Shown here: positions 1 through 32,000 of the stretch, piece after piece
Layout of the letters: every line of letters starts with the position of its first letter
How positions within the stretch are numbered: the first letter of the stretch is position 1
Assembly: GCA_965247685.1 (NCBI GenBank)
Contig: OZ252021.1
Location: forward strand, 390,001-422,000
Source of the DNA: Bdellovibrionales bacterium
GTDB lineage: Bacteria > Bdellovibrionota > Bdellovibrionia > Bdellovibrionales > UBA1609
Direction: 5' to 3'
Length of the DNA: 32,000 bases
Position numbers and translations under genes: made by a program
The notes under the pieces: model-generated
What the model was told of the DNA's origin: nothing
Databases searched by the model: none
Seen by the model: the letters and a program-made list of their open reading frames with translations, nothing else

Positions 1-1
1 T

Positions 2-364
2 AATGAGTTTTCAATAATTGATTTTCTCGCCACTTACAGCACTTTCTTTAAGGAAAAACCAAATCAGAGTGATATTACGACAAAGACAGGTGGTTATGTT
101 AAAAATTGGCCAGAGATAGCCAATAGACATAAAGAGAGAACAGATTGGAAGTGTGAGAAGTGTGAAGTTAATCTAAGCACTAAAAAAGAGTATCTTCATT
201 GTCATCATAAAAATGGTGTTATACAGGAAAATACCAGCTCAAATTTGGAAGCTTTATGTTTTGAATGTCATGCTAATAAGCCTTATCATGGCCAACTTAA
301 AGCTATCTTAAACAAACAGCCTGAAATCAAAAAGGAAATAGACAATCTAAGAAAGAGAACTTGA
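2..364 (+). CDS. HNH endonuclease-domain protein, C-terminal fragment (5' end lies outside the window)
   Basis: Frame 2 is open from the window edge to TGA at 362-364. It is absent from the ORF track because no start codon lies in the window. My translation, ...DWKCEKCEVNLSTKKEYLHCHHKNGVIQENTSSNLEALCFECHANKPYH..., has the CxxC...HH.N...N...LCxxCH layout of HNH (His-Me finger) nucleases. Confidence 0.6.
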   Translation, partial: NEFSIIDFLATYSTFFKEKPNQSDITTKTGGYVKNWPEIANRHKERTDWKCEKCEVNLSTKKEYLHCHHKNGVIQENTSSNLEALCFECHANKPYHGQLKAILNKQPEIKKEIDNLRKRT

Positions 365-372
365 ACAATTGG

Positions 373-400
373 AAATGAGTTTAAGTACGAAACTCATTTT
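373..400 (+). terminator. Hairpin downstream of the HNH gene (possible intrinsic terminator)
   Basis: A perfect 10-bp stem, aaatgagttt (373-382) / aaactcattt (390-399), with a 7-nt loop, 9 nt after the stop. The stem is AT-rich and the T-run is short, so it is weak. Confidence 0.3.
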
Positions 401-569
401 AATTCAGATAAACCAAGTGATTTTATCAAGACCTATCAATTCCAAGCTGTTTAAGATAGGTATTTTCCAAATTGAAACATAAAACTCAGGAACACACTCC
501 ACCTTCTTGGATACGAAGGTTTTTAATGAAAAATCGATTATAATTAGGTTTTAGGGCAAAAAAACAAGC

Positions 570-602
570 CCAACTAGTAAAAAAATGAGATTTTTAATAG
601 TT
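570..602. promoter_or_regulatory. 33-bp direct repeat copy 1 (internally palindromic, operator-like) upstream of fic
   Basis: ccaactagtaaaaaaatgagatttttaatagtt is identical to the copy at 642-674. The arms aactagtaaaaa / tttttaatagtt form a 12-bp inverted repeat with one mismatch. Confidence 0.45.
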
Positions 603-641
603 AAGACCTTGCAATTATACAAAACTATCAGTTAACCTTAT

Positions 642-674
642 CCAACTAGTAAAAAAATGAGATTTTTAATAGTT
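642..674. promoter_or_regulatory. 33-bp direct repeat copy 2 (operator-like), ending 13 nt before the fic ATG
   Basis: An exact copy of 570-602, offset by 72 bp. It lies directly against the gagggtg Shine-Dalgarno-like sequence of the fic gene. Confidence 0.45.
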
Positions 675-687
675 GAGGGTGTGAAAA

Positions 688-1830
688 ATGAATAAAAACA
701 AACAAACAGGTCGTTTTATTCCGAAATTGAATGGAGACAGCTATGAAGCTTTTATCCCAAACCCTCTTCCTCTTTCTGCTCCTTTTCGAATGGAACAGTT
801 TTATACATTGCTTGAGAAAGCAAACACATCTCTAGGAAGACTAGATGGAATTACAACGGTTCTTCCAAGTTTTAGAAGATTATCTAATATATTTATGAAA
901 AAGGAAGCCACTCTTTCTTCTAAGATAGAAGGTACACAATCAACTTTATCTGACTTTTTAATTTTTGAAACAAAAGAAGATCAAACAAAATCAGAAGATA
1001 ACATAGAAATTCAAAACTATATTTTAGCTATGGAACATGGTTTGCATAAAATAACAAAACTACCTGTGTCTCGTAGACTGATTTGTGAAATTCATAAAAT
1101 ACTTCTTTCAAGTGGTCGAGGAAGTGATAAAACTCCTGGCGAGTTTCGTAAAACACAAAATTGGATAGGGGGATCTCGCCCAGAAAACGCTATTTTTATC
1201 CCACCACCCCCTGAAAACCTTGATGAATGTTTTAGTGATTTTGAGAAATTTTTAAATAATAAAAACGTGCAAATGCCCACTCTTATCAAAGTTGCTTTAG
1301 CACACGTTCAGTTTGAAACTCTACACCCTTTTTCGGATGGAAACGGAAGAGTAGGAAGACTTCTAATTACTTTCATGCTTTGTTTAAGTGGTCTTTTAAA
1401 AGAACCTTTATTATATCTCAGTTTATATTTTCATAAGCATAGAACAGAGTATTACAATCTACTACAATCTGTTAGAGAAAAAGGAGATTGGGAAGCTTGG
1501 GTTCATTTCTTTCTGACAGGGATTATAGAAACTGCTAAACAAATTCAAGATACATCTCATCAAATTATTAATACATTCAAAGAAGATGAAAAAAGAATAA
1601 AGGGTGAGTGTACGGCTGGGGTTATTAAGGCCTATGGTTGTTTTAAAACATATCCTATTGCTTCGGTTAAAAAAGTGCAGGAAGAATCTTCCTCATCCTA
1701 TCAAACTACTTTAAAATCGTTAAAAACTTTGGAAAAACTTGGATTAGTTAAAGAAATAACAGGTCGACATCATAACAAAATTTTTATTTATAAGAGTTAC
1801 ATAAACATCCTTGAAAGAGGACTCAATTAA
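688..1830 (+). CDS. Fic/DOC family protein (probable AMP-transferase), class II with an N-terminal inhibitory motif
   Basis: The Fic active-site motif HPFSDGNGRVGR (consensus HxFx[D/E]GNGRxxR) is at nt 1324-1359, starting at aa 213. The inhibitory motif [S/T]xxxE[G/N] appears as SSKIEG at aa 77-82 (nt 916-933). The C-terminal ~70 aa look winged-helix-like. A GAGGGTG RBS lies upstream. Confidence 0.9.
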   Translation: MNKNKQTGRFIPKLNGDSYEAFIPNPLPLSAPFRMEQFYTLLEKANTSLGRLDGITTVLPSFRRLSNIFMKKEATLSSKIEGTQSTLSDFLIFETKEDQTKSEDNIEIQNYILAMEHGLHKITKLPVSRRLICEIHKILLSSGRGSDKTPGEFRKTQNWIGGSRPENAIFIPPPPENLDECFSDFEKFLNNKNVQMPTLIKVALAHVQFETLHPFSDGNGRVGRLLITFMLCLSGLLKEPLLYLSLYFHKHRTEYYNLLQSVREKGDWEAWVHFFLTGIIETAKQIQDTSHQIINTFKEDEKRIKGECTAGVIKAYGCFKTYPIASVKKVQEESSSSYQTTLKSLKTLEKLGLVKEITGRHHNKIFIYKSYINILERGLN

Positions 1831-1896
1831 TTATGTTATAGACTTGGCCGAAATGAACCATTTTAAAAGCTTCCTAGTTGTTACCTAACAATATCT

Positions 1897-3078
1897 TTAT
1901 TTTTGGATTTTAAATTGACTGGCTAATCTTTGTGCTTCTGCAATTTGATCCTTCGTCATTTGATTCTTTAGTGTATTCAACAATTGATCTATCGCCTTTT
2001 TAGGTTCGTTTTTCCGAACCCGAGCTTTACTTAAAATCAACCACTTATAAGCTTGAATATAATTCTTCACTACCCCTTCACCAGAGTAATACATCAAACT
2101 AAGATCATTTTGAGCACTTGCAACTCCTTGCTCTGCTGACTTTTTATACCAATAAAACGCTTGCTTATAATTCTTTGTTACTCCTTCACCTTTGTAGTAC
2201 ATCGAACCAAGGACATATTGAGCATCCGCATATCCTTGCTGGGCTGACTTCTCAAACCAATAAACAGCTTTCTTATAATTCTTTACTACTCCTTCACCTT
2301 TGTAATACATCACACCAAGGATAAATTGAGCTATCGCATAACCTTGCTGGGCTGACTTCTCAAGCCAATAAACCGCTTTCTTATAACTCTTTGTTACTCC
2401 TACACCTCTCATATACATCCCACCAAGTCTATTTTGAGCATTTACATGTCCTTGCTGGGCCGATTTTTCAAACCAATAAAACGCTTGCTTATAATTCTTT
2501 ACTACTCCTTCACCTTTTATATACATCTCACCAAGATTATTTTGAGCCTTCGAAACTCCTTGCTGGGCTGACTTTTCATACCAATAGATTGCTTTCTTAT
2601 AATTCTTTGTTACTCCTACACCTCTCATATACATAAAACCAAGGTTATGTTGAGCGAGTGCATCTCCTTGCAGGGCTGACTTCTCATACCAGTAAAACGC
2701 TTTCTTATAATTCTTCACTACTCCTTTACCTTGCTCATACATCAAACTAAGATTAAATTGAGCTTTCGCATCTCCTTGCTGGGCTGACTTTTCAAACCAA
2801 TAAAACGCTTGCTTATAATTCTTTGTTACTCCTTCACCGTTGTAATACATCAAACCAAGTATAGCTTGAGCCTGTACATCTCCTTGCTGGGCTGACTTTT
2901 CATACCAGTAAAAAGCTTTTTTATAATTCTTTTTTTCTCCTTTACCGTAGTAATACATCACACCAAGGTTATATTGAGCTTCCGCATCTCTTTGCTGGGC
3001 TAATTTTTTAATAAGCTCATTTTGAGCAAGTGAAAAACTTTGAAATATTAATAAAAAGATTATGATTAATTTTTTCAT
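1897..3078 (-). CDS. Secreted Sel1-like (SLR/TPR-family) repeat protein, about 9 repeats
   Basis: The signal peptide is MKKLIIIFLLIFQSFSLAQ. It is followed by tandem ~36-aa units of the form A..WYEKSAQQGDA.AQ.NLG.MY..GEGV.KNYKKA, the Sel1 signature. An AAGGAG RBS precedes the ATG. Confidence 0.9.
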   Translation of the reverse strand: MKKLIIIFLLIFQSFSLAQNELIKKLAQQRDAEAQYNLGVMYYYGKGEKKNYKKAFYWYEKSAQQGDVQAQAILGLMYYNGEGVTKNYKQAFYWFEKSAQQGDAKAQFNLSLMYEQGKGVVKNYKKAFYWYEKSALQGDALAQHNLGFMYMRGVGVTKNYKKAIYWYEKSAQQGVSKAQNNLGEMYIKGEGVVKNYKQAFYWFEKSAQQGHVNAQNRLGGMYMRGVGVTKSYKKAVYWLEKSAQQGYAIAQFILGVMYYKGEGVVKNYKKAVYWFEKSAQQGYADAQYVLGSMYYKGEGVTKNYKQAFYWYKKSAEQGVASAQNDLSLMYYSGEGVVKNYIQAYKWLILSKARVRKNEPKKAIDQLLNTLKNQMTKDQIAEAQRLASQFKIQK

Positions 3079-3493
3079 ATTATTTCTCCTTTTAGTTTTG
3101 TTTGTTTTAAATTTAATTCAATTTCTTTAATTTAACTTTTTAATTATTTTCACTTTGTTTATACTCTCGTTTGACCTGACATAGCCTTCAAAATAGATAC
3201 CTTTCAGCACTTATATAGAAGCCCCTGTTTGAACGATTATTACTCTTACCTCCTCTTTAGTTGATAAACTTACTCTTCGGTAGATTTTCTGCTTCATTTA
3301 AGTAAAGGATAAGCAAGAATTTTTAGAAATGCACTTCATTAATTTAGCTAAAGTGTTTCATACTGAAACATTTTCAACACTACTGTCTAAGTTTATATAA
3401 CTTTAGGCTTGCTTTTAGACTGAGTATCTACAAAATGATATAAACATAGTAAAGAAAGGCTCAGTTATAGCACAAAAAGAAAACTTTTTAAAA

Positions 3494-3883
3494 ATGAATC
3501 CAACTCTTGTTTTATTTGATGGTCATTGTAATCTTTGCAACCGATTTATTAATTTCCTAATCAGAAAAGGTAAAGGAAAATTTTATTTCTCAACTTTACA
3601 AGGAGAAATCTCTCAAAAATATTTGAACAAAGAAGAAATAAGAAACTTAACAAACGTGGTCCTCATAAGAAACAACAAGATTCATAAAAAATCCTCTGCA
3701 ATACTCTACATCTTTTTGGAATTAGGGTTTCCTTACTCTTTATTTTTTACTTTTATTCTAATCCCTGCTTTTATGAGAAATTTTTGTTATAATATTCTTT
3801 CAAAGAATAGATATTCATGGTTTGGAAGACGAGAAATTTTGCGGATTCCTAATCCAGAAGAAAAAGAGTTTTTTCTAGATTGA
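3494..3883 (+). CDS. DCC-family thiol-disulfide oxidoreductase (DUF393)
   Basis: The N-terminal sequence LVLFDGHCNLCNRFINFL matches the DGxCxLC motif typical of DUF393/DCC1 proteins. The size (129 aa) fits the family. Confidence 0.7.
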   Translation: MNPTLVLFDGHCNLCNRFINFLIRKGKGKFYFSTLQGEISQKYLNKEEIRNLTNVVLIRNNKIHKKSSAILYIFLELGFPYSLFFTFILIPAFMRNFCYNILSKNRYSWFGRREILRIPNPEEKEFFLD

Positions 3884-4132
3884 ATGCAAAGAATAGCTCC
3901 TATGGCGTGCTATTCATTGGTTGAAATGGGTTACAAAAAGGTACAAACACTAGTGTTTATCTTCAACATAAAAGACTATAAAGGCATCTCTAATGTTAAT
4001 TTAGAATTGGAGAACAGCCCATTGGGGCATGTTTTAGTATGTCCGATTTATAGACAAAGAACATTAGAAGATGAAAGATTTAATTCAAAAAAACCTCCTA
4101 TAATACACAAAAAGAACCCTTCGTTGTGTTAA
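3884..4132 (+). CDS. Hypothetical 82-aa protein (doubtful)
   Basis: The ATG directly abuts the TGA of the upstream DCC gene. There is no recognisable motif and no clear RBS. Confidence 0.2.
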   Translation: MQRIAPMACYSLVEMGYKKVQTLVFIFNIKDYKGISNVNLELENSPLGHVLVCPIYRQRTLEDERFNSKKPPIIHKKNPSLC

Positions 4133-4442
4133 TTATTGGCTGACACACATTCTCTCAAAAACTGACAGATGTGTTAAAACTGGAACTGAGAAAAGTCGTC
4201 CAAATACGATAACTAGAGAAAGAATCTACCATGAAAAGAGATGATAATATGAATGAACCTAAAACAGCAGAAGAGTTTAAAGTAAAGCATATTTTTAAAG
4301 ATTTCTTCTCCATACAAAAGACTGAAAATAGAGCTTTCTTTTCATGAAACAACAAGTTTTCAGAAAAAATACTTGCTTTTTTTATCAAAGAATTCTATAA
4401 ATAAAGTAACCACCCTATAGGAGCAATCTTATAGGAGCAACG

Positions 4443-4462
4443 CCCGAGTTAACTCGGGTTTT
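4443..4462 (+). terminator. Intrinsic terminator-like hairpin
   Basis: The palindrome cccgagttaactcggg (4443-4458) is followed by TTTT (4459-4462). Two 11-bp direct repeats tataggagcaa (4416-4426 and 4430-4440) lie just upstream. Confidence 0.45.
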
Positions 4463-4673
4463 GCACTTTCTAGGAGTCTTTTTCATCTTTAAATCTGATA
4501 TCTATGTAGCGTATATTGATGGCTTTAATTTGTTTTACCAAATTAAAACATTTTGTAAAGCAGAAAAAACAAATCTCAAATGGTTAGATATTAAACAATT
4601 CATTCTTAAAAATGTAGAAACAGAAAAACTAGAAAATTTCAAAGATCTAATTAAACAGGAAATACAATTATGA
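4461..4673 (+). pseudogene. Truncated N-terminal fragment of an NYN-domain (PIN-like RNase) gene
   Basis: VAYIDGFNLFYQ...LKWLDIKQF resembles the (V/I)DGFNLYY...KWLDL N-terminus of bacterial NYN-domain proteins. The ORF is only 70 aa and has no ATG. Its TTG start sits inside the T-tract of the preceding terminator. Confidence 0.4.
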
Positions 4674-4689
4674 ATATGGTGAATGTTAG

Positions 4690-7600
4690 ATGATTCAGTT
4701 TACCCCGCATGGTCCAAATATACCTGAAGAAGTTGTAATGGCTCTTAACAATGATAAATTAGTGTTGTTTTGTGGAGCTGGTATTTCAAAGGAACACGGG
4801 TTACCAACGTTTAAAGAATTAGTTAAGAAAGTATGTAAAGAATTATCTATAAATATAGATGGCCATCCTCTTTTAAAGGCATCTAAGGATAAGGAAGATT
4901 ATGATCAAATATTAGATTTAATTGAGGGACAACAAGAATTCTCAGTGAAACCAGAAATCTTAAGACAAAAGATTATCAGTATTTTACAATGTGATACAAA
5001 GTCTGTTGTTCATAAATATGATCAAAATTCTATTGTTCATAAATCTCTTTTGGATCTATCTGCCTTAACAGGTAATAGGGGACATAGGCTGGTAACGACA
5101 AATTTTGATGAGCTGTTTTTTAAGGCAGGATTGACTCGTAATCAAGTAGATTCAGCTCTAAAACTTATACTTTCTAAAAAAGAGGATTGGAATAATTTAA
5201 CATTTTTACATGGGGTTATTGATGAAGAAAATGATCCTGATGGAAAGCACCTTATTCTTACTAAAACAGATTTTGGTAAAGCCTATTTACATGACAAATG
5301 GGCAACTAATTTTATTATTCGTCTTTTTCAAGATTTTAAAGTATTATTTATTGGATATAGTGTAAATGATCCTATAATGCATTATCTTATTTCTGCTATT
5401 AATCATGAAAAGAAAATGAAAGAAGATAGCGGATTAGATTATTCAGCATATGCTTTTGTTGGATATAAAGATGATTCCTCAAAGGAATTAAAAGAAAAAA
5501 AGTGGTTATCAATGGGAATTCAACCAATACCTTATCGGATAGAGATAAGTGCAGACAACAAAGAATACAAGAATCACTCTATGTTATATAACACTATAAA
5601 GGAATGGGCTGATTTAAAGAAGAAAGGTTTTGAAGGATCAAAAAATTGGCTAAAGAAACAATTACGACATCCTTATAGTGACCTGGATAAAGAAAAAGCA
5701 GCTTCTGTAATTTCTTTTTTAAAAACAGATGAAAAATTAACAAAGTATTTTCCACAAATAGATCCTCCTGTTGATATAAGCTGGTTAATACCATTTACTA
5801 ATAATTCTTTAGAAAATCACAAACAAGATCAGGATTATTCAATGCCTCACAATCTAACTGATAAAACAAGATATCCTCAACTTGTGCAACCACTTTGGAG
5901 CTCTTTATCTCCAATAGAAAAATGTATGGTAAAGTGGCGTTGTTATCATTTAGATAAAGAACAATTAATTCAATGGGTTATAAATAATGGCTGTATGTTA
6001 CATCCATATTTTAAACAGCACATTCAATGGGAGATTACAGATAGAGAAAAAAGCACTAATAAAAGATTAAATCCATCTTTAAGTAAAGAAGTGTTATTAT
6101 TTTGGAAAACTGTTTCAAATCAAAATTATCCTCCACATGATCAAAATAATATGTTTGATTTAGTGGAAAGTTTGAACAAAAAATACTGTTCAATTAAAGC
6201 AAATAAATTTATAGGATCATTAAAACCATACATTAGTTTCATGATCTCTGCTAAGTCTCCTCTATATGCTAAGTCTCCTCTATATAATCCAAAACTAAAA
6301 TTGAATATAAATAACCATCTACGAACGTCACTAACTAATGAGAACACCCTTTTAGCACATGCTGAAGATTTTTCTAATCTATTAAAAAAAACAATGGAGT
6401 TAGCAACACTATTTGAAATTATTCAAAATGGAAAGGATACATTTTACAGAGATAGACCTTCTATTGAGAAACATAAACAAAATAATAATCTCTACTCTTG
6501 GACATATTTAATTGATTTAGTACAGGATAGTTTTGATCTAGCTATGAAGAAAGATAAAAAACTAGCTCAGTTTCTATTAGAAAAATGGAAACTTTATCCT
6601 TATTCAATCTTTCATCGATTGATTCTTTATGCTGTCACGAAATATTCTGATTTAGACGAGATAAAAGTTATTGAGTTGTTTCAAAATACTCAAGTTCTAT
6701 GGTCAATAACTTGTAGGAACGAAGTATTTAAATATTTAAAAAAACGAAATCATTCAGAAGAATCTACTAAAAAGTTACTCAAGTTAATTAAACAAGGTCC
6801 TTCTCGATCTCTATTTAACTCAAGTGTTAGTGATGAAAATTTCAATAAATTAAAAGAGATAGAGATTTACTATAGACTAAACAGGTTAAAGAAGTCAGGA
6901 GCTACGTTACCCAAAGCAATAGAAAAATATATCAATAAAATTCAATCAGAGTATCATTTGTCTTCATCGACAGAAGACCGAGATGATTTTCCTGTTTATC
7001 ATACGGGAATTAGAAAAGTCGGTAGTGAAAAGAAGTATCACAATTTAACAGCCCAACAAGTATATAAGGATTTAAAAAGCCTCACAGAAGATGCTCCTCA
7101 ATATAAAAAAGATGATAAACAAGAAAACTTTCGCATGTTAGTTAAAGATCATCCAGAGAAATCTTTTAAAGTACTATTACTTTTTCAAGATGATGATATA
7201 GAAAGTGCCCCTTATTGGGGAACTTTTCTCAGTGCAATTGTTATGATTAGTGATATGGAGATAAAAAAGAAATATTTCTTTGAAGCTTTAGAAAAAGTAG
7301 AAAATTTTAATGATACTGTCTTGAAGAGTATTCTTTGGTCACTCATATTTAGTTTTGATCTATGGGCTGTTGCTATTTATTTAAAAGATAAAAACAATTT
7401 TTATAAATGGTGGAATAAACTATGGAAGTTGAGTCTAGATGAGGATGTTAATCAAACTTCTTGGAATGGGAGTGATATTCCATTTAAAGCCATCAATTCT
7501 AATTTAGGAAAATTATCGAAATCTATAATGAGTATTTTATGGAATCAAGTTATAGAAAACAACAAAATTCCAAAAGATGGAAAGATACCTAACAATATAA

Positions 7601-8487
7601 AAGATTATTTGGAGATTATCATCAAAGATAGTACGCAACGTGATCCATCTGTGTTTTATCATTTTGGTTCGGATTTATCAGCTCTTTGGTTTTTAGATAA
7701 AGAATGGTCAATAAAACACCTAAAACCTTTGATGGACTGGAATAAGAAGAAAGTAATATATAAATCTCTATGGATGGGATTTTTGGATCATATGCGAGTG
7801 AGTCCAGAATTTTTATCGGATTTTAAAGATGATTTTTATCAGCTTCTACGTAATGGAAAAAAGCATATACAAGATCGTAGTTCATGTATTGCCGAAGTCT
7901 TTCTTATTACATCTGGATGTAAATGGTATAAAAGTATATTTGAAGAGAGAGAAGAACAAACTCTTAAACAGAAGACTATTGATGTTGAACTTTTAGAGTC
8001 TATTTCAGAAAAAATATATGAATTATTAGAAGACGCAGAGAGTAACTCTAATAATTTATGGTCTGAAAAGATTAAACCTTGGATAGAAAAATTTTGGCCT
8101 TATCAAACGAATATGCAGAGTCATACAACAGCTTCTAACTTATCCCTTCTAGTTTTGTATTGTGGTGATAAAATACCAGAAGCTTGTAATCTTTTAAAAG
8201 AGAAAATCAAAGGGCATATTGAAGTAAGTCCTTCAGGTATAGTAGATTCAGAATGTAGAAACATAGTTTATCATGTAGATAAATATGGGAAGACAAAATT
8301 AAAATATATCTTTGACTATCCTGAAGAACTTCTATGTCTATTAATTTGGAATTTTCCGGAACAGAAAATAGATCATATAGATCGTAAATCTCTAAGAAAA
8401 ATCTTAGGTGAAATAGAAAGAACTTCTTCTGAATTGGATTTGAAAAACAATGAAAATTATAGTGAACTTAGAGCTAAGTTATCTTGA
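4690..8487 (+). CDS. SIR2_2-domain protein, 1265 aa, with a large unassigned C-terminal region (DSR-like candidate NADase defence protein)
   Basis: N-terminal ~270 aa: LVLFCGAGISKEHGLPTF (Rossmann GAGxS, aa 29-33), LVTTNFDELF (Asn138), LTFLHGVID (His174) and VLFIGYSVNDP. These are the conserved blocks of the SIR2_2 family (ThsA, DSR1/DSR2). The remaining ~950 aa show no motif I recognise. Confidence 0.75.
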   Translation: MIQFTPHGPNIPEEVVMALNNDKLVLFCGAGISKEHGLPTFKELVKKVCKELSINIDGHPLLKASKDKEDYDQILDLIEGQQEFSVKPEILRQKIISILQCDTKSVVHKYDQNSIVHKSLLDLSALTGNRGHRLVTTNFDELFFKAGLTRNQVDSALKLILSKKEDWNNLTFLHGVIDEENDPDGKHLILTKTDFGKAYLHDKWATNFIIRLFQDFKVLFIGYSVNDPIMHYLISAINHEKKMKEDSGLDYSAYAFVGYKDDSSKELKEKKWLSMGIQPIPYRIEISADNKEYKNHSMLYNTIKEWADLKKKGFEGSKNWLKKQLRHPYSDLDKEKAASVISFLKTDEKLTKYFPQIDPPVDISWLIPFTNNSLENHKQDQDYSMPHNLTDKTRYPQLVQPLWSSLSPIEKCMVKWRCYHLDKEQLIQWVINNGCMLHPYFKQHIQWEITDREKSTNKRLNPSLSKEVLLFWKTVSNQNYPPHDQNNMFDLVESLNKKYCSIKANKFIGSLKPYISFMISAKSPLYAKSPLYNPKLKLNINNHLRTSLTNENTLLAHAEDFSNLLKKTMELATLFEIIQNGKDTFYRDRPSIEKHKQNNNLYSWTYLIDLVQDSFDLAMKKDKKLAQFLLEKWKLYPYSIFHRLILYAVTKYSDLDEIKVIELFQNTQVLWSITCRNEVFKYLKKRNHSEESTKKLLKLIKQGPSRSLFNSSVSDENFNKLKEIEIYYRLNRLKKSGATLPKAIEKYINKIQSEYHLSSSTEDRDDFPVYHTGIRKVGSEKKYHNLTAQQVYKDLKSLTEDAPQYKKDDKQENFRMLVKDHPEKSFKVLLLFQDDDIESAPYWGTFLSAIVMISDMEIKKKYFFEALEKVENFNDTVLKSILWSLIFSFDLWAVAIYLKDKNNFYKWWNKLWKLSLDEDVNQTSWNGSDIPFKAINSNLGKLSKSIMSILWNQVIENNKIPKDGKIPNNIKDYLEIIIKDSTQRDPSVFYHFGSDLSALWFLDKEWSIKHLKPLMDWNKKKVIYKSLWMGFLDHMRVSPEFLSDFKDDFYQLLRNGKKHIQDRSSCIAEVFLITSGCKWYKSIFEEREEQTLKQKTIDVELLESISEKIYELLEDAESNSNNLWSEKIKPWIEKFWPYQTNMQSHTTASNLSLLVLYCGDKIPEACNLLKEKIKGHIEVSPSGIVDSECRNIVYHVDKYGKTKLKYIFDYPEELLCLLIWNFPEQKIDHIDRKSLRKILGEIERTSSELDLKNNENYSELRAKLS

Positions 8488-8647
8488 TTAGTGTCATATC
8501 CACAACTGAGATTAAAATAATTGCATAGTTTTAAATATTGAATGTTCGCTCAACACACTAGTAACTCCAACAACAAGTGTAGATAGCAACACTCCAGTAA
8601 CTGATAAATAATTTTGTTTAGATGTTGCCACAGTATAAGATCAAAAA

Positions 8648-8674
8648 GGAGAACGAAAGTTCTCCCTTTTTTTT
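8648..8674. terminator. Bidirectional intrinsic terminator between the convergent SIR2 and COG2865 genes
   Basis: The stem ggagaac (8648-8654) / gttctcc (8659-8665) has a GAAA loop. It is preceded by AAAAA and followed by a T8 run, so it has the form of a terminator on both strands. Confidence 0.7.
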
Positions 8675-8718
8675 AACTACTCTAAATGAGATTTACCATA
8701 AGGAACATTGATTAGTAT

Positions 8719-8959
8719 AAAGTGGCAGTATAAAGCTACTAAAGTGGCAGTATAAAGCTACCAAAGTGGCAGTATAAAGCTACCAAAGTGGCAGTATAAA
8801 ACTACTAAAATACAGTATAAAGCTATCAAAGTGGCAGTATAAAGCTATCAAAGTGGCAGTATAAAGCTACTAAAGTGGCAGTATAAAGCTACCAAAGTGG
8901 CAGTATAAAGCTACCAAAGTGGCAGTATAAAGCTACCAAAGTGGCAGTATAAAACTACT
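8719..8959. repeat. Tandem array of 11 x 22-bp direct repeats (iteron-like), no spacers
   Basis: The unit is aaagtggcagtataaagctacY. Units start at 8719, 8741, 8763, 8785, 8807 (21 bp, degenerate: aaaatacag...), 8828, 8850, 8872, 8894, 8916 and 8938. Variation is limited to the last 3-6 positions (ctact/ctacc/ctatc/aaactact). The last unit overlaps the stop codon of the 8958-10418 gene. Confidence 0.95.
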
Positions 8960-10418
8960 ACTTTATAGATTCTTTTAATACCTTATATCTCTCAGTAATT
9001 TTGTATTTCCCAGTTTTCTTTGAGCCTTCAAATGATACGAGTTTATTTTCTTTTAAAGTAATTATGTTTCTATCTAAAGTTCTTAAGGGCATATTGTACT
9101 TTTTAGAGAAAAACAGTCTGGAAAAATTATTATTTTCTATATGATGTAATATCTGTAACAGTTCATTTATTTTTATTTCTTTTTTCACAGCAAGGATTTC
9201 ACTTAGCTTCTTCGTGAGATTCTCCATAGCTACTACCTCAGGTGCTTTAATAATATGTCCTCCTGGAAGGGGTTTTCTATAAAATATTAGTGTTGTAAAT
9301 TTAGTAAATTCAAAATTGATAGGTTTCAGTCCTGCTTTTGCGACTAAATTTTTCATTTTCTTTATTCCTGTTCCCATTTTTTCAATATATCCTGCTCTTA
9401 ACATAAGCTGAGCAATAAGTGGATTTCTAGCAGAACTTCTCTTCCCAAGTTCTGATATCTTTAAATCCTTTGGAAGTGCTCCAAAATTATATATTTCTAC
9501 TCTATCATCGAAAATTTCAACTGTCACAGATATACCTTTCTCTAAATACTTTCTATGAGTTACGGCGTTGATTAAAGCTTCTCGTAATGCATCTTCTGGT
9601 ATTTCTAAAATCTCTTCTCTATACAACTGTCCTTTAGGAAGGACATATTCTAAGCGCAAGTGTTTTTTTAAAAAATCTACTGAATCTTCAACGTTATTGA
9701 TTATATCCTTGTTGAATATTTTTCTATCAATCACATGAATTTTTTCTGTTCCCTTAAAAAGAGCACAAGATACTGCTGCTTGTGGAAAAATACTTTCTAA
9801 ATTTTTAGAGAAAAATAAAACTCCTGTATTATTAAAAACAATTTTTGAGCCTTCTCTTTTTGCAATACTGAGATTTTCTAATAGTTGAATATAGTTGCTT
9901 CTACTGTATTGTACTTCACTTCTATCCATAAAATAAAATAACTTTTCTTTATCAAAATCTTTTTTGAAATTAAATTTTTTACAAATAACTTCATCAAATT
10001 TTAGACGATCTTCAGTTTCTAAAAATTCTATAATCTCATCTCGACTAAGTTTTTTTGAAGACGCTCCATCCCGCACATAGAAACCTGAAGAACATTTATG
10101 AGGTTTATTATCACTTTCTTGAACTTTAACTATTAAAACTTTTTCTTTTTTTATTTCCTGGAGTGAAATGGACAAGTTGGGATCACAATTATTAGCAATG
10201 TCCTTTATTTGACTTTTTAATCTGTTTGTAATATTATTTGCATCTTTTACTTCACCATCATCTGTAATACCAATGTAAATTTGCCCGCCAGAAGCATTGG
10301 CGAAAGCAACCATTTCTTTACCAAGATTGCTATATACTTGTTCCTTGAATTCAGTTTTATAGTCCTCCCCTTTTTTAAGGATAGATTCAAGGTCTCGCGA
10401 AGAAGTAAACTTTGCCAT
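8958..10418 (-). CDS. AlbA_2 (Schlafen-like, 'divergent AAA') + HATPase_c_4 + C-terminal wHTH protein (COG2865 family putative regulator)
   Basis: The N-terminus, ...GEDYKTEFKEQV...EMVAFANASGGQIYIGITDDGEV, matches the AlbA_2 signature. The central REALINAVTHRKY...VEIFDDRVEIYNFG matches the HATPase_c_4 block. The C-terminal ~80 aa are HTH-like. Confidence 0.75.
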   Translation of the reverse strand: MAKFTSSRDLESILKKGEDYKTEFKEQVYSNLGKEMVAFANASGGQIYIGITDDGEVKDANNITNRLKSQIKDIANNCDPNLSISLQEIKKEKVLIVKVQESDNKPHKCSSGFYVRDGASSKKLSRDEIIEFLETEDRLKFDEVICKKFNFKKDFDKEKLFYFMDRSEVQYSRSNYIQLLENLSIAKREGSKIVFNNTGVLFFSKNLESIFPQAAVSCALFKGTEKIHVIDRKIFNKDIINNVEDSVDFLKKHLRLEYVLPKGQLYREEILEIPEDALREALINAVTHRKYLEKGISVTVEIFDDRVEIYNFGALPKDLKISELGKRSSARNPLIAQLMLRAGYIEKMGTGIKKMKNLVAKAGLKPINFEFTKFTTLIFYRKPLPGGHIIKAPEVVAMENLTKKLSEILAVKKEIKINELLQILHHIENNNFSRLFFSKKYNMPLRTLDRNIITLKENKLVSFEGSKKTGKYKITERYKVLKESIK

Positions 10419-10426
10419 TTATATAC

Positions 10427-10666
10427 TTAGTGTTCTTTGTCTTTTATAGAAATAGGATCATTGCCATGTGAATCTTTAGAACGAAATCTCCCAGGTATAC
10501 CATGGGTTATCAATTCTGTATGTGCTTTTTTAGCAATACTCTTACCAGCTTGTTCTGCTAATTTTTGAGTATTATGCGTCGATACCACTTCACCACATTG
10601 TGTAACTTTCCATTTTCTTCCACTACCCTTATTAAGGGATACATGAATTGGTTTCTTTCTTAGCAT
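10427..10666 (-). CDS. DUF2188 family small protein
   Basis: ...GRKWKVTQCGEVVSTHNTQKLAEQAGKSIAKKAHTELITHGIPGRFRSKDSHGNDP matches the DUF2188 pattern (W.V...G......T..EA...A...A.....EL.IHG.DG.I....S.GNDP). The gene ends 8 nt upstream of the COG2865 gene, so they are probably co-transcribed. Confidence 0.7.
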   Translation of the reverse strand: MLRKKPIHVSLNKGSGRKWKVTQCGEVVSTHNTQKLAEQAGKSIAKKAHTELITHGIPGRFRSKDSHGNDPISIKDKEH

Positions 10667-10690
10667 TATTTTTCCTTATTTAAGGGCATA

Positions 10691-10718
10691 AGTATATGAC
10701 TTTTAAATACGAAATCAA
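10691..10718 (-). promoter_or_regulatory. Sigma70-like promoter for the DUF2188-COG2865 operon
   Basis: On the minus strand: TTGATT (10718-10713), a 16-nt spacer, then TATACT (10696-10691). This lies about 25 nt upstream of the ATG at 10666, with an AAGGA RBS. Confidence 0.4.
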
Positions 10719-10832
10719 GAAATATAATAGAAAAAGATACTACCGATGGAAAGTTTTTTTGTGAGAACTTATCTCCTTATTTTTACTTTCTATCAAAAAA
10801 ATCTCCCTACTACTAAGGTGAACAAATTTATA

Positions 10833-10862
10833 TTGACAACATAATGCGTTAAAAACTAGTAT
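10833..10862 (+). promoter_or_regulatory. Sigma70-like promoter for the 484-aa gene
   Basis: TTGACA (10833-10838), an 18-nt spacer, then TAGTAT (10857-10862). An AGGAG RBS sits 7 nt before the ATG at 10949. AT-rich DNA produces many such matches by chance. Confidence 0.35.
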
Positions 10863-10948
10863 AACATATTGATTTCACTGAATATTTTTTTATACTAAAT
10901 TAGTATATAGTAATTGTTTTAACTATAAATATAGGAGAATGACATTTT

Positions 10949-12403
10949 ATGAAACGATCTATCTCTAACAACGAAAAGATTGTAAAAATTTTAAAACAAA
11001 AAGGCCCATTACTTTCAGATGAAATTATACAAAAACTCTGTTCCAAACACAATCTAACAAAAGGAGCTGCCATAAAAGCTTTATCTAGAGCATCTGATCC
11101 TATTAAAAAAATAGATAAGATTAGATTACGAAGTCAAAAATTCTTTTACCTAAATAAATTAGATTATGAAGTAAAAAATACACTATATAAATACTGCAAT
11201 AAATATAATACTGCTGAGGGACTTATTTTAAATGCATTAATGACTCGAGATGGAATATGTTTAGCAAAGTATCTTCCTATTATCTCAGGGCTTCCTGTTG
11301 ACAAAATTAGTAAACAAAAACCCTTTAAAGATGTACTTTCAGGCTTAGAAGAAATTGATATGATACAGAAGCACAAAGATGAAGATTTTTCAGAAGACTT
11401 TTATTATTTATTTAACAAAAAAAACAGTAATTATTCAAAATCAAAATTTTTTCTTTTATTAGAAGATAAAATTTTGGAACAATTAAAAATTTTATTTATA
11501 AAATTGAATTTCACTTCTACAAACAAGGTTAAAATTCGATGTGAAAATGATATTCCTAATTATGGAAGTTTTAACTGGAGTTTAGTTGGCCCATGTTATC
11601 TGGATGGAATTATGGTAGGAAAGAACCCTGGATTTCTTTGTTGTGATATTTTTTTAGGAGGAAGATTGAACACAGACAATATAAAACCTATTTTAAGAAA
11701 ATATAAAACTTCTAAGTTTCAGAAAAGAAATACGAGAATGATACCAGCTATTTTTTTTCAAAGTATGACGAAACCTCTGCTGAATGAATTGAGAGGAAAA
11801 GGGTTTCTGACTATTTCGACAAAAACATTTGGAGGAGATGAATTATTAAAGTGTTTAGAAGAATTAGTTAGATTATATACTAAAATACATAGGAGAGATA
11901 TAGGTCAAGAAACTAGTAAAATTATAAAAAAATATTTTGATCTCAAATTTGGTAAAGATAACAATATTAAAGGTTATTTATTTAATTTTATTGCAAAGAG
12001 CATATTTGATCTTCAATACACAAACGTTGAAATGAGCAAGAAAATCCAATATAACAATCAACCAAAAGAAATAGATGTTTACTTTGAGGATGAATATTTT
12101 CGATATATCGTAGAGTGTAAAGCATGGGCTAACTTCAAAAATAAAGAGACTGAAATTGAAGATTGGCTAGAGAACAAATATACATTTTTTAAAAAATGGA
12201 ATAATGATAACAACCCACAAAAAGAATTAAAAATTTATTTCATCGTATCCCTGAAAAATTCAGAAGAAATAAGTAAAATAAGTAAAAAGTTCAAGGATTA
12301 CCATTTAGTAACATTTTATGATCAAACATTTTTATATGACATTGCAAATGATTACAATCAAACAGAAACAAAGTCTGCTTTAAGATATTTCTTAGACACA
12401 TAG
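10949..12403 (+). CDS. Hypothetical protein with an N-terminal HTH-like region and a C-terminal PD-(D/E)xK (Mrr/restriction-endonuclease-like) motif
   Basis: KGYLFNFIAKSIFDLQYTNV...KEIDVYFEDEYFRYIVECKAW (D376, E389, K391; nt 12074-12121) has the helix - D - hydrophobic strand - ExK layout of Mrr_cat-type nucleases. The N-terminal ~60 aa (IVKILKQKGPLLSDEIIQKL...) look wHTH-like. Confidence 0.45.
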   Translation: MKRSISNNEKIVKILKQKGPLLSDEIIQKLCSKHNLTKGAAIKALSRASDPIKKIDKIRLRSQKFFYLNKLDYEVKNTLYKYCNKYNTAEGLILNALMTRDGICLAKYLPIISGLPVDKISKQKPFKDVLSGLEEIDMIQKHKDEDFSEDFYYLFNKKNSNYSKSKFFLLLEDKILEQLKILFIKLNFTSTNKVKIRCENDIPNYGSFNWSLVGPCYLDGIMVGKNPGFLCCDIFLGGRLNTDNIKPILRKYKTSKFQKRNTRMIPAIFFQSMTKPLLNELRGKGFLTISTKTFGGDELLKCLEELVRLYTKIHRRDIGQETSKIIKKYFDLKFGKDNNIKGYLFNFIAKSIFDLQYTNVEMSKKIQYNNQPKEIDVYFEDEYFRYIVECKAWANFKNKETEIEDWLENKYTFFKKWNNDNNPQKELKIYFIVSLKNSEEISKISKKFKDYHLVTFYDQTFLYDIANDYNQTETKSALRYFLDT

Positions 12404-12710
12404 GTATTTAAATCTTTTCTATTTACGCACACAAGATTTTCCTCTGTTGCCAGTCGTTCGGTGATCTTTCTTAGACAAGATCAAGATACATAAAAACCCT
12501 ACATGAGTCCCTTATTCTCAAGTCTCTCTATCGATAGTCATTCCAGATACTTTGTACACCAAAAATCACCTCATCAACTGCAGAAAAAGGAGCAATAATA
12601 AAGAGATATTATGTCCATCAACAAGTTTTTTGTGAAGAAAACAAAATTGAAGAATCGGACAAAGAAGAAGATACCTCTCTTAAAGTATTTTGCGACTCTT
12701 AATACACTTA

Positions 12711-12856
12711 AAATTATAAAAAACTTTAGGATAAAATAGAGAATCAATTAAAGAGTATTAGATGAGCTTAAAAAAAGAAAAACTCTTTAGAGAAGATATT
12801 TCCTCTTTAAAAAGAAGAACATAGAAAAAATTCGGATTACCTATAAAACAATATCT
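12711..12856. repeat. Sel1 cassette 3'-flank repeat (partner 16940-17086; shortened version at 15685-15749)
   Basis: aaattataaaaaactttaggataaaatagagaat...ctctttagagaagatatttcctctttaaaaagaagaacatagaaaaaattcggattacctataaaacaatatc aligns by eye with 16940-17086 with scattered substitutions. Confidence 0.85.
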
Positions 12857-14794
12857 TTATTTTTGGATTTTAAATTGACTGGCTAATCTTTGTGCTTCTG
12901 TAATTTGATCCTTTGTCATTCGATTCTCTAGTGTATTCAACAGTTGATTTATCGCCTTTTTAGGTTCGTTTTTCCGAACCCGAGCTTTACTTAAAATCAA
13001 CCACTTATAAGCTTGAATATCATTCTTCACTACTCCTTTGCCGTAGTGATACATCAAAACAAGGTTAAGTTGAGCAGGCGCATTTTCTTGCTGGGCTGAC
13101 TTCTCATACCAGTAAAACGCTTTCTTATAATTCTTTTTTATTCCTTCACCGTTGTAATACATCGAACCAAGATTATTTTGAGCTCTCGCATCTCCTTGCT
13201 GGGCTGACTTCTCATACCAATAAAAAGATTTTTTATAATTCTTTTCTACTCCTTCACCTTGCTCATACATTAAACCAAGTTCATATTGAGCTTCCGCATG
13301 CCCTTGCTGAGCTGACTTTTCAAACCAATAAAACGCTTGCTTATAATTCTTTGTTACTCCTTCACCTTTGTAATACATTAAACCAAGGTCAAATTGAGCA
13401 CCCACATATCCTTGCTGGGCTGACTTTTCATACCAGTAAAACGCTTTCTTATAATTCTTTGTTACTCCGTCACCTTGCTCATACATGAAACCAAGGTTAT
13501 TTTGAGCACCCGCATATCCTTGTTGGGCTGACTTTTCAAACCAATAAAACGCTTTTTTATAGTCCTTTTTTACTCCTTCACCTTTGTAATACATCAAACC
13601 AAGTTCAAATTGAGCTTCCGTATATCCTTGCTGGGATGACTTTTCATACCAATAAAACGCTTGCTTATAATTCTTTGTTACTCCTTCACCTCCCGCATAC
13701 ATCACACCAAGGTTATATTGAGCGAGCGTATATCCTTGCTGTGCTGACTTTTCATACCAATAAAGAGCCTGTTTATAATTCTTTGTTACTCCTTCACCAG
13801 AGTAATACATCGAACCAAGGTTATTTTGAGCACCCACATATCCTTGCTGGGCTGACTTTTCAAACCAATAGATTGCTTGCTTATAATTCTTTGTTACTCC
13901 TTCACCAGAGTAATACATCCTACCAAGGTTATCTTGAGCGAGCGCTTCTCCTTGCTGGGCTGACTTTTCAAACCAATAGATTGCTTGCTTATAATTCTTT
14001 GTTACTCCTTCACCTTTCTTATACATCATACCAAGGTTATTTTGAGCTATCTCTTGTCCTTGCTGGGCTGCCTTTTTATACAAATTAAATGCTTTTTTAT
14101 AGTCCTTTTTTACTCCTTCACCTCTATAATACATCACACCAAGGTTATATTGAGCTTCCGCTTGTCCTTGCTGGGCTGACTTTTCAAACCAATAAAGAAC
14201 CTTTTTATAATTCTTTGTTACTCCTTCACCAGAGTAATACATCGAACCAAGGTTATATTGAGCTCTCGCATATCCTTGCTGGGCTGACTTTTCATACCAA
14301 TAAAACGCTTGCTTATAATTCTTTTTTATTCCTTCACCTCCCGCATACATCAAACCAAGGTTATATTGAGCTTCCGCATCTCCTTGCTGGGCTGACTTTT
14401 CATTCCAATAAAACGCTTTCTTATAATTCCTTACTACTCCTTCACCTTTCTTATACATCAAACTAAGATTATTTTGAGCACTCGCATCTCCTTGCTGGGC
14501 TGACTTTTCAAGCCAATAGATTGCTTTCTTATAATTCTTTGTTACTCCTTCACCAGAGTAATACATCACACCAAGGCTAAATTGAGCGCCCGCAGTTCCT
14601 TGCTGGGCTGACTTCTCAAGCCAATAAAACGCTTTCTTATAATTCTTCGTTACTCCTTCACCGTTGTAATACATCAAACCAAGTTTAAATTGAGCTGCCG
14701 CATTTCCTTGCTGGGCTAACTTTTCAGTGGGCTTATATTGAGCAAGTGAAAAACTTTGAAATATTAATAAAAAGATTATGATTAATTTTTTCAT
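12857..14794 (-). CDS. Secreted Sel1-like repeat protein, about 16 repeats
   Basis: The signal peptide MKKLIIIFLLIFQSFSLAQ is the same as in the other two paralogs, and the C-terminal tail (...IQAYKWLILSKARVRKNEPKKAINQLLNTLENRMTKDQITEAQRLASQFKIQK) is near-identical to that of paralog 1 and related to that of paralog 3. I place the start at the ATG at 14794 (paralog-consistent), not at the TTG at 14854 given by the ORF track. Confidence 0.9.
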   Translation of the reverse strand: MKKLIIIFLLIFQSFSLAQYKPTEKLAQQGNAAAQFKLGLMYYNGEGVTKNYKKAFYWLEKSAQQGTAGAQFSLGVMYYSGEGVTKNYKKAIYWLEKSAQQGDASAQNNLSLMYKKGEGVVRNYKKAFYWNEKSAQQGDAEAQYNLGLMYAGGEGIKKNYKQAFYWYEKSAQQGYARAQYNLGSMYYSGEGVTKNYKKVLYWFEKSAQQGQAEAQYNLGVMYYRGEGVKKDYKKAFNLYKKAAQQGQEIAQNNLGMMYKKGEGVTKNYKQAIYWFEKSAQQGEALAQDNLGRMYYSGEGVTKNYKQAIYWFEKSAQQGYVGAQNNLGSMYYSGEGVTKNYKQALYWYEKSAQQGYTLAQYNLGVMYAGGEGVTKNYKQAFYWYEKSSQQGYTEAQFELGLMYYKGEGVKKDYKKAFYWFEKSAQQGYAGAQNNLGFMYEQGDGVTKNYKKAFYWYEKSAQQGYVGAQFDLGLMYYKGEGVTKNYKQAFYWFEKSAQQGHAEAQYELGLMYEQGEGVEKNYKKSFYWYEKSAQQGDARAQNNLGSMYYNGEGIKKNYKKAFYWYEKSAQQENAPAQLNLVLMYHYGKGVVKNDIQAYKWLILSKARVRKNEPKKAINQLLNTLENRMTKDQITEAQRLASQFKIQK

Positions 14795-15050
14795 ACTAAG
14801 TTTTATCTTAAAATAAATGTTACTTATAATATGTTTTATATTTAAAAATACCAATCTTTTCTCTTTTTATAAAACTCTGAGTCAATTTTTCTATCTTAGT
14901 AAATATAACAACTATTTTTCCCTTACTATTTCTTATATTAAAACCAGATCAAAGCCTACTAGATTTACCTTCAATAGTCAATATACCCTAAGGAAAGAAG
15001 AAAAAAATTAAATATACTTGTACAAGAATCTACGACGGAAAATAATAATT
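14795..15050. repeat. Sel1 cassette 5'-flank repeat (partner 16626-16890)
   Basis: About 256 bp immediately upstream of the Sel1 #2 start aligns with the region upstream of Sel1 #3. Both end in ctacgacggaaa(a/g)taat(a/c)att. There are scattered substitutions and small indels. Confidence 0.85.
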
Positions 15051-15254
15051 ATCCCGTAAAGAATGGAAGGATAATGAGAGACTAATATTAACTGATAGAA
15101 TAACTGGAGAGCATTCTATTTTCAATTTTCGAACTAAAGCAAAAAATAAACAAAACTATAAGTTTGGGTGGAACGTTATCATTTTGAACGTTATACTTCG
15201 ATTTTTCATCAAGAATTGCTAAAGATTTCTAGCCTAAAGCCCGATGAAATACAA

Positions 15255-15614
15255 ATGAGATCATTTATTAAATTATTTTTTTCAGCTCAAGGTAGGATAA
15301 ACAGAAGAAAGTATTTCTTTTTGACATTGCTACTAAGCTCAATAGTTCCACTAATTTCTATGATAGATTCAGAAAGTACACCTTTATTTTTAGGTTTATT
15401 GTTCTTGCTGCTTTCGTATTCAGCTTTTTGTTTCCACATCAAAAGACTTCATGATTTCGGATTTTCAGGTTGGTGGACTTTAGCTATTCCCACTATGATT
15501 TTTGGTTTATTCTTGCTTCTAAAAAAAGGAACTGAAGGGGTAAATAAATATGGAGAAGATCCTTTAGCTCCAAAAAATTCAGAGGAATTATCTGAAATAA
15601 AAATGGCTAGCTAA
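15255..15614 (+). CDS. DUF805 family inner-membrane protein (YhaH/YhaI-like)
   Basis: MRSFIKLFFSAQGRINRRKYFF...HIKRLHDFGFSGWWTL...GVNKYGEDP matches the DUF805 pattern (GRisRreYW ... RRLHD.g.SGWW ... N.YG.dP). I prefer the ATG at 15255 over the GTG at 15168 used by the ORF track. Confidence 0.8.
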   Translation: MRSFIKLFFSAQGRINRRKYFFLTLLLSSIVPLISMIDSESTPLFLGLLFLLLSYSAFCFHIKRLHDFGFSGWWTLAIPTMIFGLFLLLKKGTEGVNKYGEDPLAPKNSEELSEIKMAS

Positions 15615-15749
15615 TTATCTGTGCTATGAAGCAAATAACTCAAAGCACATAATTCTAAATTCATTTGACGGAAAATAATAATTAAAAATGACAATATAAA
15701 AAGATATGTCCTCTTTACAAAAGAAGAACATAGAAAAAATTCGAATTAC

Positions 15750-16625
15750 CTATAAAACAATATCTTTCTTTGTGGATTTTATAAATTGCCTGATCAATCT
15801 TTGTGCTTCCGCAATTTGATTCTTTGTCATTTGATTCTCTAGTGTATTCAACAATTGATTTATCGCTTCTTTAGATTCGTGTTTCCGAATTTTACCTAAA
15901 ATCAACCATTTATAAGCTTGAATATAATTCTTTTTCACTCCTCTTCCCATGAAATACATCACACCAATAGTAAATTGAGCATATATATGTCCTAGCTGTG
16001 CTGACTTCTTAAGCCAATAAAAAGCCTGTTTGTAATTCTTTACTACTCCTACACCGTTGTAATACATTTCACCAAGAGTAAATTGAGCCTTCGAAACTCC
16101 TTGCTGGGCTGACTTCTTATACCAATAAAACGCTTGCTTATAATTCTTTACTAAGCCTTCACCTCTATAATGCATCAAACCAAGTTTAAATTGAGCATCT
16201 GCATATCCTTGCTGGGCTGACTTTTTATACCAATCAAAAGCCTGTTTGTAACTCTTTACCACTCCTCCTTTTCCATATTGATACATCCAACCAAGATTAT
16301 ATTGAGCTTCCGTATTTCCCTGCTGTGCTGATTTTTCAAACCAATAGATTGCTTTCTCATAATTCCTTACTACTCCTTTTCCATCGTAATACCTGTCACC
16401 AAGTATATTTTGAGCTCTCGCATATCCTTGCTGGGCTGACTTTTCATACCAATCAAAAGCTTTCTTATAATCCCTTACTACTCCTCCTTCACCTTTCTCA
16501 TGCATCATACCAAGGTTAAGTTGAGCCTTTGCATCTCCTTGCTGGGCTAATTTTTTAATAAGCTCATTTTGAGCAAGTGAAAAACTTTGAAATATTAATA
16601 AAAAGATTATGATTAATTTTTTCAT
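15750..16625 (-). CDS. Secreted Sel1-like repeat protein, about 6 repeats
   Basis: It has the same signal peptide, MKKLIIIFLLIFQSFSLAQNELIKKLAQQGDA. The Sel1 units are more diverged (some with a GG insertion), and the tail is related (IQAYKWLILGK...QMTKNQIAEAQRL). The start is taken at the paralog-consistent ATG at 16625. Confidence 0.9.
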   Translation of the reverse strand: MKKLIIIFLLIFQSFSLAQNELIKKLAQQGDAKAQLNLGMMHEKGEGGVVRDYKKAFDWYEKSAQQGYARAQNILGDRYYDGKGVVRNYEKAIYWFEKSAQQGNTEAQYNLGWMYQYGKGGVVKSYKQAFDWYKKSAQQGYADAQFKLGLMHYRGEGLVKNYKQAFYWYKKSAQQGVSKAQFTLGEMYYNGVGVVKNYKQAFYWLKKSAQLGHIYAQFTIGVMYFMGRGVKKNYIQAYKWLILGKIRKHESKEAINQLLNTLENQMTKNQIAEAQRLIRQFIKSTKKDIVL

Positions 16626-16890
16626 ACTAAGTTTTATCTTAAAATAAATGTTACTCATAATTACTTACAATATGTTTTATATTTAAAAATACCGACCTTT
16701 TCTCTTTTTATAAAACTCTGATTCAATTCTTTCTGTCCTAACAAATATAACAACTGTTTTTTTTTACTATTTATTATAGTAATACCTAGGTCAAGTTTAC
16801 TAGATTTACCTTAAATAGTCAATATATTCTAAGGAAAGAAGAAAAAATTAAATGTACTTGTACGAGAACCTACGACGGAAAGTAATCATT
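16626..16890. repeat. Sel1 cassette 5'-flank repeat (partner 14795-15050)
   Basis: See 14795-15050. This copy continues directly into the 3'-flank repeat with no DUF805 insert. Confidence 0.85.
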
Positions 16891-16939
16891 AAAAATAACA
16901 ATATAAAAAGATATTAATTCTCATGTATCTTAATTTAGT

Positions 16940-17086
16940 AAATTATAAAAAACTTTAAGATAAAATAGAGAATAAATTAAAGAGTATTAAGATGAACTTA
17001 AAAAAAGAAAAACTCTTTAGAAAAGATATTCCCTCTTTACAAAGCAGAACATAGAAAAGATTCAGATTACTTATAAAATAATATCT
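16940..17086. repeat. Sel1 cassette 3'-flank repeat (partner 12711-12856)
   Basis: Aligns by eye with 12711-12856. It is followed by the Sel1 3' stub at 17087-17119. Confidence 0.85.
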
Positions 17087-17119
17087 TTATTTTTGGACTT
17101 TAAATTGGCTGACTAATTT
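17087..17119 (-). pseudogene. Stub of the last 10 codons of a Sel1-family gene
   Basis: The minus strand reads K L V S Q F K V Q K stop, against RLASQFKIQK stop in the intact paralogs. Homology ends abruptly at 17120, where the ssrA-flanking hairpin starts. Confidence 0.7.
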
Positions 17120-23261: not shown

Positions 23262-25877
23262 ATGAGAAATCAAATATTAAAAAAATTAGACTGGTCTGTG
23301 CTCAATTCCATTACCAAAGGAGCTCATTATTTACTCAATCAAATGATTGTACAAGCCAATGCCACACCTGTGGATAAAGGAGAACCTAAAGTAGGAGGGC
23401 ATAGCTCAGCATGTACGAGCGCTTTACATATTTTAGGAGCACTCCATCTAGTGGTTCGAAAAGGATATGATTTTATTGCGAATAAACCCCATGCTTCTCC
23501 AACAGATCATTCTTATCACTATTTGCTCAATTTATTTTTTCACAAAGACGGAACTCTTTTTTCTGATCAAGAGGCTGAAAAAGCTATGTATGGATTAAGA
23601 AGTTTTCCTTCAAAAAGCCTACCTCACGTTTTTCAATCTTATCACTCACATTACGATTCGGATCATTATAACTTTCTACCCTCTGGTACAGTAGGAATCC
23701 CTCCTGTAGTTTCAGGCTATCTTGCATTGGCTTTTAATTATTTAAAAGATCAAGGTTACGATGTTCCTCCTTCTCATTTTTGGTCTCTTATTGGAGATTC
23801 TGAATTTAGAGAAGGGTCTCTTTTTGAAGCTATACCAGATTTAGCAGAAAGAAAACTAGGATCTGTGACTTGGATTATTGATTATAACAGACAAAGCTTA
23901 GATGGACACCGCTTCACTCCCTCTCATTTAGAATCAGATGCTCAAAGAATTGAAAAAACTTTTCTTGCTAATGGATGGGATGTGATTCAAGTTCTCCACG
24001 GAGAAAAGAGGTTAGAATTATTTAAAAAATCCGGTGGAAAATTATTTCAAAACTTTTTAGAAGACCAGTTGTCGGACTGGAATCTCCAAATTCTATTACA
24101 AATTTCAGATATGGCAAAAGCTCGTCAATTTATACTCAATCAGTCCAAAGAACTTACAGATTTCTTGAAAGAAATTTCAGACGAAGAGTTAAAAATAGCT
24201 CTTCAAGATTTAGGAGGGCATGATTTAAAAATCCTCACTCAAGCTTTATTTGATTCTAAAAAGAATACCGAAAAACCTTGTGCCATCATTGCTCACACCA
24301 TAAAGGGCTGGGGACTTAATATGGCTAGCCAAGGAGGGAATCACTCTACACTCCCTAGTACAGAAGAGGTGAATAATTTAAGAAAGAAAACTCTTTTATC
24401 GAAAAACTCCAGCCTATTTCCTCGATTTGATGAAAATTCTTTGGAAACTCAATATCTTCAAAAGAAAGAACAAGAGTTCAAGAGTGAAATTCAACAACAA
24501 AATCAAATGAAGAGTAAAAATTCTAAAAATTGGAAACAGCAGGTCTCCCAGCTTCCTCAAGAACTGGGCATTTCTTTAAAAATGATGAGTTATCCCCATA
24601 CACAATGGATGCTTGGACAATGGATGGCAAAAATGACCCGTATTGCAAATTCGGATAAAAAATCACTCAAAGAAAATGAACACCACTTTTTACCTTTATC
24701 TAAATTATTTGTGACTTTATCTCCAGATGTAGGAACTTCCACTAACTTATCTTTCAGCATGGACAATAAAATTTATCAATCTCACACTCCTCATCAAAAA
24801 GAAGAAGACTGGAAAATTTATTCTAAAAATTCTCCTCATTTGAGTCCTCACACTCAGGATCATAATCGATTTTTCAGGTTTGAAATTACGGAAGCTGCAG
24901 CTGTTTCCTGCTTAGCAGCCTTTGGAAAAGTTCAAGATATTATTGGAGTGCCCCTTTTTCCTGTAATGAGTATATATGACTTCTTTATTAAAAGGGCTCT
25001 CGATCAATACTTTTATGCTCTTTACTGGGGTTCCAGTTTTATTCTCGTAGGAACTCCATCTGGAATTACCCTTTCATCCGAAGGAGCTCAGCATGGATGG
25101 AAGTCAGATTTACAAATTCCTCATCAAATCTGTTGGGAGCCTTATTTTTGCCAAGAACTGGATTGGATATTAACAGATGCTTTGTATCGTCACATGACAA
25201 GTCATAATAAAAACAGAAGCGGAGTGCTCATTCGAGCCGTCACTCGCGGAGCTCATCAAAAAGATTTTTTACGCTATTTAAAAATGCAAAAATGTTTTAA
25301 AAAATCATTAGGGAATCAAAAACTTCATCCTCAAAACTTTCCTATTCAAAGTGCAGTCAATGAATCTACTATCGAAACTTTATCAGAAAAAGAAATTTAC
25401 CAAAATGTACGACAACAGGTCCTCAAGGGGGCTTATACATTAATTGATTTTAAAGATTATGCCGATTACAACAATCTGGAAAATGTTGTCAATATATTCG
25501 CCATGGGAGCCTTAGGGCATGAAGCCTGTACAGCTTCTATGGAGTTGTTAAAGCGTGGCATTTATGCAAATGTCATTATAGTGACAAGCCCCGATCTTCT
25601 TTTAGGTGCTTTAGGACATCAAAACCAATATTCTTATTTGAAAAATGAATTATCTTTTGAGCGCAAAGCCCCCATTGTAAGTGTGCATGATGGAGAGCCA
25701 GGTTTATTAGATAACGTAGGTTCTATATTGGGAACATTCCAAGAAACACTCGCTGTACGCAAACATTCCCTTTGCGGCTCCACTAAAGATGTCTATTCTT
25801 ATCATCAATTAGATTTAAAGAGCATTGTTCAAGCTTCCATGGAAGTTTTAAATCAAATGGCTTCTCGATCATCTTAA
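23262..25877 (+). CDS. Homodimeric 2-oxoacid dehydrogenase E1 component-like protein (AceE family, thiamine-PP dependent), divergent
   Basis: Length 871 aa. GGHSSACTSA corresponds to GGHMASFQSSA in E. coli AceE. The TPP-binding block is LIGDSEFREGS...IIDYNRQSLDG (GDG-x25-30-N type). IIAHTIKGWG is AceE-like. Confidence 0.6.
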   Translation: MRNQILKKLDWSVLNSITKGAHYLLNQMIVQANATPVDKGEPKVGGHSSACTSALHILGALHLVVRKGYDFIANKPHASPTDHSYHYLLNLFFHKDGTLFSDQEAEKAMYGLRSFPSKSLPHVFQSYHSHYDSDHYNFLPSGTVGIPPVVSGYLALAFNYLKDQGYDVPPSHFWSLIGDSEFREGSLFEAIPDLAERKLGSVTWIIDYNRQSLDGHRFTPSHLESDAQRIEKTFLANGWDVIQVLHGEKRLELFKKSGGKLFQNFLEDQLSDWNLQILLQISDMAKARQFILNQSKELTDFLKEISDEELKIALQDLGGHDLKILTQALFDSKKNTEKPCAIIAHTIKGWGLNMASQGGNHSTLPSTEEVNNLRKKTLLSKNSSLFPRFDENSLETQYLQKKEQEFKSEIQQQNQMKSKNSKNWKQQVSQLPQELGISLKMMSYPHTQWMLGQWMAKMTRIANSDKKSLKENEHHFLPLSKLFVTLSPDVGTSTNLSFSMDNKIYQSHTPHQKEEDWKIYSKNSPHLSPHTQDHNRFFRFEITEAAAVSCLAAFGKVQDIIGVPLFPVMSIYDFFIKRALDQYFYALYWGSSFILVGTPSGITLSSEGAQHGWKSDLQIPHQICWEPYFCQELDWILTDALYRHMTSHNKNRSGVLIRAVTRGAHQKDFLRYLKMQKCFKKSLGNQKLHPQNFPIQSAVNESTIETLSEKEIYQNVRQQVLKGAYTLIDFKDYADYNNLENVVNIFAMGALGHEACTASMELLKRGIYANVIIVTSPDLLLGALGHQNQYSYLKNELSFERKAPIVSVHDGEPGLLDNVGSILGTFQETLAVRKHSLCGSTKDVYSYHQLDLKSIVQASMEVLNQMASRSS

Positions 25878-25889
25878 GAAAGCTCAAAA

Positions 25890-26393
25890 TTATTGGGCAA
25901 AGATAAAAATATCTTTATAGTTTCGTCCAAGTTCATCTGCATCCATACCAAAACCCACGACAAAGCGATCATCAATCTTTTTACCTACATAATCACACTG
26001 AAGAGGCACAGCTCTTCTAGATTGTTTATCGAGTAAACTCACGACTTTTAAAGAAGCTGGTCTAGAAAGCAGTATTCGCTCCTTTAAGAAATGAGTTTTT
26101 CGACCTGTGTCTACAATTTCTTCAACAATAAGAATATGTCTTTTTTCAATAGGCAGTGAAATATCTTTCCTAAAACGACAAAGACCGTCCACATGAGTAA
26201 TAGCCACAACATCAATGCTCAAAGGAAAATCCATATATTGAGTGAGTTGGTTCAGAAAAAAAACAGAACCCTTAAGAGGGGCAATTAATAAAGGCTCTAA
26301 ATTCTTATAGTCATGGGTGAGCTGACCTGCAAGCCGCTGACAAATAGATTGAATTTCTTCTTCTGGAATAAATGGAATTAAACCTTTAAGCAA
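25890..26393 (-). CDS. hpt: Hypoxanthine phosphoribosyltransferase
   Basis: The PRPP-binding motif HILIVEEIVDTGRK, the C-terminal DYVG..I.D.FVVGFGMD...RN.. and the 167-aa size are all typical of Hpt. Confidence 0.85.
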   Translation of the reverse strand: MLKGLIPFIPEEEIQSICQRLAGQLTHDYKNLEPLLIAPLKGSVFFLNQLTQYMDFPLSIDVVAITHVDGLCRFRKDISLPIEKRHILIVEEIVDTGRKTHFLKERILLSRPASLKVVSLLDKQSRRAVPLQCDYVGKKIDDRFVVGFGMDADELGRNYKDIFIFAQ

Positions 26394-27285
26394 GATCCGT
26401 CTCCTTCACACTTTGAATTGTTTGTGTTTTTGCAAGTAGACGCAAAGCCTTTTGATTCTTTGGATCAAATTTTAAGACTCTTTCCCACTCTGAAATTGCT
26501 GCAGGAACTTTTTGACTTAAAAAATAAAACTCACCTAAGAGCAAAGATACCTTTGTCGAGTGCAAATTATACCTTTTTAGTTCTTGAAGTTTTTCTATAG
26601 CTTCGCGTTTTCGATCCAACTTCCAAAGGCATTGGACGATTAATAAATCCACGTTTAAAGAAGATTTTTGAGTTTTAGGTTTAGCTTTTAAAAATTCGAG
26701 TAAAGCTTCATGAAAATAACATTTTTCAAAGTAGGATTTTCCAGAAGTTAAATGTTGTTCTGCCATATATGCTTCCCACTGATGTCCTTGATTTTGAGCA
26801 TAAGATTGATACGCTTTTTTGTAAGTCAGAACTCCTCTTTCATAATCTCCTAAGTCCATTCGTAAAATACTTAAATTCATTAAAGATTCTACATGATTTT
26901 CGTCTATTTCTAAAGAGCGCTTATAAGCCTGTAAGGCCTTTTTAAACTGATTCAACTGATGATAAGAAGAACCAAGCAAACAATAACTTTTTGCTGAACC
27001 CAACCCTCTAGAATGAAGAACTTGAAGAAGCTCAAGAGCTTGAGAAAAATAATTTTTTTCAAATAAATCTTGAGCTCGTCTTTCAGCCGCATGGAACTCA
27101 TGAGCCTCGCTTTCTCTTTGAGAAAAGAGTGGCTCTTCGCGGTCGAATGCTGAGGTATCCATTTTTTTAGAAACTAAGTGATCTTGATCAAGATATGGCG
27201 GCATAGAAAACTCTTTCTCATACGAGTGAGAGTTTATTGAATCAAGGGGCTTTAGCTCCTTTAAAAACTCTTGTTCTTTATCCAT
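26386..27285 (-). CDS. TPR repeat protein
   Basis: Several 34-aa TPR-like units, for example SYCLLGSSYHQLNQFKKALQAYKRSLEIDENHVESLMNL. The 3' end overlaps the hpt start by 8 nt. Confidence 0.7.
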   Translation of the reverse strand: MDKEQEFLKELKPLDSINSHSYEKEFSMPPYLDQDHLVSKKMDTSAFDREEPLFSQRESEAHEFHAAERRAQDLFEKNYFSQALELLQVLHSRGLGSAKSYCLLGSSYHQLNQFKKALQAYKRSLEIDENHVESLMNLSILRMDLGDYERGVLTYKKAYQSYAQNQGHQWEAYMAEQHLTSGKSYFEKCYFHEALLEFLKAKPKTQKSSLNVDLLIVQCLWKLDRKREAIEKLQELKRYNLHSTKVSLLLGEFYFLSQKVPAAISEWERVLKFDPKNQKALRLLAKTQTIQSVKETDLA

Positions 27286-27304
27286 TCTTTCCTCCTTTCG
27301 ATAT

Positions 27305-27997
27305 TTAAGACTTTAACTGTCTTATTTTACTTAAATACAACTGAACTTTATTTTGATCATCTAATTTTTGAGCTATTTGAAGAGCTAAATTGAGAGCTTT
27401 AGAGTAAATAGTCGACTTTGGATAGAGATTAATGACTTTATCGAGGCGATTCAAAGTTTCTTGAGATATTTTTTCCTTTCTGAAATAAAACTGTGCAATT
27501 TGAAATTCTTTTTTCGCTTTTCTATTGTAAAGACTTGTTTGAATATCTTTAACTTCTTTCACATATTTTCCAGTTTTATTTTGCTTTAAAAAAGTATCAA
27601 TAAAACTTAAAACTTCATCTGCTGCGGATAAGTCTCGACCTGATTCTTTAGGCACTCTTTGACTCCCGCTTAAAATTTGCCTATAAAAAGCATATTGTGT
27701 ATCTTTATGACGAGGATAAAGGCGAACAAAAGTTTGATAAGATTTTTGAGCCTCTAAGAATGCTCTTTGATCAAAGAGCATATCTGCTTTTAATAAATCC
27801 ACTTGAGCTACATAAACACTATACGGAAATTGATACTTGAGTTTTAATATAGATTCACCAGCTTCTATGTAATAACCTCTTTGGGCTTGTGCTTCAGCCT
27901 TTTTAAATAAGGATTCCGCACTCACCACTTCTTTTTTCATACTGGTACAATTAAGAAGAAAAAGAGTAAAACAACAAGTGAATAAAGACTTCATCAC
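27305..27997 (-). CDS. bamD: Outer membrane protein assembly factor BamD (YfiO-like lipoprotein)
   Basis: A lipoprotein signal (LFLLNCTS) and the pattern ...LFKKAEAQAQRGYYIEAGESILKLKYQFPYSVYVAQVDLLKADMLF...AQKSYQTFVRLYPRH...YAFY... match the BamD TPR-like pattern. The size is 230 aa. Confidence 0.7.
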   Translation of the reverse strand: MMKSLFTCCFTLFLLNCTSMKKEVVSAESLFKKAEAQAQRGYYIEAGESILKLKYQFPYSVYVAQVDLLKADMLFDQRAFLEAQKSYQTFVRLYPRHKDTQYAFYRQILSGSQRVPKESGRDLSAADEVLSFIDTFLKQNKTGKYVKEVKDIQTSLYNRKAKKEFQIAQFYFRKEKISQETLNRLDKVINLYPKSTIYSKALNLALQIAQKLDDQNKVQLYLSKIRQLKS

Positions 27998-29064
27998 TGC
28001 ACTTCCGCACTATTAATGATATGTTTATAGACAGCATGGTAGGCTACCTGAGCTGCATTGGCAACTGGTATAGAAATAATCATTCCCAAAATACCTAAAA
28101 ATTGAGCTCCTGCAATAACAACAACTAAGACAGCTACAGGATGCATCTTCATCATACGAGCCACAAACACTGGAATAAGAATAACATTATCAATGATTTG
28201 AGCTAGAATAAATACAGAAAGCACCATACAAATTTCTAAAAATCCCATCTGATTCACTAAGCAAATAAGGATTGCAGGAACGACACTGATAAATGGTCCA
28301 AGATAAGGAATTAAATTCATAACTCCTGCAAACAAACCTATAATGAGAGCAAAAGGGAAGGAAATAATTTGCAGTCCCACACCTGTAATTAAACCCACTA
28401 TGAAAGCTTCAAACATACGAACTCGAATAAAGCGACCTAACTGTTGGCTGATATGATGAGTAAGGCTTAAAGTGGTTTCAAAAACATGATTAGGGACTAA
28501 AGCTAAAAACCCTCGATAAAGTTTATGAGAATCTTTCACCATAAAAAAAGACAAGAAAGAACAAAGAAATAATACAGAAAAAGAATTACTAATCGCTGTT
28601 GGTAAATCCTGCACCACTTGGGAAGCTCTTTCTAAAAGCCATTGTTGAATCGGTTGAGTAATCTCTAAACGATTCACAAGTGGCAAATAATTATAAAACT
28701 TTTGTTCTACAACACTTAAAAAGGAGACTAACCCTTTAATATAATTTGGAATTTCTTCCTTAAAATTTTGTAGTTGTCCAAATATAAAAGGCATTGCCCA
28801 TATAAAAAATATAGACAATGCTCCACCTACCAACACAAACACAAAAAGGGTCACCCATACTCTCTTCCATCCAAACCAAGCTTCAACACGATCCACCACT
28901 GGACGTAAGAGTTGACTCAACACAACTGCCAATAAGGCAGAAAGAAACATATTGTGAATTTTGATCAGCAGGAAAGCAAAAACGATCAGCAAAGAGATAA
29001 AGAAAAAGAGTTTAATCCAATTGAGCCGCCGAATTTTTTTATTTTCAAAGTAGGAAGTGTTCAA
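27994..29064 (-). CDS. AI-2E family transporter (PerM/YhhT-like permease)
   Basis: 356 aa with about 8 TM segments. The block ...NLIPYLGPFISVVPA... is characteristic of the AI-2E/UPF0118 family. A 4-nt overlap with bamD indicates an operon. Confidence 0.75.
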   Translation of the reverse strand: MNTSYFENKKIRRLNWIKLFFFISLLIVFAFLLIKIHNMFLSALLAVVLSQLLRPVVDRVEAWFGWKRVWVTLFVFVLVGGALSIFFIWAMPFIFGQLQNFKEEIPNYIKGLVSFLSVVEQKFYNYLPLVNRLEITQPIQQWLLERASQVVQDLPTAISNSFSVLFLCSFLSFFMVKDSHKLYRGFLALVPNHVFETTLSLTHHISQQLGRFIRVRMFEAFIVGLITGVGLQIISFPFALIIGLFAGVMNLIPYLGPFISVVPAILICLVNQMGFLEICMVLSVFILAQIIDNVILIPVFVARMMKMHPVAVLVVVIAGAQFLGILGMIISIPVANAAQVAYHAVYKHIINSAEVQ

Positions 29065-29561
29065 GATACACCTTGTGATTTTTTGTAAAGAACTTCACCT
29101 GTTTTTTTCAGTCTTTCACCTAGAACCTCTGACAACTTGATAAGAATACGAGAACCCATCTTAGGGTGTTTATCAATGACACTCATAAACTCAGGGCGAA
29201 ATAAACTTAAAAGATCTGTTGCACAGGTCGCTTGAGCCGTTGCCTTTTGGTAACCCTTATCTTGAACTAAGGTGAGCTCTCCAAAAAAATCTCCCTCTTT
29301 TAAAACGCTCACAACCATTGGATCTCCATCTGGCATATCATAAGAAATTTCTACTTGCCCTTTAACAATCATATAAAATCCTGTGTTAAAACCTGCTTTA
29401 AAAATATTTTCTCCTGAAAAGTAAGAACGTTGATGAATAACTTTTTCTAAAATACGAATCTCTTTTTCTTTTAAAGAAGAAAATAAAATTTGATTCTTTA
29501 AAAAAGATATTTGAGAACCTTTTTTATTCTGGAAAAAATTTTTCCACAAGAGTTCAAGCAT
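29061..29561 (-). CDS. Cyclic nucleotide-binding domain protein (no DNA-binding domain)
   Basis: ...IFKAGFNTGFYMIVKGQVEIS......LKEGDFFGELTLV...ATAQA matches the cNMP-binding beta-barrel motif (GD.FGE, RTA-like position). At 166 aa it is too short for a Crp HTH. A 4-nt overlap joins it to the transporter gene. Confidence 0.7.
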   Translation of the reverse strand: MLELLWKNFFQNKKGSQISFLKNQILFSSLKEKEIRILEKVIHQRSYFSGENIFKAGFNTGFYMIVKGQVEISYDMPDGDPMVVSVLKEGDFFGELTLVQDKGYQKATAQATCATDLLSLFRPEFMSVIDKHPKMGSRILIKLSEVLGERLKKTGEVLYKKSQGVS

Positions 29562-29638
29562 AAAAAACCTTCTATTTATAGTGACTTAAGAAAGCCCTAT
29601 CTACCCATTCTTTGAGAATAAAATCAAGCTTTTATATG

Positions 29639-30241
29639 CTATTTCACCCATAAAGAACTGCGCTGAAGCCATCCTGAGCCCTCATTATTTTTAATCTGAA
29701 CCCACTCTTTATTATGCGTTCCTATTTGAGTCACAAAAGAGGACTCCTTAAGGGTAAAAATAACAGGCGAATCTTCCAAAGGAGCGCTCAAGATAGAAGT
29801 GTCTTGAAGGATAGTCCATCGGGGCAGTGTACGATAGTACCAAAAGGAGGAAGAAAGAATAATGCTTAGAAAAAGAAAAACTCCCCGCCAAATTTTCAAA
29901 GAAAATAAAAGAAATATCAGTCCAAGAATAACTATCAAAAGAAAAATTTCATAGGGAATCATCCACCACAAAGGAAGAGATCTCCCTAGCTTCTTTAATG
30001 CAATTTGAGCAGACCAGTTCCACGGATCAGAATAAATAGCATTTCTAAAAGAGGCAATAGCTTTCGTGTTTTGATTAGATTCTAAGAGAGCCACTCCTTG
30101 ATTGTAGAACTCTTTAGATTTATCTACAGAATAAGACTCTATTGAATGATCTTTTAAATGAATGTTTTTAACCCTTGAACGAGAACTCCATGCTTCTAAA
30201 GAAAAGATCAAAAAAACATATAGAATAAAAAAATATTTCAT
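29639..30241 (-). CDS. Membrane protein with a TPR-like segment and a C-terminal SH3-like domain (BatE-like)
   Basis: A signal/TM segment, then the TPR-like YNQGVALLESNQNTKAIASFRNAIYSDP, two TM helices, and a C-terminal ...KEWVQIKNNEGSGWLQRSSL typical of bacterial SH3_3 domains. Confidence 0.45.
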   Translation of the reverse strand: MKYFFILYVFLIFSLEAWSSRSRVKNIHLKDHSIESYSVDKSKEFYNQGVALLESNQNTKAIASFRNAIYSDPWNWSAQIALKKLGRSLPLWWMIPYEIFLLIVILGLIFLLFSLKIWRGVFLFLSIILSSSFWYYRTLPRWTILQDTSILSAPLEDSPVIFTLKESSFVTQIGTHNKEWVQIKNNEGSGWLQRSSLWVK

Positions 30242-30376
30242 AAACCTAAAATAATCGTTGTCCTATTTTGGAACATTCGAATCTAAATATACTAAATATA
30301 ATTGTCATTTTAAAAAAAGTCTATATCCTCCTCAAAATATCTTCAGTTTAAAGTGTTTTTATCCGATTAATACATC

Positions 30377-31465
30377 GTGAAGTTCCTTATTTTATTTATT
30401 ATTTCAGTCCTATGTGTTGCAGATAGTTTTGCCATAGGAGTTGGCGCTTTAAGTGCTACTGGAGCTGGCATTTCTTTGGTGGCTTCTATGACCAAATCTG
30501 AAAAGGTTCAAAAAGCGGGGGCTGTGATCAATATAGGTATTGGAGGTAAATTAATAGCTTCCAATTGTCCTACCAATCTGCTGCTTTGTGGGTTGGGTGC
30601 AGCACATATTTATGCAGGTATGCAGCTCTTCTCCAATGCCGATAAAACCCGTAGAAATCGAGACAATAATTATGGCAGAGAAGGATCACACCATCACCAC
30701 CCTCCAATCGCTGGGCACTATCATCCGCATCCTCCAGGCCCGAGGCCTCCTCATCCCATCCCTGATTGCGCGGAAGGTGGGGATAATACTGATTGTGTGA
30801 CTGAAGATCCCACTCCCACTCCTCCTGATCCCATTCATGACGACCCCCTTAATTGCGTGGCAGATGCGGACAACGTTGATTGTGATCCTAATCCCTCTAG
30901 GATAGTTGAGAATTGCATAAATCATCCTCAACAGCCTGGTTGTAGGGTAATTATCGATGCGAATAGGATATGTAGGGAGAGTGCAGTCTGTGACTTGACA
31001 AATCTTCCGCTTATCACACTCCCTAATGGAGACATAGTAGATGTTACAACAATAAAAAACCCATTATCTGAACAAGAAATGAAAGATTTGTATGACAAAG
31101 CTTTATCTTCAGCTCAATCTTCTTATCCAAATTTATTCTCTGATTCATCTATGGCAAGAAAACGCAAAAAAGGTTCCAGTACTAGCGACGTTGCTAAAGA
31201 TAAGGGACTCCTTGATGGAGATGGACAAGGTGGAGCGTCGTCTAGAGGAGGTCCTATTGTTATCCGAAGAAATAGAAGCCCAGACTCTTTAGATGATGAT
31301 GGATTAGGAAACGATTGGTATAAAAAACTTCAAGCTCAATTAAATAATAAGAAGAAGAAAAAAACACTCAAATTCAAATCTCAAAAACTCGGAAATGACA
31401 AAATCGGTACATCTTATGACAATATCTTTAATATGATGTCTGAAGGTTATCAAGCGCGCTACTAA
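30377..31465 (+). CDS. Secreted or membrane-anchored His/Pro/Asp/Cys-rich protein of unknown function
   Basis: A GTG start and the signal peptide MKFLILFIISVLCVADSFA. There is a Gly/Ala-rich hydrophobic segment, the His/Pro tract GSHHHHPPIAGHYHPHPPGPRPPHPIPDC, an acidic Cys-containing middle part and a basic tail (KKKKK). Confidence 0.55.
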   Translation: MKFLILFIISVLCVADSFAIGVGALSATGAGISLVASMTKSEKVQKAGAVINIGIGGKLIASNCPTNLLLCGLGAAHIYAGMQLFSNADKTRRNRDNNYGREGSHHHHPPIAGHYHPHPPGPRPPHPIPDCAEGGDNTDCVTEDPTPTPPDPIHDDPLNCVADADNVDCDPNPSRIVENCINHPQQPGCRVIIDANRICRESAVCDLTNLPLITLPNGDIVDVTTIKNPLSEQEMKDLYDKALSSAQSSYPNLFSDSSMARKRKKGSSTSDVAKDKGLLDGDGQGGASSRGGPIVIRRNRSPDSLDDDGLGNDWYKKLQAQLNNKKKKKTLKFKSQKLGNDKIGTSYDNIFNMMSEGYQARY

Positions 31466-31472
31466 GCAAAAA

Positions 31473-32000
31473 CTATTTATCATTCCATTTGAATAAAATC
31501 ACTGTGAGCGTCAGTACAATAACACTAAACAATAGCATTGCCCAAATATGATCACGCACTTGATATAAAGAGGCTCCATCCAGCATAATCTTTCTTGTAG
31601 ATGCAATAAGGTGTGTTAAAGGGAGAGCTTTTGAAAAATTTTGCAGCCACACAGGACTTCCTTCTAAAGAAAACCACATTTCTGAAAAAATAAAAAAAGG
31701 CCAACTAAAAACATTTAAAAGCTGATCAGCAAACTCCTTACTCTTTGTCCGAGAAGCCACTAAAAGCCCAATGGAAGATAAAGAGATAGCTCCTAGAGTA
31801 TAACAAACAATAAGACTGAGATAAGAACCTTGAGTTTCAAAAGAAATCAATAAAGAACCTGTAATAAAAGTGACAGAAGTAGTGACTAGCACAATCACCA
31901 AACGAGAAAAGAGCTGCCCCAAAAGAAAAGAATAACTTTTAAGTGGTGTGGCATGAAGTCTTTTCAAGTAGCCTTCACATCTATAGACTACAATCATATA
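31473..32000 (-). CDS. ABC-2 type transporter permease, C-terminal part (5' end outside the window)
   Basis: The ORF is open to the window edge. ...EGYLKRLHATPLKSYSFLLGQ... followed by 4 TM segments is typical of ABC-2 family permeases. Confidence 0.65.
   Translation of the reverse strand, partial: YMIVVYRCEGYLKRLHATPLKSYSFLLGQLFSRLVIVLVTTSVTFITGSLLISFETQGSYLSLIVCYTLGAISLSSIGLLVASRTKSKEFADQLLNVFSWPFFIFSEMWFSLEGSPVWLQNFSKALPLTHLIASTRKIMLDGASLYQVRDHIWAMLLFSVIVLTLTVILFKWNDK

What the first reader, a model, noticed from the sequence alone, without database searches (positions are those of the whole stretch)
4690..8487. 1265-aa SIR2_2-domain protein with a ~950-aa unassigned C-terminal region: candidate single-gene NAD+-depleting anti-phage system (DSR-like)
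Seen: the N-terminal ~270 aa carry all the conserved SIR2_2 blocks, namely GAGIS (aa 29-33), TTNFD (Asn138), LHG (His174) and FIGYSVNDP. The residues that are catalytic in defence sirtuins therefore look intact. The gene is bracketed by a terminator-like hairpin upstream (4443-4462) and a bidirectional terminator downstream (8648-8674), which suggests a monocistronic unit.

Established: SIR2_2 domains in ThsA (Thoeris), DSR1/DSR2, SIR2-HerA and SIR2-associated short pAgo systems act as NADases that abort phage infection. DSR1/DSR2 have the same architecture, an N-terminal SIR2 joined to a long helical sensor region.

Inference: the C-terminal 950 aa show no motif I can name and may be a new sensor module. 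The neighbourhood (HNH, Fic, an NYN remnant, Schlafen-like and PD-(D/E)xK genes) looks like a defence island.
Basis: partly seen in the sequence, partly recalled or inferred. Interest (0 to 1): 0.8.

Follow-up and report, generated by a model that had tools for sequence, protein, structure and literature searches.

The report
Divergent Dsr1 anti-phage sirtuin gene
The 1265-residue protein is a complete but divergent copy of Dsr1, an already described single-gene bacterial anti-phage system that destroys NAD+, so its long C-terminal region is the known Dsr1 sensor and not a new module.

Summary
The ORF (4690-8487, +, 1265 aa), its SIR2_2 domain, the four motifs and both flanking hairpins are all real. 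N138 and H174 align residue for residue with the catalytic Asn/His of ThsA (N112/H152) and DSR2 (N133/H171).

The C-terminal ~950 aa are not unassigned. The whole protein aligns end to end with Dsr1 models: PADLOC E 7.8e-143 and NCBIfam NF041818 E 1.2e-150, both covering about 99% of protein and profile. It also aligns with PGAP-annotated Dsr1 proteins at aa 2-1260 (24% identity, E 8e-83).

It is a divergent member. It scores 503 bits against the NCBIfam cutoff of 1400. Its nearest relatives are 38-48% identical, and those that could be traced to a named genome (three loci) are Bdellovibrionales MAGs.

The gene is accessory. It shares no synteny or conserved neighbour with 80 homologous loci. 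It lies in a low-GC variable region that ends at a tmRNA gene, and close relatives carry other cargo there, in one case a type I R-M gene.

The likely mechanism is inferred from E. coli Dsr1 and a Bacillus-tested Dsr1. An alpha-solenoid sensor binds a phage protein, which for E. coli Dsr1 is the major capsid protein. This activates the SIR2 NADase and depletes NAD+.

Verdict: new member of a known kind, low interest.

The parts
4690..8487 (+). Dsr1-family gene, 1265 aa, intact
   Evidence: ORF list and translation. PADLOC Dsr1 PDLC04167 E 7.8e-143, aa 3-1261 against profile 2-1236/1248. NCBIfam NF041818 Dsr1 E 1.2e-150, aa 3-1262 against 2-1260/1263, 503.5 bits against cutoff 1400. BLASTP to PGAP-annotated Dsr1 of Nitrosococcus halophilus covers aa 2-1260, E 8e-83.
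4690..5589 (+). N-terminal SIR2 (SIR2_2) NADase effector domain, aa 1 to about 300
   Evidence: Pfam SIR2_2 E 3.4e-17. AF2 model of aa 1-337 has pLDDT 91.5 and pTM 0.90. Best Foldseek PDB matches are DSR2, KomC, ThsA and FAM118B, E about 1e-10, TM 0.5-0.6.
4774..4788 (+). GAGIS motif (aa 29-33), the glycine-rich NAD-binding loop
   Evidence: Translation. G29, G31 and S33 are invariant in A1. The motif aligns with GAGvS of KomC and DSR2.
5101..5103 (+). Codon of Asn138 (TTNFD), predicted catalytic Asn
   Evidence: Invariant in 45-, 55- and 105-sequence alignments. Aligns with ThsA N112 and DSR2 N133.
5209..5211 (+). Codon of His174 (LHG), predicted catalytic His
   Evidence: Invariant. Aligns with ThsA H152 and DSR2 H171. 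The H171A chains score lower.
5650..8484 (+). Dsr1-type alpha-solenoid sensor region, aa about 321-1265
   Evidence: AF2 model of aa 280-1265 has pLDDT 89.5 and pTM 0.75. It is almost all helical with one beta-hairpin. Foldseek against PDB gives only generic HEAT/ARM solenoids, TM 0.2-0.3. A sensor-only profile finds 5210 cluster representatives at E<=1e-3. Of the top 150, most are about 1150-1340 aa with the sensor starting near residue 270-360; about 30 are shorter. Four of the long ones tested all carry SIR2_2, and five of the short ones inspected begin inside the SIR2 tail and so are truncated calls.
6249..6285 (+). Perfect 18-bp in-frame tandem duplication (AKSPLY AKSPLY, aa 520-531) in the loop of the sensor's only beta-hairpin
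   Evidence: TRF reports 2.1 copies at 100% match. Translation. Hairpin strands are model residues 235-240 and 253-258.
4437..4464 (+). Upstream terminator-like hairpin followed by UUUUG, which insulates the gene from upstream transcription
   Evidence: Fold -17.5 kcal/mol, z -6.1, 0 of 200 shuffles as good. Sequence.
8643..8675 (.). Bidirectional intrinsic-terminator-like hairpin (A-run, GC stem, T-run) 160 nt after the stop codon
   Evidence: Terminator scan. Folds on both strands, z -3.8 and -4.0. Sequence.
17165..17514 (-). tmRNA gene marking the border between the variable low-GC region (1 to about 17.1 kb, holding the Dsr1 gene) and the conserved core
   Evidence: Rfam RF00023 136 bits. 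ARAGORN. Relatives L083 and L084 are syntenic only to the right of their tmRNA. GC is about 0.30 to the left and about 0.355 to the right.

Best explanation
The gene encodes a divergent member of the Dsr1 (defence-associated sirtuin 1) family, a stand-alone anti-phage protein. The proposed working is as follows. The C-terminal ~950-aa alpha-solenoid sensor keeps the N-terminal SIR2 domain inactive. During infection the sensor binds a phage protein; for E. coli Dsr1 this is the HK97-fold major capsid protein. The SIR2 domain (N138, H174) then hydrolyses NAD+, and the drop in NAD+ blocks phage replication. The gene is a horizontally acquired accessory gene. It is transcribed on its own between two terminator hairpins and sits in a variable region next to the 3' end of the tmRNA gene of a small-genome Bdellovibrionales-like bacterium.

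Shown here: family membership by full-length homology, intact and correctly aligned catalytic residues, a defence-type SIR2 fold, an alpha-solenoid sensor, no conserved partner gene, and accessory location.

Inferred from other Dsr1 proteins: NADase activity, phage protection, and the capsid trigger.
For: - Full-length single-stretch matches to Dsr1 HMMs: PADLOC E 7.8e-143 and NCBIfam Dsr1 E 1.2e-150. No hit to any Dsr2 model.
- tblastn against plasmids: the covered features are annotated 'anti-phage defense-associated sirtuin Dsr1', with 92-100% query coverage in hits H1-H7. Pairwise alignment covers aa 2-1260 against 1-1259, E 8e-83.
- Catalytic N138/H174 are invariant and align to ThsA N112/H152 and DSR2 N133/H171.
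- The SIR2 model (pLDDT 91.5) is closest to the defence NADases DSR2, KomC and ThsA.
- The sensor model (pLDDT 89.5) is an alpha-solenoid.
- The sensor profile retrieves thousands of proteins. All sampled full-length ones have the SIR2+sensor architecture.
- No gene family is shared within 4 kb of the homologue in more than 9 of 80 loci, which fits a one-gene system.
- Accessory status: no flank synteny with 80 loci, including the three closest. Synteny with close relatives (PDH E1 80% identical) ends at the tmRNA, and one relative has a type I R-M HsdR there. Gene GC is 0.294 against about 0.355 in the core.
- SIR2 is more conserved than the sensor: about 55-60% against 41-48% in the close clade, and 30-40% against 15-22% to distant Dsr1. 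This pattern is typical of immune sensors.
- Literature: Dsr1 protects B. subtilis from phi29 with transient NAD+ depletion (10.1101/2021.12.14.472415). The E. coli Dsr1 sensor is homologous to the Avs7 sensor, is triggered by the phage ZL19 major capsid protein, and toxicity needs the NADase domain (10.64898/2026.01.04.697583).
Against: - The score is well below NCBIfam's equivalog cutoff (503.5 against 1400 bits), and identity to experimentally studied-type Dsr1 is only about 24% overall and about 20% in the sensor. Trigger specificity therefore cannot be transferred with confidence.
- No activity, protection or expression data exist for this protein or its subclade.
- No convincing promoter was found; promoter-like sites are no more frequent than in shuffles.
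Confidence: 0.85

Rival explanations
1. It is a Dsr1-type NADase defence protein, but the diverged sensor of this Bdellovibrionales subclade recognises a trigger other than the HK97-fold major capsid protein: another phage protein, or a host perturbation.
For: The sensor is only 15-22% identical to distant Dsr1 sensors and about 22% to E. coli Dsr1 over aa 580-1173. The close subclade (38-48% identity) is separated from the rest by a clear gap. A recent in-frame duplication lies in a sensor loop. The literature notes alternative activators for other sensors.
Against: The sensor is collinear with Dsr1 sensors over its entire length. In the cited work the capsid protein was the trigger for both proteins tested, SeAvs7 and EcDsr1, which sit in distinct sensor clades.
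Confidence: 0.35
2. It is one component of a multi-gene system with a neighbour: the upstream 70-aa ORF, or the convergent Schlafen/AlbA_2-HATPase_c_4 plus DUF2188 pair.
For: Defence-type neighbours are present. The 70-aa ORF ends 17 nt before the start codon.
Against: No neighbour family is conserved among 80 homologous loci, and none of the window's neighbours recur next to homologues. The 70-aa ORF is a truncated fragment matching only positions 5-38 of a 203-position profile. The Schlafen gene is convergent and lies beyond a bidirectional terminator.
Confidence: 0.04
3. It is a decaying or inactive relic of a defence gene in a reduced genome.
For: The contig is small (1.28 Mb). Truncated fragments such as 4461-4673 lie in the same region. 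The exact protein sequence is absent from the protein collection although its neighbours are present.
Against: The frame is uninterrupted for 1265 codons and matches the profile length (1263) end to end. All family-invariant residues are retained, including 12 sensor residues, 6 of them tryptophans. The AF2 models are confident.
Confidence: 0.05
4. It is a housekeeping sirtuin (protein deacylase or regulator) and not an immune protein.
For: The SIR2 superfamily fold. Weak hits to CobB-type models at the GAGIS loop only.
Against: Canonical SIR2 PF02146 reaches only E 0.28 over 15 residues. The best structural matches are defence NADases. The gene is accessory with a patchy distribution across phyla, plasmids and prophage contigs.
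Confidence: 0.02

Closest known systems
Dsr1 (defence-associated sirtuin 1; Gao et al. 2020; Garb et al. 2021/2022; E. coli Dsr1 in 10.64898/2026.01.04.697583)
   Same: Same length (1265 aa against a 1263-position profile). Same two-part architecture of N-terminal SIR2_2 plus a ~950-aa helical sensor. Collinear alignment over 99% of the length, the same catalytic motifs, single-gene organisation, and location in variable or mobile DNA.
   Different: Only about 24% identical to annotated Dsr1 proteins and below NCBIfam's equivalog cutoff (503.5 against 1400 bits). It belongs to a separate subclade of about 50 sequences, 38-48% identical, whose three members with named genomes are all Bdellovibrionales MAGs. 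No member of this subclade has been tested.
DSR2 (Bacillus subtilis; structures 8K98, 8WY8, 8Z18 and others)
   Same: N-terminal SIR2 NADase with the same catalytic Asn/His (N133/H171 against N138/H174). The SIR2 fold is the best PDB match, E 7e-11, TM 0.57. The C-terminal sensor is helical-repeat. It is a single-gene system.
   Different: No PADLOC Dsr2 hit. The sensor model does not retrieve DSR2 among the top 50 PDB matches. The DSR2 trigger is the tail tube protein, not the capsid (literature).
Avs7 (STAND NTPase whose TPR sensor is reported to be shared with Dsr1)
   Same: According to the 2026 preprint, the Dsr1 sensor is homologous to the Avs7 sensor and both are triggered by the phage major capsid protein. 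The sensor here is homologous to Dsr1 sensors.
   Different: There is no STAND NTPase domain here, and the effector is SIR2. Homology of this particular sensor to Avs7 was not tested, because no Avs7 sequence or structure was available in the tools.
ThsA (Thoeris effector)
   Same: SIR2_2 NADase domain. PADLOC ThsA hits are E 7e-13 and 1e-9. Catalytic residues align with N112/H152.
   Different: There is no SLOG/STALD signal-binding domain and no ThsB partner gene. Activation is presumably by a protein trigger, not by gcADPR.

Membership tests
Dsr1 | Full-length homology to Dsr1 family profiles | tested here: met
   PADLOC PDLC04167 E 7.8e-143, aa 3-1261 against 2-1236/1248. NCBIfam NF041818 E 1.2e-150, aa 3-1262 against 2-1260/1263. 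Annotated Dsr1 proteins align at aa 2-1260.
Dsr1 | Score above NCBIfam's curated equivalog cutoff (1400 bits) | tested here: not met
   503.5 bits. This places the protein as a divergent subfamily member and not a close equivalog. PGAP would probably call it only 'SIR2 family protein'.
Dsr1 | N-terminal SIR2_2 domain with catalytic Asn and His | tested here: met
   Pfam SIR2_2 E 3.4e-17. N138/H174 are invariant and aligned with ThsA N112/H152 and DSR2 N133/H171.
Dsr1 | Long C-terminal helical-repeat sensor homologous to that of other Dsr1 proteins | tested here: met
   The sensor is collinear with E. coli and Nitrosococcus Dsr1. The AF2 model is an alpha-solenoid, pLDDT 89.5. A sensor-only profile finds 1860 representatives at E<=1e-30.
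Dsr1 | Bilobed, sharply bent sensor geometry as described for E. coli Dsr1 and Avs7 | not testable with these tools
Dsr1 | Works as a single gene, with no obligatory partner | tested here: met
   No conserved neighbour in 80 loci. The gene is flanked by terminator hairpins.
Dsr1 | NAD+ depletion on infection and phage protection; capsid-protein trigger | not testable with these tools
   Known only for other Dsr1 proteins.
DSR2 | Homology to Dsr2 profiles and to the DSR2 MID/CTD sensor | tested here: not met
   No PADLOC Dsr2 hit. PDB sequence hits to DSR2 cover the SIR2 domain only. The sensor model does not retrieve DSR2.
Thoeris ThsA | SIR2 fused to a SLOG/STALD domain, with an adjacent TIR ThsB gene | tested here: not met
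   ThsA profile matches are limited to SIR2 (aa 13-242). No TIR or SLOG gene was found among the neighbours.
Canonical sirtuin deacylases (Pfam SIR2, CobB) | Significant match to PF02146 or CobB models | tested here: not met
   PF02146 E 0.28 over 15 residues. CobB models score 12-14 bits against cutoffs of 243-320.

The most novel reading that the evidence does not exclude
The roughly 50-member subclade, whose traceable members are Bdellovibrionales MAGs and to which this protein belongs, has a sensor that has drifted to only about 20% identity from characterised Dsr1. It may therefore recognise a different phage component, or capsids of a phage group not yet described for small-genome Bdellovibrionota. 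The fresh 6-residue duplication in the sensor's beta-hairpin loop could be a sign of ongoing specificity change.
Probability: 0.3. Interest if true: 0.35.

Novelty: new member of a known kind. Interest (0 to 1): 0.15.

Why it matters
The result mainly corrects the record. The 'unassigned' region is the known Dsr1 sensor, so this is not a new sensor module. Three smaller points remain:
- Current curated cutoffs (NCBIfam 1400 bits) would miss this divergent Dsr1 subclade, so Dsr1 is probably under-annotated in Bdellovibrionota-like MAGs.
- A bacterium with a very small genome (contig 1.28 Mb) still keeps phage-defence genes, a Dsr1 homologue and a SoFic-like gene, beside its tmRNA gene. Relatives carry other cargo at the same site, in one case a type I R-M gene. 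This suggests a defence hotspot and implies real phage pressure on this poorly known lineage.
- The subclade offers a distant sequence for testing how far capsid recognition by Dsr1/Avs7-type sensors extends.

Tried and rejected
- Exact look-up of the protein: not in the collection although six neighbours are. Look-up of the neighbouring Schlafen gene's contig returned nothing. The source record could not be named, so host identity was inferred from PDH E1 homologues.
- Search for a direct repeat of the tmRNA 3' end (an att site) in 1-17.1 kb found nothing longer than 11 nt. No integrase was seen. A classical integrated island is therefore not demonstrated, only a variable region.
- Tested whether the sensor occurs with other effectors. 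Only the top 150 of 5210 hits are listed. The shorter ones lacking SIR2_2 start inside the SIR2 tail ('MRYLVDA...') and are truncated gene calls, not alternative fusions. The reported Avs7 link could not be tested.
- Single-sequence PDB search missed DSR2. Profiles were needed.
- The 22-bp repeat unit was scanned in viral and metagenome collections with no match.
- An HNH neighbour was not supported by Pfam, PADLOC or NCBIfam.
Full report
**Observation.** The window holds an uninterrupted ORF at 4690-8487 on the + strand, with an ATG start and 1265 codons. An in-frame TAG sits directly before the ATG. Homologues start at the same residue (MIQFTPHGPNIP against MQFITNGPDIP), so the start is sound.

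Pfam finds SIR2_2 at aa 134-280 (E 3.4e-17). In a 45-sequence family alignment G29, G31, S33, T136, T137, N138, D140, H174, G222 and D227 are invariant. The same core stays invariant with 55 and 105 sequences.

A profile of aa 112-262 was searched against PDB sequences. It aligns N138 and H174 with ThsA N112/H152 and with DSR2 N133/H171. The deposited DSR2 H171A chains score 4.7 bits less than wild type.

The upstream hairpin (4437-4464, then UUUUG) folds at -17.5 kcal/mol with z -6.1. The downstream element (8643-8675: A-run, GC stem, T-run) folds on both strands. The factual part of the finding is confirmed.

**What it is.** The claim that the C-terminal ~950 aa carry nothing nameable does not hold.
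- The whole protein matches Dsr1 models in one continuous stretch. PADLOC PDLC04167 gives E 7.8e-143 over aa 3-1261 against profile 2-1236 of 1248. NCBIfam NF041818 'anti-phage defense-associated sirtuin Dsr1' gives E 1.2e-150 over aa 3-1262 against 2-1260 of 1263.
- A tblastn against PLSDB plasmids lands on genes that PGAP annotates as Dsr1, with 92-100% query coverage in hits H1-H7.
- The pairwise alignment with the Nitrosococcus halophilus Dsr1 runs from residue 2 to 1260 (24% identity, E 8e-83). The alignment with an E. coli plasmid Dsr1 covers aa 2-454 and 580-1173.
- No Dsr2 model is hit.

The protein is nevertheless divergent. It scores 503.5 bits against NCBIfam's equivalog cutoff of 1400. 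In the 5.8-billion-protein collection its nearest relatives form a group of about 50 sequences at 38-48% identity. After that, identity drops to 31% or less. The three closest loci in species-representative genomes are all Bdellovibrionales MAGs (L001-L003, 42-44% identity). A further 530 relatives are spread over many bacterial phyla and one archaeon. About 30 full-length homologues lie on IMG/VR viral or prophage contigs.

**Structure.**
- An AlphaFold2 model of aa 1-337 (pLDDT 91.5, pTM 0.90) is most similar to the defence NADases DSR2, KomC, ThsA and human FAM118B (Foldseek E about 1e-10, TM 0.5-0.6).
- A model of aa 280-1265 (pLDDT 89.5, pTM 0.75) is an almost purely helical solenoid with a single beta-hairpin. 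Against the PDB it retrieves only generic HEAT/ARM solenoids such as importins, CRM1 and SF3B1 at TM 0.2-0.3, and not DSR2.
- No Dsr1 or Avs7 structure was detected in the PDB copy, by sequence or by fold.
- A profile built from the sensor region alone finds 5210 cluster representatives at E<=1e-3 and 1860 at E<=1e-30 among 1.84 billion. Most of the 150 listed are about 1150-1340 aa, with the sensor starting near residue 270-360. Sampled full-length ones carry SIR2_2. The shorter ones begin inside the SIR2 tail and are truncated gene calls.

**Genomic context.** The gene is an accessory gene.
- None of the window's neighbours recurs beside the homologue in any of 80 loci, including the three closest. 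No gene family is shared within 4 kb of the homologue in more than 9 of 80 loci. This fits a one-gene system.
- The host is a Bdellovibrionales-like bacterium with a small genome. The neighbouring proteins sit on a 1.28-Mb contig. Its PDH E1 is 80% identical to proteins of unnamed ENA MAG contigs, 64% to 'MAG: Bdellovibrionales bacterium' and 53% to Pseudobdellovibrio exovorus.
- Two of those close relatives (L083, L084) are collinear with the window from 17.7 kb to 32 kb, and collinearity stops at a tmRNA gene (window 17165-17514, minus strand).
- Beyond the tmRNA 3' end the relatives carry different cargo. One has pentapeptide-repeat, HSP20 and GGT genes. The other has a type I restriction HsdR gene.
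- In the window this side holds three Sel1-repeat genes, DUF805, an unknown 484-aa gene, a DUF2188 plus AlbA_2/HATPase_c_4 pair, the Dsr1 gene, a truncated fragment, a DCC1-like gene and a SoFic-like Fic gene (PADLOC E 5.5e-116).
- GC is about 0.30 on this side against about 0.355 in the conserved part, and 0.294 in the Dsr1 gene.
- No att repeat or integrase was found, so I call it a variable region and not a proven integrated island.

**Mechanism.**
- Shown here: Dsr1 membership by full-length homology, an intact catalytic dyad in a defence-type SIR2 fold, a Dsr1-type helical sensor, autonomy of the gene, and accessory status.
- Inferred from the family: Dsr1 protects B. subtilis against phi29 with a transient drop in NAD+ and without culture collapse (10.1101/2021.12.14.472415). 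For E. coli Dsr1, the sensor is homologous to the TPR sensor of the STAND protein Avs7. The major capsid protein of phage ZL19 is the sole trigger in a 73-gene screen, and toxicity needs the NADase domain. In SeAvs7 the bilobed sensor envelops the HK97-fold capsid protein (10.64898/2026.01.04.697583).
- Most likely working: sensor-mediated recognition of a phage structural protein releases SIR2 NADase activity, and NAD+ depletion blocks phage replication.

I put 0.85 on 'Dsr1-family NADase defence protein' and roughly 0.5 on the capsid protein being the trigger for this subclade. The sensor is only about 20% identical to that of characterised Dsr1, whereas SIR2 is better conserved (30-40% to distant members, 55-60% within the subclade).

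**Rivals.**
- A different trigger (0.35) is a variant of the main explanation, not a competing explanation.
- A multi-gene system with neighbours is unlikely (0.04), because no neighbour is conserved and terminators separate the genes.
- An inactive relic is unlikely (0.05). The frame is intact, the length equals the profile length and all family-invariant residues are kept.
- A housekeeping deacylase is very unlikely (0.02). Canonical SIR2 and CobB models barely register, and the distribution is patchy and mobile.

**Novelty and verdict.** That alignment exists for DSR1. The finding is a correct recognition of a defence sirtuin with an incorrect claim of a new sensor. It is a new, divergent member of a known kind, with low interest (0.15). 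What remains of modest interest is the unstudied subclade seen so far in Bdellovibrionales MAGs, its position in a tmRNA-adjacent variable region of a very small genome, and a perfect 18-bp in-frame duplication (AKSPLY x2, 6249-6285) in the sensor's beta-hairpin loop.

Noticed in passing
window 8719-8958: Eleven head-to-tail copies of a 22-bp unit (AAAGTGGCAGTATAAAGCTACC, 92% match). They fill the space between the bidirectional terminator and the stop codon of the minus-strand AlbA_2 gene, so they would lie in that gene's 3' UTR. The spacing of 22 bp (two helical turns) resembles iterons or a protein-binding array. There is no exact unit elsewhere in the window, in IMG/VR or in the metagenome collection. 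Unexplained.
   Followed up: partly
window 6249-6285: Perfect 18-bp in-frame tandem duplication inside the Dsr1 gene, giving AKSPLYAKSPLY (aa 520-531). It lies in the loop of the only beta-hairpin of the sensor model. Its perfection suggests a recent event.
   Followed up: partly
window 17165-17514 (-); L083 3995-4342; L084 3579-3929: tmRNA gene (tag GNQQVALVA) exactly at the break of synteny with two close relatives. The DNA beyond its 3' end differs in each genome; one relative has a type I R-M HsdR there. This suggests a tmRNA-adjacent hotspot for accessory and defence genes. No att repeat or integrase was found in the window.
   Followed up: yes
window 688-1830 (+): Fic-domain protein matching the PADLOC SoFic model over its full length (E 5.5e-116) but below NCBIfam's SoFic cutoff (170.8 against 550 bits). 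It may be a second single-gene defence system in the same region.
   Followed up: partly
window 1897-3078 (-), 12857-14854 (-), 15750-16658 (-): Three Sel1-repeat protein genes whose 36-aa repeats are still visible as 108-bp tandem repeats at the DNA level (72-83% match, up to 15.7 copies). Such proteins are typical of host-associated bacteria and may say something about the lifestyle of this small-genome lineage.
   Followed up: no
window 8958-10418 (-) and 10427-10666 (-): A DUF2188 gene (PADLOC candidate PDC-S16, E 7.5e-17) lies 8 bp upstream of a 486-aa Schlafen AlbA_2 + HATPase_c_4 gene. The pair is probably an operon and might be a defence or regulatory module.
   Followed up: no
window 10949-12403 (+): A 484-aa protein with no hit in Pfam, PADLOC, NCBIfam or PDB sequences. 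GC is 0.265, the lowest of the long (>100 aa) ORFs in the window.
   Followed up: partly
window 4461-4673 (+): A 70-aa ORF directly upstream of the Dsr1 gene. It matches only the first ~35 positions of the 203-position PADLOC HEC-09 model (E 1.4e-5), so it is a truncated remnant of another gene, and its start overlaps the upstream hairpin.
   Followed up: partly
window 4690-8487: The exact Dsr1 protein sequence is absent from the 15-billion-protein collection, although six neighbouring proteins of the same 1.28-Mb contig are present. The reason is unknown; the gene may not have been called, or may have been called differently, in the source record.
   Followed up: no
L001, L002, L003 (10001-13900): In the three closest Bdellovibrionales loci the Dsr1 homologue also has lower GC than its flanks (0.32 against 0.40, 0.31 against 0.34, 0.41 against 0.47). 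This is consistent with horizontal spread of the subclade.
   Followed up: partly

Follow-up and report, generated by a model that had tools for sequence, protein, structure and literature searches.

A 22-bp tandem repeat array in a Bdellovibrionales genome, and related arrays elsewhere, beside the wHTH tail of Schlafen-like COG2865 proteins

Analysis of a 32,000-nt stretch of Bdellovibrionales DNA (hereafter the window) revealed a tandem array of 11 units at 8719-8959. Judged by sequence comparison, these repeats are part of a previously undescribed repeat family located beside the wHTH tail of a Schlafen-like protein family in many bacteria. Its genetic coupling to the wHTH module at the C-terminus of COG2865 (AlbA_2 + HATPase_c_4 + wHTH) proteins is very probable. 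COG2865 proteins form a large family that is widespread in bacteria and archaea and common in defence islands, and their N-terminal fold is that of the eukaryotic Schlafen immunity proteins; we know of no established function for them. The original prediction offered three readings of the array: a binding array for the adjacent wHTH protein, a relic replication origin or partition site, or a hypervariable minisatellite. The comparative data favour the first, since arrays with the same core adjoin wHTH segments in almost every relative and since this core co-varies with the recognition helix. As a tentative explanation, to which we give somewhat less than an even chance, the array can be considered a set of helically phased candidate cognate sites for the adjacent wHTH, evolving by slippage.

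Structure of the array

TRF identified a single array at 8719-8958, with a period of 22, 11.0 copies, 92% matches and a score of 410. Splitting by hand gave eleven head-to-tail units without spacers on the plus strand (8719-8959, consensus AAAGTGGCAGTATAAAGCTACC), ten of 22 bp and one degenerate unit of 21 bp (AAAATACAGTATAAAGCTATC, 8807-8827, plus strand), as originally described. The variation is indeed limited to the 3' end of the unit, where, the degenerate unit aside, only positions 17 and 20-22 differ. Ten units have at most 3 mismatches to the consensus and any match at all was seen in 0 of 100 dinucleotide shuffles; a mismatch scan found no further copies elsewhere in the 32-kb window. 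The order of unit variants is identical in units 1-4 and 7-11, indicating a higher-order duplication, and the degenerate unit sits between two blocks of identical variant order. The core, AAAGTGGCAG, is on the plus strand, i.e. antisense to the COG2865 gene, a feature absent from the original description. As predicted, the last unit overlaps the stop codon of this gene (8958-8960, CTA on the plus strand and TAG on the gene strand), with which it shares 2 nt. A degenerate half-unit reported at 8627-8642 (gccacagtataagatc) did not hold up: it has only the 8-mer CAGTATAA in common with the unit, one match of this kind is the chance expectation in 32 kb, and it was not recovered at up to 2 mismatches to the 13-mer core. 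It is probably a chance match. A CRISPR array was rejected, as the units are contiguous and spacers are absent. A coding array was rejected by inspection, the 22-bp unit having stops and shifting the reading frame each time.

Flanking genes and protein model

The flanks are as originally noted, with a SIR2-type gene on the plus strand and an AlbA_2/HATPase_c_4 gene on the minus strand. The former (4690-8487) is a convergent neighbour encoding a defence-associated sirtuin, Dsr1, of 1265 aa, which was assigned by PADLOC (Dsr1, 7.8e-143), Pfam (SIR2_2) and NCBIfam (Dsr1, 1.2e-150, but with 503 bits below the curated cut-off of 1400). The latter (8958-10418) is a COG2865-type gene for a 486-aa protein with an AlbA_2 (Schlafen-like) domain (Pfam, 1.3e-22), a HATPase_c_4 domain (2.7e-19) and a C-terminal wHTH; its nearest folds are 3LMM, Schlafen cores and wHTH domains of the ArsR/MarR type. 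A terminator for the minus-strand gene had been expected beyond the array, and the terminator scan did return one there, the hairpin 8648-8665 followed by a T-run. The complete element (8648-8674, both strands) is an intrinsic-terminator hairpin, GGAGAAC-GAAA-GTTCTCC, with A-run and T-run flanks; because a U-run is found on the opposite strand too, it is bidirectional, and it is predicted to end the Dsr1 transcript and, past the array, the COG2865 transcript. The region is also a low-GC island close to the tmRNA gene.

In the AlphaFold2 model, the C-terminal segment (residues about 414-486, 8961-9179, minus strand) has block-mean pLDDT values of mostly 71-88, with helices at residues 414-428, 434-440 and 445-457 and wing strands at 461-464 and 471-474. 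On this model the C-terminal domain is a confident wHTH of the ArsR/MarR type. The predicted recognition helix comprises residues 445-457, inside the stretch PLRTLDRNIITLKE. Upstream of it, residues 383-397 (9228-9272, minus strand) are modelled as a disordered linker with a pLDDT below 50. This linker is non-repetitive in the window gene, and it is the site of tandem repeats in 65 of 74 distant homologs.

Related arrays at the 3' ends of lineage genes

It had been stated that nothing else in the window explains the array. This is correct as far as the window itself goes; it was related loci that provided the explanation. In the small-genome Bdellovibrionales-like lineage to which the window belongs (genomes of about 1.3-1.6 Mb), 12 of 14 wHTH-coding 3' ends have an array at the stop codon, gene fragments being included in this count and the array lying at most about 15 bp from the stop. 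There are several arrays per genome, adjoining paralogs that are only 52-70% identical. Units measure 12, 22, 34 or 46 bp, copies range from 3 to 46, and all arrays have a core of the form AAA(A/G)TGGC(A/G) or AAAGTTCGG in common. A motif-cluster scan over 152 kb placed nearly all core clusters at wHTH-coding 3' ends, the exceptions being locus L002, two off-type 11-bp arrays in L005 and one 3-hit cluster in L006.

Ten of the 12 lineage arrays are in the sense orientation of their gene. In both the window and L093, its closest relative, the core runs antisense to the COG2865 transcript, and the two have an identical array/stop junction, TAG/TAGyTTTATACTGCC. The same core is kept in the inverted 22-bp arrays of these two loci and in the 12-bp sense arrays of L095. 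At L002 and L093, the stop of a T5orf172-like gene directly adjoins the 22-bp array, which reads in the same direction as this gene; L002 lacks an adjacent COG2865 gene. Loss of a plus-strand wHTH gene was rejected as the source of the inverted orientation, no remnant of such a gene being found between Dsr1 and the array. The closest homolog is located on a 16.6-kb contig that amounts to 1.57 copies of a 10,581-bp period and, from this sequence, may be circular. A truncated homolog, P0042 (L090), has no spare wHTH cassette downstream.

Loci L008 and L009, both from long-read metagenome assemblies, have 100% identical genes and 99.9% identical flanks; their arrays measure 547 and 535 bp, respectively, and differ in the order of variant units. 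A spurious 183-aa ‘gene’ was called within the L008 array. Among the three loci carrying the 22-bp type, also from long-read metagenome assemblies, copy numbers are 11 (window), 4.4 (L093) and 3.6 (L002). The long lineage arrays are mosaics with blocks of slightly different units. Since the same genes carry different arrays in two samples, the array behaves as a hypervariable minisatellite, and that part of the original prediction is accurate as a description of its behaviour. Such sites are natural VNTR markers.

In-frame arrays in distant COG2865 genes

The 74 distant homologs (32-53% identity, from many environments) were compared as well. In 65 of them, a short in-frame array directly precedes the wHTH, 100-420 nt before the stop, with 3-7 near-perfect units of about one helical turn per linker array. 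The period is 12 bp at 50 loci, 11 bp at nine, 13 bp at two, 21 bp at two, and 10 bp and 24 bp at one locus each. The motif AAAA-NN-N-(GGG/CCC)-AG occurs in two reading frames, giving KTRE or EKLG at 15 loci each, while the in-frame arrays with an 11-bp period are translated in all three frames. Because two frames are used equally and the 11-bp arrays run through three, and because the lineage arrays are non-coding yet have the same cores, conservation looks to be at the level of the DNA and not of the peptide. The spacing is close to a helical turn or to multiples of one: 10-13 bp within reading frames, and sub-units of about 11-12 bp in the non-coding periods of 12, 22, 34 and 46 bp. A literature search found no description of the in-frame 10-13-bp linker repeats of COG2865 genes (L010-L089). 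These repeats resemble the window array in their cores (the AAATGGCGG, AAAGTTCGG and TGGCA types), in having the wHTH-coding segment as a neighbour and in a period of about 11-12 bp. The window array differs from them in being out of frame and inverted, in its 22-bp period and in having 11 units instead of 3-7.

Pairing of repeat core and recognition helix

Five helix-core classes were distinguished in the lineage and three among the distant homologs. In the lineage, LDRNII is paired with GGCAGT (window, L093, L006 and L095), LNRDIT with GGCACA (L003 and L005), VERNVN with GGCGGT (L004) and SIEKD/TIENY with TTCGGA (L007 and L004b). In the distant homologs the pairs are RT(L/V/M)ER with GGCGG, TAERD with GAGGG and RT(I/V)E(N/K) with TTCGG. 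Across the sequences compared, the repeat core varies together with the recognition helix of the wHTH and not with the rest of the protein. Protein P0030 is 60% identical to the window protein in its body and 68% in the wHTH module, with an identical helix and core; P0002-P0004 share 71-72% body identity with the window protein, yet have other helices and cores. The core also survives inversion and a change of period from locus to locus. Physical linkage of wHTH and array together with common descent can account for the pairing.

Alternative explanations

With 11 direct repeats of 22 bp, the array is of iteron size and form, and it had also been read as a relic replication origin or partition site left by an integrated element, which would be a plasmid or a phage. 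The low-GC surroundings near the tmRNA gene and the possibly circular contig of the closest homolog would agree with such an element. When the 20 largest ORFs of the window, all left of 27285, were scanned with Pfam, NCBIfam and PADLOC, no Rep, ParA/B or ParM/R gene and no ParA/ParM/TubZ-type motor with a centromere-binding protein gene was found, and the 10.6-kb element with the closest homolog is likewise devoid of Rep, Par and integrase genes, as is the scanned part of the window. No DnaA box (TTWTNCACA) occurs in the intergenic region 8488-8957. The nearest match (9181-9189) is inside the COG2865 gene, 222 bp past the right end of the array, and the nine matches in the window are not significant, this number being reached in 6 of 100 shuffles. 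Lacking Rep and Par genes and a DnaA-box cluster nearby, the array does not support the origin or partition reading. Neither does the tmRNA 3' end, where no att-site duplication was found, nor the presence of arrays at many paralogs per genome and in reading frames across phyla. The sole database match is a genuine iteron-like array of 7 x 21 bp (TATCAAAGTGACACTTTTAAC) upstream of the rep gene of a Paraclostridium plasmid, with CTATCAAAGTGnCA in common with the window unit. In effect a single unit matches, at about 73% identity, and tandem repetition multiplies this match, while the Rep is unrelated to the wHTH; the similarity was judged to be a coincidence involving one unit. Phage records do not contain the unit, with 0 matches in a viral-contig scan, and the COG2865-array family is essentially absent from viral contigs. 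A relic origin or centromere is thus extremely improbable. A dispersed REP/BIME-like repeat was rejected as well, since exact 20-mers turned up at only 2 loci when 185,579 species genomes were scanned (one related array, in a Bdellovibrionales MAG, and one isolated Clostridium match), and since the window has no other copy. Among 54 distant homologs, neither the upstream nor the downstream regions of the genes are enriched in the gene's own unit (mean of 8.02/10 for self matches and 7.87 for cross matches), and the window unit does not occur in region 10419-10948 of the window; a classical autoregulatory operator is accordingly not supported, and promoter autoregulation was rejected.

An action of the array at the mRNA level, whether in the 3' UTR or in coding sequence, is very unlikely; examples would be a stability element or a platform to which the AlbA_2/Schlafen-like domain binds. 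The position of the array between stop codon and terminator means that it is probably transcribed, the prevailing sense orientation (10 of 12 lineage arrays) would suit an RNA element, and the predicted fold of the minus-strand RNA is better than that of shuffled sequences (z = -3.8). However, in the window and L093 the COG2865 mRNA would carry the complement of the core, the small hairpin at the unit junction is broken by unit variants without compensation, and the sense-oriented arrays of other loci have no comparable hairpins. Rfam detected the tmRNA elsewhere in the window and nothing at the array; together with the lack of compensatory changes in the junction hairpin, this led to rejection of a known RNA family. 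We consider it even less probable that the small convergent T5orf172-like (GIY-YIG-related) gene is the true partner of the 22-bp subtype, which might for example be targeted or left behind by a mobile nuclease gene, and that the COG2865 adjacency in the window is accidental. The sense arrays abutting this gene in L002 and L093, and the missing COG2865 neighbour in L002, argue for it. Against it, the window has lost the T5orf172-like gene but still has the array, joined to the COG2865 stop as before, and the core is common to all COG2865-linked arrays and fits the helix class.

The arrays might also serve recombination, as homology tracts flanking a wHTH cassette that let paralogs exchange, duplicate and delete modules, with joins in frame at a 12-bp period. 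The history of the wHTH + array module differs from that of the gene body, the wHTH segment of one L004 paralog (11072-11995) is bracketed by the same TTCGG-type repeat, the unit TGGCACAATAAA stands before the wHTH in L091 and after it in L003 and L005, and several homologs are truncated exactly at the linker. Yet most arrays have no spare cassette behind them, the 22-bp period of the window cannot join in frame and its array is inverted relative to the gene, and the tandem paralogs of L029 use unlike units (TTQK, SSQK and LEKD), which would hinder exchange. We consider this explanation unlikely. The main rival of a cognate-site array is a functionless relic of the linker repeat: an ancient slippage-prone tract, merely tolerated in a disordered linker, which paralog rearrangements moved past the stop and which slippage expands with no sequence-specific role. 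The different lengths and variant orders of L008 and L009 beside identical genes, the mosaic long arrays, the higher-order duplication in the window, loci rich in gene fragments and IS remnants, and the absence of unit copies from promoters all fit this description; the arrays of L006 and L007 are followed by what is left of a second, degenerate wHTH, which is consistent with both a relic and a recombination substrate. Neutral tracts, however, are expected to decay or vanish in many lineages. Here, arrays are kept at 12 of 14 wHTH ends despite genomes of about 1.3-1.6 Mb and paralogs of 52-70% identity, near-perfect repeats are kept in 65 of 74 distant homologs, and the core stays the same through changes of spacer, period, orientation and coding status. 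A functionless minisatellite is on balance rather unlikely.

Comparison with known systems

Iterons can lie within the very gene that encodes their binding protein, or follow it directly, as in ori-lambda within gene O and P1 incA after repA. The arrays described here are similar in that direct repeats of about two turns are coupled to the gene of a DNA-binding protein, lie in a linker-coding stretch or just past the stop, and co-vary in sequence with the binding domain among relatives. They differ in that the neighbouring protein is not a replication initiator and no replication role is indicated, that an AT-rich unwinding region and DnaA boxes are lacking, and that many copies occur per chromosome. 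Repeat centromeres are known from F (sopC after sopB), R1 (parC) and pBtoxis, where the 12-bp repeats of tubC are bound by the wHTH protein TubR. Here too, a short helically phased array of variable copy number is found beside the gene of a small DNA-binding domain, but a ParA/ParM/TubZ-type motor gene is absent, and the arrays accompany chromosomal genes that belong to a multi-paralog family and occur in defence-island contexts.

The wHTH domains of the PhoB/OmpR type bind head-to-tail direct repeats one helical turn apart. Their operators, with a spacing of about 11 bp, likewise combine a core and an A/T-rich spacer once per turn, and the protein adjacent to the present array also ends in a wHTH. 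Those operators consist of 2-4 units in promoters, whereas the arrays considered here stand in or after the gene, reach 46 units and are missing from the gene's own promoter. Bacterial VNTRs or minisatellites of the contingency type show the same fast change of copy number and variant order between near-identical strains and the same higher-order duplications. Unlike in these, the position by one protein module is conserved across phyla and the core stays constant while everything else changes.

Proposed function and implications

In most of the family the repeat is in the gene, in the linker just before the wHTH; in the lineage of the window it lies outside the reading frame, starting at the stop codon. 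Freed from coding constraint, the arrays have very probably grown there to as many as 46 copies and taken on new periods, all close to multiples of 11-12 bp, with a minisatellite-like turnover by slippage or unequal exchange. From the observed anatomy, distribution, hypervariability and helix-core pairing, we infer binding and its consequence as follows. Each unit may provide one core site (AAAGTGGCAG in the window) for the wHTH of the neighbouring gene, a mechanism that is possible but which we would not yet call probable. With sites about 11 bp apart, several protomers could dock side by side at their own gene, and this docking might concentrate the Schlafen-like/GHKL-type body or hold it on the chromosome. 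Alternatively, a protein roadblock between the convergent genes could result. The purpose of docking beside or inside the protein's own gene is speculative. The loosely constrained copy number, from 3 to 46, and the T5orf172-like gene abutting the 22-bp type in L002 and L093 both count against a cognate-site array.

For the family as a whole, it is conceivable, if doubtful, that COG2865 proteins carry an array of their own wHTH sites within or attached to the wHTH-coding DNA, and that each is tethered in register beside its own gene. If so, a cis-acting repeat would have to remain translatable inside the gene and could expand outside it, which is its position in the window, a situation resembling ori-lambda inside gene O, minus the replication role. 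A cis-acting DNA repeat kept within a reading frame, in several frames and periods, would be unusual. For annotation, the arrays account for spurious ORF calls such as the 183-aa one in L008. The repeat also offers a testable handle on the target of the wHTH, and on the clustering and diversification of these genes in defence islands.

Array structure and genomic setting

The array at 8719-8959 consists of 11 contiguous units with the consensus AAAGTGGCAGTATAAAGCTACC (TRF: period 22, 11.0 copies, 92% matches, score 410). It is placed between two convergent genes: the plus-strand SIR2-type gene (4690-8487, 1265 aa), identified as the defence sirtuin Dsr1, and the minus-strand COG2865 gene (8958-10418, 486 aa), encoding AlbA_2 and HATPase_c_4 domains with a C-terminal wHTH. 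TRF and unit splitting agree with the original prediction of spacerless units, ten of 22 bp and a degenerate one of 21 bp, the fifth in the array (8807-8827). The claim that variation is confined to the 3' end of the unit holds when narrowed to positions 17 and 20-22, with the degenerate unit excepted. The same order of variants in units 1-4 and 7-11 indicates a higher-order duplication. Dinucleotide shuffles gave zero matches to the 22-bp unit and no further copies were found elsewhere in the 32 kb; the array is a real feature and far from random. As predicted, the last unit overlaps the COG2865 stop codon (by 2 nt), and the terminator of this gene, a hairpin at 8648-8674 that is bidirectional and serves both strands, lies beyond the array. 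The proposed half-unit at about 8627 has just an 8-mer in common with the unit and is indistinguishable from chance. Overlooked earlier, the conserved core of the units reads antisense to the COG2865 gene.

GC content is 28-30% across 4-12 kb versus approximately 35% in the housekeeping part. This low-GC stretch encodes Dsr1 and the COG2865 protein and is located 3' of the tmRNA gene (17165-17514, minus strand, Rfam 136 bits), with a SoFic-type Fic gene (688-1830, ~32% GC) just to its left. With these genes around the array, the region looks like a defence island near ssrA. Neither an integrase nor a direct repeat of the tmRNA 3' end (att) was found in the window. The COG2865 gene is immediately preceded on its own strand by a small uncalled ORF (10440-10670, minus, ~75 aa, MLRKKPIHVSLNKGSGRKWKV...) that is possibly co-transcribed with it. 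The 22-bp array is unrelated to three minus-strand Sel1-repeat genes (2058-3008, 13031-14726 and 15914-16557), whose ordinary coding repeats are tandem units of 108 bp (36 aa) that reach 15.7 copies and are 72-83% identical.

Repeats accompany the wHTH in most sampled family members

Scattering of the same 22-mer over many unrelated loci, considered earlier, was not observed: with one genome scanned per species, an exact 20-mer of the unit occurs at two loci only, a lone match in a Clostridium genome and L002, a Bdellovibrionales MAG locus with a related 22-bp array (AAAGTGGCAATATAAAGTAACA x3.6). Next, the DNA around COG2865-protein homologs at 63-78% identity was compared. All eight distinct full-length homologs with intact frames, encoded at nine loci since L008 and L009 specify the same protein, have a tandem array at the stop codon or within ~15 bp of it. 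The units measure 46 bp in L003 (4.4 copies) and L005 (9 copies), 12 bp in L004 (8 copies), L007 (3.2 copies, encoding the last residues and the stop), L008/L009 (~45 copies) and L095 (23 copies), and 22 bp in L093 (4.4 copies) and, in degenerate form (~22 bp), in L006 (5.7 copies). The longer units resolve into sub-units of ~11-12 bp, and all units of this lineage of small-genome Bdellovibrionales-like relatives share the core AAA(A/G)TGGC(A/G) or AAAGTTCGG. In a tblastn map, arrays also come after mere fragments of the gene that retain its wHTH end (L003 8825-8986; L004 2127-2465 and 11072-11995), and with fragments included, an array is present at 12 of the 14 wHTH-coding 3' ends in the lineage. 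One exception, L091, has the repeat in frame just before the wHTH, with a unit identical to the post-stop unit of L003 and L005. Here (5060-5450), the gene call for P0076 stops after 388 aa at KVAQ*, and the +1 reading restores ...FYRKPLHPES(GTIN)x4...wHTH; the cause would be a frameshift, or else an assembly error, located before the array. When 152 kb of lineage DNA were scanned for motif clusters, nearly all clusters of the core fell at wHTH-coding 3' ends; those of L002, a pair of off-type 11-bp arrays in L005 and a single cluster of three hits in L006 did not.

Other repeats were noted in these genomes. A called minus-strand ORF in L008 (6445-6996, 183 aa) and L009 (6445-6984, 179 aa) consists wholly of the 12-bp array (ATGCCATTTATT)n and is almost certainly a spurious gene call. 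Two tandem copies of TTTTTGCGTGA recur as an intergenic motif near COG2865 genes (L003 3270-3295 and 9139-9162; L004 4203-4226 and 7643-7667; L095 ~6990), in L004 and L095 shortly after a 'ACTTTTACATAAAAAAAGAGCC...' hairpin that is itself 3' of the arrays; the motif is absent from the window. L005 contains unrelated intergenic arrays (3244-3284, 8078-8192 and 9138-9244), among them 9.4 copies of an 11-bp unit (TGTCGCAAGTT) following a methyltransferase gene and 3.2 copies of a 33-bp unit following RNase PH. Short intergenic repeats seem to be common in the lineage genomes overall.

A metagenome scan with the family alignment yielded 80 loci of distant homologs (32-53% identity) from many environments, with the stop determinable in 74. 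Of these 74, 65 have 3-7 near-perfect tandem units in frame, 100-420 nt short of the stop, in the disordered linker preceding the wHTH (residues 383-397 of the window protein, pLDDT <50); near-stop arrays occur in only ~6 of 67. The period is mostly 12 bp (n=50), followed by 11 bp (n=9), 13 and 21 bp (n=2 each) and 10 and 24 bp (n=1 each). The in-frame units AAATGGCGGAGT, TGGCGGATTAAA, AAAGTTCGGTGT and TGGCAAGTTAAA are 12-mers identical to post-stop units of the window's lineage, and tandem neighbouring COG2865 paralogs each have their own unit. No description of these linker repeats was found in the literature. The 12-bp repeats give tetrapeptides such as EKLG, KTRE, TPQV, NGGV and NEGL. With the 'type A' wHTH, AAAA-NN-N-(GGG/CCC)-AG is read in two frames (15 versus 15 loci), giving KTRE-type or EKLG-type peptides, and 11-bp arrays are translated in all three frames successively (e.g. 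STPQVPRKYPA). In the window's lineage, the same cores are kept although the arrays are non-coding and their periods are not multiples of three. Judging from these multiple frames and non-coding arrays, a nucleic-acid repeat at about one helical turn, rather than a peptide, appears to be conserved.

The core also varies with the recognition helix of the wHTH. Helix LDRNII is paired with core GGCAGT (window, L093, L006, L095), LNRDIT with GGCACA (L003, L005), LNRRLT with GGCAT/GGCGC (L008), VERNVN with GGCGGT (L004), and SIEKD and TIENY with TTCGGA (L007, L004b). In the distant homologs, (K/R)RT(L/M)ERD is found with GGCGG units (GGVF), (S/T)xTAERD with GAGGG units (EG[IV]N) and RT(I/V)E(N/K) with TTCGG units (FG[VI][KN]). 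This pairing tracks the C-terminal module and not the protein body: P0030, which diverges most in the body among the full-length homologs compared (60% identity over residues 1-380; 68% in the wHTH), has the helix and core of the window, while P0002-P0004, the closest in the body (71-72%), have different helices and cores. The core is also kept through inversion and period change (22-bp inverted in the window and L093 versus 12-bp sense in L095). Such pairing is what a cognate-site relationship predicts, but common descent of one module, with helix and array physically linked, would look the same at the sequence level.

Turnover, orientation and alternative explanations

L008 and L009, from two samples, have identical genes (1456/1456) and nearly identical flanks (1998/2000), yet their arrays measure 547 and 535 bp with GCA/GCG variants in different order. 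The 22-bp type has 11 copies in the window, 4.4 in L093 and 3.6 in L002, although these long-read metagenome assemblies may contain repeat-length errors. The hypervariable minisatellite proposed originally is thus borne out as a behaviour, and the L008/L009 difference also favours the main rival, if a somewhat unlikely one, in which the array is left over from the linker repeat, persists by slippage and has no function. A recombination tract for swapping wHTH modules is clearly less likely, and an RNA-level element is improbable. The core is on the sense strand of the gene in 10 of 12 lineage arrays and antisense in the window and its closest relative P0009 (78% identity, L093), which share an identical array junction, the stop followed by TAG(C/T)TTTATACTGCC. 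At its opposite end, the 22-bp array of L093 and of L002 borders on the stop codon of a small, convergently oriented T5orf172-like gene and has the sense orientation relative to that gene. This points to a possible second association of the 22-bp subtype; that the array is an element of this gene is a minor rival and very improbable. The window has lost the gene, leaving ~15 nt of shared flank before the terminator and Dsr1, and no plus-strand wHTH remnant was found there. In L002, two AAAGTGGC-core arrays lie head to head (6454-6524, plus; 6545-6622, minus) between convergent AbiEii and T5orf172-like genes with no adjoining COG2865 gene; therefore, arrays can exist apart from the wHTH gene or outlive its loss.

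Iterons inside or after the gene of their own binding protein are known from ori-lambda in gene O, P1 incA and F sopC. The window array is alike in form, but the tests for an origin or a centromere were negative. No Rep, Par or integrase genes were found among the 20 largest window ORFs (Pfam, NCBIfam and PADLOC scans) or on the 16.6-kb contig of the closest homolog. There is no DnaA-box cluster and no phage match to the repeat, and the family is essentially absent from viral contigs. That contig (L093/L094, ctg236759_1x_c, 16,642 bp) spans a 10,581-bp period 1.57 times, the repeated 6061 bp differing at 4 positions, and could represent a circular element of small size, a tandem duplication or, given its 1x coverage, an assembly artefact. 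On it lie R-M-like genes (N6_N4 methyltransferase, Z1/ResIII protein), genes for HTH_3 and Fic, a COG2865 gene with a frameshift and a pair of T5orf172-like genes. The sole plasmid match is an iteron-like array of 7 x 21 bp (TATCAAAGTGACACTTTTAAC) on Paraclostridium bifermentans plasmid CP124688.1 (L092 3001-3149), ~260 bp upstream of a 144-bp ORF adjoining the annotated replication-initiation gene. The Paraclostridium repeats are likely to be genuine iterons, but their Rep is unrelated to the wHTH and the resemblance to the window unit (CTATCAAAGTGnCA in common; one unit at ~73% identity, multiplied by the tandem structure) is probably chance. The spread of arrays over many paralogs of a genome, and their occurrence within reading frames in different phyla, further disfavour a replicon-specific element. 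The relic oriV or par site suggested originally is, with the att repeat lacking too, hardly credible. Classical promoter autoregulation was rejected as well. Among 54 distant homologs, the unit is about equally similar to the 260 nt upstream of its own gene and of other genes (8.02 versus 7.87 matches of 10; at least 9 matches in 20% versus 14.5%), with no enrichment downstream of its own gene either, and no copy lies upstream of the window COG2865 gene. Should the repeat be bound by the wHTH, binding would take place at the array rather than at a promoter operator.

Taken together, the window array very probably belongs to a family of repeats coupled to the COG2865 wHTH module, as an extragenic form that is expanded and inverted, and evolves as a minisatellite. 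The mechanism judged most likely, if tentatively, is a helically phased array of putative cognate wHTH sites, to which several protomers would dock beside their own gene and might there form a reservoir or assembly platform, or a roadblock between the convergent genes.

Follow-up and report, generated by a model that had tools for sequence, protein, structure and literature searches.

A predicted prokaryotic Schlafen gene with a tandem array tracking its winged helix, and an adjacent unnamed nuclease gene, in a Bdellovibrionales defence island

Genes and features of the locus

The window considered here is the whole analysed stretch of 32,000 nucleotides from a Bdellovibrionales bacterium, in which a tandem array, a Schlafen gene, a DUF2188 gene and a divergent nuclease gene follow one another. 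The ORFs, their domains, the short gap and the divergent spacer between them, the promoter-like hexamers and the residues D376, E389 and K391 described in the original prediction were all found, at the following positions:

4690..8487, + strand: Dsr1, a SIR2-like defence gene in convergent orientation to the Schlafen operon (PADLOC 7.8e-143; Pfam SIR2_2)
8648..8675, no strand assigned: GC-rich hairpin with flanking T-runs on both strands, separating the 3' end of Dsr1 from the array
8719..8958, no strand assigned: 22-bp tandem array, 11.0 copies with 92% matches, unit AAAGTGGCAGTAT + AAAGCTACC (+ strand)
8958..10418, - strand: 486-aa ORF, the Schlafen gene
8970..9179, - strand: C-terminal winged helix (residues about 414-483), with helix-helix-helix-strand-strand topology in the AF2 model
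9054-9095, - strand: predicted recognition-helix segment NMPLRTLDRNIITL (residues 442-455)
9300..9533, - strand: HATPase_c_4 domain (GHKL/histidine-kinase-like ATPase; residues 296-373; Pfam 2.7e-19)
10344..10367, - strand: Schlafen catalytic motif E18-x4-E23-x-K25 (GEDYKTEFK), read from the sequence with the motif definition of PMC13056530
10427..10666, - strand: 79-aa ORF, the DUF2188 gene
10691..10718, - strand: promoter-like TTGATT-16-TATACT upstream of the DUF2188 gene, a consensus match only
10833..10896, + strand: promoter-like pair TTGACA-18-TAGTAT and TTGATT-16-TATACT preceding the 484-aa gene, a consensus match only
10949..12403, + strand: 484-aa ORF, the nuclease gene
12068..12121, + strand: nuclease motif E374-I-D376 ... 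E389-C-K391, from the alignment of family members

The stop codon of the 79-aa ORF and the start of the 486-aa ORF are 8 nt apart (10419-10426), while the divergent spacer between the DUF2188 gene and the 484-aa gene (10667-10948) measures 282 bp and carries the TTGATT-16-TATACT hexamer pair on both strands, at 10718..10691 on the - strand and at 10869-10896 on the + strand. The last array unit overlaps the stop codon of the 486-aa gene, and the core GTGGCAGTATAAA has 10 exact occurrences inside the array; at two mismatches or fewer, 11 matches were counted in the window against 0.79 expected, the eleventh lying outside the array with 2 mismatches. The hairpin, called computationally on the + strand and read by eye on the - strand, is likely a bidirectional terminator, so that the - strand Schlafen transcript would traverse the array. 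The supposed defence-island setting was borne out by the Dsr1 neighbour, whose NCBIfam match reaches 503 bits, under the 1400-bit cut-off.

Judged by its sequence, the 486-aa protein belongs to the HisKinase-HTH class of prokaryotic Schlafens (COG2865 type), with the Pfam domain SLFN_AlbA_2 at residues 18-124 (1.3e-22) and a weak HTH_45 match at the C-terminus (0.055). Its AF2 model (pLDDT 84.5) is matched by Foldseek to 3LMM (6e-21), to the N-domains of SLFN5/11/12/13/14 and to histidine-kinase CA domains, the HATPase_c_4 domain matching the catalytic domains of HK853, VanS and PDK. The residues E18, E23, F24 and K25 are invariant in three alignments (A2, A3 and A4). The protein had been proposed as a COG2865-type sensor/regulator; the type assignment stands, but a mere sensor/regulator role does not, since the Ex4ExK motif (E18/E23/K25) is intact and the protein is therefore likely an effector itself. 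According to Perez Taboada et al. (Nat Microbiol 2026, PMC13056530), the Schlafen motif Ex4(E/D)xK lies in the N-terminal PF04326 domain, and the HisKinase-HTH architecture makes up 19.2% of 5,930 pSlfn proteins; the two HisKinase-type fusions tested there did not protect E. coli against phages, so that a defence role of this class is still putative.

The 79-aa protein matches DUF2188 (Pfam 1.6e-9), phrog_3220 (1.6e-10) and both PADLOC PDC-S16 models (7.5e-17 and 1.6e-16). Its operon-like arrangement with the 486-aa gene was seen again in the loci L007/L009, L008 and L011; overall, DUF2188 precedes the Schlafen gene in just 3 or 4 other places, all of one clade, plus one truncated copy, and it was not found beside the three closest Schlafen homologues, nor in any of 80 metagenome loci. 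DUF2188 is thus an occasional, lineage-restricted accessory of the Schlafen gene. Published work associates DUF2188 with defence operons and counts it among the putative effectors of Thoeris islands.

Relation of the Schlafen and nuclease genes

The 484-aa protein has no match in Pfam, NCBIfam or PADLOC (v2), and no curated family spans its full length. It is composed of N-terminal winged helices, a conserved central domain with invariant D233 and K251, and a C-terminal PD-(D/E)xK nuclease, whose residues D376, E389 and K391 are near-invariant among 10 close homologues and invariant among 46 members of the family with identities as low as about 20%. The nuclease motif aligns to that of AF1548 (1y88) in a profile search (E 1e-4), Foldseek gives probabilities of 0.98-1.0 to Card1, Cdn1, BspD6I and AF1548, and relatives of the protein show weak matches to NERD, Mrr_cat, Card1_endonuc and CARF_PDDEXK. 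The PD-(D/E)xK assignment of the C-terminus is upheld. The family is widespread (730 representative clusters) and is one of unnamed stand-alone wHTH + PD-(D/E)xK nucleases.

The DUF2188 gene, the COG2865 sensor/regulator, the 484-aa effector nuclease and the array had originally been combined into one possible multi-gene defence system, which the adjacency and divergence of the genes around a common 282-bp control region, the defence-island setting and the winged helices in both large proteins would suit. However, the expected co-occurrence was not seen outside the window: seven other loci with 484-aa homologues contain no Schlafen or DUF2188 neighbour, their contexts being AAA_15, methyltransferases, GmrSD, reverse transcriptase, TIR, caspase, hsdS and Lamassu, and a 484-aa homologue is absent from all of the about 110 Schlafen loci examined. 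Neither partner stands beside the closest Schlafen homologues (67-70% identity), and the 486-aa protein has an intact effector motif of its own. The single-system model is largely refuted by these neighbourhood data, and we give it hardly any credence. The locus would instead hold two independent, unrelated defence-island units side by side, the first being a - strand operon of DUF2188, the 486-aa Schlafen (putative RNase, HK-like ATPase and winged helix) and the 22-bp array, and the second the stand-alone 484-aa nuclease, which appears to move alone between defence islands. Of the array's proposed place in one functional unit, the tie to the 486-aa gene was retained, whereas the joint unit with the 484-aa gene was not.

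The tandem array and the winged helix

Each of the 14 close homologues whose 3' end is intact has a tandem array at the stop codon, 0-40 bp off or overlapping it; the array is in sense orientation to the gene in 13 of the 14 and inverted in the window, where it is well kept despite the inversion. About 90% of the more distant homologues have a 12-bp array in frame, immediately before the C-terminal winged helix, and 55 of 61 complete metagenome homologues have one between codon 300 and stop+100 (0.10 expected). In a Firmicutes group an 11-bp array is found at the promoter, upstream of, or over, the predicted -35/-10 elements, these being consensus predictions rather than mapped transcription starts. 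The copy number ranges from 3 to 52, and periods of 11, 13, 22, 23 and 25 occur among the non-coding arrays.

Identical 12-mers occur in frame and post-stop (L103 = L010, L054 = L013), the A-run is found in two codon phases (24 vs 18), and the in-frame unit variants are nonsynonymous in 75 cases and synonymous in 19; together with the varied periods, this places the constraint on the nucleic acid and not on the peptide. The arrays might have no function at all, being slippage-prone DNA derived from a low-complexity tetrapeptide linker and hitch-hiking with the wHTH, with the post-stop and promoter arrays as rearranged remnants. The majority of arrays are indeed in-frame linkers with unconstrained peptides, the copy-number range is wide, and some co-inheritance of array and wHTH is predicted from their physical linkage alone, to which the co-variation described below could also be partly due. 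However, such an origin is unlikely, given that the non-coding arrays are kept in 14/14 close homologues with units diversified yet internally homogeneous, that arrays occupy three positions in three lineages, that a design of A-tract plus GC-core is common to all 34 distinct units in two reading frames, and that L015, truncated before the wHTH, also lacks the array.

The array units track the recognition helix of the wHTH and not the Schlafen/ATPase part. Among 59 loci, array similarity is correlated with C-terminal identity (Spearman 0.40, partial 0.39) and not with N-terminal identity (partial 0.02), the best predictor of unit similarity being the recognition-helix segment (0.43; partial 0.33; permutation p 0.001). 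L011 and L020, with 70% identity in the N-terminal and 97% in the C-terminal part, have a common array, while in L010 and L012 (92% and 36%, respectively) the arrays differ; L124 and L127, near-identical in the first ~370 residues and 88% identical over the full length, diverge from the array onward, with helix and unit swapped jointly. The helix TVKG[VI]EW is paired with AAACTAGGG both in metagenome loci and on a plasmid of Aliarcobacter, and STTAI[DE]K with GTTGG; such pairs recur across very distant loci and stay identical where the N-terminal parts scarcely align (N score 0.17), which also counts against arrays without function. L054 and L013 share a unit though their strict helix identity is at background (0.29 vs 0.28).

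The discordant N- and C-terminal similarity, with its breakpoint at the array or linker position, would also be expected if the arrays were recombination junctions for the exchange of wHTH cassettes among Schlafen paralogues, a diversification device instead of binding sites; a genome contains several paralogues (OZ242172.1 has three), and composite arrays include units of the types found in other paralogues (L122, L020 and L017). However, the arrays of paralogues usually have no common 7-mers and would be poor recombination substrates, the N/C breakpoint in the window's clade (about residue 385) contains no array, and the Firmicutes promoter arrays and the helix-unit correspondence are left unexplained, which makes this origin quite improbable.

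The array may alternatively work as RNA, within the Schlafen mRNA, bound or cut by the RNase or the wHTH in the manner of a type III toxin-antitoxin or of mRNA autoregulation. Its sense orientation in 13 of the 14 close homologues and its place within the ORF in about 90% of the distant ones point that way (both would equally result from a function at the mRNA level), as do the RNase homology of the effector and the folding z-scores of -4.7 for the + strand RNA of the window array, -5.9 for L014 and -3.7 for L035. However, sense-strand folding is uneven (z +1.7 to -5.9), four of seven sense arrays being unstructured (z 0 to +1.7), and the - strand hairpin is broken in 5 of the 11 window units with no compensating change. 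The window array runs in the opposite direction to its gene, the arrays in Firmicutes are probably untranscribed given their place upstream of the predicted -35, the units of 11-12 nt are much below the ToxI-type unit length, and no Rfam match was found for the array. The units co-vary, moreover, with the recognition helix of a winged helix, which typically reads double-stranded DNA. The inverted window array, the promoter arrays and the uneven folding argue for DNA rather than RNA, and action as RNA is considered an improbable alternative.

Proposed mechanism and comparison with known systems

Accordingly, the reading of two separate units, in which the array provides putative cognate DNA sites for the Schlafen's own winged helix, is considered the probable one, with a fair measure of doubt. 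The Schlafen domain would by homology be an RNA- or tRNA-cleaving effector, and the array and the winged helix at the C-terminus would be inherited together as a specificity cassette. The winged helix would bind the units in tandem, in the form of double-stranded DNA, each unit consisting of an A-tract and a GC-rich core and recurring about every 11-12 bp. Such binding would dock the protein at its own gene, either beside it, within it or at its promoter, with dosage control of a potentially toxic RNase, or its sequestration until infection, as the likely though speculative outcome. A post-stop array has no obvious route to repression of its own promoter. No description of a cognate own-gene DNA-site array for a Schlafen winged helix was found in the literature.

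The window gene resembles the HisKinase-HTH pSlfn proteins (PMC13056530) in PF04326 with Ex4(E/D)xK, the HK-like ATPase, the C-terminal HTH and the defence-island location. However, the experimentally active pSlfn examples have Ig-like or DUF262 partners, and neither a DUF2188 partner nor a tandem array was found mentioned in that work. The 79-aa DUF2188 protein matches the PADLOC candidate PDC-S16, with a Schlafen partner in the window as against a TIR gene neighbour for the homologue in L001. The 484-aa protein shares the ExD...ExK motif and the fold with the AF1548/NERD/Mrr/Card1-Can2 group of PD-(D/E)xK nucleases, but its N-terminal part is made up of the winged helices and the central domain and not of a CARF or Mrr N-domain.

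In the type III toxin-antitoxin systems (ToxIN, CptIN and TenpIN), the array stands upstream of the toxin gene in a fixed orientation, with units of about 34-45 nt folding into RNA pseudoknots. They share with the window a tandem array adjoining an RNase gene in an anti-phage setting, whereas the Schlafen arrays have units of 11-12 nt (22 in the window) in variable positions, and the inversion of the window array and the inconsistent RNA structure set it apart. Lambda O, a replication initiator with N-terminal DNA binding, binds the ori-lambda iterons (about 19 bp, with internal symmetry) that lie in its own gene and encode an interdomain linker, and in its relatives the site sequence and the DNA-binding domain co-vary. 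The in-frame Schlafen arrays are likewise putative sites inside the gene of the binder, encoding an interdomain linker and co-varying with its DNA-binding domain, but nothing in them suggests a replication origin. Winged helices of the OmpR/PhoB type, belonging to response regulators at target promoters, bind 11-bp direct repeats, 2-4 in number. The Schlafen arrays are similar in their direct repeats, roughly one-helical-turn spacing and core of about 7 bp, with an A/T-rich segment that would suit a minor-groove wing contact, and this repeat design implies head-to-tail tandem binding; they differ in having 3-52 repeats, in cis to the protein's own gene.

The Schlafen gene and its tandem array

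The part of the island considered here comprises three genes and a repeat array:

8719-8958: 22-bp tandem array, 11 copies with 92% matches, containing GTGGCAGTATAAA 10 times without mismatch
8958..10418, minus strand: open reading frame of 486 aa (ORF call), the Schlafen gene
10427..10666, minus strand: open reading frame of 79 aa, DUF2188 (Pfam, 1.6e-9)
10949..12403, plus strand: open reading frame of 484 aa (ORF call), the divergent nuclease gene

The three reading frames with their domains, the 8-nt gap between the DUF2188 and Schlafen genes and the 282-bp divergent spacer, all described in the original prediction, were confirmed by the ORF coordinates and Pfam. The promoter TTGATT-16-TATACT proposed there is present at 10718..10691 on the minus strand, and the same hexamer pair faces the 484-aa gene, each being a consensus match only.

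The 486-aa protein matched the Pfam families SLFN_AlbA_2 (PF04326; E 1.3e-22, 81 bits against a cut-off of 25.3 bits) and HATPase_c_4 (PF13749; E 2.7e-19), with a weak C-terminal match to HTH_45 (0.055), which is recorded for several homologues. In the AF2 model (pLDDT 84.5), for which the alignment was built from database homologues, residues 414-474 form a helix-helix-helix-strand-strand arrangement at pLDDT 83-94; Foldseek with this model found the COG2865 structure 3LMM (6e-21), the N-domains of SLFN5/11/12/13/14 (probability 1.0) and the histidine-kinase catalytic domains of HK853, VanS and PDK. The catalytic motif Ex4(E/D)xK reads E18-DYKT-E23-F-K25 and is invariant across 36 aligned homologues. 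With the Schlafen domain, the motif, the ATPase-like domain and the C-terminal HTH all present, the protein is assigned, from sequence and predicted fold, to the prokaryotic Schlafens of the HisKinase-HTH class. It had been taken for a sensor or regulator; since the motif E18/E23/K25 is intact and invariant, it is a probable RNase effector rather than a regulator alone. A total of 5,930 prokaryotic Schlafens were classified by Perez Taboada et al. 2026 (PMC13056530), with the catalytic motif Ex4(E/D)xK and with HisKinase (34%) and HisKinase-HTH (19.2%) as the commonest fusions, and the gene in the window is a new member of this class published in 2026. Two HisKinase-type fusions tried in E. 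coli gave no phage protection (PMC13056530), so that defence by this class is still something we infer, and tRNA cleavage and phage protection by the 486-aa protein are putative.

The final unit of the array overlaps the stop codon of the Schlafen gene, and a search of the window for GTGGCAGTATAAA with up to 2 mismatches gave 11 matches against 0.79 expected. Among the close homologues, 53-70% identical and derived from "Bdellovibrionales bacterium" MAGs, a tandem array lies 0-40 bp from the stop codon or overlaps it in all 14 with an intact 3' end (window counted), at a period of 11-13 bp or 22-25 bp and in 3 to 52 copies; the units vary by paralogue, for example TAAATGGCGGAG, TAAATGTCGGTC, ATAAATTGTCAGG, TAAAGTTCGGAA, AAATTGCGGAGT and AAGTGGCAGTA. 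The homologue of locus L015 (1859-3037) ends at about residue 390 and has neither wHTH nor array. A metagenome scan with a 12-sequence alignment gave 80 loci of 38-55% identity (a 3-sequence alignment gave none, its peptide patterns being too specific), and the interval from codon 300 to stop+100 contained an array in 55 of the 61 complete genes, where flanking DNA would predict 0.10. Nearly all of these arrays are of 12 bp and in frame at residues of about 375-400, that is, in the linker just N-terminal to the wHTH; two exceptions, L059 and L099, carry post-stop arrays as in the window's clade. The in-frame type recurs in cultured bacteria, on plasmids of Aliarcobacter, Arcobacter and Runella. 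In a Firmicutes group of about 30% identity, an 11-bp array AAAAGTGACCG of 3.5-4.3 copies stands directly 5' of a predicted -35 element, and at one locus of this group (L027) it covers the predicted -35/-10 elements. The array belongs to the Schlafen gene, which is the main result of this work, and the earlier suspicion that it forms part of the COG2865 unit is thus borne out by the 14 close homologues and by the metagenome genes. The array-wHTH cassette is not described in the Schlafen paper (PMC13056530), nor are such arrays described in the literature searched on COG2865, HATPase_c_4, AlbA_2, PDC-S16 and Schlafen with tandem repeat; it is a novel variation on the published Schlafen class, with no earlier description found.

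Several further arrangements were observed. The homologues P0171, P0180, P0204, P0213, P0220, P0222 and P0226, together with that of L015, have ~390-413 aa and end where the wHTH cassette would start, the DNA having been read for L015 alone. In composite arrays (L122 5465-5680, L020 5570-5590, L017 5350-5630), a single array holds units typical of other paralogues: that of L122 mixes TGGCGGTC, GTGGCAGTA and GTTCGGAAT, and that of L020 ends in one window-type unit, GTGGCAGTATAAAG. Such arrays may point to cross-talk between the paralogous Schlafens of one genome. L122 also contains, at 3700-3810, 5' of the Schlafen gene, a 9-bp array TTGAACGAT of about 12 copies, which in fact encodes the N-terminal (QSFNRSIV)n repeat of a 530-aa ORF on the other strand. 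At L121 5880-6000, the Schlafen promoter and first ~25 codons occur once more beyond the array and a terminator, and this duplicate breaks off beside an IS (rve) element.

Co-variation of the array units with the winged helix

The comparison of the units indicates that the arrays are constrained as nucleic acid and not as peptide. In the non-coding arrays the period is not divisible by three, and a given 12-mer can stand in frame in one lineage and post-stop in another, as AAATGGCGGAGT in L103 and L010 and AAAGTTCGG.AT in L054 and L013. After rotation to the register of best fit to a common profile, 34 of 34 distinct 12-mers have an A-run first and then a GC-rich core that varies, a regularity that is partly by construction. 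The A-run of the in-frame arrays takes two codon phases (24 vs 18 arrays), the encoded peptides are unrelated (VNEG, EKTV, KTPG, TTQK, NFSV, ENVP), and the unit variants within in-frame arrays comprise 75 nonsynonymous and 19 synonymous changes, roughly the neutral expectation. For annotation, the tetrapeptide "linkers" of these Schlafens should therefore be treated with caution, as they may primarily be DNA elements and peptides only secondarily.

The first 385 residues of the Schlafen homologues and their last ~100 give discordant similarities. L011 and L020 are 70% identical in the N-terminal and 97% in the C-terminal part and have their array in common; L010 and L012 (92% and 36%) and L013 and L014 (88% and 37%) have different arrays. 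A first Mantel test on 10 loci only gave p 0.08. Over 59 non-redundant loci, array 7-mer similarity correlated with the identity of the C-terminal parts (Spearman 0.40, or 0.39 as a partial correlation with the N-terminal part controlled), and its correlation with N-terminal identity fell to 0.02 once C-terminal identity was controlled. The best predictor was the 14-residue segment of the predicted recognition helix (residues 442-455, NMPLRTLDRNIITL), with Spearman 0.43; controlling for the remaining C-terminus and for the N-terminus left a partial correlation of 0.33 (permutation p 0.001). When only pairs dissimilar in their N-terminal parts were considered, mean array similarity to the locus of most similar helix was 0.28 vs a background of 0.038.

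Pairing of predicted recognition helices with array unit cores across lineages
Helix; unit core
DGVK[YF]; ACTACCC
R[TS][VI]E; TCGG
RT[LI][ED]R; TGGCGG
ATA[EKQ]RD; AAATGA
RGIEWN; ACTGTGG
KGVEWN; ACTAGGG
STTAI[DE]K; GTTGG

Loci L075, L079 and L069 have arrays identical to that of the Aliarcobacter plasmid locus L124, their N-terminal parts being barely alignable with it. L124 and the Arcobacter plasmid locus L127, near-identical up to residue ~370 (88% along all 447), diverge from the array onward, with helix and unit exchanged together: WP_263515085.1 (Aliarcobacter cryaerophilus pCNAC48) combines the helix TVKGIEWQ with the unit AAACTAGGGTAA, and WWW13108.1 (Arcobacter sp. p121_Kiel_2759), the other half of this natural swap pair, combines STTAIEKH with AAAAGTTGGGTG. 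On this comparative evidence the array follows the winged helix, its units co-varying with the predicted recognition helix; the co-variation, the cassette swaps and the joint loss of array and wHTH are comparative support for a putative protein/site pair that would work like those of iterons. In both plasmid loci, a type I restriction-modification operon contains the Schlafen gene, flanked by a KAP NTPase or DUF87 gene on one side and hsdR on the other, with stop and start codons that overlap.

The divergent nuclease, DUF2188 and the surrounding island

The 484-aa protein had no match in Pfam, NCBIfam, PADLOC or PHROGs, and its C-terminus was placed by profile and structure searches only. A word-indexed search found only 9 relatives; when 1.84 billion representatives were searched by profile, the family grew to 730 clusters at E <= 0.001 (300 of them at E <= 1e-30), almost all of full-length proteins of about 480-530 aa. 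Residues R47, D233, K251, D376, E389 and K391 are invariant throughout a set of 46 members that reaches down to about 20% identity. The family profile matched AF1548 (1y88; E 1e-4) at the EIDV...IECK motif and, more weakly, a DUF1887 protein, Can2 and Cdn1; Foldseek with the AF2 model (pLDDT 75) gave Card1, Cdn1, Nt.BspD6I, R.BspD6I, AF1548, NucS and XisH at probability 0.9-1.0 as well as Can2, and the N-terminus resembles the winged helices of the MecI/BlaI type. NERD, Mrr_cat, Card1_endonuc and CARF_PDDEXK matched weakly among the relatives. The C-terminal domain is accordingly assigned, from profile and model, to the PD-(D/E)xK nucleases, and the original description as an Mrr-like wHTH + PD-(D/E)xK protein holds. 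As for the Mrr family itself (PF04471, Mrr_cat), the 484-aa protein was unmatched at the curated threshold, with weak matches in just 4 of 46 relatives (best 8e-5); the DUF4263 and PADLOC Shedu models were unmatched in it and in the 46 relatives. A central domain (residues 187-300; strand-strand-helix-strand-helix-strand, with invariant D233 and K251, modelled at low confidence at 200-223) could be a second nuclease-like or ligand-binding domain.

Seven other contexts of homologues (L001-L006, L123) are all defence-island-like, with AAA_15 ATPases, methyltransferases, GmrSD, reverse transcriptase, TIR/ThsB, caspase, hsdS and Lamassu LmuB as neighbours; no tandem arrays were found beside the homologues in these 7 contexts. 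A link to TIR was considered, as TIR genes lie near 3 of the 7 homologues, but the window has no TIR gene, and those of L003 and L005 pair instead with small 8xMP-like genes as separate units. At L003 9482-10574 and L005 1470-2371, a gene of ~166-170 aa (8xMP family in L005) and a ThsB-type TIR gene stand beside the 484-aa homologue, and the pair looks like a separate two-gene TIR unit. The original prediction joined the 484-aa gene with the Schlafen and DUF2188 genes in one multi-gene system. A Schlafen or DUF2188 gene adjoins the homologue in 0 of the 7 contexts, and a 484-aa homologue occurs in 0 of ~110 Schlafen loci; therefore the one-system idea is refuted for the 484-aa gene by the co-occurrence test proposed with it, and the multi-gene hypothesis is mostly wrong, the array being the part of it worth following. 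The 484-aa protein represents a family that is widespread but has no name, made up of candidate single-gene defence nucleases and lying outside the coverage of PADLOC v2.

The 79-aa protein matches both HMMs of the PADLOC candidate system PDC-S16 (7.5e-17, 1.6e-16) and phrog_3220, a phage family without assigned function. The literature ties DUF2188 to defence operons with no function assigned, a link which reportedly goes back to Burroughs & Aravind 2020. In L007/L009, L008 and L011 a close homologue of the Schlafen gene follows it directly (gaps of 3-6 nt); in L012 DUF2188 is a truncated remnant, and it is missing from the three closest Schlafen homologues (67-70% identity), from the clade's other loci and from 80 of 80 metagenome Schlafen loci. 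DUF2188 is thus an occasional Schlafen partner. In L001 (13098-14446) it is directly 5' of a TIR_2 gene, 3.6 kb from the 484-aa homologue, and therefore pairs with different effectors. L009 and L011 belong to one genome (OZ242172.1), and their DUF2188 copies, both at 3752-3991, agree at all but 2 of 79 residues and have the upstream gene in common, with Schlafen cores behind them that are only about 70% identical. Evolution here is mosaic, the breakpoint lying between DUF2188 and the Schlafen gene, and DUF2188 with its promoter therefore behaves as a movable cassette.

The window neighbourhood is a defence island. A Dsr1-like SIR2 gene (4690-8487, plus strand, 1265 aa), convergent with the Schlafen operon, is matched end to end by the PADLOC Dsr1 model (7.8e-143); with NCBIfam it reaches 503 bits vs an equivalog cut-off of 1400 bits and is therefore a divergent Dsr1. 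Just 5' of it, a 70-aa ORF (4461-4673, plus strand) weakly matches PADLOC HEC-09 (1.4e-5). Three Sel1-repeat genes (1897-3078, 12857-14854 and 15750-16658, all minus strand), whose coding sequence consists of 108-bp tandem repeats in up to 15.7 copies, flank the defence genes, and a Fic-family gene at the island edge (688-1830, plus strand) is SoFic-like (3.9e-50, below cut-off).

The array as DNA or RNA and its likeness to known systems

That the array acts as DNA is rather probable, and its action as RNA quite improbable. An RNA role would agree with the sense orientation of the array in 13 of 14 close homologues, with the position of most arrays inside the ORF and with the effector being an RNase homologue. 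However, the window array is inverted with respect to its gene (the TAAA..GGCAG strand is antisense), yet it remains homogeneous and adjoins the stop codon as the others do; the Firmicutes arrays sit 5' of predicted promoters, and sense-strand folding of the arrays gives no consistent picture (z from +1.7 to -5.9). In the window (8700-8960), the plus-strand array RNA has z = -4.7 vs shuffled sequence and the minus strand, the sense of the gene, z = -1.5; the plus-strand RNA folds well because the units are quasi-palindromic with G-U pairs, and the relatives' arrays are inconsistent in this respect. A functional hairpin per unit (CTGCCA-CTT-TGGTAG, minus strand) was rejected, being broken in 5 of 11 units without compensation and absent from the 12-bp units of the relatives. 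A sigma-54 promoter (TGGCAG-N-GC in the unit) was rejected for its wrong spacing and the GC element missing in relatives. Rfam gave only a sub-threshold MicX match outside the array (19.9 vs 75 bits).

With the array regarded as DNA, its units would be bound by the wHTH in tandem as double-stranded sites, and this would dock the Schlafen protein at its own locus. With core and A-tract recurring at roughly one turn of the helix, the units resemble those of PhoB/OmpR, to which winged helices bind in tandem. An array at the promoter would then serve autoregulation, one in the gene body a roadblock or feedback, and a post-stop array, as in the window, sequestration or insulation from the convergent Dsr1 transcript; speculatively, infection somehow frees or activates the RNase. 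As a tentative proposal, unlikely to be right as a whole, the HisKinase-HTH Schlafens may be DNA-tethered immune RNases held as multimers on a private iteron-like cis array (in-gene linker DNA, promoter or post-stop), where infection disturbing the complex (host DNA degradation, topology change, a competitor) would release or activate the RNase, the helix-unit pairs would form a readable code, and composite arrays would wire a paralogue network.

HisKinase-HTH is the second commonest bacterial Schlafen architecture; that bacterial Schlafens are anti-phage tRNases was not demonstrated before 2026, and the HisKinase and HisKinase-HTH examples tried were inactive. An array co-evolving with the wHTH in several phyla and on plasmids of cultured organisms offers a concrete and cheap hypothesis, accessible by binding and helix swaps, and may also account for the silencing of a toxic RNase.

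Among known systems, type III toxin-antitoxin loci have an array 5' of the toxin gene, with RNA-folding units in fixed sense orientation; the window's array differs, being downstream and inverted, its position varies among relatives, the RNA z values are inconsistent and Rfam gave no match, so that this assignment was rejected. The nearest precedent is lambda O and ori-lambda, where the binding sites of O lie within its own gene as linker-coding DNA, that is, sites embedded in the gene of their own binder.
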